Below, piece by piece: positions 1 to 64,000 of a stretch of DNA of 64,000 nucleotides. The notes beneath the pieces were generated by a model that saw only the letters and a program-made list of their open reading frames with translations, had not been told where the DNA came from and searched no databases. Numbering within the stretch: position 1 is the stretch's first letter; the number at the start of each line of letters is the position of its first letter. The DNA comes from Rhynchopus sp. YZ270_cl-10 (taxonomy: Eukaryota), in contig OZ037837.1 of NCBI GenBank assembly GCA_964035575.1, positions 1,674,001 to 1,738,000 on the forward strand, given 5' to 3'. The translations under genes were made by a program, and so were the position numbers.

Positions 1-3000
1 AGCTCCTTCTGCAGGCGCTGCGTGTCAACAGGCATGTTGTGCAGCTCAGCATCTGCGACACTGAGCAGCAGCAAAGGCCTCTGCAGGTGCGTGACACACA
101 CACATGCGACTCCGACTACGGGGACGATCCACACCTGGGGGAGGTTGCGGCACAGCGCATGATGCACATCCAGCAGGTCATCAACATCAGGTGTGCGCAC
201 AACAGAGGCACCATTGTGTCAAGCACGTTCTCCGACCTGGGTGACACCTGGCCGCAGTGCGCCACGGAAGCGCTGTACGACGTGGACGTGGTGGACATGG
301 CCTTCTCGGACCTGTTCGACACCCGCCAGCGTGAGGCTGTTCTCTTCATCCGCCTTCTGCAGAAGGCGGTTGACGCACAGCAGCAACAGGAGCTTGCTTT
401 CAGCAGGACGTACCCAAAGCTCCCAGGCGCGCTTGTTGCTGCTGCGCACTTCTGCGACCTGTGCGACATTAAGTTGCTTCTGGACATGCACTGCAACCCC
501 TTCGAGACGGACGCGTTTGGCGAAACACCACAACTGAAGATGTGGCGACGTCTTCACAGAGCCACAGACACTCATCTTATTCGCAGTACTAAATTGCCCC
601 TCGTGATGCGTGACCTACACGTGTGTCTGGACAGGCTCCAGCCCACAGTGTTCCGGTACGACGAGCCACTGTGGAAGGTGAAGAACTTTGCGCTGGAGGT
701 GATGCGGATGGCAGACGACCGTGATCACATCTCTCTCGCAGCTGAGCTGATCCGCAACGTGCGCACGAGCTACGAATCCTGGTGTGAGGAATCCTTGCTC
801 GAGAACGAGGCTGCCACGTTGTGCGCCTCTGAGTGCGCCAAGCGCGCTACTGAAATGATGCAGGACACCCTGGACCTGTGCAAGAAGTGCTCCGCCCTGA
901 ATGTGCTGCAGTGCCCTCTCCGCCGTCTGGAAGCAAGCCTCTTCTGTATCAAGGTGTTTTGCTCGTATGGGAACGAGCTCCTTCCCCTTGTCACACCAGT
1001 GCAGTGGTGTGACAATAGTAAAGCATGTGCAGCCAAGATCCATACACGCAACACGGGGCGCAGGAGGAGGGAAGAAGGTTGTTACCAGAGTTACGCAGAA
1101 ATGTGCAGCAATAATCACGTACATGAGAATTGGTCTCGTCTTGTCGAGGCGAAGCTTCCACGCAGAATGGACAAGAACGGAATCCACTACTTCGAGCATG
1201 AAGTTGCTTTGCAGGACACGGAACCATGGTCAGACATGCAAGAGGCAGATGTGTGCAGCACGCATCGCATATACGAAGGCAGCTACGTTACAAAGCAGCA
1301 GTATCTGGACATGGTGTGGAGCACAGCCGAGGAGGAGCCGCCGCAGATACGCAGGCAGAACGGTGATGGCTACTTTGTCTTCAAACACGACTGGGATGAA
1401 GACATGGAGGGTGGTGCCTGGGAGGACGGCAAGAAGGAGACACTGCCGACGCTTCCGACGCTTGTGGAGCAGTTGCGGCAGCCCTCTCTCAACCTGTACG
1501 ACCCAACGGTGTTTGGTAGCCGCATTGAAACGGAGGAGAGCAGGGCCCAGCTGCGCACGTGGTCGAGGCTGTGGGGTGCTGTGAACGCTGTGCTGGTGAC
1601 GAGAATGGAGAAGGAGCGGGTGCTCTTCCGCAAGGTGGAGAACGTGACGGACACTGCTGTGCTGCTCCACCACCTCCACCTGAAGCGTGGTGAGCTGTAC
1701 TGCCAGCCCGACATCACTCTCTGGGATGTGGAGCGCCGCTACAGAAACCGTGCTTTGGGTGACGACAACGACATCGAGGACAATACAGCAAGGACGAAGC
1801 TGGAATTCAACGACAATTCAGGAAGACTGTGGGAGGCGTCAGAGCGCAGATGGACAGGGAGGGGTGGCGAGGAGGCTGCGTATGAAGGCGAGCTTTGCTA
1901 CGAACATGAGTTCAAATACAAATGCATGCAGGCACACAAGCAGGCACGCAAGGAAAGAGGGGAGGACGTGGGGTTTGATCTGAACACGTTACTCAGATGG
2001 GAAGATGCGAAGCCTGAGGACCCTTTCCTGACACACGTCCCTGGCGAGCAAGTTGAGGTGGAGACACGTAAGAACAGCAGCACCATGACAACAATTCTCT
2101 TCAGCGCGCGTGGGAAGATGCACGGCGAGTGTGTGGGGCTGCTGAGCGACGGACACGACTTCCTCCTCCCTGCACTTGAGGTGTTTGTTGTGGAGGATGT
2201 GCAGGCACGTGGCGCGTGCCTCCATGTCAGCCTCGTCTCACGTGGCTCGCTGCTGCGCACGGACAAAGAGCTTCGTGCCTGGTGCTCTGGCATTCAGAGT
2301 ACTGGCCTGGATTCTGTTTGGGGCAAGAACGGTGATATGGATGAGTGTTTGCGTCCTGAGAGCAAGACAGCAAAGGACGATACATTGGACAGGGAGAGCT
2401 TCTTGAGCACAGACGAGTGTGACGTCTTCTTCAGCCGCAAGTCTCAGATGCTCCGCGGAACGAAACGGCAGATGTTGTTGCACGATCTGGAAGACGTCGT
2501 CAGACCTGTGAACGCTTTTGCATCGCACAAAATACAGGGTGCAAACGGACAGATGACGAACCATGTGGGGTGCACGCTGCCGGAGGCTGTGCCCACTACG
2601 TACCGCCCAGGGAAGACGTTTTTGAGTGGGTTGAACCGCAAGAAGCGTCCTGAAGGGGATCACACTGCAGAAGGCATGCCAAGAGCATACGGTGACGAAC
2701 TCGCACACATCCCCGACGTAGAACTCGCGGAGGATTGGGAGAAGGACATGGATGTGAACGATGTGGTCACTGTTTCGGGAGCATCCATCCAGGCCTACCA
2801 CGACAAGCACACAGACGAAGACGCGTACTTCAAGACGATAGTCAAGCATGCGCCTGACACACCTGGGCAGTGCCCCCCGCCTGTGAGCGATGTGTACGGA
2901 GGGAAGGAGTTCCGCATCACTGTCGGGGAGGTGCAGCAGCTGCTGAAGACAACCACGATAGTCACGTCGCCGTCCCTCCCACTGCGTTTTGTGCAGTGTC

Positions 3001-4523
3001 TGATCGGCTCGTTCACGTCTGCGAAACGGCGTCTGCTGTTCTTCAACGTTTTCCGTGCAACGTCGCTGCTCAGCATCGGCACTGAAGAAGATTGGGAACG
3101 TGAGAAAAACGTCGCCAGAAGCACTGCGAAGAACACGCTTGAAACGAGCTACACGCGGCAGCGCGACGCACGTGATGTCCTAACTATGCCGGACGTTGGC
3201 CATAAGCAGAATGAAGTTAACAGCGGAAAGCTGTACCGCAACCTGGTATTGATCGAGATCAACAAACAAATACTTGCATATCTGGACGGCAACCTTGATG
3301 ACGACGGTGCAGAGCCTATTGAAGTCACCCGTGACAAGTTCACATTGTGGATGTCCACCGTACAGGCGGAACCTGCACAGTACGGCTTCACCTCACAGGC
3401 ACATGCGAGACTTACGTTGGCGAAGTCTATGGTCGAACTGAGCACAGAAATGTGCGTCTCGCAACAGGGCTTCTCCTTCACTTCTGGCACGGAAGGTGAG
3501 CACAGCCAGCTCTGTGAGAAGACGCACCACAGCATCGCCATCCTTGCAGCCACTGGGATGGGCTTCTGTTACCCAGGACCCACCCTGCGTGAGGCACCAA
3601 AGTACTTCGTGAGAACACCACGTAAAGGACAACAGTCACACGAGGGTTGGGCCTACTTCCAAGAAGGCAAGCAACGTGAATTTGTCGAGTGTCTGAAGGT
3701 GCTGTACACATGCATCTTCGAATCTGCAAGGAAACAGCGTGTGCGGAACATGTGTGCTGGTGGGATGGGTCTCGGTATTTCCGCACAGAACCTGGGGGAT
3801 GATCTGAGACTTCAAGTTGCAGAAATGTACTTCCGTGCGCAGTTCGAACTCCTTGCAGAACAGGATTGGGGTTTTGAAAACGTATGCGTGTCTTATGCGT
3901 TGTCCTAAATAGTGGCATTTTTCAAACATCTAAATAATGTAGCACAACTTTTGGAAAAACGCCATTTTGGGTTAATACCCTCAATCCTTACACACACACA
4001 CAACGAAGATTTCAAAAAGGCAAAAACAGAAAAGATGGAGAAGATACTGGTGGACAACTCTATCTTCTTTCAAAGACTTCCCAATCATCTTTTCGCTTCA
4101 CCTTTAAAACCACTCTTATAACAGTACTGGCTGAGCACAAATGATTCCACCGACTTGTTGGCATGCCGCGTCTTGAAGAAAGGACTGCACGAGTGTGGCG
4201 ACTACAACAACGAGGCACAGGGGTTGTATTTGAGGTGCAACATCGTTCTGCACAAGAAGGAGGCGAGGTTTCTTGCGGTGCGCCTCGCCCAGCTGAAGAA
4301 GTCTCCTGCGCTGTTGTCTTCATCTGACGCGCAGGCGTTGCTGCAGGGACAGCACGGCATGTACTGGGAGGAAGGCAGGTCTTGGAACTATCTTGGCGAA
4401 GGAGACTTGTCGGCCACCTCGACAGCTGTGTTGATGAACTACAACATTGCGAAGAACGCACTTAACCTCGACTCTTCTGCATTGAACAGCAACGAAGGTT
4501 TTATTCAGTGCATTCCAAAGTGA
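1..4523 (+). CDS. Giant ART/macrodomain-like protein, tandem copy 1 (5' part outside window). Exons <1-3881 and 4125-4523; intron 3882-4124
   Basis: Near-identical to 12309-16678. The ORF reads ...DWGFEN, then donor GTATGC at 3882; acceptor TTATAACAG ends at 4124 and rejoins in frame (YWLSTNDSTDLLACRVLKK...) with the 4155-4523 ORF. Contains an LRR end, an ankyrin-like motif, a degenerate ART and a GGMGLG macrodomain-like C-terminus. Confidence 0.85.
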
Positions 4524-4838
4524 ATTCACTGGTCGAGAGAGCCCGCAAACTGGTCGGTGCAGCAGCAGTGACGGTTTCCAAAATGTAAAATGGGATCAAC
4601 CCATCCGAGTGGATGGGCGGGTGGGGTTTTTTTCCCCCGATGAAACCAAAAACCGCTAAGTACTCGGCAGGTAAAAACTACATCTGGACCGTAAAAATGT
4701 TCCAACTCTCGGAAAAATCGAAAAAGTTTCAGAATTTTTACGGTCTATGTATTTTACGGTCCAGAATTTTTACGATTACGGTATGTCCAAAACAGGTTGG
4801 AATGGCCACTTTTCCAGGCGAAACCTGCCCTGTTTACA

Positions 4839-5333
4839 CAGGTGCAGACAGTTCTGGATGGACTTCCGATGGGTGTGCTCCGTCTCGCCATTGCTTTTTG
4901 TGTTGTGCGGGAGCGGCTCGTGCGTCGGATGTGCTTCGCCTGAGACGGAAGGAGCTGGTGATTCGGTCGGACTCGTCGATCCAGGTGCACTGGACAAAGA
5001 CGAAGTCAGATCCTTACCAACTCGGCCGTTTCTCAGGGGCCGTCCTCAGGAGACCAGTTTTCTTATTGTTCATTTGTCCTCCCTCTCTTCCCAAGACCAA
5101 GTGTTCCCTTTTCACGACCTTGGTCATCTCTAGGACCTACCACCTACCTGCGCTATTGTCCCACTCTCTCTAGAAGAGAGGCGGTGCAGCACCTGGTGGG
5201 CCGGGTAGATCTCGAGATGATTTGCCAGCACACCCGTCACTCGAACGTGGACGCAGTCGTGCGTTACGCGGACGAGGCGGGGGGCGCGGTCACGGCGAGT
5301 TCGGCGGAAACGTCGCAGCTCCTCCATACCTAA
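4839..5333 (+). pseudogene. Frameshifted tyrosine recombinase catalytic domain (TATE/DIRS/VIPER-like retroelement relic)
   Basis: Translation across frameshifts gives ...GAARASDVLRL (catalytic R) ...VHWTKTKSDPYQLG (K) ...HSL/RREAVQHL (HxxR) ...ICQHTRHSNVDAVVRY (H, Y), ending at TAA 5331-5333. Confidence 0.75.
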
Positions 5334-5598
5334 ACCCTCTTTTTCCCTTCCCCTTTGTTTACACAGTATTCACAGAGCTTGTTTGTTAATCCTTTATTTT
5401 ATTCTGCTCAGGCTCCCTCTCCCATATCCACAACCCTTTTTTGTAAACAAAAAGAAAACCGACGCAGGAGCTTTTCTTGGAACTGTTTTATTCTCCTCAC
5501 CCCAACAATAACATCACATTCAGAAAAACACTGTTTTTTCGTTTTTATTCGCTTTCTTTTCTTCTTCCTCACACTTTGTTCAGGGTATTATATACGTA

Positions 5599-5780
5599 CC
5601 GACCCTCCCCCCTGGGGGAAAAAGTGAGGGGGGGACAATATCACGTACGGCAAAAAGGGGGGACAATTTCTCGTACTGTAGGGGGGTGGCCGTTTTGGTG
5701 TGAAAAAGGGAGAGCAAAGGTTGTCCGTCGGGGCAAAATACCGGTTTTTGGGGGGGGACAATTTCACGGGGGAGGGTCGG
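5599..5780. mobile_element. Small MITE with TA target duplication (Tc1/mariner-type); related partial copy at ~37405-37520
   Basis: TA-CCGACCCTCCCC ... GGGGAGGGTCGG-TA, with internal GGGGGACAAT repeats also present at 37405-37520. Confidence 0.65.
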
Positions 5781-5999
5781 TATAGTAAAACTGGTCAGGC
5801 TGACCAGTTTTTGAAATTTTTTTTGGCCCCGTTGTTATCAAAACACCATTGTGTCTCATCTCCTAGGAAGAAGAGATACTCCAAAAAAAAAAAAAAAATG
5901 CAGAAAAAAAAAAGGAAGGATGTACGTGTTACACCCTTTAGTGCTTACTGTTTGTGTTATAAATAGTAAGTATATGAATGTAAATTTTTTTTTTGGGGG

Positions 6000-7537
6000 C
6001 AGGGTTTTATCTCCTTATATGTTAGTGGTCCCTAGACCGGGTAAAATCAGGGCGTTCGCCCCGGGGCGAAAAATATTTTTTTTCGTTAAAAAAATATTTT
6101 CCTGAAAAAATGACATTTTATTTCGCCCCAGGGCTTCGCCCCACCGGGGCGAAACCCTGTATAAATAAATAAATAAAAAAAAAAAAAGGGGAAAAAAAAA
6201 AAAAAAAAAGAGAGAGAGATTTCTCCCCACCACCCTGTAGACCCCCCCGGAGGGGGGGTCGCAGAGGGGTGTCCACTGTACTCAAAATCATCCGCAAACC
6301 CGCCTGCCGTGAGAGGAAGTTTCCCCAGCACTCCCGCTCCTCAATCCTGCAGTCTGCTGAAGGTGCCCCGTACCCCCTGTTATAGAAGGTGTCACTGCTC
6401 GTGTCAACTCTATCTTCAACGGCAGAGAGACGTTTTAGTTTATTGAAAATAATCAAACTAAGGATGAAGTCTCATATGACAGATGCCTCTCTCTTGTGCA
6501 TCTGTTTGATTAAACAGCACAAAGAGACCCTCAGTGAGGGGGGGATTGATGAAATTCTCCATTGTTTTGCTGGTTTTAGTATCAGGAAAGTTCAGCTGTA
6601 ATAGCACTTGTGCTGGGGAAGGGATCACGCGCAAATCGCAATTTTTTTTGACCACTCAGTACCAGGGATTCACCCCCCACGAACTAGCTTCTCTCCGGCG
6701 GGAAAATTTTTTTTTGACCTATTTTAAGCACTAGTAAAAAAGCAAAAATTTCGGATTTTTTGGCATTTCGCCACGATCAGGAAAAAACGATGGCGATAGC
6801 GAACGCCCTGGGTAAAATAAAAAAAAAAAATATTTACCCGGTCTGGGAAAAAAAAAAAATAACCACCCGGCCAGGCCAAAAAAAAACCCAAAATGATATA
6901 TCTTGGGGGTACCTCACACAAACCTCTAAGAGTGATCAGAACTGGCCTCATGAACAAAGTGACCCCGTCACAGCCAGAACGCGACCCAATTGGTCAAACG
7001 CCGAAGGAAAAGGAAGCATGCAGCATGGCGAAAGGAAAAAAGTAGCGTACCGTGCGCCTGCGGCGCAAGATTGCAAGCCACGCATGACATAGTTTGGCTG
7101 TAAAATGTGCAATTTTAAGCACAATATTCTGAAATGTTGCGTACCGTGGCTTCGCCAAAACTTTCGTTCAGCAAAATATGGAAGTAACATTTACGGGAAC
7201 TGACGATAATGACCAACGACAGTGCCATTTGATGTCAACATTTTTTTAGAAATGTTGCGTACCGTGGCTTCGCCAGGAACCGTTGCCATGACTGCCGTTT
7301 CTTTTTGTAGATGTCTATACGAGGAAACGTCCGCACGCTACCGACCTGACATGATTTTTTTGCTTATTCCGCAAAGGTGGGGAACGTGAGATGATATGCA
7401 ATATGCGAGTGAATGCAGCAATTTTAACGGTTTACCGGGACATTTTCGCCGGAGGCGAAAAAATTATTTTTGACCACTTTTTTGCCAGACCGGGTAGACC
7501 GGGTAGAATTTTAAAATGTTTTCAAGATAAAACCCTG
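6000..7537 (+). mobile_element. hAT-like non-autonomous element, family A
   Basis: TIR CAGGGTTTTATCT / AGATAAAACCCTG, 8-bp TSD TTTGGGGG. A second copy lies inverted at 34207-35667. Confidence 0.88.
6048..6810 (+). mobile_element. hAT deletion derivative, family B, nested in family A; carries a hAT C-terminal dimerisation-domain remnant
   Basis: TIR CAGGGCGTTCGC / GCGAACGCCCTG, 8-bp TSD GGTAAAAT. ORF 6389-6601 (LLVSTLSSTAERRFSLLKIIKLRMKSHMTDASL) matches the hATC SxxxERxFSxL motif. Confidence 0.9.
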
Positions 7538-8740
7538 TTTGGGGGGGGGAAAAAAAAAAAAAAAAGAAGTTGGCTGGGGGTTTTTGGGTTTTCGGGACCA
7601 CTTCTTCCACCCCACCCAAAATCCTGCCTCACGAAAAGGAGACTGAAATAAAAAGGAGGGAAAAATTATGCCCGAGCATCCGAATTGGTCAAACGCCGAA
7701 GGAAAAGGAAGCATGCAGCATGGCGAAATAATAAAAGTAGCGTACCGTGCGCCTGCGGCGCAGCTTGCAATCCACCCTTCCCATGACAGAGTTTGGCAGT
7801 AAAAATGTGCAATTTTAAGCACAATTTTTTGAAATGTTGCGTACCGTGGCTTCGCTTTGGGTGCCCTTACCGCCCTTTCTTTGTTGTAAATGTACTGAGG
7901 TTGACAGTTCGTGTGCCTGGCCATGGAGTTGGATAACCGAGGAATTCTCACATTCCTCCGGAGCCCCCCAACTTGAGCTGGGTTGGGGACCCGGGCTCAC
8001 CGAGTTTCAACGAAAACCCCCAAAACCTATATAATCCCCTGTTTAGGTCTTGTGTGGTGAAAAAAAATCCTGAAATCCGGTGACCAGTTTTTTTGAAAAT
8101 TTGAAAACCCTATATAATACCCTGCTTTGTTACTGTGAAGAAAAATTTTTTCGTTTGCCAAGTCGCATACTGCGAGTTTTTCTGGATGCGCAGGAAAAAT
8201 GACTGGGGAGTGTTGGTGGCTCCGTGACGCCACAGAGCCGGCACACTCATTGAGTGCCTCACAAAACCTAAAATTACTTACACTATTTATTTCAAATGTG
8301 TGTTTTTGGGTTTAAATAGCCGTTTAGGGGGGTTCTACTCCACTAAATAAATCGAGCAAAAATATGGTGAACTCAGAGGAGGGGGTCATTCGGTTCGAAA
8401 AACACAATTTTGGGCAATTAGAGCCAAAACAACACCCTAAAATACAAGAATCAGTTTTGGAAAATCCCACTTTTTGGCTGAGTGTGTAAAGTAACCAGAC
8501 CAGGTTGTGAAAAATGGCCGTTGGTTTTTTTTTGATTGGGAAGATCGAGCTAAATTTGTTTTTATCTATTGTCTTCACGCTTTATCGTTGTTGTTGGGGT
8601 GGGAAATAAAAGTCTGCGAGTGATGAGGAATACGGGCCTGCACGTTGTTGCAACATCCACAGCCCTTCGGACTGTTGGGATTTGGATTCGAAAGCATGCA
8701 CCACACACCCACCACACCATGCAGAAAGCAACACACCACT

Positions 8741-11700
8741 ATGTACGGCTCACGCAATATGGCGAAAGAATACGAGAAGGAGCACAACATCCAGAAGCTG
8801 GTCGACGAGCTTGTGAACGAGCTGCTTCGCTTCAGGCCGTGCGACCCGTTGGCGCACCTGGCGTGCTACATCGACGGCCTGCGCGGGGCAGCGCCTGCGA
8901 CGGACGTGGAGAAGAACAAGCTTGCGGCAGAAGGCAGCACTGCGGCGTGTACAGAGGTGTCGCACCCCTCGAGCACATCATCATCGCTCGAAGCGGCGCT
9001 GGGGACACTCTGGGACGCGTGCAGACCCAACCACGCGAGGTTCAAGGAGCGTTTCGAGGAGGACGTTTCGCAGGGCCTTCGAGATGTGCTTGCGAAAGTC
9101 TTCGCGAGGGACAGGCCGGGAAGGGACAGGAGGCAAAGGACACACCTGCAGACACAACTGAAGTTCGATGCTTCGCCAGACGTGACGCAAGCAAATGCGG
9201 GACAAAGTGTGCAGCTGGTGGACCCCTACAGCGCCGAGTACAGACCCACGCAGAGTGTGTCGGAGGTGGTCGACGGGCTTGCAGACTGGTTCGGACCTGG
9301 ACGGAAGCTGTGGCCGCGGAGTGCTGTGGACAGGGTGAAGCACAACTGCACCTTCATGCAGCACAAGCACAACTACGGGGAGGTGGCGGAGGTGGTGGTG
9401 CCGCTCTTCATCTATTCGATTGCGATCATGACGGAGTACACGTGGGTCTCCTCGGATGGGCACGGACGGTGGACGCCGTTCTCGTCGGCGCAGGCAGTTG
9501 TGCTAGAGAAGCACTTCCTTGCGCACTGCACGAAGGACGGGGCACCCCTGTGCGGGGAGGACGAAGACCTGACACTTCCACGGGGGTTGCCGCTTGCACC
9601 ACTGAACGGCACCATCACAAACGCAAGGCGTGCGCTTGCAAGGGTTGCAGAGGACACGAGGGATGAGGGCACCACCCCCAGCAGGCAGCCGGCCAGTGCC
9701 GCCTTCGAGTTGCCCACGCAGATGCTGACCACGCAGATGCAGGTGGTGTTCTGCGACGGGCGTATGGTGGGCGGCAGCAGCAGCGAGGGGGACGAACGGG
9801 GGCGTGGCTTTGCAGGGAAGGTTGGTGGGGTGTTTGCGGGCTGGGAGGGGCTCACGGTCTTTGTGAGCACGCCCTTCCTTGAGGGTTGCAGATGTCGTGG
9901 TGACACCACCACCAGCACCACGGACACTGCCACTGCTACTTCCACCAGCGACACGACCAAGGACGTGGCAAAGGAGTTCTACATAGCACGGTACAAACTG
10001 GCAGACGTGAGGGCAGAGTACGAGGATGCACACACGCAAGGCACGGCGGATGCGGAGACACTCGCGAGCCTGAAGAAACGTGTTGCGCTGCACCCGTACT
10101 CGGACTCGGTTGCGTGGCTTCCGGCCCCGTCCTGCATCTTTGAAGGCCTCCACACTGCGACGGCGGACATGCAGCACACACAGACGATGTCTCTGTCTCT
10201 CGCACGACTGCCCCCACCAGGTGTGCTGGAGTATTTGCACAGCAGACGCACCTGTGAGCACCTTGAGATTGCCGAGGGTGGTCTGCACTATCTGCGTTCG
10301 GAGGATGCGTTTGCGTGTCGTTCGCGTGAGGAAAAGGTGCTGCTTGCGGGGAGGAAGGAGAACGTGATGGATACAGAGACAGCGTACGTCCGCTGTGACG
10401 ACAGCTGCTGCTTCTTCTGTGCGGTGGGTGCGCTGAAGGACCGTTGCGTGCGCAAGATGAACCAGCAGCAGTACGACCACGGTTGCAAGGAAGACCTCGA
10501 CGCACTGAGTACCGAGCACACACAAGACTACAGCCCGTTCCAAGCGCTCGTGGCACACAAGGTTTCCCCCGAAGGCCAGGCACCGACGCCGCTGACGATC
10601 CTGCACGCTCTCGACATCCAGGCCGTGTACTGGTCCTCGGCAGGTGTGACAGACTGGACACACGTGGAACCCCTGCACGCTTCGCTCTCTGGGAAGAACA
10701 AGTTCATTGCCGTACCTGGAGCAGACGGCCCACCGTGTGTGCTGTACAGATCCTGCTGCGAGTTCGCGGACCAGCCGTACTACGTCTTGAACGCGTCGAT
10801 GCGTGATGCGCAGAACAAGGCACACAAGACGCAGATCACAGTGACGGGCAAGGACTGGAGGAGCGAGGTCTTCTGTGCACGCAGCGTCGCGTCGCTTGGG
10901 AAGGGTATGGGCACGCTCCGCGAGGTGGCACGCAGGCACGCGAATTTGAGGACCTGCCTCAGAAACCTGATGAAGCTGTCGCACCAGACGTGCTTCGAAT
11001 CCGAGACGAGCGGGGCGTCGCTCTGGTACACGTCACGTGACATCATCGACAAGAAGGACGACGCCCTGCCGCGAAGCGACGAGGACTACCTGGACCCTGT
11101 GCACTACAGCGGGCTTGGCTACTACCGGTACACGGCACGGTACGACACGGAGGCACCGGAGTACATGGAACCAAGCACGGTGAGGGTGCAAATGGGGGAC
11201 TGGGTGTCGGGGCAGGTGCGGCCGCTGCTGTTCTACGTGAACGAGGCAATGAAGGAGATGTCGCCTGTGCTGTCGTACCGGGGGTGGCGGTGTGCGCCGG
11301 AGACAGAGCAGAAGTGCTACCGCGGGCTTGGGAACGCACGCCTGGCCCGTGAGCTCTACGCAAGGGGTAACGCGGTGGTGTGGTCTGCGTTCTCGTCGAC
11401 GTCGACGGACCAGTTCTACTCCACCCCCGCGAGTGGGATGACAACGTCAGTCTTCATTGTTAAGGGGTCGTCTTGCAGGCTGATCGCACCCTGGAGCAGG
11501 TTCGGCCGTGGAGAGGAGTGGCTGTTCCCACTGAACTCAATGTTCAAGGTGGACTCGATGCTGACGGAGGACCAGCAGTCGATTCTCGGGAAGAAAGACT
11601 TCCAGCTCTTCGAGATCTCTGAGGTCGACGAGCTGTCGATGGAGAAGATCCGCATCCGCTGCTCCCTGACAAGCGCAGAGACGGAGGAGGTCGTGCGTGT

Positions 11701-14700
11701 GGTCTTCTCAGCAGTGTCTGCAGTGGACTCTGGGAACGGTGTTCTCGACCTTTCCCTGAAGAGCGCAAGCGAAGGCTGTGTGAATGCGAAGTGGGTGTAC
11801 ACAGTTGTGGTGAACTTCGACGCACTCCAGCTGTCTCCTGTGATGACGAGCAACAGCACGAAGCTTTGCACTGGCAACATGGCCGACAGCTGGAGCAGTT
11901 TCCTGTCCCAGGCTCACAATCGGAATCGCTTCACCCACGAGCACCCCTGTGTGATCTTTGACCAGTCCTCGGAGGAGGGGCGGCAGGTGCTCAACGCAGT
12001 GTCTTTGGTTCTCGGCCTGCGCCACTCGAAAGCGCTCACGTTTGTTGAGGTGACGTGCCACCTGAAGCCCTCGAAGGCGAAGGACGCCCGCAGCCTGCAG
12101 GAAGAGAACGCAAGCTCGGGCTACTACCAGCTGAAGGCGATGAACCCGACGGAGCAGTGGGAGGTGAGCATCGAGATGCGGCGTCAGGACCGGGAGGGGT
12201 ATGCTGTTGGCCCTTCGGGTGCTGTGCTGCTGCACCAGATCATCGCGAAGCAGGTGCACCTGGTGAGGATTGACATCCGCAACAACGGTGTCGGTGTCGA
12301 GGGTGCAGAGCTCCTTCTGCAGGCGCTGCGTGTCAACAGGCATGTTGTGCAGCTCAGCATCTGCGACACTGAGCAGCAGCAGCAAAGGCCTCTGCAGGTG
12401 CGTGACACACACACATGCGACTCCGACTACGGGGACGATCCACACCTGGGGGAGGTTGCGGCACAGCGCATGATGCACATCCAGCAGGTCATCAACATCA
12501 GGTGTGCGCACAACAGAGGCACCATTGTGTCAAGCACGTTCTCCGACCTGGGTGACACCTGGCCGCAGTGCGCCACGGAAGCGCTGTACGACGTGGACGT
12601 GATGGACATGGCCTTCTCGGACCTGTTCGACACCCGCCAGCGTGAGGCTGTTCTCTTCATCCGTCTTCTGCAGAAGGCGGTTGACGCACAGCAGCACGCA
12701 GCACAGCAACCAGAGCTTGCTTCCAACAGGGCGTACCCAAAGCTCCCAGGCGCGCTTGTTGCTGCTGCACACTGCGGAAACCTGTGCGACATTAAGTTGC
12801 TTCTGGACATGCACTGCAACCCCTTCGAGACGGACGCGTTTGGCGAAACACCACAACTGAAGATGTGGCGACGTCTAAACAGAGGCACAGACACTCATCT
12901 TATTCGCAGTCCTGACTTGCGTCTCGTGATGCGTGACCTACACGTGTGCTTGGACAGGCTCCAGCCCACAGTGTTCCGGTACGACGAGCCACTGTGGAAA
13001 GTGAAGAACTTTGCGCTGGAGGTGATGCGGATGGCAGACGACCGTGATCACATCTCTCTCGCAGCTGAGCTGATCCGCAACGTGCGCACCAGCTACGAAT
13101 CCTGGTGTGAGGAATCCTTGCTCGAGAACGAGGCTGCCACGTTGTGCGCCTCTGAGTGCGCCAAGCGCGCTACTGAAATGATGCAGGACACCCTGGACGT
13201 GTGCAAGAAGTGCTCCGTCCTGAATGTACTGGAGTGCCCTCTCCGCCGTCTGGAAGCAAGCCTCTTCTGTATCAAGGTGTTTTGCTCGTATGGGAACGAG
13301 CTCCTTCCCCTTGTCACACCAGTGCAGTGGTGTGACAATAGTAAAGCATGTGCAGCCAAGATCCATACACGCAACACGGGGCGCAGGAGGCGGGAAGAAG
13401 GTTGTTACCAGAGTTACGCAGAATTGTGCAGCAATAAGCACGTACATGAGAATTGGTCTCGTCTTGTCGAGGCGAAGCTTCCACGCAGAATGGACAAGAA
13501 CGGAATCCACTACTTCGAGCATGAAGTTGCTTTGCAGGACACGGAACCATGGTCAGACATGCAAGAGGCAGATGTGTGCAGTACGCATCGCATATACGAA
13601 GACAGCTACGTTACAAAGCAGCAGTATCTGGACACGGTGTGGAGCACAGCCGAGGAGGAGCCGCCGCAGACACGCAGGCAGAACCGTGACGGCTTCTTTG
13701 TCTTCAAACACGGCTGGGATGAAGACATGGAGGGTGGTGCCTGGGAGGACGGCAAGAAGGAGACACTGCCGACGCTTCCGACGCTTGTGGAGCAGTTGCG
13801 GCAGCCCTCTCTCAACCTGTACGACCCAACGGTGTTTGGGAGCCGCATTGAAACGGAGGAGAGCAGGGCCCAGCTGCGCACGTGGTCGAGGCTGTGGGGT
13901 GCTGTGAACGCTGTGCTGGTGACAAACGAGGAGAAGGAGCGGGTGCTCTTCCGCAAGGTGGAGAACGTCACGGACACTGTGCTGCTCCACCACCTCCACC
14001 TGAAGCGTGGTGAGCTGTACTGCCAGCCCGACATCACTCTCTGGGATGTGGAGCGCCGCTACAGAAACTGTGATTTGAGTGACGACAACGACATCGTGGA
14101 CAATACGGCAAGGACGAAGCTGGAATTCGACAACTCAGGAATACTCTGGGAGGCGTCAGAGCGCAGATGGACAGGGAGGGGTGGCGAGGAGGCTGCGTAT
14201 GAAGGCGAGCTTTGCTACGAACATGAGTTCAAAGACAAATGCATGCAGGCACACAAGCAGGCACGCAAGGAAAGAGGGGAGGACGTGGGGTTTGATCTGA
14301 ACACGTTACTCAGATGGGAAGATGCGAAGCCTGAGGACCCTTTCCTGACACACGTCCCTGGCGAGCAAGTTGAGGTGGAGACACGCAAGAACAGCAGCAC
14401 CATGACAACGATTCTCTTCAGCGCGCGTGGGAAGATGCACGGCGAGTGTGTGGGACTGCTGAGCGACGGACACGACTTCCTCCTCCCTGCACTTGAGGTG
14501 TTTGTTGTGGAGGATGTGCAGGCACGTGGCGCGTGCCTCCATGTCAGCCTCGTCTCACGTGGCTCGCTGCTGCGCACGGACAAAGAGCTTCGTGCCTGGT
14601 GCTCCAGCATTCAGAGTACTGGCCTGGATTCTGTTTGGGGCAAGAACGGTGATATGGATGAGTGTTTGCGTCCTGAGAGCAAGACAGCAAAGGACGATAC

Positions 14701-16698
14701 ATTGGACAGGCAGAGCTTCTTGAGCACAGACGAGTGTGACGTCTTCTTCAGCCGCAAGTCTCAGATGTCCCACGGAACGGAACAGCAGGTGTTGGTACAC
14801 GATCTGGAAGACGTCGTCAGACCTGTGAACGCTTTTGCATTCCATAAAATGCAGGGTGCAAACGGACAGATGACGAACCATGTGGGGTGCACGCTGCCGG
14901 AGGCTGTGCCCACTACGTACCGCCCAGGGAAGACGTTTTTGAGTGGGTTGAACCGCAAGAAGCGTCCTGAAGGGGATCACACTGCAGAAGGCATGACAAG
15001 AGCACACGGCAACGAACTCGCACACATCCCTGACGTAGAACTCGCGGAGGATTGGGAGAAGGACATGGATGTGAACGATGTGGTCACTGTTTCGGGGGCA
15101 TCCATCCAGGCCTACCACGACAAGCACACAGACGAAGACGCGTACTTCAAGACGATAGTCAAGGGCAGCGACACGCCTGGGCAGTGCCCCCCGCCTGTGA
15201 GCGATGTGTACGGAGGGAAGGAGTTCCGCATCACTGTCGGGGAGGTGCAGCAGCTGCTGAAGACAACCACGATAGTCACGTCGCCGTCCCTCCCACTGCG
15301 TTTTGTGCAGTGTCTGATCGGCTCGTTCACGTCTGCGAAACGGCGTCTGCTGTTCTTCAACGTTTTCCGTGCAACGTCGCTGCTTAGCATCGACGAAGAT
15401 TGGGAGCGTGAGAAGAGAGTAGTAAGAGATAATGCGCAGATGATGCTTGACCTGAGCTACACGCGACAGTGCGAAGCACGTGATGCCCTAACTATGCCGG
15501 ACGTTGGCCATAAGCAGAATGAAGTTAACAGCGGAAAGCTGTACCGCAACCTGGTGTTGATCGAGATCAACAAACAAATACTTGCGTATCTGGACGGCAA
15601 ACTTGATGACGACGGTGCAGAGCCTATTGAAGTCACCCGTGACAAGTTCACATTGTGGATGTCCACCGTACAGGCGGAACCTGCACAGTACGGCTTCACC
15701 TCAAAGGAACATGCGAGACTGACGTTGGCGAAGTCGATGGTCGAACTGGGCACAGAAATGTGTGTCTCGCAGCAGGGCTTCTCCTTCACTTCTGGCACGG
15801 AAGGTGAGCACAGCCAGCTCTGTGAGAAGACGCACCACAGCATCGCCATCCTTGCAGCCACTGGGATGGGCTTCTGTTACCCAGGACCCACCCTGCGTGA
15901 GGCACCAAAGTACTTCGTGAGAACACCACGTAAAGGACAACAGTCACACGAGGGTTGGGCCTACTTCCAAGAAGGCAAGCAACGTGAATTTGTGGACCGT
16001 CTGAAGGTGCTGTACACATGCATCTTCGAATCTGCAAGGAAACAGCGTGTGCGGAACATGTGTGCTGGCGGGATGGGTCTCGGTATTTCCACACAGAACC
16101 TGGGGGATGACCTGAGACTTCAAGTTGCAGAAATGTACTTCCGTGCGCAGTTCGAACTCCTTGCAGAACAGGATTGGGGTTTTGAAAACGTATGCATATC
16201 TTCTGCGTTGTCCTAAATAATGAATTTTTCAAACATCTAAATAATGTAGCACAACTTTTGGTTCAAAGACTTCCCCATCATCTTTTCGCTTCACCTTTAA
16301 AACCACTCTTATAACAGTACTGGCTGAGCACAAATGATTCCACCGACTTGTTGGCATGCCGCGTCTTGAAGAAAGGACTGCACGAGTGTGGCGACTACAA
16401 CAACGAGGCACAGGGGTTGTATTTGAGGTGCAACATCGTTCTGCACAAGAAGGAGGCGAGGTTTCTTGCGGTGCGCCTCGCCCAGCTGAAGAAATCACCT
16501 TCGCTTTTGTCCGCATCTGAATCGGAGGCACTGCTGCAGGGACAGCACGGCATGTACTGGGAGGAAGGCAGGTCTTGGAACTATCTTGGCGAAGGAGACT
16601 TGTCAGCCACCTCGACAGCTGTGTTGATGAACTACAACATTGCGAAGAACGCACTTAACCTCGACTCTTCTGCATTGACACCGAAAGATACAGTGTGA
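8741..16698 (+). CDS. Giant multidomain protein (~2600 aa), tandem copy 2: Dpy-30/RIIa-like motif, WWE-like motif, ART, LRR, ankyrin-like motif, degenerate ART, macrodomain-like C-terminus. Exons 8741-16189 and 16318-16698
   Basis: 2523-aa ORF. Motifs: KEYEKEHNIQKLVDELVNELLRFRPCDPLAHLACYI (D/D); YTWVSSDGHGRWTPFSSAQAVVLEKHF (WWE-like); CYRG...WSAFSSTS...RFGRGEEWLFP (ART); IDIRNNGVGVEGAELLLQAL (RI-like LRR); AAAHCGNLCDIKLLLDMHCNP..DAFGETP (Ank). The intron 16190-16317 (GTATGC...ATAACAG) keeps frame. Start codon uncertain (8741 or 8759). Confidence 0.85.
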
Positions 16699-18183
16699 TG
16701 TGCAACGAAGACACGAGAGATGATCTGTCGCGATGAAGATAATGAAAACTTCGAAACTCTATGGGACAGATGAGTCGGCTGTTGCGGGTTCCACATTGCA
16801 GTGTAAGAGGCCGTAGCCCAACTGCGTACTGCACTGGCGTGGGCTAGCGTATTAACAAAGGCAAAGGATGTTGTTTGCAGTTTCCTAAATAATAAAAACC
16901 CCGTCTTTGGTTTGGTTGGTACGCAACCCACGTCATACGCTTTTTTGGAAACTTGGTTGTATTAGTGCTCCACTATAGCTTTTCAACTTACCTTCCTTCA
17001 CCCCCCTGTAAGGGTAACCGTAGGTGAAGTAAGGTATAGTATTGAAATCGATGTGGGGGGGGGAAAGGGTCAATTTTACAAAACCAGATTTTGAGGAAAA
17101 TTTTAGCTGAAAATGGGCCCCACGTATAAGCAACCGGGCTCATATTTCTCAAAATTTAAGTAGTCAAAAAATTGTCCAATTTTCGAGATTGACCCCACCA
17201 CTGCACGGGCGGAGCCCAAAAATGCAATTAAGGACCCTTTTTAATTTGTTCTCTTGAAATGTATAATTTCATGTTTTCGCGAAAAAAAATTACAACTGAT
17301 CCCTGCAAGGGTTGAAGGAAGGTGGTTGAAAACAACAGTAACAACAAGGACGAGTAATTGCTAAGGAAAAACGGGTGTGCTGTGGAAAACTCCGCGCGAT
17401 TTTCGAAACCACCGTAGCATCCTGGCGATTTGCTGGAGGTGCTGATGCGCCTGGTGTGATCGATGTGTTGTAGTCTGTGCATTCTGTGTTCCTTCCGCAC
17501 TGCTCCAACGACGACGACAATGTGGGGACCCTGTGGACAAAAACGAGCTGGAACACGCCGAGCCTGCCGAGCCGACGTCCAACAACGCTGTCGAGCAGAT
17601 GGTGCTGGACGAAGAGGACAGCCCCCCTTCTTGAACGTTTCAGATGCTGGCGTCAGTGGGTCTGGCAGCTTACGAAGAGCGTTAGCATACCTGCAGAAGA
17701 GCAGAATGCTGGGCGTGTTGTAGATTATTTCTACAGGATGGAGTTCCACACCACACCCCGTTTTTTTTCCGATAGCAATTACTTGTTTTTTTCTTCGTGT
17801 GACTGAGTGTGGGGATGCGTTCAAGAATTAAGCTCTTCCCCCCAAACCCCCTTTGTCTCTAGTTTTCTTTATCCAAACGTCGAGTGGATGCGTAATAATA
17901 TTTCTTCAAAACGTCCAGAAATGGATGTCAAAAAGGAAAAAACCCTTAGCCTGAAGTACAGAAATGAGATGAGTGCACAATAGAAGGGAATAAACAAAAA
18001 CTCTCAGACATTTGAATCATTTCCCAGGACAAAGTATTTGTAATAAGGTTTGCGGGTTTTTTTCTTTTAGACATATTCTTATCATGTTTTTTGATATATC
18101 TCTCCCGCAATCATGATTTTGTTTTTTCGTTTTCCAACTATGAAAGCAAAGTCTTCACTGCAATGCACATTCCACCCTTTTTT

Positions 18184-18808
18184 ACACCTCGTCCCGAATT
18201 TTTGTCCGAGAATACGATTACTAATTAGTTACTCCACTAAATAAATCGAGCAAAAATATGGTGAACTCAGCGGAGCCCGGTTTTAAAAGTGCCAAAAACG
18301 ACCTTTTCGTTTTGACGCGTTGTGAGTTCCTCAAATGCAATTTTGAAGGGTAAAAAATTCGGGTTTTCTAAGCACAAGCAGTGTTAAGTCAAAAAATTTC
18401 GCGAAAAAAAAATAGGTTTTTTTTGCGTTAAAAGCTCGGAACCCAGAAACGTCCAATGGCGAAGTTTTTTTCTGGTTTCGTTGCACCCTGTATTTTTACT
18501 AAAAAATCGAGACAAAGTGATTTTTACCTGGATTTTTGCCTGTATTTTACTAGGGATTTTCCCTTAGTAAAATACAGGGGAATTATCTAACACCTCGTCC
18601 CGAATTTTTGTCCGAGAATACGATTACTAATTAGTTACTCCACTAAATAAATCGAGCAAAAATATGGTGAACTCAGCGGAGCCCGGTTTTAAAAGTGCCA
18701 AAAACGACCTTTTCGTTTTGACGCGTTGTGAGTTCCTCAAATGCAATTTTGAAGGGTAAAAAATTCGGGTTTTCTAAGCACAAGCAGTGTTAAGTCAAAA
18801 AATTTCGC
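18184..18808 (+). repeat. 219-bp direct repeat pair (18184-18402, 18590-18808) with a palindromic spacer, followed by GC-rich stem-loops
   Basis: Two apparently identical copies beginning ACACCTCGTCCCGAATT. Spacer hairpin CCTGTATTTTACTA..TAGTAAAATACAGG. A ~40-bp piece also occurs at 8336-8376. Confidence 0.85.
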
Positions 18809-19610
18809 TGGGGGGCTCCGCCCCCCAGACCCCCAGTCGCTTCGCGGCTCAGGGCTGGGCTAAGCCTGCCCTTCGCCGCGAAGCGCCTGGGGTGGTGCTT
18901 GGTGCACAGGATTAGGACATTAAAGACATGTCCTGCATTTGAGTGGATGTCCAGCCCCGAACTCGTCTGCTGTCAGACGTATTTCTCTTGAGACTGCAAT
19001 GGAGAAGACGCTTGCAACAGCTTCATCAACCGCACACGCGAGGAGGAGTGCATGTGTTGCACATATGTCCGGTCAAAGAGATCAGAGAGAGTGCACCAAT
19101 ATATGAGATGTTCACACCGTACTTTATACTCGTGAAAAACTATCCCACGCGTGAACATCGAGCATTCTGATTTTCTTTAACGCCGATTCTTTTGAAAATG
19201 TGTCAGTAGGGTAACCAAGGGGTGATAACAAATATGTACTCCACCAATCGGGTCGAGAAAAAATGTCGTGAATTCTGAGAAGTGGGCCTTCCACATGCGG
19301 GTAGCTCACAAACAACAAATTCAAAACGCTGTTTGGCCTGCCTGCGACGTTGTACCGAAGGTGCATATGAAGGCCTGTTTTCCAACATCCATACCCCCCC
19401 TTTACGGAGGGACAACGGGTAGAACCACGGAGAATCGGTTAAGGTGCCACACCAGAAATATTTTTTTGAAATATTTTTTGGGATTGAAATCAGCGGAGCG
19501 AAATGAGTTAAATGTGGGGTCGTAGGCTCAAAAAATTGCATCTGTGGTTTATGAAGTGAACGAGGCCCAGAAGTATACGCCTAACGAGATCTTGTCTGAT
19601 ATGTGAATCG

Positions 19611-21527
19611 CACTGTACTGTACTGTACTGTACTGTACTGTACTGTACTGTACTGTACTGTACTGTACTGTACTGTACTGTACTGTACTGTACTGTACTG
19701 TACTGTACTGTACTGTACTGTACTGTACTGTACTGTACTGTACTGTACTGTACTGTACTGTACTGTACTGTACTGTACTGTACTGTACTGTACTGTACTG
19801 TACTGTACTGTACTGTACTGTACTGTACTGTACTGTACTGTACTGTACTGTACTGTACTGTACTGTACTGTACTGTACTGTACTGTACTGTACTGTACTG
19901 TACTGTACTGTACTGTACTGTACTGCACTGCACTGTACTGTACTGTACTGTACTGTACTGTACTGTACTGTACTGTACTGTACTGTACTGTACTGTACTG
20001 TACTGTACTGTACTGTACTGTACTGTACTGTACTGTACTGTACTGTACTGTACTGTACTGTACTGTACTGTACTGTACTGTACTGTACTGTACTGTACTG
20101 TACTGTACTGTACTGTACTGTACTGTACTGTACTGTACTGTACTGTACTGTACTGTACTGTACTGTACTGTACTGTACTGTACTGTACTGTACTGTACTG
20201 TACTGTACTGTACTGTACTGTACTGTACTGTACTGTACTGTACTGTACTGTACTGTACTGTACTGTACTGTACTGTACTGTACTGTACTGTACTGTACTG
20301 TACTGTACTGTACTGTACTGTACTGTACTGTACTGTACTGTACTGTACTGTACTGTACTGTACTGTACTGTACTGTACTGTACTGTACTGTACTGTACTG
20401 TACTGTACTGTACTGTACTGTACTGTACTGTACTGTACTGTACTGTACTGTACTGTACTGTACTGTACTGTACTGTACTGTACTGTACTGTACTGTACTG
20501 TACTGTACTGTACTGTACTGTACTGTACTGTACTGTACTGTACTGTACTGTACTGTACTGTACTGTACTGTACTGTACTGTACTGTACTGTACTGTACTG
20601 TACTGTACTGTACTGTACTGTACTGTACTGTACTGTACTGTACTGTACTGTACTGTACTGTACTGTACTGTACTGTACTGTACTGTACTGTACTGTACTG
20701 TACTGTACTGTACTGTACTGTACTGTACTGTACTGTACTGTACTGTACTGTACTGTACTGTACTGTAGTACTGTACTGTACTGTACTGTACTGTACTGTA
20801 CTGTACTGTACTGTACTGTACTGTACTGTACTGTACTGTACTGTACTGTACTGTACTGTACTGTACTGTACTGTACTGTACTGTACTGTACTGTACTGTA
20901 CTGTACTGTACTGTACTGTACTGTACTGTACTGTACTGTACTGTACTGTACTGTACTGTACTGCACTGCACTGTACTGTACTGTACTGTACTGTACTGTA
21001 CTGTACTGTACTGTACTGTACTGTACTGTACTGTACTGTACTGTACTGTACTGTACTGTACTGTACTGTACTGTACTGTACTGTACTGTACTGTACTGTA
21101 CTGTACTGTACTGTACTGTACTGTACTGTACTGTACTGTACTGTACTGTACTGTACTGTACTGTACTGTACTGTACTGTACTGTACTGTACTGTACTGTA
21201 CTGTACTGTACTGTACTGTACTGTACTGTACTGTACTGTACTGTACTGTACTGTACTGTACTGTACTGTACTGTACTGTACTGTACTGTACTGTACTGTA
21301 CTGTACTGTACTGTACTGTACTGTACTGTACTGTACTGTACTGTACTGTACTGTACTGTACTGTACTGTACTGTACTGTACTGTACTGTACTGTACTGTA
21401 CTGTACTGTACTGTACTGTACTGTACTGTACTGTACTGTACTGTACTGTACTGTACTGTACTGTACTGTACTGTACTGTACTGTACTGTACTGTACTGTA
21501 CTGTACTGTACTGTACTGTACTGTACT
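19611..21527. repeat. (TACTG)n pentanucleotide satellite, ~1.9 kb
   Basis: Directly visible; rare CACTG and TAG variants. Confidence 0.99.
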
Positions 21528-21536
21528 CCCAATCCC

Positions 21537-21778
21537 CTGTGTATACTGTGTATGTGTATACTGTGTATACTGTGTATACTGTGTATACTGTGTATACTGT
21601 GTATACTGTGTATACTGTGTATACTGTGTATACTGTGTATACTGTGTATACTGTGTATACTGTGTATACTGTGTATACTGTGTATACTGTGTATACTGTG
21701 TATACTGTGTATACTGTGTATACTGTGTATACTGTGTATACTGTGTATACTGTGTATACTGTGTATACTGTGTATACT
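21537..21778. repeat. (TGTGTATAC)n 9-mer tandem repeat
   Basis: Directly visible, adjacent to the pentamer array. Confidence 0.98.
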
Positions 21779-22711
21779 ACCTGTGTGTGACCATACCCCA
21801 GATGGTCTAACGAGTGATATGAGCATATTCTCCAGGTACAATATATACCCGGAGAATCCATTGGAGCAAGAATTTTGCACTTTTGAGCATCACAGATTAC
21901 ATGTTGCCATTTTTGCGGTCATAATATTTTTTCAAATGGCAAAGGCAATTCCTTAAGGAATTACAGGGAAAATCACCGTTTTGGGTCTCTCTCTCTATGG
22001 GTGATTGGGTTTTAGTCACTCAACGAATCTGGTCGATTTTTTTTGCGTGTTCATAGGTTTTACCAGAAAAATCAATTAGAGCAAGAATTTTACGGTTTTG
22101 AATAGTTGTTCTTTATTTAAAAAAATACCCAGTTTGGACAAAAATTTGGGATTGAGTGTTAAAATGTTTGATGCACATTCCTTTTTTACCTTTGACACAA
22201 ACAACAAACGAACGACTAAATAAAAAGGGGTATTTCACTTTCCCCCCTTTTTGCAAATTAACCAATCTAGATAAGACGCAATACATCTGCATGGTGGCTA
22301 TGTCATTTACTACACTTGCAAGGGAAGGCAGACATCGGAGGTACCGCGTCAGTTTCACCGCAGATGTCCTCTGATATTGTGACATGCTGAATACGCAGCA
22401 GATCTGTTGAACAACCGAAGCAGTAGTAAAACCAAACTTAACCGTAAAAACCCCCTGACTGATGGTGCGTATGACGTGAGTAGCGTACCAACTAAACAAA
22501 AGACGAACGGGGTTTTTATTATTTTCATGCAAAAGTACGCAGCAATGATTATTCGTTTGAACGTGCCTTTCCTCTCCTCCCCACCCCTTCCTCACATCCA
22601 GACAAATACACACTACACGAAACCCTGTGGGGAGCAACACCACATTCCCCCTCTCCCTCCTCTTGGTCTTCTCCCACCCAAGTTCCCTTTATCTGTTTTT
22701 TTCCGGATTCT

Positions 22712-25192
22712 ATGAAACGCCCGCCGGCTGTTGCAGTTGACCCGTTGGGGGAATCGAGAGATAGAGTTTACTTGCCGAGTAGTGAGGACAGCGACAACGC
22801 GACGGAGGGAGGAGGTGGCGGACGGATGGAGGGTGGAGGACGGATGGACGGTGGTGTGCGCACGGCACGCTTCCGCAACGTCTGCTCGCTGCTGTCGCAG
22901 GCGCTTGAGGAGCTCGAGCACTGCGAGAAAGACGAGATCGAGCGCACCGTGCTCGCACTCCACTTCACGCCCCTCGAGCGCCTGGTGCAGGACCGACTCT
23001 ACCTCGGGTTCTCGGAGATGCGTCCCAGCGGGCTTCTTGCACGCAGTCCTTCAGAAGTCTCGACGCAGTCTCTCCCACCCACCCTCTCAGTATGTTCGAT
23101 GTGGAATTTGTAGAAAAATTATAGGGGGAAAAAAGATCGGGTTTTTTGTTTGTGCTCAAATCCGGAAAACAAAAAGGTGAAAAAAATTGTATTGTGTTAA
23201 ACTGAAGTACGATTGTTGTTAATTGAGAACTCAAAGGAATACAGTGGACATGAAAATTGGCGACCAAAATATTGGCGGATTTTGGGGGTTTTCTTGTAAT
23301 TGGCGACTTTTTTGTAAGTAAGAGAAAACCGAATGGAGTGGGAACGCTAGTGAGAGCGCAGCGGAAACGATAGTGGGAACGCAACGAGCTTTTTTCATAA
23401 TGTTTTATTCTTCCCCACAAAATATCACGCGCAGAGAAACACTCGTTTTTCACACAGCGCGTCCGTTTGTTTGTTTTTCTCAAACGACACCTTTTTTCAA
23501 AAATTTCCTCCCCCCGGTATCACATATGATACTGATTTCCATGGATACACATGAAAAGGAGTTCCGTGCTATTCACAGAACTCGATAGGCGATTGAGCTT
23601 ATCTAACAACAACCAAAACAAAAGAAAGTACAAAGAAGAGAATAAAAAATGCAGGAAAAATAGACAAAGAGAAAAATAAAGAGATTTTGACAAAGTGAAC
23701 AATAAAAGTCGCCAATATTACTTGTCCTACTCTTGTCTTTTTCAATCTGTTTTGTTTTGCCTGCAGCGCTGCCTCCAATCTTTTTAGAACTTGACAACAA
23801 CTGGTTTTTATCAAAAAAAAGGGTCGGTTGGATTCCTTCAATACTACAATTTATTAATCCCATCATCTCCCATCACCCACAGGCCTCCTTCTTCCAGCAC
23901 ACCGGTACCTCTGTTGGTGCACGACGCCCCTCACAGTGCATATGCGGCAAGGTATGTGAATAGAAGATGCGATGGCCGATTTCATCGCCCGCTATGAAAA
24001 TTTTAGGTTTTACAACCCCTCACTCCCCCTCCCTAGTTAACTTGTTAAAGCAGCTATGCTGCGACATGGGGAGGTCTGGTGTTACTGTAGATGATAGTAT
24101 AAGATGCTTTGGTCCATTATTACCTTTATTACCTTACACCGCAAATGTTGGAATGGGAAAGACAAAACACACCACCTTCATCAGGAATTTTTTCCACAGA
24201 TTTGTTTCCCCCCCCGGTGTTTTTCCTTCCCTCTGCATGTCACAAACGAAACCCCTCACTCACATTGTTTTTTTTTTTGTTGCGCTTTCAGGACCTCATC
24301 GATGGATCAGTATCTGTACACCAGATCTCCCTCCCCCTCACTCCCCCTCACTCCCCCTCACTCCCTCTCACTCCTCACAATCAAACTTGTTTGAGCAGCT
24401 TTGCTGCGGATTGGGGGGTTCGGATAAAAAGACATACAAATAATAGCGACAATTCCTCTCACTTTTTGATTTTTTTCTACCACTTACTTACGGTAAGGTT
24501 GGAAGGCCTCCCACTCCCCACCACCACCACTCACCACCACCACCACTCACCACCTTCAGCTCCTCGCCGACGACTTCATCTCCTACTACAACGAAGGCCT
24601 CCTCGGAGAGCTCTCCCTCGACCGCCTGCAGGGATACTTCAAGGTCCACGGCCTTCCTTTGCCTCATGACCACTACGACGCACAGAGACGCCTTCTCGAC
24701 CACATGCGCCTCGAACGCGAAGAGGAGGAACGGCAGCAGGCCGCCAAGACGCCCCAAATTTCCGAGGATTCGGGGAGCGTGCGGAGCTATTCGAGCCTGC
24801 CGCTGGAGACAGGGGTGGAGGTGGGGGTGAAGAAGGAGACGAGGGTTAACAGGAACATCGCGGCAGCCTCTGTGGCGACGAGAAGAACACCTCCAAGCCA
24901 GACACTGATGCAGCGGCGAGGGTCGCTCAAGAAGGAGAAGGACGTTGCAAGCAACAAGCCACCTACAACAGTTACGACGCCACCTTCACAGCCGCGTCTC
25001 AGCAGGCATGGCTCGGCAGGGTCCCGAGGGAGTGGCGGAGGTGGTCGGGTGGCAGTAAGCGGTGTGGTAGTGTCCTCAGCGCTCCGCAAGGCCAGCAACG
25101 TTGCGCTGCATTCACCCAAATCTAAAGACGCAACCGGCAGTGTCAGAGCGAAAACTGCAGTGTGTCGGTTGAATCCTACCGTTAAAAAATGA
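22712..25192 (+). CDS. Hypothetical protein (~359 aa), 3 exons: 22712-23089, 23883-23951, 24560-25192
   Basis: GC-rich coding-like blocks. Donors GTATGT at 23090 and 23952; acceptors CACAG (23882) and TTCAG (24559). All joins are in frame. C-terminus is S/R/T-rich and low-complexity. Confidence 0.7.
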
Positions 25193-25985
25193 GGTTGTGA
25201 TGATGGGGAAAAAAGAAAATAAAAGAAAGAAATTTGGAGAGGAGGATTGTCGAGTTGATATAGAGTATCAAAAGAAGAAAAAAATGGTGAGAGGATATTG
25301 GGGGTAATCCAAGGAAGGGGACCCCGTTTCGGGGTGCCAAAAAAAAAAAAAAAAAAACGCAAAAAAATTCAAGAAAAGGTCACAAAACTTCATTTTTTTT
25401 TGTGATTTTTTGCTATGTTTTTCTTTGAAACGTCCTGGATTACCCTAGGGGTAAGGGGAAGGATTTGGGGGTTTTTCTAAACCCGAAAAAGAGAAGTGTT
25501 TTGCATTCCTCATCAAAAGTAATGTGATATTGTGTCTATTGTAAAAACAAAACAGTGGAGATTGCACAAACTGTGGCAACACAACCGAGGCAACTACACT
25601 ACAACAATTTATCAAACAAAAAAAAATATAAGAAAAGTTGTCAGACCAGAGAGTTTCCTATTTTCCACCTGATTTTTCCTGAAATTTGGTGTTTAGTGGT
25701 ATCAAAACCACTTTTAACACCACTAAACTCCACCAAATTTCAGGCAAAATCAGTTGAATTTCGTCTTATCTCTGCCACACTCTTTAGGGATACGGGGTGT
25801 GCTGTCTGCAAACATCCTAAGCCTCCAAACTACGTGGCATTGAGCAGTCACAAGAACACGTCTCGGGGGCGAGCGATTTATAACAAAAAAAACATAGTGG
25901 AGCACACTCTAGGGTGGCTACACTAATACAACCAAGTTTTCAAAAAAAAAACTATATTTTTTTTCCTTTTCTTTTCTGTATTATC

Positions 25986-26808
25986 CACGTATGGCAAATG
26001 ATAATTTATTATGAGATCTCATAATAAATTATGAGATCATTATGCGCTATTATGCGCGCTCATAATAATCGCATAATGCATAATAGCGCATAATAGCGCA
26101 TAATGATTATGCGCTATTATGTGCTCATTATGTGCCCTACCCCAATGCCCCAAACCAGAAAATACCACCCTCAGATGTCCAAAAATCCATCTGCGCCCGG
26201 TTTTGAGCAGTTTTGAGCCTCAAGAAGCCCCGTATCTGCTTTTTTCAAAAATGTACATACAACTTGTACCTGCCCACCCCTCGTAGATAGAGCAACTCAC
26301 ACATCCATCACGCCTCAGTGTGAGCCAGGGGCCAGAAAAGCCCTCAAAGCCACATATTTTCACCCCAGAACCTATCCCGAGGGGTACCCAGGCGGTTTCG
26401 GGGTGTTTAGAGGGACTTGGTGGAACTTAGAACCATGTTTCAAAAAGTGTCAAGCACCTGGTACCAAAGGTTTTCCCACCCAAGGTATCTTAAGCCGTCA
26501 AAAAACGTGAAGTAGGTAATAAATCAAAGAAAACCCCCTGAAGTCAATAAAAACCACACCATAGGCCCATTTGTACCCCAAAATCGAATTCCGCCCGGTT
26601 TTGGGCACTTTTGACCACTTCTGAGCGACTTTTTTTGGGTGGGGGGGTGGGGGGTACGGCACATAATGAGCGCATAACGCCGCATAATTGGCGCATAATA
26701 GCACATAATAGCGCATAATAGCGCATAATAGCACATAATAGCGCATAATATCACATGTATTATGAGATCTCATAATAGCGCATAATATATTATCATTTGC
26801 CATACGTG
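25986..26808. mobile_element. TIR element with subterminal CATAATAGCG/TATTATGCGC repeats
   Basis: TIR CACGTATGGCAAATGATAAT / ATTATCATTTGCCATACGTG. No clear TSD, so the superfamily is unassigned. Confidence 0.75.
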
Positions 26809-28578
26809 TTAAAATTATCAGTATTTATTTCTTCCACAAAAGCGGGTTACCACTTTTTGAGTTTTCATTATTATTTTTTTTACATAACAGCATCTTTTGG
26901 GTGTACCGACGTGTGAAAACCACCCAAAAAAAAAAAAAAAACACCGGTAAACAAATTAAAAAGGCACCCCCCCCATCGATTTACCCCTTGAGGGCCATTC
27001 TTTGGCCATCCAAAACCGCAAAATGCGCTACACCATAACAACACTGTTGGGTGTACCGACGTGAGCTTTCTTTGAGTTTTTAGATGTCCAAAACAGTCTC
27101 AGGCAGTCCCAACCATAGGTGCTCACCTAGCGTGGTCGACAGTCAAACCTGAATTCATTATCTCATCTTCTGTCAAAACTCTTTCGGGATTGAGACATTC
27201 TGTCTGAATAAGAGTTATTATCCCACCTCTCTTTTGTGGAATATTATATATGGGATATATGGGTATGTGTCCACACGAGGCACTAAGAGTCTCTAAAATT
27301 CACCTCTCCATGGCTACTTGCGTTTGGAACTCAAGGTTGTGAGTACTGTACGGTAATCTGATGCCTTCATACGTACTAAGGTAGAGGAAGCATTTTTAGG
27401 TGACGAAGAAACACAGAGAGGCTTTAGGGTCAGAACTGCACGGTTGGGGGTCCTCCCGGTACACCAAGGTCATGTACCAAAGGTGCACTGCCACGAGAGT
27501 GCTTTGTTTTTTCAAGTCAAATTGCAAGTTTCATTTATTGTCCTGGCCTTTTGTTGTCATGATACGAAACGAGTGTTTCTTCCCTACTTTTCTGATCTCC
27601 CTTTTTGTTGCTTTTTTTTTGTTCTTTTTTGACTGCATCCGTGGCTAACAACTTACAGTTTTTTCTTCTTTTCAATGTATTTTCAAAGAGAATAGCAGTC
27701 TTTTGACAACAACGAGGGTGATGGTCAATTACTGCCCCCAAGGGTCGGGGATCGTCTCCAGCCTTTCTCGATTTTTTTTTATTTTTTACGCACGCTACTT
27801 TCACGGAACGTATCGCATCGTTCACTCACCCAACCGTGCTCCGCAACACCACCACCCAACAGGTGAGAGATAGTGTGTGGAAGCCTCAACGCAAGCCAGT
27901 CAACATTCACTAAATAACTGGGAAGATAGGCCTTACAAGGTCGTAAAAAACGTAAAAAAAAACGTTAAAAAAAAAGTACGTATTTTTTCTACACCTCATA
28001 TAGTCATCTTTCAAGTTTTTTTTTTTTGGTGACCATATTTCTTTCTTTTGTTTCAGTGCCGAGGTCCAGGGCACTTTGCACTTCCCACATAATTTTTTTT
28101 GTTCGCTGAGAATGATTTGAGTTCCCCATTCCCCCCCCCCCCCCCATTTCCCCCCCCTCATTTGATCACTCCAAACAAAAGCATTTCAACAAAAGCTAAA
28201 CATAGTATTGCCAGACCATTATTTTGTGTTCTCAGCCACACTCTAAGGAATGTGAGATTGGTGAAGCGTGTGACCTAGGTTCATTTTCTTTTTTTTGTTT
28301 TGTTTTGTTTTTTTTTGCAATTCTATTATTTTTTTACCGACACAAGAAATACTAATATTGGAATCTGGAGCGATTCCACTACGTACCTTGTGTTGTGTCT
28401 CTCTGTCTGGCTTCTCCCTTTTTCCCCCTCCCTTCCCTACAGGACCGTGAAAAGGATTTGAATTGTAGTTTTACTTGGAGTTTTCACCGTTGTAAACCAA
28501 CGGTTAAACCACAAATAAAACCACAAGTCAAATCAAAAAGCTGCTCTCAAGGGTTGAGAACGACCTTTTTACTGTATC

Positions 28579-29325
28579 CAGACTTTCCGCGCTGAAGAAT
28601 CCGATGAAGAATTCTTCGAAAAAAAAAAAATCCCTAAAAAAAAAATTTTTCCAGTGAAGAATTCTTCATTGGAAAAAAATAAAAATAAAAAAAATTCCCG
28701 GAAAAAAAAAAACCCCCCCCCCCACATAAGCCTCTGAGAGTGACCAGAACTGGCCTCATGAACAAAGTGACCCCGTCACAGCCAGAACGCGACTCAATTG
28801 ATCAAACGCCGAACGAAAAGGAAACATGCAGCATGGCGAAAGGAAAAAAGTAGCGTACCGTGCGCCTGCGGCGCAAGTTTGCAACCCACCTTCCCATGAC
28901 ATAGTTTGGCTGTAAAAATGTGCAATTTTAAGCGCAATTTTTTGAAATGTTGCGTACCGTGGCTTCGCCAGGAGCCTTGATGCTATGACCACCGTTTCTT
29001 TTTGTACACGTACTGAGGTTACTGATAATTCGTGTGTCTGGTGCAAATATCAATCAAGTTGAACTCCTCAGTTGGATACCCGAGGAATTCTCTCATTCCG
29101 GGTCGGGCTCGACCGCGCTTTTTTATTTTATTTTTTGGAAATCTCAGGGACTGCGCTGGGACGCGTGTTTTGGGCCAGAACTCTAGTTTCTCCGCCGGAG
29201 GCCCTGAACTTGCGTTAACTTCCGGCGCGCGTAGCGCGCCGGGCTCGGGACGTATTTACCTTTTATGTACAAAATCACGATTCTTCATCAAAAATCGTAC
29301 CCAATGAAGGAGCGCGGAAACACTG
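28579..29325. mobile_element. hAT-like MITE, family C
   Basis: Imperfect TIR CAGACTTTCCGCGCT / AGCGCGGAAACACTG, 8-bp TSD ACTGTATC. Contains the shared GCGTACCGTG core. Confidence 0.85.
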
Positions 29326-32300
29326 ACTGTATCTCACAAAAAAAAAATTATTATAGTGGAGTTCATCCTCGGGTGTCTACACTAATACAACCAAGTTTTC
29401 AAAAAAAAAAAAAAAAGGCTTTTTTTTTTTTACGCACACTACTTTATGAGCGGAAAAGTGTCACGTCGTTCACCCCAACCATACTCCGCAACACCATCCA
29501 ACAGGTGAGAGATAGTGTGTGTGGAAAACTTCAAACGTTCCACACACACTATTCAAACGCATCAAACAACTACAAGAAGGGGAGGGGTGAGGGAACGACA
29601 AATTACACTTTTTTTTTTCTCCCCAACAATTGAGTACCCTAGTTCGCACCAACGGGTACGTGGAGATGCGTAGCAAACAAAAAACTGTCTGTCTTCAGCA
29701 CCTTTTCCCCACTTCTTTTCGAAGCTTATGTATTTGTTTTGAGATACACTGTCACGAGAGGGATTTTGTATTTCAAGCCACATTTCCCCCCACCCCCTAT
29801 TTTTTCTGTACGGTACGTTTTGGCCCCCCCATGTTTTCCCTTCCCCATCGTCTCACTGTTTTGTATTTCTAGACTCAAAGCTAGAACCTTTATAAACCGA
29901 GCGTTCTTTTTAAGTGGTACCAGTGACGCTGTCTGCAAAATCTCTCTGGGCCACGTAACATAAAAATAAAACCCATCTTTTCTGTATCCCGAGTGACTAA
30001 GCACGCGAGGTTTGGGATCAGCTGTTCCACTTTATTTCTTTGGTGTACTTCGTTCGGGAGCAAAAAGAAAGGGTGCATGTGTTGACCCTCTCAAATACTT
30101 TCAGTTCTGTGAACTAATTATGTGAATCTATAAAAAACAGTGGATATTGCACAACCGTGGCAACTACACTACTCCAACAATTTATCAAAAAATAGGGGAA
30201 ACAATCTCCAAAATAAAAATAAACAAAACACTTCCCTCTGTAGAAAAAAGTGGAGATTTTGCACAACTGTGTCAACACAACCACCTACGCTAGATAGAAC
30301 AAAAAGAGCGGCCACACTGCCACGGCAAGCGCTATAGTGACGAGAGTGAATACCAAGTATATTATAAATGTTAAAAATGTAGTCTGTGGCATTCCTTATC
30401 ATCGATACCAGAAATTTTTTTTCAAAAAAAAAAGTGATTTGTTCGCCCCCTAAAGCCATCCCCTCGTAAGTAACATTTCACCCCCCTTTTTTTTCTCTCT
30501 TTTTTGAATAATTGTGTTGGGCTTTTGTGGCGTACTATGAAGGTAAGGTCGGAGGCTTTGATCAATATCAGTTTCTGTGTCAGAATGTGTGCACACGTGG
30601 AGGGCACATTCTTTTTCAACATTTTTTTTTAAAGAAGTTGATACGGTTGAAAAGGGATTCAACAACACAGGAGACATACGATGGAAAATAAGATGGTCGA
30701 AAATTCTCGGAGAGAATGGTGCAGGGCTGCCTCTCGAATGAAAGGAGGGGTGCGAGGATAGGACCATCCTGAAGGAGCACGGATGAGTCATACTGGAATG
30801 ACTAGTCGTAGTGATGATGAGTCAGTCATGTGACCATTGTTCGTATCCATAGAAACCAGCCCATCGTGCAAAAAGTAGTTTCATTCCATCAATTTTTTTT
30901 ATCATAAACAACCGAAGCTGGCATCTGACAAGAGGTACGGTACGCCTAAAAACCAACTGTTTTTTTTTTTTTTTTTTTTCAAAAAAAAGAGAAAAGAGAA
31001 CAAAAAAGAATGTCACAAGAGAGGGACGCTTGCGGGGCTATATATTTTTTTTGTGTATCTTGCTTCTTTGTTTTTTCTTTTTCTATTTTCAGTGTGGCAC
31101 TGGGGTCTAACATATGTACTGTCTTCCTCTGTTTTGGCTCATTTTTTTTTTTTATCTTTTTTTTAAAGGTGTGTGTGTGTGTGTATGCATGTTATAAATT
31201 CAATTTTTTCCCCGGGAAATTCCTGCACAGAATATTTCCCAAGGCACAGCAAATGAATCTGATGCCCCTCCCCGTTTTTTTTTTTTTGTGTTTTTTGAGT
31301 GCATTTCGCCCAAGTGAGGAGGCATGACTAAAGACCAAAAGAATATTTTTCTTGTCCAGATATCGTGTCTTGCCCTGACTACATAGGTAATAGCAGTGGT
31401 AGTTTTTTTTTTTGTATTTTTTGCAAGACAAACAGGCAATCAGTTTTTTCTTTGTTTATTCCTCACTGCGGGATGCTGACCAAAACAAAATGTGTGATGT
31501 ACGCATGGCGCATTGGTCTTCCTTCGTTTTCTGTCTTCTCTTGTTTTATTTGCTTTATTTGCTCTCATCTGACAAGATGACGTGTGTTTGCTGTTTGCTG
31601 GTACTTTTTTTACTCATTTTTTACCCATTTATTGGTAACCCCCCCCGCCGGTCCCCCCCCGGAGAGTGTTCTCCCTCACCAAAGTGCAACAAAGTGAGTG
31701 GTTTCCAAAAAAAACAAAATCCTCCCTTTTTTACGCACACTACTTTATAAGCGGAAAGTGTCACGTCGTTCTCTGTACTCCGCATCACCATCGCCCTGCA
31801 GGTGTGAAATAGTGTGTGTGGAAGCGTCAACGCATCAAACACCAAGAAGGGGGGTGAGGGAACGACAAGTGACACTTTTTCAAAAAATAAAATAAAATTT
31901 TAACGGCAGGTCTTCTGTCTTTTTAGAAAAACAAAAACAACAACAAAAATATTTTCTGGCTTTGACACACCGCTTTTCCCCCTCTTTTAGTACCTTTGCT
32001 GTGTGGTTCTTCTGCAAGGTTGTTGCTTATCTTTTTCATTTTTTGAAATTATCATTTTTTACATTTTTTTGCTCCTTTTTTTTGTCAACAAAAAAATGAA
32101 AAATCCCTCAGAGCAACAAAAAAAATTGCGTCCTTGCTCTTCTCTTCCCACAGTCTAATCGCTGTGCGCGAAAAACAAGAATAAAAGGAACCTATTCTTT
32201 TTTGTTGCCACATTTTTTGACATCATTTTTTGTTGTCCTCTCTCATGGAGTTGCCTCTCACCGAGTTGCCTCTCACCCTTTTTTTTTCAGTGTCTGCGTC

Positions 32301-33427
32301 CGCCGATGTACGGTGAGGCGTTTGCACTTTCAACTTTTCTTTTTTTTTTGTTTTTTGCTGTTTTTTTTTTTGTACATATCAACGGAGTATCATGTTCCCC
32401 AACTGATTTTTCCCCTGAAATTTGGTGGAGTTTAGTGGAGTTTAGTGGTGGTATTTAAAAATTGAAACCACACTCCTACTTTTCTTTTTTATGTTTTCAC
32501 CCACCGCAAACAATAACGCAATAAAAAACAATAAAGGCAAAAGGGAGAGGTTGTGGTGAAACGCACACACCTCGACCTGTCGGTGAAACAGACTACTTCC
32601 TGTCAACACCAGTATAACATTTTGTGGTATTTAAACACCACCAAAACACCACCAAAACTCCATCAAATCTTCAGGCAAAATCAGGTTGGGTTCCCAGCCA
32701 TCTCATTTGGGTGCACATGAGGCAGTGTCCAGCTTCCAACTTTTTCTTTCTTTCAGTGTTCTTCACCCAGTGCTGACCACACCGTCTGTTCCCCCCTTTC
32801 TGTTGCATTGCGGCAGGACGTTAAAGGGCACAGATCGACTTTTCTTTCTCCATCTCTCCTCTGGCCTCAAAATTGCACGTCGTAAATTACCAAGTTTATC
32901 CAAGGAAAAGGCAAAATAAAAAGGACCAATTTGGGTCGTAGGAAAAAAAAATGAAGCTTTTTTAAAAAAAGCAGAGTTCGTTACCCCCTCTCTCCCGTCT
33001 CCATTCTCCTCAGTGCGTTTTTCGTAAAAATGGCCGCGGGGGTTTTTTGTAAGGTGATTAAGCGCGAGACAAATTGCCACCCATGAGCAGCAATAACACA
33101 ACAAAAAAAAAAAAAAAACAAACAAACGGCTGATGTCATGAATAAACAAACCAAAAAATAATCTAATCAGACTCAGCACGAGAGGCTTAGGGTCATCTTA
33201 TAAGCTTTTCTCTTTTGTTTTATTACCTTACCGGTACCGGTATCCAAGAGGGGTGAAGGAAGGTTGTGGGAAAAGCCTTATTATACACAAGGTCACACAA
33301 CGCACCCATGCGCTTTTCAGAAAATGACTTGGCACAGCACGGCGTTAATGTGTTTAAAAACCAAACTATAGCTGTGAGATAGTTTCCCAAGGTAAGGGTT
33401 GAGGTATTTTTTTTTTTGGTCCTCACA

Positions 33428-34196
33428 CAGGGCGTTCGCTATCGCCATCGTTTTTTCCTGATCGTGGCGAAATGCCAAAAAACCCGAAATTTTTGGTTTT
33501 TTACTAGTGCTTAAAATAGGTCAAAAAAAATTTCCCGCCGGAGAGAAGCTAGTTCGTGGGGGTGAATCCCTGGTACTGAGTGGTCAAAAAAATTTTGCGA
33601 TTTGCGCGTGATCCCTTCCCCAGCACAAGTGCTATTACAGCTGAACTTTCCTGATATTAAAACCAGCAAAACGATGGAGAATTTCATCAATCCCCCCTCA
33701 CTGAGGGTCTCTTTGTGCTGTTTAATCAAACAGATGTACAAGAGAGAGGCATCTGTCATATGAGACTTCATCCTTATTTTGACTATTTTCAATAAACTAA
33801 AACGTCTCTCTGCCGTTGAAGGTAGAGTTGACACGAGTAGTGACACCTTCTATACCAGGGGGTACTGGACACCTTCAGCAGACTGCAGGATTGAGGAGCG
33901 AGCAGGAGTGCTGGGGAAACTTCCTTTCACGGCAGGCGGGTTTGCGGATGATTTTGAGTACAGTGGACACCCCCTCTGCGACCCCCCCTCCGGGGGGGTC
34001 GACAGGGTGGTGGGGAGAAATCTCTCTCTCTCTTTTTTTTTTTTTTTTTTTTCCCCCTTTTTTTTATTTATTTATTTATTTATACAGGGTTTCGCCCCGG
34101 TGGGGCGAAGCCCTGGGGCGAAATAAAATATCATTTTTTCAGGAAAAGATTTTTTTAACGAAAAAAAATATTTTTCGCCCCGGGGCGAACGCCCTG
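33428..34196 (-). mobile_element. hAT deletion derivative, family B (inverted copy of 6048-6810)
   Basis: Same TIR CAGGGCGTTCGC, 8-bp TSD TCCTCACA. hATC remnant ORF at 33511-33846 on the minus strand. Confidence 0.9.
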
Positions 34197-34206
34197 TCCT
34201 CACAAA

Positions 34207-35667
34207 CAGGGTTTTATCTTGAAAAAGCATTTTAAAATTCTACCCGGTCTACCCGGTCTGCAGTGTTTCCGCTATGAAGATATGACCCAAAAAATCTTCA
34301 AAAAAAAAAAAAAATCTGGGATTTTCCCGTTTTTTCCCATGAAGATATCTTCATGAGAAAAAAAAAAAGAAAAAGAAAAAGAAAAAAAACCAGAAAAAAA
34401 GGGGAGGCAGGGCGTCGCGCGCGCGCGCGAAGCGCGTCTTATCCCCTTCCTGGTATCATTGTGAAGAGGATATAGCGAGGTAAAGTTTCAGACCGTGCCC
34501 CCAATTCCCTCAATCTTTGCACCATTTGACAAAGAGTGAGAATAAGGGATCGACAAAAATAAAAAAAGTAGCGTACCGTGCGCCTGCGGCGCAAAACTTA
34601 TGAGCGGAATCCCACAGCCCTCTACCATAGTTTGTCTGTAAAAATGGTTGATTTTAAGTCACAATTTTTGAAATGTTGCGTACCGTGGCTTCGCCAAAAA
34701 GTTTTGATATTATGAGATCCGCCGTTTCTTCCTGTACTGAGGGAAGGCAGGCGTAGAAAAAACATGAGAAAAAGCGTTGGTTTGGTTCTTGATGTACATT
34801 ACCATCCCACGTCATCACGTATTTACCTGAAATGGACGGACCTTTTCGCGCGGAGCGCGAAAAAAATTTTTTGACCCCTTTTTGGACATATCTTCATATC
34901 TTCACGGTTTTGGAAAAAAAAATTTTTCCATGAAGATAAGCGGAAACCCTGCCGGTCTGGTAAAAAAGTGGTCAAAAAAAAAAAATTTCGCCTCTGGCGA
35001 AAATGTCCCGGTAAACCGTTAAAATTGCTGCATTCACTCGCATATTGCATATCATCTCGCGTTCCCCACCTTTGCGGAATAAGCAAAAAAATCATGTCAG
35101 GTCGGTAGCGTGCGGACATATAGACATCTACAAAAAGAAACTGCAGTCATGGCAAAGGTTCCTGGCGAAGCCACGGTACGCAACATTTCTAAAAAAATGT
35201 TGACATCAAATGGCACTGTCGTTGGTCATTATCGTCAGTTCCCGTAAATGTTACTTCCATATTTTGCTGAACGAAAGTTTTGGCGAAGCCACGGTACGCA
35301 ACATTTCAAAATATTGTGCTTAAAATTGCACATTTTACAGCCAAACTATGTCATGGGTGGGTTGCAAGCTTGCGCCGCAGGCGCACGGTACGCTACTTTT
35401 ATCCTTTCGCCATGCTGCATGCTTCCTTTTCCTTCGGCGTTTGACCAATTGGGTCGCGTTCTGGCTGTGACGGGGTCACTTTGTTCATGAGGCCAGTTCT
35501 GGTCACTCTTAGAGGTTTGTGTGAGGTACCCCCAAGATTTATCATTTTGGGTTTTTTTTTGGCCTGGCCGGGTGGTTATTTTTTTTTTTTTCCCCAGACC
35601 GGGTAAATATTTTTTTTTTCTTTTACCCGGTCTAGGGACCACTAACATATAAGGAGATAAAACCCTG
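34207..35667 (-). mobile_element. hAT-like element, family A (inverted copy), carrying a nested insertion
   Basis: TIR CAGGGTTTTATCT, 8-bp TSD CTCACAAA. Lacks the family B insert present in the 6000-7537 copy. Confidence 0.88.
34261..34951. mobile_element. hAT-like MITE (family C-related) nested in family A
   Basis: TIR CAGTGTTTCCGCT / AGCGGAAACCCTG, 8-bp TSD CCGGTCTG. Confidence 0.85.
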
Positions 35668-35728
35668 CTCACAAAATTTCAAGAATGTGTCCAGTCATTC
35701 ACAATAGTGTTCTCTCCCCCCCCCTAGG

Positions 35729-36544
35729 CATACTGTGCGGGCGAGTAAAAAAAACTCGCCTACTCGCCAAAAACTCGCCTAAAACTCGCCTATTTTTGGG
35801 GGGCGAGTTTTGGCGAGTTTTTTTTTTGGTAGGGATTTTACCTTGGGAAAAGTGTACACACGAAAATATGAGGGAAATTTGAGTTTTGAAGAGAAAATTT
35901 TTTTCGTTCCACTTGAACAAGACCTCTACAGTTTGCTTTGTAGGCTTCCACAACCAGTACCACCAGTCCAGCTGTAGCTTCTGCGGATCCATGAAGCTTG
36001 CACAGATGGGTGCGATGTAGTCGTGGGGGAGTACCGCCAAGGGGTGGCCTGCAGGGTTGCCATTTACCGGCATGGCGAGGACATTGTTGTATAGCGAGTG
36101 TAGCCCCGGCTCATGTCTTCGTCATCCTCCGGATTGTAGCACGTCTTGTCCCCCGGGATCTATGGCACGCCTGGATCTTCCCCTGGAGCAAATGTTTACA
36201 TACATGCCTGTCAGCCACTGCCGTGACATGGTTGCCTTTAGACGTACAAGTGACACAATTTCAATTTTTTTGTGTTTTCGAGTGGCATGTTGTCATCAGT
36301 CACCCCCGCCCTCCATTTTCACATCCTGGTGCACATTTTCACCCCCAAGGTGCGTATGTGCACCAGGATTTGCACCCAAATTGGGGCGAGTTTAGGCGAG
36401 TTTAGGCGAGTTTTTGGCGAGTTTAGGCGAGTTTTGGCGAGTAATAGGCGAGTAATGGGCGAGTAGGGCGAGTTTTTGGCGAGTTTTTCCTGAAAATCAG
36501 GAAAACGAAAAACTCGCCTAAAAACGGCTCGCCTGCACAGTATG
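35729..36544. mobile_element. TIR element with GGCGAGTTT subterminal repeats
   Basis: TIR CATACTGTGC(G/A)GGCGAG with CCTAGG on both sides (35723-35728, 36545-36550). Weak hATC-like peptide PGLHSLYNNVLAMPV on the minus strand. Confidence 0.75.
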
Positions 36545-37805
36545 CCTAGGGGGGGTCAAATGCACTTAAAAAAACGATACAAACGTCATTTTTTCGAGTT
36601 TTTGATAAAAACGCATTATTTTGGATGATTGAGTAGAAATTTTGACCAAGAACCTCTCAAAAACATCGTGGGGGGTGGTTTTCACGCCAGAGGGGGATCA
36701 CATGCACCCCAAATGGTGAAATTCCAAAAAAAAAAAAAAATTGCCCATGACTGGTACCGGCCCCACCAATTCCTTAAGGAATTAAATTCCGATTTTTTTC
36801 ATTTTTTTTGCGATTTTTTTGCTCAAAAATTGACGATACCCTGTTTTCGGGGCAAAACTCTCTAATTTTGGGCAGTTCCGTGTGAAAATATGCAAAAATA
36901 GTCAAAAATTGGAAAATCGTTAAGGAAATCGTTAAGGAAATCCTTAACGACTTAACGTGGGGTACCAATCATGGGCAATTTTTCAATTTTCACGTTTTAG
37001 CACCTCCTGGGCCCGAAAAATGGGTCAAAACCGACCGACAAACAGTTTTCCACACGATATGTGTCACATTTTCGGGTCAGATTCACTTAGAAATGCGTTT
37101 TTATCGAAAACTGAAAAAAGTGGGTTTGTATCACCCATTTGACCGCCCCTACTCCCCCCCCCCGCCCCGCCCCCGCCCCCCTCTCTCCCGTTGAAGTAAT
37201 GGTTCCCTTCGCACCTCTCTGCCCGTAGTAACAGTTCGGCTTCTGAAAGAAAGGCAAAAAAATATTTTTAAAAAAGCAAAACAAAAACAAAAAAAGAGAA
37301 AAAAAAAACAAAAGAATGCTCGCTACCTTTCTAATCGCACTCCCCCAACCAATCACAGCCCCTTTTTGTTTCAACCTTAGCATCGACGTCCATTCACGGA
37401 TCCTCCGACCACCCCCCTACAGTACGAGAAATTGTCCCCCGTTTTTCCGTACGAGATATTGTCCCCCCCTCACTTTTCCCCCCATGCAGGGTGGACAATT
37501 TCACGGGGGGAGGGTCGGTATACGAAATATTCGAATTTTACAACCTACCCCCTCACCCCCTCGGACACAAGATAGTAAGGCTAGATACTCAACAAAGTTT
37601 AATGCAATCTTGCTTGTCGTTACCTTTTGCAGTTAACATCAAACTAAAATGCTTTTTTCGGCAAAAAAACAAAAGCCAAAATAATACACAGAGAACAAGC
37701 GAATTTTTCAACATACAAACGATCTTTATATACCCCCTCACCCCCTCATCCCCAACACCAACGCAGGTGTACCCAACGCAACGTGACAGTATCCTTAGTG
37801 AGAAG

Positions 37806-40800
37806 ATGGGATCCGGAGCGTCGAAGCCTGAAAAAGACAATATTGCAAAAGCAATTACAGGGAAGGAGAGGCCCGTGGACGCAGCGGACAGCGTGGACGG
37901 GAGGACAATGCTGCACAACGCTGTTATTGCGGGGGATGTGGAGGCAGTGCGGTTTCTTGTGAAGAATGGGGCAGGGAACGTGCGTGACAGGGACGGGAAG
38001 GTGCCGCTGTGGTACGCACTGCAGCACAGGGACGCGGATGTGCGGGGCCGACTTGAGGCGGAGCTGGGGGCGCATGCAGCAGAGATCCTTGTGGAGGTGG
38101 AGGTGGCTGTGGAGAGATACCTCACTGATGGTGTCGCGACAGGGGAGGCTTCCGAAAGGAGCAGGCATGTGACATCAGACAAGAACACAGACGCGGCAGC
38201 AGGCAGACCCGGTGAGGATGACGTAGAAGCACTGCGGCGCACAGACGGACGGAAGGTGGAGTGGCTGCGTAAGGAGGAGAACCACACAAGCAGCAACAAC
38301 AGCAGTGGAGGTCAAGACCTGCTGTGCTGGCTGCGTGGTCTGCCAAATGTGGACCCGCCATTGGGCTACACAGACGAACACGTGCGACATATGGAAGCGG
38401 GGTTCCGTGTGGTGTGCAGGCGTCTGCTGGAGGACATCGCTAGCCGTACAAAGTCTTCCACCGCAGGAAAGCGCAAGAAGAGCATGGGGACACATGGTGG
38501 ACACGTGGAGGTGGAGGACTGGATGGCGGCACGCGACCCGTTTGAGCTGCTGCTGTCGGGGTTTCTGTTCACGTCTGACTGTGTGGAGTATGTGCTGGAC
38601 AGCGGCGGGGATGTTGTGTGCGACGAAAAGGGCACACCGCAGATTGCGAAAGGGCCGGACGGGAAGCTGCGGTACATCAGACTGACGGAGCGGGCTGTGC
38701 TGGACAACCATGGGAGTGCTGCTGATTCACAGTCGCTTGCGCTGTACATGACGATGAACACTGCGATGCGTGCTGTGGGGTGGCTGCCTGCGGTGAAGGA
38801 GTGGAAGGGGACGACAGCACCGAACGTGTTTGAGCTGTCGCCCGCACCCCCGCAGCTGCACGTGATTGCGACCTTTGCGCCGCTGATCCGTGGTCTGGAC
38901 CGGCTGATTGGGAGCCGTCGGAAGCAGCTGCGGACTGTGTTCCGCGGGATCAATGTGAACGTGTCTGCGAAGTACGCGCTGAATACACACATTGTGTGGA
39001 ACTGCTTCACGTCAACAACACTGAAGCGGGATGTGGCTCAGAGCTTCATGTACGGGAAGGGTGGCACGTTCTTTGTGGTGGTGGCGAAGGAGGGTGCTGC
39101 AGACGTGAAGTTCTCGTCTGTGTATGCTTCGGAGGACGAGCTGCTGTACACAGCGAACATTGAGTACCGTGTGCAGTGGAAGCTTTCGCCGACGCTGCTG
39201 CGGATGATGGGGCTGCGCTTTGACGTGATTGTGATGCAGGAGGTGTGTTCTGGTGTGGGTGAGACGAGCCCGGCTGAGCAGGTGGGTGCGCTGCAGGAGG
39301 TGATGGGACACACAGTCGCGTTCTTTGAGGACTACCTTACGCAGTACGTGGAGGGGCGTGTGGGGGACGACACACGTGTGGATGAGTCGGAGACACGTCC
39401 GCTGATGGAGGAGGTGCGGAGGTGGCTTCGTACACGTGGAGGTGTGAAGCGGGCGTCCGCAGCGTGCACAGAGTCAGGAGTGGATACGAAGAAGGGAGCT
39501 GTGCAAAGGAAAAAGGTGAAACCCATCAAGAAGAAGAAGAACAGCACAGCAGAGGGGAAAATAGAAACAAAAGGCATACGGCCAAGACCAGTTGCTTCTG
39601 GTGTGCTGTGTGTGATCGGAGAAGGAGGGAGCGGGAAGACGTCTGCTTCGATTGCAATTTTGAGCGACCTTGCAACGTCTGCGAGGAAGAGCGGAAAGAC
39701 CAGTAGCGAAGACACAAACAGGAATAGAAACAGCGTGGTTGCTGCGGATGCGAAGCCGTACTTCCCTGTGTTTGTGGCGCTACCGACTGTGAAGCAGCAC
39801 CTGCTTGAGAAGGGAGGGCTGGACAGATTTGTGCTGGAGTCGTTTGCGCTGCGGGAGGCGGACCGTGCGTACCTTGCGGAGACGTACGAGGTGGTGCTGG
39901 TGCTGGACTCTCTGGACGAGGTGGGGCTGACGAAGGAGGACGTGCGTGCTGTGGTGGCTGAGGGTGGCCTTCTGTGCCGGCACCCGTGGGTGGAGGCACA
40001 CTGCAGCGTTGTTGTGACTGTGCGTGGTGAGTACCTGAAGGGTGTGGACACGTCCCCGTCTGGTGTGTGCGGTGCTGGTGTATGTGCTGTGTACATGCAG
40101 CCGTTCACAGAGGTGGATGCGAGAACGTACATCAAGCGTGCAAACACAGCCTGGGAGAAGGAACACAAAGAGGAGAAGAAGAAGGCAGATCTCATGGTTT
40201 TCGTGCGTGAGGAGGACATTGAGGGACTTGTGCAGCTGCGGAACCCGTTTGTGCTGCACATGGCGTGCCACGCGCAGTGCAGTGGGAAGGCTTCTGAGGA
40301 GGTGATCTACGAGACCTACTTGAAGACGTGGACGAAGAAGGAGATGGCGTCTAGTGGAGTTGCTGTTTCGGATGTGTCCTTGGAGGATGTGGTTCGTGCA
40401 GGGGAGCTTGTTGCATGCAGGATGCTGGAGACAAACGAGTGGCAGGGGACTGTGGGTGTGGCGTCGGAGGTTCTTGATTCGCAGCACAGTGTGTGTGAGG
40501 GTGTGCGGGATGCGTGCTTCCGCTGCTTGCCGTTCCGTATTGAGGACTTTGGAGAGGAGCGGAGTGCATTCACGTTCCGACACAAGTCGCTTGGGGAGCA
40601 CCTTGCAGCACGGCGGCTTGCACGTGATCCAGCAGGGACACTGAAGACACTGGTGCAGCGAAGCTTCAGCAAGGACTCGCAGCGTGTGCTTGGGTTCTTT
40701 GCGGCTCTGGTGTGGGCTGAGAGTGAGCTGTATGAACGTGCCTCCAGAGCGCTGCTTGCGGCTGTGAAGGGAACACGCAAAGGTGCAGGTGAGTCAGCAG

Positions 40801-42866
40801 GGTCGAATGCAGCAGCACTGCTGGCACGTGCACGCATCCCTTTGAGTGGGGAGGACCTGAGCGGGATTCGTTTGTCGAACTGCGACCTGCGCGGGTCTCT
40901 GTTTGTGGAGACGGTGCTGACGGGCACTTCCTTCTCGAACTGCTGGCTGGAGCACACTGAGTTCCATACCTGCGACATGGGTGGCACGATGCTGCCTAAC
41001 TGCTCCCTTGGCACACCACTTCCTCCACTGCGCTTTGAGTCGGTGGTATTGGCGGTGGCAGTGACGCCTGATGGATCGCAAATAGTTACAGGCTGTGGTG
41101 ACAACTTTGTGAGCATCTGGGACATCTCGAACGCGAGTGAAGTTGCACGCATGCCAGGGCACACAGACGAAATATTTGCCGTGGCCGTGACACCTGACGG
41201 ATCACGCGTGGTTTCCTGCTCTCGAGACATGACAGTGCGTGTGTGGGACATACGCGGTGCACAGGAGCTGCTAGCAATAGAAGTGATGAGCCAAGTATTT
41301 GATGTGGCTGTGACGCCGGACAGTACTAAGGCTGTTGCCTGCGCCCACGACAGGACTGTGCGCGTGTGGGATCTCACCACTGGGAAGGAAGTGCTGCTGA
41401 TTAAGGGCGAGGGGCACCATGTTGCAGTCGTCGTAACACCCGATGGGAGCCAACTTGTGTCGTGCTCCGGTAATGTGTTGTTGGTCTGGGACCTGGCCTC
41501 TGGCAAGCAGGTGCTGCAGATGGCGGGCCATGAGGGCAATGTCAATGCTGTGGCTGTCACTCCCGATGGGGCCCACGTTGTTTCAGGCGCAGACGACAAT
41601 ACGGCACGTGTTTGGAACGTGTGCAGGGGCGAGGAGGTGATGCTGTTCCAGGGGAAGCTTCCGTTCACAGCTGTGGCAGTTACCCCCGATGGGTGTCACG
41701 CAGTCGTAGCCTCGCAGTCTTACAACATGCACGTGTGGAGCGTAGCCACGGGGAAAGAGGTGATGGTGCTGCAGGGGCATACGAAGAAAGTTACCAAGGT
41801 CGCAGTGACACCGGACGGATGCCACGTGGTGTCTTGCTCACACGACTGCACTGTGCGTATGTGGAACGTCACGAGCGGGAAGGAGGCGCTGCGTTCAGAA
41901 CGGCACTCCGCTCCAGTCCAGGGAGTCGCAGTGCTGCCCAATGGCGACGTTGTCTCATGCTGTGGCAACACTGTGCGTGTGTGGAGCTCCTGCAGTGGAC
42001 AGCAGACACAGCTGTTTGAAGGGCACACGGGCGCTGACCTGCAGGTGGCAGCATTCGCAGATGGGTCTCATGTTGTGTCCTGCTCTGCGGACAAGACCGT
42101 GCGTGTGTGGAACGTGCACACGGGGAGACAAGTCCGCATGTTCAAAACACCCCACCAGCCACTCTCCGTCGCAGTCACCCCCGACGCATCGCACATCGTG
42201 CTAAGCCTTGACCCTGAGACCGTCCGTGTATGGAGCCTGTCGAAGGGGGAGGGGGAAGGCGCAGTGTTTCAAGGGCACGCTGGTGACGTCATCGGAGTCG
42301 CGGTGACGCCAGATGGATCTCACGTAGTGTCCTGTGGATACGACATGACTGTTCGCATGTGGAAGCTTCACACTGGCGAGGAGACAATGGTGTTCAAGGG
42401 ACATCGCAATGCTGTCAGCGGTGTGGCTGTGACCCCTGATGGGTCTCGTCTCGTGTCATGCTCCTGGGACAAGACCGTGCGTGTGTGGGATGTCGCAAGC
42501 GGGAAGGAGGTGCTCAGCTTGGTGGGAAATTCTTCTTTTGTGCACGGAGTGGCGGTTACACCGGATGGGTCACGTGTGGTGTCGTGTGCAAAAGACGGTG
42601 CCGTGCGTGTGTGGAGCATTGTCAATGGTCTGGAGGTCGCAGCACTGAAGTTCAGTTGTCCGTTGTACAGTGTTGCTGTGAGCCCCGATGGGCACGATGT
42701 AGTGTGTGGGTGCGCCGACAAGACGGTGCGTGTCTGGAGCATCGCCGCTGGGTTGCGTCTCAAGAAAGTGCTGGGCCTCCCTCACACCGTTCCTCATGTG
42801 TCTGAGTGCAAGAACGTTGGCACTGTGGAACCCGAGCTAGCGAGGCGCATTCTTCTTGGACAGTGA
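37806..42866 (+). CDS. NLR-like STAND protein: N-myristoylation motif, ankyrin, ADP-ribosyltransferase, NACHT, pentapeptide repeats, WD40 array (intronless, ~1686 aa)
   Basis: Motifs: MGSGASK start; DGRTMLHNAVIAGDVEAVRFLVKNGA (Ank); TVFRG..WNCFTSTT..YASEDELLY (ART R-STT-ExE); VIGEGGSGKTS (Walker A); VLVLDSLDE (Walker B); FTFRHKSLGEHLAA (WHD); DLSGIRLSNCDLRGS (pentapeptide); about 13-14 VAVTPDG...TVRVW WD40 repeats. Confidence 0.92.
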   Translation: MGSGASKPEKDNIAKAITGKERPVDAADSVDGRTMLHNAVIAGDVEAVRFLVKNGAGNVRDRDGKVPLWYALQHRDADVRGRLEAELGAHAAEILVEVEVAVERYLTDGVATGEASERSRHVTSDKNTDAAAGRPGEDDVEALRRTDGRKVEWLRKEENHTSSNNSSGGQDLLCWLRGLPNVDPPLGYTDEHVRHMEAGFRVVCRRLLEDIASRTKSSTAGKRKKSMGTHGGHVEVEDWMAARDPFELLLSGFLFTSDCVEYVLDSGGDVVCDEKGTPQIAKGPDGKLRYIRLTERAVLDNHGSAADSQSLALYMTMNTAMRAVGWLPAVKEWKGTTAPNVFELSPAPPQLHVIATFAPLIRGLDRLIGSRRKQLRTVFRGINVNVSAKYALNTHIVWNCFTSTTLKRDVAQSFMYGKGGTFFVVVAKEGAADVKFSSVYASEDELLYTANIEYRVQWKLSPTLLRMMGLRFDVIVMQEVCSGVGETSPAEQVGALQEVMGHTVAFFEDYLTQYVEGRVGDDTRVDESETRPLMEEVRRWLRTRGGVKRASAACTESGVDTKKGAVQRKKVKPIKKKKNSTAEGKIETKGIRPRPVASGVLCVIGEGGSGKTSASIAILSDLATSARKSGKTSSEDTNRNRNSVVAADAKPYFPVFVALPTVKQHLLEKGGLDRFVLESFALREADRAYLAETYEVVLVLDSLDEVGLTKEDVRAVVAEGGLLCRHPWVEAHCSVVVTVRGEYLKGVDTSPSGVCGAGVCAVYMQPFTEVDARTYIKRANTAWEKEHKEEKKKADLMVFVREEDIEGLVQLRNPFVLHMACHAQCSGKASEEVIYETYLKTWTKKEMASSGVAVSDVSLEDVVRAGELVACRMLETNEWQGTVGVASEVLDSQHSVCEGVRDACFRCLPFRIEDFGEERSAFTFRHKSLGEHLAARRLARDPAGTLKTLVQRSFSKDSQRVLGFFAALVWAESELYERASRALLAAVKGTRKGAGESAGSNAAALLARARIPLSGEDLSGIRLSNCDLRGSLFVETVLTGTSFSNCWLEHTEFHTCDMGGTMLPNCSLGTPLPPLRFESVVLAVAVTPDGSQIVTGCGDNFVSIWDISNASEVARMPGHTDEIFAVAVTPDGSRVVSCSRDMTVRVWDIRGAQELLAIEVMSQVFDVAVTPDSTKAVACAHDRTVRVWDLTTGKEVLLIKGEGHHVAVVVTPDGSQLVSCSGNVLLVWDLASGKQVLQMAGHEGNVNAVAVTPDGAHVVSGADDNTARVWNVCRGEEVMLFQGKLPFTAVAVTPDGCHAVVASQSYNMHVWSVATGKEVMVLQGHTKKVTKVAVTPDGCHVVSCSHDCTVRMWNVTSGKEALRSERHSAPVQGVAVLPNGDVVSCCGNTVRVWSSCSGQQTQLFEGHTGADLQVAAFADGSHVVSCSADKTVRVWNVHTGRQVRMFKTPHQPLSVAVTPDASHIVLSLDPETVRVWSLSKGEGEGAVFQGHAGDVIGVAVTPDGSHVVSCGYDMTVRMWKLHTGEETMVFKGHRNAVSGVAVTPDGSRLVSCSWDKTVRVWDVASGKEVLSLVGNSSFVHGVAVTPDGSRVVSCAKDGAVRVWSIVNGLEVAALKFSCPLYSVAVSPDGHDVVCGCADKTVRVWSIAAGLRLKKVLGLPHTVPHVSECKNVGTVEPELARRILLGQ

Positions 42867-43099
42867 TGCAGGCATGTGTTCTGCTGTCTTTCTTTTTGCA
42901 CTGATATGCACTCCGTTTTCCAATGTGAGATGCTCGTAAACACGTTTCGTTAAAGTTTAATGACAACCACCAGGTCTCACACCTACAGCACCCCACATTT
43001 TCTTCAGGATTTTTTTTTGTCTTGCTCCCCAATTCTCAACCACCCCTTATTTTCAATTTAAGGCCGCGTATTTAAGCGGCGCTTTGCTTTGGATGATAA

Positions 43100-43441
43100 C
43101 CAAAAGAAAACCGACGCAGGAGCTTTTCTTGGAACTGTTTTATTCTCCCCACCCCAACAACATCACATTTCAGAAAAACATTGTTTTTTCGTTTTTGTTC
43201 ACTTTCTTTTCTTCTCCCTCACACCTGTTTGCTGTGAATTAAATTTTTTCGTTTGCCTGGTCGCATACTGCGAGTTTTCCTGGAAGCGCAGGAAAAATGA
43301 CTGGGGAGTGTTGGTGGCTCCGTGACGCCACAGAGCCGGCACACTCGTTGAGTGCCTCACAAAACCTCAAATTTATTCCGCTTTGATTTTATTTATTGTC
43401 TTCACGCTATATTGTTGTTGTTGGGTTGGGAAATAAAACTG
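43100..43441 (+). promoter_or_regulatory. ~340-bp upstream module shared with the giant ART gene (split copy at ~5450-5580, 8132-8270, 8560-8612)
   Basis: Collinear, highly similar blocks in the same orientation, ending ~125-130 bp upstream of both ATGs. The regulatory role is inferred. Confidence 0.5.
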
Positions 43442-43565
43442 AAACTAATAACAAAGACTCCCCCCCTTTTTTACTTTTCGTGATCACGCCTTTCTCTCTC
43501 TGCGCTATGTCAGATGCCCCACACAACCACAAACACACCAGCATACAATACACAAGCTATTCAAT

Positions 43566-44936
43566 ATGGATCTGCATGTCCAGACCTTTTTCAACAAGAC
43601 GCTCCTGGTCGAGGTGGAGATGGATGACACAACTGCGGACATACGGCGGAAGGTGGCGTCTGCAGCAGAGTTGCGCGAAGACGGCTTTGACATAAGCTTT
43701 GGCGGGAAGGTGATGGCAGAAGGAGACGACACGACGCAGCTGAGTGCTGGGGACACGATTGTGCTGACGAAGAAGAAGTCGCAGAAGGACGACGCCATTG
43801 CAGCACTTCGTGACTCGGGTGAGACCAGGCTGACGACAGAGAGGTTCGAAGGTCTGACGGATCCCAACCTGGTTCGTTTGTTTCTGCAGGCGGAGGTTGT
43901 TACCGAGATACCCTCACAATGCTTGGAAAGTGGCACGTTCGAGGAACTTGATCTCAGTGGTGTGTCAGGTGTGACGACCGTAGGCGACGGCTTCTTCTCC
44001 AAATGCAGTGTGTTGACGACACTTGACCTGTCTGGGTGGGACAGTGTTACGCACGTTCACAGAGACTTTCTCTCTTCGTGCAGTTCGTTGACGACAGTTG
44101 ACCTGTCTGGGTGGAGTAATGTCACACAAATTTCTACGTGCTTCTTGTCCGACTGCAGCACATTGACCACCCTCGACCTGTCTGGGTGGGGCAGTGTGAC
44201 GACCATTCACAACCACTTCCTCAGCAACTGCAGCGCACTGACCGCTGTTGACGTGTCTGCGTTCCGCAACGTCACGTACATCGGGGAGTTCTTCTTCACC
44301 GGCTGCAGCGCGTTGACGACAGTTGATCTGTCTGCGTTGAAAGGCACCTCGGTGGTGGGCAGAGGCTTCCTCTACAGCTGCAGCGGGTTGACAGCACTTG
44401 ACTTGCATGGGTGGAGCAATGTAACGGCCATTGAGGAATTTTTCATGCTCGAGTGCAGCGCGTTGAAAACCCTTGACTTGTCTGGGTGGAGCGGTGTGGA
44501 GATGGTTGGTGAAGCCTTCTTCACCTCCAACAAAACGTTGACGACGCTGGACATGTCTGGGTGGAGCAGGGTTGCGTTGGTTCAGCACGGCTTCCTCCTC
44601 AACTGCAGCGCGTTAAAAACCCTTGACCTGCATGGCTGGAGCAATGTCACGCAGATTGGGAATTACTTCCTCACCGAGTGCAGCGCGTTGAAAACCCTTG
44701 ACCTGTCTGGGTGGAGCAGTGTCACTGATGTGCATTTTTACTTTCTCTCCAAATGCACTGCACTGAGGAAATTAAACTTGTCTGGGTGGAGCAGCGTGGA
44801 CTGGATCGGCGGCGACTTCATGAAAGACTGCGAGATACGTACGTGGGGGGTCAAAGTCACTGGATCGAGCAGCCTAGTGTCCAAAAGGGTGCAGGATGAG
44901 TGTTTCACGAACAATTGCAGATGTGTGTGCATGTGA
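43566..44936 (+). CDS. Ubiquitin-like domain + 25-aa LRR (BspA/LRR_5-like) protein with C-terminal CaaX box
   Basis: MDLHVQTFFNKTLLVEVEMDDTTADIRRKVA...ISFGGKVMAEG (UBL); about 12 repeats of LxTLDLSGWSxVTxIxxxFLxxCSA; ends ...CRCVCM-stop. Confidence 0.9.
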   Translation: MDLHVQTFFNKTLLVEVEMDDTTADIRRKVASAAELREDGFDISFGGKVMAEGDDTTQLSAGDTIVLTKKKSQKDDAIAALRDSGETRLTTERFEGLTDPNLVRLFLQAEVVTEIPSQCLESGTFEELDLSGVSGVTTVGDGFFSKCSVLTTLDLSGWDSVTHVHRDFLSSCSSLTTVDLSGWSNVTQISTCFLSDCSTLTTLDLSGWGSVTTIHNHFLSNCSALTAVDVSAFRNVTYIGEFFFTGCSALTTVDLSALKGTSVVGRGFLYSCSGLTALDLHGWSNVTAIEEFFMLECSALKTLDLSGWSGVEMVGEAFFTSNKTLTTLDMSGWSRVALVQHGFLLNCSALKTLDLHGWSNVTQIGNYFLTECSALKTLDLSGWSSVTDVHFYFLSKCTALRKLNLSGWSSVDWIGGDFMKDCEIRTWGVKVTGSSSLVSKRVQDECFTNNCRCVCM

Positions 44937-45013
44937 GCTGGGTCGTAACGTACACTGCACCCACTGTGCGTCTGCTCCAGCCAGATATTTTCTGTTCATT
45001 TGCATGAATATTT

Positions 45014-45825
45014 CAACATTTCAACCTCTCCCCCACTTTTTCCGTTTTGCGATTTTTACTCTGTTTTAGAATCGAGTGTGTTACGATTTCTATTTTCGTT
45101 TTGCCTTTTGACATATTTTGCCTTGAGGACACCAGATCACAAAGCGTTTCTTCGCTGTTCAACACGCAAGAAGCAAAGCTTAGGTCTTGGGCCTGCAGGT
45201 GGCTCTCATAATACACAGAGAGTCCCTCACTGTCCATGGTGGATCAAATTGAGTGACATCATAGTTCCCCTCTTTCTAGTGCCAGCGTAAAACCCAACTT
45301 CATTTTATTTTTGGCTGGCATCGTACGTCAGTCGGAGGTGCCTGCATCAACAACTACACGGTTTTTTCTATGATTACACGCAATGCTAAAAGAAAATTGA
45401 CACTTCGCGGACAGGTCGAAGTGTGTGCGTTTCACCACAACCTCTCGTTTTTGTCTTTATTGTATTTTATTGTCTTTATTGGTTCGTGGGGGTGGGGAAA
45501 CACAAAAAGGAACGGTCAGAGTGCGGTGTTTAATTCCCATTCCCTTCTCTTGTGCTGTACCGTACTTCAGGACAACATTTCAACCTCTCCCCCACTTTTT
45601 CCGTTTCCTATTTTAGAATCAACAGAGTGGGTACGTTACGATTTCTATTTCGTTTTGCCTTTTGACATATTTTGCCTTGAGGACACCAGATCACAAAGCG
45701 TTTCTTCGCTGTTCAACACGCAAGAAGCAAAGCTTAGGTCTTGGGCCTGCAGGTGGCTCTCATAATACACAGAGAGTCCCTCACTGTCCATGGTGGATCA
45801 AATTGAGTGACATCATAGTTCCCCT
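45014..45825 (+). repeat. ~255-bp direct repeat pair (45014-45271, 45573-45825)
   Basis: Near-identical blocks, e.g. TTTGCCTTGAGGACACCAGATCACAAAGCG...GACATCATAGTTCCCCT. Confidence 0.85.
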
Positions 45826-45872
45826 GATTCTAGTCCTCGCACAAAACCCAACCCAACTTCATTTTTCTCATG

Positions 45873-46308
45873 CCCTTTGTGCTGTGATTTTGTGCTCCAC
45901 CTCTCAACCGTACTTGAAGGTTTCAACCCTGGTATAGAAATACCCCCTCACCCACACAGTTGGGGCCATATTCTGCGCAAGAATTACCCCTATTATGGTG
46001 CTGTACGGTCGGGGTTTCACAACTTGTCACATAATTAGTCATCAAACCGCGAACGCACCCTGCAAGACCGTGCCGAAGAAGGCCTCGTCGACGTCGCTGC
46101 CGCCGTCGACGCACTCCGCTCCTCCGTTCTCACAAGCAGCGCGCACCGCGAGCCCGCCCTCCTCGACATCGACCCCTCCGAGGTCCGCGACGGCCTTGGC
46201 GGCGAGGTCGACCGTCTCCACGTCATCATCCGCTACATTGAGCACATTGGGTCCATCCACGACAGCACCACTGCGCTCTCCACTGTCTCCCACCTCGAAC
46301 AAAAGCTC
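45873..46308 (+). pseudogene. Internally deleted duplicate of the 5' flank and a coding segment of the coiled-coil/PDZ gene
   Basis: 45873-46037 matches ~58156-58335; 46047-46308 matches 59130-59391 almost exactly. Confidence 0.85.
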
Positions 46309-46495
46309 ACTCCCCTTCTCAATGTTCTCCTACTTCTGGTGAATAAAAAAAAGGGAGACTTCCTTACAAAAACGGAAAATGCTGAACACTTCTCACCTCC
46401 CCTTTCTTCACTCACACCACACACCTGAATAGGCAGCTGATTACACATCCCCACCCTTTCTCTTCTGCGTCTATATCCAAAAGAGGTGTCTTGTT

Positions 46496-48082
46496 ATGTT
46501 GAAGGGTTTTTCTATGCGATTTGTGCGCGACAGAAGGATGATTCGGTTCGGTCGACGCTGGAACACCACACATGTGGCGAGTGAAGTGCCTGCAGCACAT
46601 CTTTACACAGATGAGAACGGGATGACTGCGTTGCACTGGGAGGTACAGGAATATAGTCCTGATCTGGTCAAGTTTCAGGCACTCATAGATAGAGGGGCAG
46701 ACATCGAGGCAAAGGACGACAGGGGTCGTACGCCTCTGCTCGAGGCTAGTTCTGAAGGCAACCTCAGCATTGTGAAGATGTTGATCAAAGCAGGTGCAGA
46801 TGTGTGTGCCACAGATGAAAACAAAGACTCGTGTCTTACCATTGCGGCTGATGCCCATCAAAGAAATTATGGACACGACGAGACTGTGCACTATCTTGCG
46901 GGCTTGCCAGAGGTGGATGTGAATCACAAACCAAGGAACAAGCGCACTGCGTTGTACCGTGCACTGATGAAAGGAGACTCTCGAATGATAGATGCGCTCA
47001 TTGATGCAGGGGCAGACGTCGAGGCAAAGCCCATCTGGGGTCTTCCGCCTCTGCTCGATGCTAGTTCTGATGGCAACCTCAGTATTGTGGAGACGTTGGT
47101 CGAAGCAGGTGCGTCAGTACGTGCCAGAGACAACGAGAAACATACACCTCTTACCATTGCAGCACAGTATGGACACACCGATACTGTGCGCTATCTTGTG
47201 GGCTTGAAGGATGTGGACGTGAATCACACAGCTCATGAAAACGAGACTGCGTTGCACAGTGCGGCGACCGAAGGACACTCTGATATGGTGCAGGTGCTCA
47301 TTGATGCAGGGGCAGACATCGAGGCAAAGGACGACATGGGATGTTCTGCCCTGCTCAAGGCTGCGGCTAGTTGTAAAGACAAGCTCAGCATTGTGAAGAT
47401 GTTGGTCGAAGCAGGTGCGTCAGTGCGTGTCATCAACGACAACGAAGACTCGTGTCTTACCCTTGCAGCACAGCATGGACACACCGAGACTGTGCGCTAT
47501 CTTGTGGGCTTGCCTGAGGTGGACATCGAGGCAAGGAATGCTCATGCTCGTCCTCTGTTCCTGGCCAGCGAGAACGGGAATACCGCAATTGTGAAGACGT
47601 TGGTCAAAGCAGGTGCGAAAGTGTGTGTCACAGACAACGAAGGTCGCACGTGTCTTGACATTGCGGCTGGTAATGGACACACCAAGACTGTGCGCTATCT
47701 TGCGGGCTTGCAGGAAGTGGACGTGAAGAACGTACATCATCAACACTTCACTGCGTTGCACAGGGCGGTGAGCAAAGGACATGTCGATGTGGTGCAGGTT
47801 CTCATTGATGCAGGGGCAGACGTCGAGGCAAAGGACCGGATGGGACGTTCGCCTCTGCACTGGGCTTGTGAGGAAGGAAGGTTAGCAATTGTGAAGATGT
47901 TGGTCAAAGCAGGTGCGGAGGTGTGTGCCACAGACAACGAAGGTGACACGTGTTTTACCACAGCGGAAAAGAATGGACACACCAAGACTGTGTGCTATCT
48001 TATGCGAAGGGTCGTATTATTAACCTTAAAAACTCTTCTTTTTGTTTTTCTTCTTTTTTCCACCAACGTGTGTCCGAGATGA
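46496..48082 (+). CDS. Ankyrin-repeat protein (~13-14 repeats) with an Arg-rich N-terminal presequence-like segment
   Basis: Repeated G.TALH / LIDAGADIEAKD / GHTETVRYL motifs. N-terminus MLKGFSMRFVRDRRMIRFGRRW. The 3' end may be spliced further. Confidence 0.88.
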   Translation: MLKGFSMRFVRDRRMIRFGRRWNTTHVASEVPAAHLYTDENGMTALHWEVQEYSPDLVKFQALIDRGADIEAKDDRGRTPLLEASSEGNLSIVKMLIKAGADVCATDENKDSCLTIAADAHQRNYGHDETVHYLAGLPEVDVNHKPRNKRTALYRALMKGDSRMIDALIDAGADVEAKPIWGLPPLLDASSDGNLSIVETLVEAGASVRARDNEKHTPLTIAAQYGHTDTVRYLVGLKDVDVNHTAHENETALHSAATEGHSDMVQVLIDAGADIEAKDDMGCSALLKAAASCKDKLSIVKMLVEAGASVRVINDNEDSCLTLAAQHGHTETVRYLVGLPEVDIEARNAHARPLFLASENGNTAIVKTLVKAGAKVCVTDNEGRTCLDIAAGNGHTKTVRYLAGLQEVDVKNVHHQHFTALHRAVSKGHVDVVQVLIDAGADVEAKDRMGRSPLHWACEEGRLAIVKMLVKAGAEVCATDNEGDTCFTTAEKNGHTKTVCYLMRRVVLLTLKTLLFVFLLFSTNVCPR

Positions 48083-50028
48083 CTGCAATGGTTGACCTGA
48101 ATCATTGTTTCTTTACCAGTAGAGCTCATCCTTGGGTGCACTATATTCTTTGCAAACGAAGGGCAGTGTATGACATAACGTTGCAGAAGATGTGAAAGTG
48201 TGTGAATTGAAAGAATACGAATCCAATTTGAATTTCTTGGAAGTGACCCCACCACGTTTCCGCAATTGTGTGCGAAGGTGCAAAGACGTGTGTGAAGATA
48301 CCCAAAAGGGAAAGCGGTGTGAGGTGAACGGTATGGCCCAGGAATGGAGTCACATCATCTCCTCCTCGCCCACGAAGCGAACACTAAGAAAAGTAATGGA
48401 AATTGCGATGATGAAACGCACTGTCCGTGCGACGTAACAGGGAAAGTGTCATGTTACCCAAGTGACAAGCAAGAAGACGCCCCGGACATTTACTGGGGCG
48501 TTCCAGTCTGTAAAATGGTAACAATACTAACATGCTAAGTAACATGCTTTTGCATCAAATGCAGGTAAAAAAAATATGCAAAAAGCCATGTTATTCAGGA
48601 TGTTTCGTGGCCTCACCGTGCGGACAGTGATTCAACCCCCACCACACCCCATCCCATTCTCCTTTGTTTCGACATTGGGTTTGTGCCCAACGCCAACCAC
48701 ACTTTGTTTTCCCCACCCACACCCCACAAATAGCCCTGGCTACTTCTGATGAACGCAGTCACAGGGCTGAGTCCTGGTCAAGCAACAGACCACCGAAACC
48801 AGACATTACACCCTTTCCTGGTGGGAGACCCGAGCAAGGAACGGAACTATGTCCACGGGGACTTGCCACACCACATTGAAGTCCTGATGGACTCACTCTG
48901 GATGTAATACATGGCTAGAGCGCTTCCTTGTAGTCCTGATGGACTCAGTCTGGAAGCGGTATCGGGGAACGGGGTCTTTCGGAAGGTGAAGACTGATTTT
49001 ATAGGTCACAGGAATGATCACAGGCTGTTACAGCATTTTTGTTGATCTGTCCTGCACTGAACGTCTTTGTACTTTTGTCTGCTTTGATTTGAAACTCTGC
49101 GAATCTATTAGTTGTTGAGTTTCTCCTCTTTTCTTTACTTTAGAAGTACCCCAAAAGGTGACGCAACACAGAGAGGCTTAGGTTCATCTCATAAACCTTG
49201 TTCTTCGGTGCAACTGTCACGAGAGGGTTTTTGCATTTCTTGTTTCATTTGTTTACACAGCCAGCTGGATGCTGTGCGATTCCGATTGTGATCAAGGTGA
49301 CGAAGCACACGAGAGGCTTAGGTTCATCTTATAAACGTTTCTTGTTTTGTGCCCTCCACTTGAACCCGGTAATTGTATTTTTTTGAGACTTTTTTTTTGA
49401 GAAAATCGCCAGGATGCTATGGTGGTTTCGAAAAATCGCGCGGAGTTTTCCACAGCACACCCAGTTTTCTTTCTTAGCAATTAGTTGTTCTTGTTGTTGT
49501 TGTTTTCCACACGGTTTTCCACCAACGGTATTAAAGACCTTGTAGCCCCCCTCTATGGTTCCCATTTTCACGTCCACAAGAGACCCTGGCCGCGTGCGAA
49601 CAGCACACCACACCGTACCGCACACTTTTGAACGCCGCCACATTTGTATTAGGCAGGACCTATGGGAATTCATTTTGAACCTTTCTAATCCGCCACGCAG
49701 GTGGGTGTGGCTGAAAGATACGAAGTACCAACTGAAATACTTTCCAACCATTTTATTTTTGTCAAAAATGGCAAAATCGTCTCCTCTCTCCCCCTCTTCT
49801 GACACCATGCACCACCCCCAAAACCCCTCACTCCAGGAACGGGACACACCAACCTACACCTCCTTGCTGTCCTTTTTCCCTACGTTGCCTTTTTCTTATA
49901 GACGTAGCCACAGCGCACCCTTAACAGCGTCAGGGTTTGTGAAGGGAAATATCCCTTAGCCGCGTTTTTCTTTTCCCTGGACGCCCTCCCGGCGGCCTTT
50001 TTCCTTTGTATTCTTTTAAGACTCTACG

Positions 50029-53000
50029 ATGTCGCAGGGCTGGAGAGTGTTGGCGTTGTTTGTGTTGGCCTTTAGCCAGGCTGTGGGGGTGAGCCCAAGC
50101 ATTCTGGTGTACACAGTGCAAGAGGGTGTCCCTGTGGATGTGTCAGGCAAAGCGTACACACAGTTTTATCAGACGGAAGCGCCGTCGCCGCCGTCAACTC
50201 TAGCGGGCTGCGAGGCGGTGGCGTTTGGTTCGATAGGCGCACAGATTGCCTCTGCAGGCATCCAGGCAGTGGGCCTCTCAGACGGTGCCTGTGTGTTGTA
50301 CCTGGACCATAGTCCACAGGGCCCGGTTCAAGTCAACGGGTGGTCGCTTTCTACTGGGGACGGGACCGGGCCCGTAGAGGGGGTGGGTGCAGGTGTGGGT
50401 GAGGTTATCTATGGCGAGTCGTGCTTTAACAGCAGTGTGCCGCAGTGCGTGATGCCAGTGGCCGGGGCAGTCAGCTCGTTGTTGCCAGGCATCTTCGGGG
50501 CGATTCCGGAATGTGGTGTCTCGAGGGTGGACTCATTTATAATACACAACGCCATGCAGGACAAAACCTGTCTTTTGTTTGCAATGGAGTACGCCCGCCG
50601 CCTGCGCCACTCTGCAGTCGAAGTTGTCGCTTTCGCGAATGGGCGTTCTGCTACGTACGGCGGGGCATACCTCTGTCAGGTCTTCGTCGTCCCAGCGGAT
50701 CTCTCCGTTCGGGACCAGCTCGCCACCGACAGAGTGCCGAATCTCACCTTCCAGTTTGCCGAGCCGATTCTCGGCACAACCATCACCTCAGTAACAAAAA
50801 CAATACAGTCTGCGCAATCCAGTGGAAAGTTCAGGGACATACTAATGCCGCAGTCGCAGCCGGGTAGTGGCTACACCCTCACCGCATACAACGGGACTCA
50901 CTGCCTGTACCCGAAGAACGGTGTCCCGGACTGCACACTGCCCGCCGACAAGGACACTGAGGCCGTCTCGAGCAAGAGGACCGCGGACCAGGGAGAGTTC
51001 GTGCACACCCCAGGGCGGTGTGTGTCGGACGAATACGAGTATTATTCGTACCTTTCGTATCCATACATCAACACAACTGAGGAGTGCGTGGCGCAGGCCA
51101 TGGAGGTTGCGGCAGCCACCTATGGGGCAGAGGCTTCTTCTGTACAGCTTGTCATCGTGGACACTATGCGGGTGGTGGGTGTGGAGATGTACAGCCACGA
51201 CGACACAGCGGAGTGCCTGGTCCTGATTGCCAACGCGACGCTTGGCACATACGAAGGCGTTGCGGTCAGCAGGTTTTGGAAGGGCACCTCTGTGCCGCAT
51301 GCGTCGTATGGGACGGCCGCAAGCGCGTACACATGCGTGTTTGGGGTGATGTGTTTTGAGCCGTATCTCTGGCCAAGCATAACGGACCCTTTGCCGTGCA
51401 CGTTGCCTGAAAAGGCTTCGCAGCCAACACTCCTCAGCGTTGTTCCCGTGCAAGAACCTGTGCCCGAAGGCAGCACAGACGCCCCTCCGACAGACGTGCC
51501 CCCGACATCTGCGCCGCCCACCCCAGCACCGCCCACAGCAGTCCCCACCCATGCACCACCCACGCCCAGCCCGCCCACCAGAGCACCCTCCGCCGCACCC
51601 GACACCGCAGCACCACCCACGCCTGCGCCCGACACAGCAACACCACCCACAGAGACACCCCCGACAGCAGCACCACCCACACCTGCGCCGTTGACACTGC
51701 AGCCTGCGGTTGCTGTCACCGAGCTGGTTGACACTGCGTGCAGCTGCACGGACTCGGTACACGGTGCGTTTCAATGGTTCTGCGCACCTGTGAACAGCAC
51801 CAACGGGAGGGAGATGTGCTACGGGGTGAACGCACGCAATATATGCGAGTTTGGGTATATGAAGTGTGTGAACCCTAATGTGACGGAGCCGGCTCCCATG
51901 CCTGTGGAGAGCCCTGGGGAGCGATGTGGGTGCACGGGGTATGCGGCAACCCCTCCGGCACAGACGACGGACGAGGTGCTGTGCAAGTCGTATGGGGAGG
52001 GGATGTGCATGCTGCCGTTCGAGAATGGCACCTGCGAGGATGCATCGTCGTACAGCGTGTGCACCAACGAGCTCGTCGTGCGCGTCACGCTCTCCGCCGC
52101 AGAGAGCATCCTCCTCAACTCCATCGCCACCGCCCTCGCCTCTCTCTTCGGCTGCGACAACGACGCCATCCAGGTCCTCACAAGCTGTCCACGCGGTGCA
52201 TGCCCAAACGGACACTGCGCAGCAAGTCTCCGCGATAGAAAGGCTGACGGCTGCCTCTCTTTCACAAGCATCGGGCAGACGGACCTTGCCGCCAACCACA
52301 CCCCCACACCCCTACCTGGAGGCACAACACAGACGGCCCATTTGTATTATGTATGTTCCCTATTAAGCCTAGCCTTTCAGCACAAAGGGTGGTACGACAC
52401 CTAGAGGTGTCCACACGGTGCCAACTTCACTTTTTGTGTTTCTTCTCAACACACTCACGACAGCTCGACTTCGACGTGCTCATGGAGGAGCCAAGACGCA
52501 GTGCCGCCATTGCAAGGTTCTTCGACGTCATTCATGTATGCTCCCCTGCCCTCCCCACCCCATCCACCCCACCCACAGAACCCCTTTGACAACACGAAGT
52601 TCAACCTCTCCGACGCTGCTGTAGAAGATCGTGAGATGTTGCAGGCACAGTTTGTTGCAATGGTGTTGCCGCCTATTGTACGGTCCTTGCAGTTCCCGGG
52701 GCGGGTGTACAACCACAACGGCGATGACGCGTGGTGGTGGGATGGGAACATCTGGTGGGTCACTGTGGTGTGCAGCATCACACTCCTGGTGGGGGCGGGT
52801 GTCGTGGCGAAGCGGGTGCACTTCAGTGATATGGTCGACTCCTTAGCGTCTCGTGTCTCAAGCACGCGTCCCAAGCTGAAACGTGGTATGGAAGGCGCTA
52901 CCCGTTCACACACAGGCAAACGCGGCAAACGTCGCCGCCATGAATCCGAAATGAGTGTTGATGAAGAGGAGTTCAGCGTCGACGCAGTTCCCTACACCCA

Positions 53001-53121
53001 AATGGAAACGTTCACATTCACACCCGTCAAAAAGCAAATGGCCACCCTCATCCAACCCCGCCAGACAGGCGCAAGCTCTTCCGGCAGCAGTACAAGTAGC
53101 GAGCCTGAAGTGGCAATCTAA
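50029..53121 (+). CDS. Type I membrane/surface protein (~978 aa): signal peptide, Cys-rich ectodomain, Pro/Thr/Ala mucin-like stalk, TM, basic cytosolic tail. Exons 50029-52350, 52464-52535, 52579-53121
   Basis: Signal MSQGWRVLALFVLAFSQAVG; PPTPAP repeats; in-frame GTATG..CAG introns of 113 and 43 nt; TM IWWVTVVCSITLLVGAGVVA followed by KR. Confidence 0.85.
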
Positions 53122-53940
53122 AAAAAAGACAGGGATGGCCAGATTGTCAAAAAAATACTAAATTGTCTAAATGCATTTTTGTGGAGGCGGGAGAGAGTCG
53201 CTTGTGTCGTATGCTGGATGATTCAGTTCACCACGGTAACACTATGGGGTATTAAGTGGGGTTGGGAGGGGAGGTGTGGCGGTGTTCCCGCCATTTCTTT
53301 TGGCGTTTTTTTTTAAAGCCCTTTCGGCAGGGCCTTCAACGTGTCGAAGTTAAGCCTTAACTTCGACAACTTTTTTATTTTGGTTTTTTTTTTCGAGCTG
53401 TTCGGATCGTCGTTATTCGTAAAGCTCCCTGCTCTCTCTTCTTCTACGACTCACTGGTTTATTTTTTGCATTCATTTAAAGAGTGGCATCGAGTCTGTCG
53501 CGGTGCATAAATAGCTTACATTTCCTTCAAACGTGACTAAGCACGAGAGGCTTAGGTTCATTTGATAAACTTTTCTTTTTTTTTTAATATCGTTTGCACC
53601 TTGAAAACCTGGAAATACATCTTGAAGTCTGCAAAAGAGAATATATTTTTTTTGCAGTGCCTGCGTCCCGCCCCGGATTGCGTCCCACCTGTTTCAACCC
53701 TACTTTCTAATTTCCTCCAAACGGTGTAGTCTCCCCCCTTCCTTAGATGCCCTCCCCCTCCACCCTTACCTTCCTCAACGACATTTTTGTTTTTCATTGT
53801 TTTTCAGTTGGCACAGCGACGCATAAGTCCATTTGGCACTGTTGTTGAACCCCAAGTTCAAACTGAACTGCTATCCCAGCGTAGATGGCAGCAGACGTGT
53901 ACACCACGCCTGAAACCGGTAATTTTATTATTCATTTATA

Positions 53941-55263
53941 CATAGCGCTCCAATTAGAGTGTTAGGGTATAATTAGAGTCTGGGATTTTGGGTCAAGTCA
54001 GTTAGAGTCCAGTTAGAGTATAATTAGAGTCGCTTTTCTTCAATTAGACTATAATTAGAGCGCAGTTAGAGCATAATTAGACTCTAACTACACTCTAATT
54101 ATAGTCTAATTAGAGTAAAACAACAGGCTTCTTGTAGGTGCAAACGCCTTAAGGAACCGGTTCCCCTAAGGTTCCTCTGTAGGACCCAGGTGTCCAGGTG
54201 CCCACATAGCTGAGAATAAGACTTGGGGACCCGGGACCCGGTTATTCTCAGCCGGACTGGGACACAACTATGTGAAGGCGCTGTGGGTCCGCCTGAAAGC
54301 GGGTCGGGGACCCGGTCGCGGGAGGGTGGGGGCCTAGTCCAAGTCCTACTGTACCTAGTACCCGGGACTCGGGACCCGGCTTATTCTCAGCTATGGGTAC
54401 CCGGACCCGCAGTGGCACATGCCCTCAAGTGTGAGTGACCCACACATGAGGGAATGCGACACCGCAAAAACTCTTCGTGCACCTTCGGGTGCAATGCCGC
54501 AGACAGGCCAAACAGCGTTGGACTCAGAGGAATTCCTGCTGTGCAGGTAACAAACATGAGAACCAACTCCCAGTAACAAGGGGCGCCTTTTGGCGGGCGT
54601 TGTTGAGGGTGTTTGGGGTGCAAAGTTTTCCACAATTTTGATGCGCGGGTACAGAAGTGTTGTCTTGTTCTTTCATCTCTAGGAATGTAAATGTCAATCG
54701 AGTTTAACTACCACTAAGGGGTCGAAGGGGATAATCCCAGTATCAAAGGTTGTGTCGACGGGAAATCTATGAGTATACGTTCATTTCATCCGCAGAAATA
54801 ACTACTTATGAACCCAGGAGAGATCCAAGCCTCGCGCTAAACCACCACCCGCGATTGACTTAGATGTTATAACAAAGAGAATTCATAACAAACAACACCC
54901 TACCCCATGCACACTAAAGTGCCATGCTTCAAGTGATCATGCCCTGGGCCAAAATTCCTGTGCTAAAAAGGCAACAAGACCAGTGTGAATTGTGCACTGG
55001 TTTTCTGGGGGAACAAACAATATTTTCTTGTATCTAGTCCTCTGCAAGCAGAAAACAGACGTTCTGGATTACAAAATCGAATTTCTTGCACTGGCTATGC
55101 TCCCTGGGTTTATGGCTATAGCATTGGTTGATGTGCCCCTCTTATTGACCCTATTATAAGACTCTAATTAGAGTATTAGAGTTCAGTTAGAGTTTTAAAG
55201 ACTCTAATTATACTCTAACTGCCGACTCTAATTATCTAGTTGGAGTCTAATTAGAGCGCTATG
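53941..55263. mobile_element. TIR element with AATTAGAGT subterminal repeats, flanked by TA
   Basis: TA-CATAGCGCTCCAATTAGA ... TCTAATTAGAGCGCTATG-TA. Confidence 0.8.
54205..54395. mobile_element. Small MITE with GGGACCC repeats, nested in the 53941-55263 element
   Basis: TIR CATAGCTGAGAATAAG / CTTATTCTCAGCTATG; degenerate 8-bp flanks GGTGCCCA / GGTACCCG. Confidence 0.7.
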
Positions 55264-55944
55264 TATATTCATTGCTTTTCTTTTCAAGTTGATACAAGAT
55301 TTTAGATTTTAAGTTGGTTCAGCATCGCATGAGACCTGTTGGCGCAGTCGTTGAACCCTCAATTTTTCATTTTTTTCTGGTTGTTGGCCCTGTGTTACAT
55401 CAACGCTGGGTTCGCGAGCCTGAAGCCAGGGGTGGCTGCATTCCTTTTCGGACCGGGGTGCTCCATCCTATTTTTAAAAACGTTTATCAGCTGTTGACCT
55501 TTTCCCTGACCTGATTATTCTATTCAGTGCACTGCGTCCGCTGGTATACGGTGAGGTGTTTGCACTTTCAACTTCTCTTTTTTATTTGCACTTTTTAGCA
55601 GGAACGAACCAACAAAAAAGATGGTGGAGCTCATCCTCGAGGTGTCTGCACTAATACAAAACAAGTTTTCAAAAAAAAAAAGTACCAAAACGGATGGGAA
55701 CGATTCCTGTCAGGAGGGGAGGGGGTGTGAGAGAAATGATCTCTTCGCTCACGAAACATGAACGAAACATGATTTTGCTTTTTTTTGTGATCATGGCTCC
55801 GTACAAAAAAAAGAGTGACTTTAGGGACAGTGGAGATTGCACATGTGGCAACTGCACTATTCCAACAATTTTTCAAAAAAGAGAAAAAAATAAAAAAAAC
55901 GAAAAAACCACAGCAGAAGGGTTTCAGAGAAAAATAACTATTTA

Positions 55945-58000
55945 TTCACCTCCTTTTAGCGGGGTTTTATTTTGCGATAACTTCACGCATTTTTTTCCCA
56001 GGCGAGGGCTACTTAATTTGCCGAGCGAAGCGAGGCAAATTGAGTGCACGAGCCTGGGAAAAAAATAAGTGAAGTATCGCAAAATAATCCGCTAAAAGGA
56101 GGTGAACACGTAATTTTATTTCACGGGAAATAAAGTATACGAAAGGATTTGGCACTTTTAGCGGGACTCATTTATTGTGCAATAACTAACGAGAATGTGT
56201 CCCTCCAGGTAGCTCTCATTACCCTCCCGCTAGCTTTTGATCGCTGGGAACCTGCAAAAAACTGGTGAATTGGGCCCATACCCTGGTATGTGGGGTGGGA
56301 TACGCATTTTTGGGGTGGCAGAACCATGTGTGAGCCACAGGGTGGTGCACGTGTGACCCCATGCAGTACCACGCAACCCACGTTTTTACACACACAACAA
56401 CGGCATTTTGCGTGTAGCGCGTACAGTATGTAGCCTAAAAAGCCCACACCACGTGTACGCATAGCGCGTAGCGCAGCGTGTGGTCGGGTTTGGAAAGCTG
56501 CCTCAACGGTACACAAAGCTACATCCCGACCTCTCGCCACCTCAGTGTCCCCTCGGGTGCTAGCGGGAGGCTGTCGTGCAAGGGCGAGACACATTCAGAA
56601 GATCCCCGCCCATCACAGAATATCATGCCAGCCACCACCTTCCTCACAATGAAGTAAAGGGGGTGGTGTGTCCTTCGTCTTGATAGTGAGATCGTCACGG
56701 AGATACACTATGTACGAAACGAAGTCGGCTTCCGTGGGCTTACCGTCAGGCTTGCCAATGAATTCCTTAAAAGCGGTCCCATTCACGGACGTACGGTGTC
56801 GACAATGCTAGTCCTTCAGCAAAACCACTGTATGCTTGTCCATCTCCTGTCGGAGGACCGTTTGCGTCTTACATCCTTCGGCATGTTGCATGTGTCAGAA
56901 AAAAAATGGGAAAAGGGCAAAAAAAATTCGAAATTTTCAATTTTTAGGCGGGTGGTGGTGCAGGATGTACCAAAATTTAGCGTGAAGTTATCGCCAAATA
57001 AAACCCCTGATTTAGCGCAGGCATTATGCTAACTCGGCCGGGTTCCTAAATGGGGGGAACGATGGAAAAAAAAAAAAAAATCAGAGGGCAAAAGGGGTCC
57101 CGAGCTTTCCCCCCGCAAAAGCGGTCGCTGCGCGCGCTTCGCGCGCGCGACTCCCTGTCAGTACAAGAAGATGAGGCTCTTTCTCCCCTCTGATGCACAA
57201 AATCGTGAAAGGCAGGTGGGGAGGGTGAACCACAAGCCGTAGTGGGTGTCAGCCTCTTATCAATAACCTCAGTATATCTATAAAAGAAGCGGCGGTCATG
57301 GCATCCAGTTCCTGGCGAAGCCACGGTACGCAACATTTCTAAAAAAATGTTGCCATAAACCGGCACTGTCGTTGGTAATTATCAACAGTTACCGTAATTT
57401 TTACTTCCATATTTTGATAAAACGAAAATTTCTGGCGAAGCCACGGTACGCAACATTTCAAGAAAATGCGCTTAAAATTGCACACTTTTACAGCCAAACT
57501 ATGTCATGGGAAGGGTGGGCTGCAAGCTGCGCCGCAGGCGCACGGTACGCTACTTTTATTCTTTCGCCACGCTGCATGCTTCCTTTTCCTTCGGCGTTTG
57601 ACCAATTCAGTCGCGTTCTGGTCTCCCACGGTGAGCCCTTGAGCCCAGGGTCTCTGCATCTGTGACACACCCCACAGTACAGTCCATGGAACGATGGAAT
57701 GATGCCACCTTTTTCCTAGGGGGAACGATGGAACGATGAAAAAAAAAAAAAAAAAAACGCCAAAAACAGGGAACGATGGAACGATGGTTAGCAAAATGCC
57801 TGGATTTAGCGTGAAAAAAACAAAAATAAAATCCCGCTCTGAAGGAATTGCAGTGAAAAAAAGTGAAAAACGCGTGAAATAAAGTTCAATGAGCGGGGTT
57901 TTAATTTGCGATAAAAAAACTGCGTGAAATTATCATTAAAAAGAATCCCGCTAAAAGTGCCAAATCCTTCGTATACTTTATTTCCCAGTGGAATAAAATG
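55945..58000 (-). mobile_element. Putative Crypton-like (tyrosine recombinase) DNA element relic with complex inverted ends
   Basis: 160-bp fold-back at 55945-56106 with a central CCGAGCGAAGCGAGG; inverted repeat 56113-56168 vs ~57945-58000; frameshifted minus-strand peptide PYVREWDRF/KEFIGKPDGKPTEADFVSYIVYLRDDL (~56670-56800), resembling a YR core-binding domain. Confidence 0.5.
57018..57802. mobile_element. TIR MITE, family D, carrying the shared core; nested in the Crypton-like element
   Basis: TIR CAGGCATTATGCTAAC / GTTAGCAAAATGCCTG, 9-bp duplication GATTTAGCG. Confidence 0.82.
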
Positions 58001-58335
58001 AAAAGTCAACAGTAATCCAGCTCATATTCAGGATTTAAAACAAAACGTAGGTGTGACATTGCGTTGACAAGAAAACGGGGCGCGGAATGGATTGTTGTTA
58101 GCCAACATGCTCCTCTTCGTTTTCGGGACTTTTGGGGTTTGAAAGAGAAAAAAAGCCCTTTGTGCTGTGATTTTGTGCTCCACCTCTCAACCGTACTTGA
58201 AGGTTTCAACCCTGGTATAGAAATACCCCTTCACCCACACACAGTTGGTTCCATATTCTGCGCAAGAATTTCCCCGTATGATGCAAAACGGGGGCGGGGG
58301 TTTCACAACTTTCACAACTTTTCACATAATTAGTT

Positions 58336-61300
58336 ATGAAATCACACTACCAGTCTAGAACACCATACCATATGGACAGGGGCATGGAGACGTTGAGTCA
58401 TGCTAGCCATGTGTCCGTACCACGTTCGCAGGAACGTGAACGTCTGCGCCATACACGGCGCAGTGATAGCAGAAGCCGTAGCGTCGAATCGTCAGAGCGA
58501 CGCACACACGAGCGTGCGTGGGTGCCCCCCGTAGGGCGTAGGGGACGTAGAGATCAGGACGCAGACCACTCTGCCCTCGAGCGTCTTGGGCAGAATCTTA
58601 GTGAAACAAAAGGCCTTCTTGGGCATCTGAAATGCTTGAGCGGCCAGGGCGACGCCTTTCTTGTCACACGCGACCGAAGCAGAGAGCGGACCACCACGAC
58701 ACACGACACCCTCGAGCGCCTCATGGCACGCTTCCTTGAGGGCGACACCACAAACAGCGGGGGGATTGTGGGTGCCTACGAACGGTGGCAGGCCTTTCTT
58801 GCCACAAGGGTGCGTGAGATCGCCACACTCCAGGACGAGGCGCGCGCTGCCGCCGACACTGCAGAGGTGCAACGCCGCGAGGCGACACGCGGGATGGCTG
58901 CCTACCGCACGCTACGCACCGCACACACAAAGCTCGCCGCCTGCATTGCACCCGACCACCCACCCCTCCCCACACACGACGACCACCACCAAAGCCTTGC
59001 CTCTCTTCTCTCCGACGAGGCTGACGTAGTCGACACACTCCGCTCCTCCGCTGATGCCATGCTTGCAACACTCCGCGACCGCATCCACATGCTTGCCGCA
59101 GAGGTCTCCCGCGCCGACGACACCTACGACCGCGAACGCACCCTGGAAGACCGTGCCGAAGAAGGCCTCGTCGACGTCGCTGCCGCCGTCGACGCACTCC
59201 GCTCCTCCGTTCTCACAAGCAGCGCGCACCGCGAGCCCGCCCTCCTCGACATCGACCCCTCCGAGGTCCGCGACGGCCTTGGCGGCGAGGTCGACCGTCT
59301 CCACGTCATCATCCGCTACATTGAGCACATTGGGTCCATCCACGACAGCACCACTGCGCTCTCCACTGTCTCCCACCTCGAACAAAAGCTCCGCTCTGCA
59401 AACTCCGAGCTTGCAGACCAGCAGACCACTACCAACAACCTTGAGGAATTACTCCACCAACGGACCACTACGTTGAGCAGCACTGAAGCCGAACTTACCT
59501 CCGCGAAGAAGAGAATCACGCAACTCGAAGGCGTCTGCGAGGACGTCCGCGGCCGCAACGACGACGAGCAGGACCACTACGACAGCCTGCTAGCTGAATG
59601 CACCGCCCTCCGAGGGCGCAACGCCAAGCTCCACAGCGAAATCCGCGAGCTCCGCGACGGTGCCAACACCGCCTCCACCGAAGCGCTCTACGATGAAGTC
59701 GACACCCTCACCCGCGAACTCCACCTCCTCCGCGAAACCACCCGACGCTCTGAATCCGAAGCCTCCCACAAAGCCCAACACCTTCTCCAGGAAGAACGCT
59801 CCCTCCGCGAGGCCAGCGACGCCACCGTCGCCTCTCTCCAATCCGAAGTATCCCGCCTCAAGCAAACCCTCGCAGCAAACACACAAAGCGGCGTAGACGA
59901 CCTCTATGACGAAATCTACGCACTCAAACAAGAATTACAACACAAAGACGACCCTCAACGCGACCTTGCAATGGACGACATGGAAGGTGAAATCGTCTAT
60001 TTGAAGGGCGAAATATCACGCCTTGAGCTAAAAGAAGGAGGAGTTGACACACAAAACCGAGAAACGCAGACTGCCGACGATGACGACGACAGCGGCCTCT
60101 TACGTCAACAGCTTGATGACATGACACGCGAGTACGAAGCCATCGCAATGCAGCTGCAACACACCATGGCAGAGTTGGAAGCGACGACCACACAGCTGGA
60201 GGATGTGCGTGAAGGGGATGAATGCGCGCAGTCTGAGGTAGAGGCGTTGTCGCTGAAGCTGCAGGAGATGGAGGACGCGTTGCGTGAACGCGAGGTGCAG
60301 CTGCAGGACGCATACGACGAGCTCAATGGTGACGCTGCGCTGAAGGAGCAGAACGTCGAGCTGACAGAGAAGGTGGTCATCCTCGAGGAGTCGGTACGGT
60401 CGCTGGAGGCGAGGCTGCATGCAATGTCCACGGCACGTCCGCCGCCAGCAGCGGTGCGTAGCAGCAGTGTCCCCAGCATCGAACCCGACGAGCCGCTCCT
60501 GCTCGCAACGTTCCCGGTGGAGCACACGACGCAGCCGGTGCACCGCACGTCGCCGCATGTGCACCGCTCTGCTCCTGTCAAAAAGCGATCCTTCAAACGC
60601 CAAAAATACCCCTTCCTTGGATTGGAGCTTGGATCCCTGAGGGTATGTTTTCAAAGTGCTTTATGGGAGTGGGGGGGGAAAGCGTTAAATGCGGGTTCAA
60701 TTTTAATGTTTGCAACAAAATAAAAATCACCTCACAACAGTCCGACATTGGTGGACATGGGGGCTTGCGTGTGGTGGATGTGCGTGGGCCGTCCCTGGTT
60801 GCGGGGCTGCAGGTGGGTGACATCATAACTGAGGTGGAGGGCACGGTGATTGCCGAACAGGACGACATCCGTGCAGCACTGCGTTCGCACAATGCTGAGG
60901 ACGCGGTGTACCTCAAGCTTATAAGAGAAGACACCCTCTATGAAGTTGACGTGCAGCCTTCGGAGTCCAACATTGCTGTATGTAAATTTTAAAAAACAAA
61001 ATGCCTGCGTCCCGCCGACGAACGGTAAAGTGTCTGCACAACTCTTTTATGTACACTACAAAAAAATTAGAGAATGGGATTCAAAGAGGAACAAAAAAAA
61101 AAACTAAACTAAAAACCCCCCTGACTGATAGTGTGTCTATTTTTGATTGAACGCTAAAAATAAAACAGCCGGGCCAAGGCGCGAAGTACACCACAAAGGT
61201 GCTTGTGAAGCAGAAGCCTATGGCGTACACTACTGCACGCACTGCGCAGTCTGTACATCGGGACCCTTCACCGCAACCGCGTCCTGCACCTGCCAGGTCC

Positions 61301-61732
61301 GTCTCACATATGAACCGACCCAACCACGCAGCAGTAGCAAGGGAACTGTCGGAGCAGGCAGCTCTGATATTCAAGAAGCATCAACTGGTATGGTCAATAT
61401 ATGGGAGAGAGAGAGAGAGAGAGAGAGTATTTTTCAGCTGCATTGTGATGTGTATTATGCATGATGGGCAATTACCACAATGCAGCCACCACTAAGTGAG
61501 GGCCTGGGATGAAGGTACACTTTTCTATCTTCGCTTCAGGAGCTGGTGGGTAGGATGTAAGGAACCCCTAGTTTCGAGTGCGAAACGTTTCTCCATGTGT
61601 GAAACGGGAAAATATACAGAATACCACTTTTTTTTATATTTTCAAAAAACCCCTTCCCCCCCCAAAACCCTTATTTTACTACAGAACGGCACAATACCGT
61701 CGCCCCCCTCGCACGTCAGAAATTTGCGGTGA
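58336..61732 (+). CDS. Long coiled-coil protein with C-terminal PDZ domain. Exons 58336(or 58372)-60642, 60741-60977, 61169-61387, probably 61685-61732
   Basis: Heptad-rich E/L/R region. Splicing reconstitutes PFLGLEL..GGLRVVDVRGPSLVAGLQVGDIITEVEG (PDZ). GTATG donors and CAG acceptors are all in frame; the last exon is less certain. Confidence 0.82.
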
Positions 61733-62686
61733 TTGCGTCTCTGCACCTTTTTGCTGTTGGGTTCTCTCAAAGACACAAACGTCTTTTGGTGCAGTGCTGT
61801 GGTCCTAAAAGGTTTCTGGCCACATCAGCTGCAAATCTATGGGGTTTTCTTTAGGGCAAGACAACCCTTGGAGAAGCAGCGCCCTGATCGTCCATCGATG
61901 AACGGTTAACCGTGCATTTGCTACCTTTAAGTTCTCTCTGTTTGATTTGTGTTTTTTTTTTGTCAGAAATAGACTCTATTCTGTACGCTCGATACGGGGT
62001 AGGGTGGGGGAGGGAAAATACGATGCCGGTTGCATGACACAAAAGAAATGGGAAAAACAAAAGAAAAACAAAACAAAACAAAAACCAGATGAAAGAATTC
62101 CTTCGACGGGGGAAGAGAACGAAAGCTGGAAAAAAAAATGGGGAGGGGAAATGGGTTTCCAAAAAAAACAGAGGGTGAGAAAGCGTTCCTCAACCTCACC
62201 CCCCATTTTTTTTTTTTTTTACTGGTTTTCTTCCTTGCTTTCGTATTTTTTGTTTTCTTTATCTATGTGGATCCCCCCCAGTGAACCGTTAGGGACCCCG
62301 CTCTGCCGTGGCAGTCGTGGTTAGCGTTGTCATGTTTGTCTGTAGCACACAAGTAAGAAGAGAGACTCTAGGTCTCATTGGCGTCTGTTTCTCAAAAGTT
62401 TGGTTGTTGTTCTACTCTTGTGGGTTGCCGTTAAACGGAAGCGCCTCCCCATTTACCACGAAAATCGGCCGGAACATACAGGCTGCACAGATCTCCCCCC
62501 ACTATGTGGCAGTCGAGCCTTGTTACGTGGCTCCCTGGCCTGACTGCGAACTCCGCGCAACCTCACACGAGGTTAACCACGGAGTCAAAAGGAAAAAAAA
62601 AATATGATAAAAAAAAAAAAATTTATAAAGTGCACCCAAGCCCCGGGGCCTGGGCACTTTATAAATTAAAAGGAAAATCAATGATT

Positions 62687-64000
62687 TGTTTTTTTTTGTT
62701 TTTTTTTTTTTGCTTTTTTTTTTTTTTTTTTTTTTTGTTTTTTTTCTGTTTTTTTGTTGTTTTTTTTTTTTTGAAAAGTAAAAAGTATGTTTGAAAGTGT
62801 AACACACGTCTTCGTAGAAGACGGCGTTCCGCACATGTATTGTCTTCGCAACCGTCAGTTGCGCTGGTCGTGGTGCCGCAGGTACATCCTGGGCTTGCTT
62901 TTTGTTCGTGGTTTTTTTTTTTTTTCTTGTCTTTATTGTTTCAAGTTTTGGCCGGCGTCTCCTCAGTAGGTGTTGCTCCGCACGAGTTCAGGCAGGCTGG
63001 CCTCTGTCAGTTTTGCCGCGCTGATGTACTTCAGGCACAACTGGGGTTGCTCTAGCAGTAAGAACTTGAGCGACTTGTTTGGCAGTAGGTCTGTCCTTAG
63101 TGCCTTGGTGGCTGAACACACTTTGAACATGTGTTTCAGTGTCGCCTTTGCTTTTGCCGTGCAGTTGTTGCAGCGTGCCACGTCGTTGCTGCCCATGTAG
63201 TCGAACAGCGCAGGGTGGCGCTCTGTCCGCAGCAGTCTCATCTGCACTGCTCCCCGCCGCGTGAGCTCCGGTGTGCTCAGCTTGGGTCGCGACACTCCCT
63301 TCGGGGTGTCCGCCGTGATCGTGCTGTAGAGTTCGCTCGCCGGTTGGGGTGTGTAGCTGGAGCAGACTGCGCGTATCGCCGCTTTGCACGCGAGGAGCGT
63401 GAGTGGTTCCTCTTGTAGGCGGCCTTTTTGTGATGCCCGTTCTGCTTGGTACGTGGCCGTACCTAACTTGGCTTCGTGGTCCGCTTCCTCATTTCCACTC
63501 ACCCCCACATGTGACGGGATGTACTGCATGATCACCCGCACCTTGGTTGTAGCCCGGTGTAGTGCCGACCACACGTCGCAGAGAAGTCCCGTAGCCTTCA
63601 CCGGACCTGTCTCCAACGCACGTAGTGCTGACTGGCTGTCTGTGAGGATTACCACCGTGTTGTGTTTGTGGTCTGTGCGGTGCAGTTCCTCCACCATCGG
63701 AAGTGCCTCTCTGATGGCCACCAGCTCGGCGGTGTACGATATGCTCATCCGCCCTGCTCCGACGTTGGCTGTCGCTATTTCTTTGTCGCTGTCTCCCGGG
63801 TAGACCACAATGCCTGCACCCCCGTGGCCTCGTCCGCCTTCCACCGACCCGTCTGTGTAGACGTGAAGGTCCGCTGGTGGCAGCTCTGCGATGGTCTGCT
63901 CTGTCAAGCTTCTCGCCTCTGCGTCCGTCTGCGTGCCCTTCTTGAAGCCAGCCACGTAGGGCCGGATGTCGACCTTGGGGAGGACCTCCTTCCAGCGCCA
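62687..64000 (-). mobile_element. 3' end of a non-LTR retrotransposon (RNase H-containing, Ingi/I-group-like) with 3' UTR and A-rich tail
   Basis: RNase H and a C-terminal zinc-knuckle ORF, followed on the minus strand by ~190 nt and a long interrupted poly(A) (T-tract 62687-62772 on +). Confidence 0.8.
62963..64000 (-). CDS. LINE ORF C-terminus: RNase HI domain + CCHC-type knuckle (5' part outside window)
   Basis: VYTDGS, AELVAI, ILTDSQSAL, YIPSHVGVSGNEEADHEAK (D-E-D-D catalytic set); CNNC..TLKHMFKVC. Confidence 0.9.
   Translation of the reverse strand, partial: WRWKEVLPKVDIRPYVAGFKKGTQTDAEARSLTEQTIAELPPADLHVYTDGSVEGGRGHGGAGIVVYPGDSDKEIATANVGAGRMSISYTAELVAIREALPMVEELHRTDHKHNTVVILTDSQSALRALETGPVKATGLLCDVWSALHRATTKVRVIMQYIPSHVGVSGNEEADHEAKLGTATYQAERASQKGRLQEEPLTLLACKAAIRAVCSSYTPQPASELYSTITADTPKGVSRPKLSTPELTRRGAVQMRLLRTERHPALFDYMGSNDVARCNNCTAKAKATLKHMFKVCSATKALRTDLLPNKSLKFLLLEQPQLCLKYISAAKLTEASLPELVRSNTY

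Follow-up and report, generated by a model that had tools for sequence, protein, structure and literature searches.

Descriptions of macrodomain erasers specific for arginine date only from 2022-2024 and concern bacteria, fungi and arthropods. PARP14 consists of a diphtheria-class PARP domain plus MacroD-like domains, and also has a WWE domain. PARP14 (and PARP9) holds a transferase and a hydrolase within one chain (PMC10499325, PMC10470015), while in Legionella the gene of the macrodomain protein Larg1 (Lpg0081) adjoins that of Ceg3 (Lpg0080), an ADP-ribosyltransferase (ART) of the R-S-ExE class (PMC9191684). Alanine mutants of Larg1 residues F283, D351, D372 and E387 almost lost hydrolase activity, and E380 was proposed to attack the arginine bond (PMC10989772); the signature of the MavL/DUF4804 arginine-specific macrodomains is WDxx[S/A]xPGN[D/E] (PMC10951314). 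In ARTs, a Glu at position -2 sets arginine specificity, and ARTs that differ at this position use other acceptors (PMC3102197). A 2010 review stated that unicellular eukaryotes seemed to lack arginine-specific ARTs.

The window, i.e., the whole 64,000-nucleotide stretch of Rhynchopus sp. YZ270_cl-10 DNA analyzed here, contains a gene that is a member of an expanded family of diplonemids (marine protists), in which an ART is joined to a Larg1-like macrodomain. We favor, at a probability of roughly 55%, the view that this gene is a paralog which has lost catalysis and is retained, alongside active siblings, as a scaffold or decoy. The features, in order of position, are as follows.

3..4523, plus strand: copy A, the tandem twin, 12.3 kb upstream, its 5' half beyond the window
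8741..16189, plus strand: exon 1, codons 1-2483, open, ending at the phase-0 GT at 16190
8783..8869, plus strand: weak Dpy-30/RIIa-like docking helices, aa 15-43, Pfam below cut-off
9218..11635, plus strand: ART1, a cholera-class (R-S-E) ART, aa ~160-965, with two inserts
9437..9532, plus strand: WWE-like half-motif, with which the first ART insert opens
12197..12370, plus strand: LRR-like, one or two units, aa ~1153-1210, LRR_6 E 0.12
12746..12865, plus strand: ankyrin-like repeat, aa ~1336-1375, conserved pattern
13238..14575, plus strand: ART2, a likely pseudo-ART with inserts, by hhalign and Atlas
14723..16650, plus strand: Larg1-type macrodomain, aa ~1995-2594, across the intron, by fold and profile matches
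16190..16317, plus strand: GT-AG intron, 128 nt, phase 0
16318..16698, plus strand: exon 2, 126 codons, encoding the macrodomain loops for adenine binding and catalysis, which are degenerate in the window copy

The ART inserts, the LRR- and ankyrin-like segments, the tandem copy and the degenerate catalytic residues were absent from the first-pass annotation.

The reading frame begins with the ATG at 8741, ends with the stop at 16698 and encodes, over two exons, a protein of 2,609 amino acids; an upstream in-frame ATG at 8696 could add 15 residues, and the starts of the homologs correspond to 8741. Nine AG sites lie between 16200 and 16420; with the acceptor at 16317 the open exon is longest, at 126 codons. 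The intron position is common to the paralogs and to a Diplonema papillatum gene model that ends at the same codon. Three transcript-derived homologs are uninterrupted across the exon joint, and in one of four sequencing runs (X5, kind unrecorded) a contig joins 16189 to 16318, with GT..AG ends. The exactness of this joint makes X5 read as RNA-like, the alternative being a processed DNA copy. The two-exon gene, with its joint backed by the homologous transcripts and one sequencing run, is real. The spliced contig fits the clade of the window gene, although the expression of copy A and copy B (the window gene) is indistinguishable; since 36 of 41 depth units carry the Glu form at the E387 codon, the degenerate clade is a minority in X5. 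The motifs listed at first pass were all found in place, namely YTWVSS at aa 233 (nt 9437), YRGL at aa 860 (11318), FSSTST at aa 884 (11390), GEEW at aa 924 (11510), LFRKV at aa 1736 (13946), IFESARKQRVRNMCAGGMGLGIS at aa 2428 (16022), and those of exon 2; the last exon, on the joining of which that annotation depended, is indeed joined in the X5 contig and in the three homologs.

ART1 is a single domain, interrupted by inserts of about 450 and 130 residues, with N-terminal helices at aa ~160-228 and ~677-691 and a core at aa ~821-965. The ART core proposed from YRG, SSTS and GEE was borne out: it matched the Pfam ART model as a segment (25.6 bits, cut-off 22.3), and residues 7-816 of an 841-residue structure model (pLDDT 76) gave VIA Z-scores of 17.1 to HopU1/XopAI and 15.7 to ART2.2. 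The domain has the ARTC fold and keeps the R-S-E triad (R861, S-T-S, E926). It reads G-x-E926, however, instead of the E-x-E that all 20 scoreable homologs of the same architecture and all 7 close paralogs retain, and four residues are deleted after the STS motif, which partly removes a conserved helix. These lesions are unique to the window copy among eight close paralogs examined. It is conceivable, though improbable in our judgment, that such changes retuned the enzyme, so that ART1 would be an NAD+ glycohydrolase or would use a non-arginine acceptor, with a macrodomain that merely binds weakly. The intact triad, an ART core 85% identical to that of paralog P0024, and the other acceptors of ARTs with a different -2 residue would suit such an enzyme, but the loss of part of the post-STS helix and the fact that no other member has Gly at -2 argue against it. 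As judged from its sequence, the protein would be intracellular; on reading, rather than with a predictor, no N-terminal signal peptide was seen.

The tail is a Larg1-type macrodomain, of which Larg1 is the closest solved relative. The fold evidence is a model (pLDDT 93.8) of homolog P0003, whose identity to the window protein is 37% and 51% over the parts from the two exons. This model matched Larg1 with Z 17.2 (rmsd 3.8, 285 residues aligned), Drosophila CG2909/CG3568 with Z 11.4-12.0, MavL with Z 11.0-11.6 and the PARG of T. curvata with Z 8.7; Foldseek on the macrodomain gave E 8e-7. A profile of 18 distant members (A4), searched against the PDB, retrieved Larg1 (E 3.4e-5) as its only two matches, and the alignment lined up GxGxF, the adenine Asp and NPSD. 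The model and the profile bore out the first-pass proposal that a macrodomain of the MavL/DUF4804 class is fused to an ART. Single-sequence and five-sequence searches of the PDB did not recover Larg1; profiles A1 and A2, searched there for Larg1/MavL/DUF4804 homology, gave nothing and E 1.2, respectively, and Pfam gave no match over the macrodomain region in the window protein or three homologs. The Pfam MavL model scored 1 of the 18 distant members (E 0.021). Histone H3 matches of profile A2 (E 0.4-2) were dismissed as chance.

The catalytic residues of the family were then compared with those of the window copy. Among the domain matches, F or Y occupies the F283 position in 106 of 130, D351 is kept in 121 of 137, P370 in 119 of 139, D372 in 117 of 139, and the equivalent of E387, assigned by spacing from Y383 as the second Glu of GEED, in 116 of 135. 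At these five positions the window macrodomain has S, E, A, E and G. Its diphosphate loop, GGMGLGIS, is a degenerate form of the family LPMGLGVF and ends in Ser2450 rather than in the aromatic Phe that corresponds to F227 of MavL and F283 of Larg1, and exon 2 has KKEA for KDA, SASE for NPSD and GEGD for GEED. The distal-ribose acid (E387 in Larg1, D333 in MavL) is, by spacing, a Gly, with the following Asp kept. It is to be noted that the family itself departs from the catalytic loop signature D...G-N-[D/E]: D is found in 117 of 139 and G in all 136, but just 16 of 137 have N; at the D/E position stands Y, F or W, with D/E in at most a few of 137. Since N379 and E380 of Larg1 are not kept across the family, we only infer arginine hydrolysis by the eraser, even for intact members.

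The remaining segments are weaker. The first-pass annotation had suggested a WWE-like reader, and a motif indeed lies at that place, but it amounts to the N-terminal half of a WWE domain, set within the ART insert and covering positions 3-29 of the 67-position Pfam profile (E 0.056; 14.3 bits against a cut-off of 21.1). Compared with a profile of five true WWE domains it gave E 0.53 (hhalign P 0.12), its Atlas score of 0.82 is a lead only, and the best 50 VIA matches for the 841-residue model, a list filled by ART, included no WWE structure. The motif is three residues shorter in the window copy than in near paralogs; true WWE domains were found in homologs P0019 and P0020. The evidence for the helices of the suggested Dpy-30/RIIa-like docking domain is weak: the Pfam matches (RIIa E 0.007, Dpy-30 E 0.11) are sub-threshold, and several homologs have comparable helices. 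Between ART1 and ART2 sit the LRR-like units, with a pattern conserved in homologs and a match to a PDB LRR protein at E 0.064, and the ankyrin-like repeat, for which Ank matches exist in homologs P0019, P0020 and P0023. A pseudo-ART is a plausible reading of the ART2 sequence: R is kept, STS is absent, an Asp replaces the catalytic Glu, and the ten best Atlas matches (score 0.88) are all of the ART clan. The hhalign alignment to ART is colinear over 107 columns (P 0.0014), but its probability is low (17.8%); a first hhalign against ART1 gave no match (E 0.38), and the ART1 profile gave P 0.26. Across 18 members, R is kept in ten and the full triad in none.

These results bear directly on the original idea that this polypeptide itself reads, writes and erases ADP-ribose. 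Both folds are present, with the ART segment above the Pfam cut-off, and the Asp that follows the E-E motif (family 124 of 136) is retained and could be the true equivalent of E387/D333. Nonetheless, all five scored eraser positions and the first Glu of E-x-E depart from the family, and the WWE match is half a motif (E 0.056-0.53); we regard this reading as very unlikely. The opposing activities would probably not extend to the window protein, in which both catalytic sites are degenerate, though these sites are intact in many relatives.

Copy A (exon 1 to 3881, intron 3882-4124, exon 2 4125-4523) is 94-95% identical to the window protein and shares most of its macrodomain changes. The codons of the two differ by 47 synonymous and 56 non-synonymous single-base changes; against an expected synonymous share of 23-29%, this is an excess at p 4e-7 to 3e-4. 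In the macrodomain core the counts are 14 and 11 (p <=0.005). The corresponding dN/dS is 0.36-0.49 overall and 0.24-0.33 in the core, which shows purifying selection on the pair at a dN/dS of about 0.4; the signal covers the 3' half only and may be older in part than the ART lesions, and gene conversion may have distorted it. Since copy A also carries the F283, D351 and E387 changes, selection continued after them. The ART lesions are undatable relative to copy A, whose ART lies beyond the window. A redundant duplicate of a birth-and-death family, heading for loss with no role of its own and no stop codon yet, would explain the deletions peculiar to this copy (four residues in the ART, three in the WWE-like motif), the E-to-G change, the further alteration of D372 and P370 than in copy A, and 19-20 unique residues in the macrodomain core against 5-7 in P0024 (p 0.004-0.012, uncorrected), and at least eight paralogs could take over its function. 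We consider this rather unlikely, since selection acts even in the already degenerate core, the frame is open over all 2,609 codons (7.8 kb free of stops and frameshifts), and a contig of this clade has the intron removed.

For the intact members of the paralog set, E-x-E suggests that ART1 would move ADP-ribose from NAD+ to arginine, and the fold and the equivalents of F283, D351, D372 and E387 suggest that the macrodomain would bind and remove it. The single chain would then be a self-resetting switch, a fused counterpart of the Legionella Ceg3/Larg1 pair, with the pseudo-ART, LRR-like and ankyrin-like parts possibly selecting targets and the Dpy-30/RIIa-like start dimerizing or docking the protein. 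As a disabled paralog, the window copy would fold and bind partners, presumably as a decoy, while writing and erasing poorly or not at all.

The family numbers at least 274 representatives and is not covered by a Pfam model. Of 16 giants whose macrodomain could be scored, 10 keep all five eraser residues, and both active sites are kept in 10 of 16 scoreable giants (P0018, P0020 and P0005 are among the intact members); thus the writer-plus-eraser fusion holds at the family level. The Larg1-like domain occurs in euglenozoans, fused to R-S-ExE ARTs in two different orders. A tree of the macrodomains, built on 93 of 251 domain rows, does not unite all ART giants, but because its basal support is low, no origin or transfer is claimed. 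Genome-locus searches found none with P0126 and, with P0119, only its own Legionellales MAG locus; a plasmid search for bacterial context gave no match. Literature searches on ADP-ribosylation in diplonemids/Diplonema, Larg1 in eukaryotes, DUF4804 and protist macrodomain-ART fusions, in a library with few subscription journals, found no description of the family. A bolder reading, which we hold to be somewhat less likely than not, is that arginine-linked ADP-ribose serves diplonemids and other protists in a signalling system, hitherto undescribed, that is built on the Larg1-type domain. It would comprise giant self-resetting writer-erasers (a true WWE reader being present in some), paralogs with the writer minus the eraser, dead decoys such as the window gene, fusions to SIR2 and to NADAR, and channels of the polycystin/TRP type with ankyrin repeats (P0026 and P0010 are channel-fused members), whose one to three domains would be ADP-ribose sensors convergent with TRPM2. 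The origin of Legionella's Larg1 may also be connected with this pool, since the protists concerned eat bacteria. The family offers direct test subjects for the balance of writing and erasing within one chain, and its catalytic loop, intermediate between Larg1 and PARG, tests the basis of arginine specificity in erasers. The window gene is probably not its best member, the intact paralogs being better subjects.

Among known systems, Larg1 of Legionella pneumophila shares the permuted macrodomain fold (Z 17.2) and sequence homology including NPSD. Larg1 and Ceg3 are, however, products of adjacent genes, whereas the family has writer and eraser in one eukaryotic polypeptide, with a longer catalytic loop in which N379/E380 are missing and a Glu-Glu pair resembles that of PARG; the window copy is degenerate. 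MavL and the DUF4804 proteins of Drosophila (CG2909, CG3568) share the fold at Z 11-12, with the Gly-rich diphosphate loop preceding the catalytic loop, but the diplonemid family lacks their WDxx[S/A]xPGN[D/E]. The PARG-type GGG-x6-8-QEE is likewise absent, the family having xGEED without GGG or Q and a fold match of Z 8.7 only. ART2.2 and the bacterial R-S-ExE ARTs (HopU1, XopAI, Tre1-type toxins) share the ART1 fold (Z 15-17) and the family motif R-S-ExE; compared with these, ART1 is broken by about 580 residues of inserts and followed by a pseudo-ART and the eraser. As PARP14 was already known as a writer-eraser, the category is not new; its diphtheria-class PARP domain is absent here, ART1 being of the R-S-E class, and because the family uses a cholera-class ART with a Larg1-type domain, the PARP14-like design is convergent.

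The reading frame of the gene was open from 8627 to 16216, and ATG 8741 was the first start codon matched by homologs. Codon 2483 is followed by a GT at 16190; with the acceptor AG at 16317, the second exon comprises 126 codons up to the stop at 16698, and the product has 2,609 aa. Joining of this last exon to exon 1, as proposed in the first-pass annotation, was supported: transcript-derived homologs of Flectonema, Hemistasia and Artemidia cross the splice point without a break, and in one of four sequencing runs (type of run unrecorded) a contig over the region 15850-16800 omits exactly 16190-16317, with GT..AG ends, the same run having zero cover within the intron. Several genomic gene models end at the codon where this intron starts. 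The closest named relatives of the gene were diplonemids, which points to a diplonemid source.

A profile of the tail, built from five rows of four proteins, retrieved 274 representatives with E values no higher than 0.001; the analysis used the best 150 of them. The corresponding domain of the Flectonema homolog was modelled by AlphaFold from a 47-row alignment (pLDDT 93.8). With this model, Foldseek placed Larg1 on top, followed by Drosophila DUF4804 proteins and MavL (E 8e-7 to 1e-3), and VIA returned Z scores of 17.2 for Larg1, 11.4 for Drosophila DUF4804 and 11.0 for MavL, the next unrelated row scoring 9.0 and PARG 8.7. A profile of 18 distant members also matched Larg1 in sequence (E 3.4e-5), in an alignment that pairs the family motifs with the G-M-G-F-F loop, D351 and N-P-S-D372 of Larg1. 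Thus, the earlier assignment of a MavL/DUF4804-type macrodomain was right, although the closest solved relative is Larg1, not MavL. The fold was also matched by giant-virus proteins of Sylvanvirus and ChoanoV1, and a bacterial family member, P0119 (L001:4992-7214), occurs in a marine Legionellales MAG. It is to be noted that the catalytic loop differs from that of Larg1: among the best 150 of 274 representatives, the family keeps G378 (136/136) but not N379 or E380, and has a Glu after the Trp (108/137), and the V-E387-S position, as placed by spacing, is occupied by a Glu-Glu-Asp motif; arginine specificity of the family eraser would thus be plausible.

ART1 was modelled from aa 150-990 of the window protein (22 rows, pLDDT 76). 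Since the alignment with ARTC enzymes spans model residues 7-816 in full (Z 17.1 for HopU1 and XopAI, 15.7 for ART2.2), ART1 is a single domain split by two large inserts. The WWE-like motif opens the first of these; its match was limited to the first half of a WWE profile and never reached significance. The ART2 region aligned colinearly with the canonical ART profile over 107 columns (P 0.0014, probability 17.8%), and in the Atlas it drew ART clusters only (0.88), which is a lead; the full catalytic triad was found there in 0 of 18 homologs.

After exclusion of a duplicate isoform and a broken model, all 20 scoreable homologs carrying an ART1-type ART kept the motif R-S-ExE; the Glu at -2 is described as marking arginine-specific ARTs (PMC3102197). 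Of the 16 of these homologs with a fully scoreable macrodomain, ten had all of the F283, D351, P370, D372 and E387 equivalents (Larg1 numbering), six being altered at one or more. Given these two counts, writer-eraser fusions with both sites intact are common in the family; the earlier proposal of writer and eraser in one chain therefore holds at the family level and probably not for the window copy, in which both sites are altered. At the five eraser positions this copy reads S, E, A, E, G. Its ART1 has G-x-E, and the four residues that follow the STS motif in 4/4 paralogs at 85-90% and 3/3 at 60% are missing from it. Two runs have contigs 12 bases longer across this deletion, and canonical residues at the eraser codons were seen in run contigs from paralogs. 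In Larg1, Ala at F283, D351, D372 or E387 is reported almost to abolish hydrolysis, with binding also lost in D372A and E387A (PMC10989772).

The tandem twin, 12.3 kb upstream, shares the F283, D351 and E387 changes and retains D372. Between the twins, dN/dS was 0.44 over 1,288 exon-1 codons and 0.2 over 120 exon-2 codons, and neutrality was rejected under three transition biases (p 4e-7 to 3e-4) and in the macrodomain core (p up to 0.005). We read this copy as having lost catalysis and then retained its fold. That it is instead a decaying duplicate appears unlikely against these ratios, but keeps some weight because the ART lesions were seen, among the eight close paralogs compared, in this copy alone and could mark the onset of decay. 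In 14 uncorrected tests, the macrodomain core changed faster on the window lineage than on that of the near paralog P0024 with both outgroups, and the ART core with one outgroup only. The flanks of the gene (8000-8630 and 16880-17500) carry very high-depth repeats in 4/4 runs, probably dispersed mobile or repetitive elements surrounding the tandem copies. Other features of the window were as follows.

19500-21950, simple-repeat tract of about 2.3 kb, open frames on both strands
37602-42866, + strand, second gene with an ART: ankyrin, ART domain with an E-x-E in its sequence (Pfam 26.4 bits), STAND-type NTPase (weak), pentapeptide and WD40 repeats
43566-44936, + strand, ubiquitin-like and BspA-type LRR gene
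46496-48082, + strand, ankyrin-repeat gene

The open frames of 19500-21950 were rejected as a gene, the tract being a long simple repeat, and the layout of the second ART gene is NLR-like.

Homologous proteins showed several architectures. P0019 and P0020 combine WWE (Pfam E 1e-10), an R-S-ExE ART, ankyrin and macrodomain, P0020 keeping every scored active-site residue; this would be the real reader-writer-eraser that the first-pass annotation sought. P0088 (from an MMETSP transcriptome) and P0108 have the reversed order of macrodomain, ankyrins and E-x-E ART. SIR2-like fusions occur with WWE in P0073 (Petalomonas) and P0091 and without it in P0103; the fusion set of these three with P0128, P0032 and P0061 also includes NADAR (weak), protein kinase and EF-hands. 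In the close paralog P0165 (exon 1 only), the ART is intact and the macrodomain loop degenerate as in the window copy, making it a candidate writer-only version. P0010, P0011, P0026, P0028 and P0030 (3,200-4,450 aa, one from Sulcionema) carry one to three N-terminal Larg1-type domains with intact motifs, followed by ankyrins and a channel of the polycystin/TRP type; they are candidate ADP-ribose-gated channels, which we take to be convergent with TRPM2.

In intact members, the ART would put ADP-ribose on arginine and the macrodomain tail would take it off again, forming a self-resetting switch, and the window copy may serve as a non-catalytic partner or decoy. A role of the family in defence or conflict signalling is suggested by its expansion to at least eight paralogs, by eraser residues having been lost more than once, and by the SIR2, NADAR and channel fusions. 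No account of this ART-macrodomain family was found in the main texts searched, nor in the passages covered of one survey (PMC9503650); the passages covered of the MavL paper list DUF4804 only from bacteria, fungi and arthropods (PMC10951314). The switch is comparable to Ceg3/Larg1, described as a writer and eraser in adjacent genes (PMC9191684). PARP14 is described as a one-chain writer-eraser (PMC10499325), assembled from other parts than the diplonemid fusion of ART and Larg1-type macrodomain.

Follow-up and report, generated by a model that had tools for sequence, protein, structure and literature searches.

A single gene occupies positions 37806 to 42866 on the forward strand of the 64,000-nucleotide stretch of Rhynchopus sp. 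DNA that was analysed (hereafter the window). It consists of one unbroken open reading frame, from the ATG at 37806 to the TGA that closes at 42866, and encodes a protein of 1,686 amino acids beginning with MGSGAS. Along its length the protein carries a myristoylation motif, ankyrin repeats, an ADP-ribosyltransferase (ART) domain, a NACHT-type NTPase module with a winged helix, pentapeptide repeats and 14 WD40 repeats, the very layout that the original prediction had read from the letters and that the reading frame, Pfam searches and, for the NTPase, a structural model now bear out. The arrangement of effector, NOD and repeat sensor is that of NLR-like receptors. A frameshift or intron artefact was considered and ruled out, because the reading frame is single and the WD40 region shows 0-1 differences to public contigs (which perhaps come from the window's own source). 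The same window holds another ART-containing gene, of different architecture.

A second in-frame ATG lies upstream, at 37602, and would add 68 amino acids. Among the 59 close relatives described below, a start at MG is predicted for 35, while 22 carry N-terminal extensions of 12-115 amino acids, in which just 1-4 of the last 12-30 residues agree with the extension in the window; the remaining 2 do not match the start-site pattern used. The 68-residue extension is thus unconserved, which favours 37806. In addition, 5' ends in Euglenozoa are trimmed by spliced-leader trans-splicing, according to the available part of PMC10161547, and this trimming together with the unshared extension makes 37806 the likely true start of the gene, as judged from sequence comparison.

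The residues MGSGAS (37806..37823, +) form a predicted N-myristoylation motif around Gly2 and Ser6. The consensus is there as first noted, at the level of a motif and with the ATG at 37602 also in frame. In the first search set, 69 of the 80 proteins have MG-x-x-x-S/T ahead of their ART, and some relatives start with MGC. The motif stands at the N-terminus in just 2 of the 75 distant ART-NACHT proteins among the best 150 of 196 matches, whose starts may be mispredicted. Common in the close family and rare beyond it, the anchor would thus be an accessory rather than part of the core, and membrane attachment via Gly2 is a motif-level prediction that does not extend family-wide. About two ankyrin repeats follow at residues 12-78 (37839..38039, +; Ank_2 E 1.1e-8, 35.9 bits against a cut-off of 27.3; Ank_4 E 6.3e-9), and these are missing in many relatives. 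Pentapeptide repeats lie much further downstream, at residues ~1017-1068 (40854..41009, +; PF00805 E 1.8e-8, 34.2 bits against a cut-off of 20.2).

Residues 169-480 (38310..39245, +) form an ART of the R-S-E class with an N-terminal helical part, assigned by PF01129 (28.2 bits, above the cut-off of 22.3; E 1.4e-6) and by a structural model. The Arg / Ser-Thr-Ser/Thr / Glu triad is present in order, where the original prediction had placed it: Arg380 (38943..38945, +), Ser403 within an S-T-T motif (39012..39020, +) and Glu445 within E443-D-E445 (39132..39140, +). The arginine and the serine are each kept in 60/60 close and 19/20 distant family members; both glutamates are kept in 60/60 close members, and in 17 and 18 of the 20 distant ones. 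The model of 38310-39380 reaches a pLDDT of 86, and the region from 38700 to 39250, on whose folding as an ART the enzymatic reading had been staked, adopts an R-S-E ART fold in it. Foldseek matches it to Vis, HopU1, ExoS and C3 (best E 8.5e-8), and structural superposition gives a Z of 14.1 with HopU1 (208 residues aligned, rmsd 3.9) and 13.6 with ART2.2. In fact, the 21 top structural rows are all ART folds of the R-S-E type, with 19 chains counted at Z >=8 and unrelated rows at Z <=4. Sequence-only searches of the PDB gave no significant ART match (HopU1 E 0.41) and otherwise returned only pentapeptide rows.

The E-x-E motif is the criterion for arginine-specific ARTs, and HopU1, Vis and ExoS are arginine-modifying transferases. 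The motif had been picked out beforehand and is present as E443-D-E445, from which arginine specificity is predicted. It is conceivable that the same receptor logic ends otherwise, in NAD+ hydrolysis or self-modification, so that activation drains NAD+ or makes ADP-ribose, much as the TIR and SIR2 effectors on other STAND proteins act. We consider this output rather unlikely, given that E-x-E is kept in this copy and in 60/60 close relatives and that arginine-modifying HopU1, Vis and ExoS are among the best fold matches. Its appeal is that substrate-free action would explain a frozen ART sequence too. Moreover, among the best 150 of 196 matches, E/Q-x-E is found in 63 of 75 distant ART-NACHT proteins (several of the 12 lacking it being fragments), and 6 of the 75 have Q-x-E in place of E-x-E. 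Precedents also exist, in the available text of two reports: ART folds able to act as NADases (10.64898/2026.10.19.760177), and NAD-cleaving effectors on STAND proteins (10.64898/2026.09.21.753143). At the DNA level, variants among public contigs in the catalytic core amount to 8 synonymous against 2 non-synonymous changes (over 103 and 305 sites), in what is a small test, and the codons of R380 and S403 themselves carry synonymous changes. Over the whole of 38700-39260 there are 9 synonymous and 8 non-synonymous variants, 6 of the 8 falling in one loop (residues 326-337).

Downstream of the ART, 39255..40830 (+) is modelled as a NACHT-type STAND module with a pre-NBD helix, a linker, an NBD, an HD1, a winged helix and a helical domain, in which the linker (~39441-39590, +) is basic and modelled with low confidence. 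The Walker A motif (39618..39641, +; K611 and T612) and the NACHT-type D-x-x-D-E Walker B motif (39900..39920, +; D701 and E705) are invariant in 80/80 proteins at these residues. A sensor-1 T-x-R at 40014 is kept in 59/60 close and 17/20 distant members, and the winged-helix F-x-H motif (40575..40610, +) in 60/60 and 19/20. The Walker motifs and winged helix had all been spotted at the outset, and their conservation in relatives agrees with that reading. Profile searches, proposed as a check, recovered the ART, the ankyrin and pentapeptide repeats and the WD40 array (307.7 bits) but left the NTPase of this copy below the Pfam cut-offs (NACHT 14.2 against 26.7 bits, nSTAND1 20.7 against 27.1). 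The NACHT cut-off is passed by relatives P0093 (26.9 bits) and P0110 (41.4 bits). The model of 39255-41030 (pLDDT 82) matches NLRC4 in Foldseek (E 2e-9) and superposes on NOD2 with a Z of 14.3 (392 aligned, rmsd 5.2); its nine best VIA rows are all NACHT NLRs, and NB-ARC, Avs and ORC structures rank below them. We assign the NTPase to the NACHT class on the basis of this fold model and of the relatives that pass the Pfam cut-off. PADLOC assigned 0 families to the ART-NACHT part, and NCBIfam gave just sub-threshold ankyrin and pentapeptide rows.

The C-terminal part (41037..42752, +) is made of 14 WD40 repeats, counted with a family HMM, which are predicted to fold into two seven-bladed propellers, hypervariable at top-face positions, and to serve as the sensor. 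The same number is found in 53/60 close members, which served for the entropy and distance work (the 7 without exactly 14 repeats being left out). All-vs-all identity among these 53 is 97.5% in the ART core and 94.4% in the NTPase, as against 73.8% and 67.9% in the two WD40 halves, and 71 of 559 columns in the WD40 part exceed 2 bits of entropy while 0 of 1,040 do so elsewhere. When the same blade is followed across genes (query protein left out), the most variable positions of a 42-position repeat profile are 9, 11, 27, 8, 29, 28 and 7. The repeat of the fungal receptor HET-E, with its high-dN/dS positions as given in the available part of PMC12222747, was aligned on GH and WD: 6 of these 7 positions coincide with HET-E positions 10, 11, 12, 14, 30 and 32 (hypergeometric P 9e-6), and HET-E position 39 is not variable in this family.

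Expressed as mean differences among the 53 members, top-face sites stand at 0.73, bottom loops at 0.14, the scaffold at 0.215, linkers at 0.20, NACHT at 0.06 and ART at 0.025. The top face exceeds the linkers in 1,377 of 1,378 pairs, with the qualification that pairs are non-independent and that gene conversion, if it homogenises the linkers, may make them a poor neutral clock. The contrast persists within 23 genes of one contig cluster (top face 0.68, bottom 0.086, ART 0.019), and 52 distinct top-face signatures are found among 53 genes. WD40 domains also, as a rule, tolerate changes on their top faces. From these protein-level differences, rather than from codon dN/dS, we infer diversifying selection on the top face. 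The window's own sensor is of a divergent type, at 46-55% identity to the others, with an ART at 97-98%. Within this gene the repeats share a mean identity of 46% (maximum 63%), none being homogenised as in HET-E, and any repeat pair at least 80% identical occurs in just 5 of 69 proteins. In fact, blades keep their positional identity, with 73% identity for the same blade across genes versus 40% between blades. These figures also bear on the idea that the ART acts as a decoy or adaptor, with the ankyrin or helical region passing the signal on. ART motifs are indeed degenerate in P0068 and P0078, but a decoy should vary, whereas no part of the protein is more conserved than the ART core, and ankyrin, the supposed exit, is absent from many relatives. 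We therefore hold a decoy to be extremely improbable.

The first search, with residues 230-800 as query, recovered 80 proteins. Besides the window's own, 59 of them show 78-86% identity and the other 20 lie further away. For the 59 close relatives, the longest contig recorded is one of 1,539,504 bp in 27 cases, of 1,020,051 bp in 7 and of 798,917 bp, the size of the window's own record, in 5; we read these as clustered paralogues, from one or more genomes, contigs being matched by size. Protein clusters serve as the measure of copy number and put the close family at 60 members or more. Named relatives come from Lacrimia lanifica, Namystynia karyoxenos, Diplonema papillatum, D. ambulator, Artemidia motanka and the 'Hpha' transcriptome, all of which we take to be diplonemids, and from Papus ankaliazontas and Apiculatamorpha spiralis, presumably free-living kinetoplastids. 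P0076 and P0077 of L. lanifica and P0075 of 'Hpha' are complete transcript-derived proteins with ART, NACHT and WD40 in one reading frame; the ART and NACHT regions, whose joining in transcripts had been set as a test of the original prediction, are thus joined in relatives. P0080 is a homologue in D. papillatum, the model species of the group. The window's protein groups with ENA relatives in a quick tree of 24 ART-NACHT segments, which has long branches. Pattern searches, whose reach is that of close relatives, found none in JGI metagenome contigs, viral contigs or GTDB genomes.

An exhaustive search, clustered at 50%, yielded 196 representatives, of which the best 150 were used; 132 of these were new. 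Both ART and NACHT are present in 75 of the 132, in the order ART then NACHT in 74 of the 75. A Pfam scan took in 46 of the 132 (45 of the 75 ART-NACHT proteins plus P0106). Among these best 150 of 196, the tails of 32 scanned proteins were a propeller in 18, TPR in 5, LRR in 2 and none found in 7; a further 14 brought in tails of ankyrin repeats as well as RCC1 or ANF-receptor domains at the N-terminus. LRR-tailed relatives are P0081, P0152 and P0189. The constant order and varied tails indicate, on sequence evidence, that diplonemids and free-living kinetoplastids keep ART-NACHT together as a stable cassette and exchange what flanks it (WD40, TPR, LRR, ankyrin). The pairing may extend beyond Euglenozoa: an ESM Atlas cluster of 68 eukaryotic proteins, mostly rotifer where known, lists NACHT in 100%, TIR_2 in 81% and ART in 79% (score 0.87), a lead in which the rotifer proteins, compared by domain listing alone, carry a TIR, unlike the euglenozoan family.

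Some relatives combine a short tail with an RCC1 or receptor-type domain at the N-terminus, an architecture that suits general signalling as well as immunity. The family could accordingly serve a non-lethal purpose such as the sensing of prey, symbionts, metabolites or kin, ADP-ribosylation being a reversible regulatory mark. The cassette is old in Euglenozoa and, among the best 150 of 196 matches, occurs fused to PDZ, SAM, RCC1, phosphatase-like and ANF-receptor domains, and the second ART gene in the window, of other architecture, points the same way. Yet hypervariability at HET-E-like sites, clustered copies and truncated members form the pattern of conflict genes, and we find this signalling role unlikely. 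Transposons, and not a benefit to the host, could also have driven copy number, the genes forming a selfish, self-amplifying, toxin-like family in the manner of AACRNL, an ART-bearing selfish gene of free-living eukaryotes (PMC12957317, available part). Small inverted repeats do occur upstream of the gene (35718-37122), but within 25000-46500 the gene is not flanked by any pair of repeats, inverted or direct. In the available text of PMC12957317, AACRNL is an ART of the diphtheria type, with no mention of an NTPase or WD40. Such an element would moreover not be expected to have a sensor that diversifies or to be deeply conserved in Euglenozoa, and we judge this origin very unlikely.

Among known systems, the closest in layout are the fungal HNWD/NWD NLRs such as Podospora HET-E and HET-D, which share the order effector-NACHT-WD40, 14 blades in two predicted propellers and, from the available HET-E data, variability at repeat positions 10, 11, 12, 14, 30 and 32, with position 39 not variable here. 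Unlike HNWD proteins, this one has an ART in place of the HET domain (no HET match in residues 1-515), an additional myristoylation motif, ankyrin and pentapeptide repeats, and WD40 repeats far from the >80% identity seen within HNWD genes. With animal NACHT NLRs (NOD2, NLRP3, NLRC4, NAIP) it shares the modelled NBD-HD1-WHD fold and motifs, at 11-16% identity; its effector is an enzyme in cis rather than CARD/PYD, and its sensor in this member WD40 rather than LRR. Like bacterial NACHT/Avs/STAND proteins it is a tripartite all-in-one with an enzymatic effector, and those proteins too bear pentapeptide or propeller tails and a diversifying C-terminus (10.1101/2022.07.19.500537, available text); unlike them, it has no PADLOC match and no close relative found in GTDB genomes. 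The modelled fold and R-S-ExE triad link its enzyme to cholera-toxin-like ARTs (HopU1, Vis, ExoS/T, ART2.2) at 10-21% identity, but it would be cytosolic and sits ahead of a STAND switch, with no secretion or delivery part seen. In TeTIR/TEP1 and other NADase-STAND proteins, as far as the available accounts go, a NAD-using effector also sits on a STAND protein, though there it is a TIR-type NADase rather than an ART.

The original prediction knew of no characterised system with this architecture, and full-text literature searches likewise found no description of an ART-NACHT receptor; domain tables in supplements or subscription papers could mention the fusion. 'ADP-ribosyl' occurs 0 times in the available text of two fungal NLR surveys (PMC9815663, PMC4986451) and is absent from the accessible main text of the bacterial NACHT preprint (10.1101/2022.07.19.500537); in the D. 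papillatum genome paper, as available, WD40, NACHT, ADP-ribosyl and 'immun' occur 0 times. The gene is an intact member of a euglenozoan family of NLR-like proteins that have an ART as effector and are apparently undescribed. Our verdict is that the protein would work like an HNWD or a bacterial all-in-one NACHT receptor and belongs to neither.

How might such a machine operate? A conserved ART joined to a sensor that differs in almost every copy points to a likely receptor of non-self, and the immune-type reading proposed originally gains independent support from the conserved enzyme and switch, the hypervariable WD40 top face and the swapped tails. We think it probable, with moderate confidence, that the protein is a ligand-gated NLR-like receptor with ADP-ribosylation as its predicted output. 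Each dynamic step that we envision is borrowed from NLRC4, HET-E and bacterial NACHT proteins. At rest, by analogy with known STAND proteins, this intracellular receptor would be ADP-bound, closed and autoinhibited, held by the winged-helix histidine. A foreign or altered molecule would bind the top faces of the WD40 propellers, in a clamp between the two, and provoke ADP/ATP exchange and oligomerisation. The NACHT switch would then release or cluster the ART and so turn it on, and the ART would move ADP-ribose from NAD+ onto an arginine (predicted from E-x-E) of a conserved target. This may take place at a membrane, by way of the predicted Gly2 myristoylation. Because the ART is near-identical in all copies while the sensors differ, the system would have many inputs, one output and one conserved substrate. 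A host protein, whose modification would bring about growth arrest, death or signalling, is a more likely substrate than a protein of an invader, which would vary. Observations that count against the best reading include the NACHT score below the Pfam cut-off, the non-homogenised repeats and the relatives without ART motifs.

In fungi, similar NACHT domains occur with one effector or another (PMC4986451, available text); here the pattern is reversed, in that the effector is fixed and the sensors change. If our reading is true, the R-S-E ART joins the list of NLR effectors, and fungi and Euglenozoa each diversified the same WD40 positions on their own. At a broader scale, and as a tentative proposal whose chances we put slightly short of even, Euglenozoa may own a large NLR immune repertoire built on the ART-NACHT cassette, with swappable WD40, TPR, LRR and ankyrin sensors and with arginine ADP-ribosylation, by a cholera-toxin-fold enzyme, as the executioner output. 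NLRs would then have one more output, next to pore formation, caspase recruitment and TIR-type NAD cleavage. The D. papillatum homologue P0080 makes the family accessible in a model species. For protist detection of viruses, intracellular bacteria or non-kin, the family offers defined receptors, a variable surface and an enzyme, all directly testable, and it would, if that proposal is true, equip one of the most diverse groups of marine protists with receptors for innate immunity or allorecognition.

A second ART-containing gene lies on the forward strand at 8627-16216, a 2,529-codon frame whose product matches the Pfam family PF01129 below threshold (residues 863-985, E 1.5e-4). The R and S-T-S motifs are retained in this ADP-ribosyltransferase domain, the E-x-E position reads G-E-E, and a further, degenerate R motif occurs near residue 1775. 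No NACHT was seen in the product, and inspection by eye suggests a dimerisation/docking helix pair at its N-terminus.

Immediately downstream of the ART-NACHT gene, a forward-strand gene at 43566-44936 has domain matches to a ubiquitin-like domain and BspA-type LRRs, and contains 75-nt repeat units. Because its 5' part is matched by many related contigs, this gene probably represents another expanded, possibly variable receptor-like family. It is followed at 46496-48082 (+) by an all-ankyrin protein with 11 matched repeats and a hydrophobic C-terminus, so that the three repeat-protein genes form a same-strand run.

Upstream of the ART-NACHT gene, a gene-poor, AT-richer stretch (25700-37250) carries nested inverted repeats, for example a pair with 171-nt arms (28720-28890 versus 35356-35526, 94% complementary) and further, shorter pairs at 35718-37122. 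These are likely nested non-autonomous transposons. At about 19600-21800, a 5-nt microsatellite of ~2 kb precedes a 9-nt repeat array; the long ORFs found there in all frames are spurious products of these repeats.

Among the protein relatives of the ART-NACHT product, P0070 and P0071 have WD40 repeats that are more alike within a single protein (mean 68-69%, max 82-87%), a hint that one branch may turn over its repeats as fungal HET-E does. Five other relatives (P0137, P0153, P0155, P0166 and P0082) are ART-NACHT cassettes of two layouts: in one, an ANF-receptor or RCC1 propeller stands at the N-terminus and the C-terminal tail is scant; in the other, the C-terminus carries hydrophobic helices. 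Some ART-NACHT members may thus place their sensor N-terminally or across a membrane.
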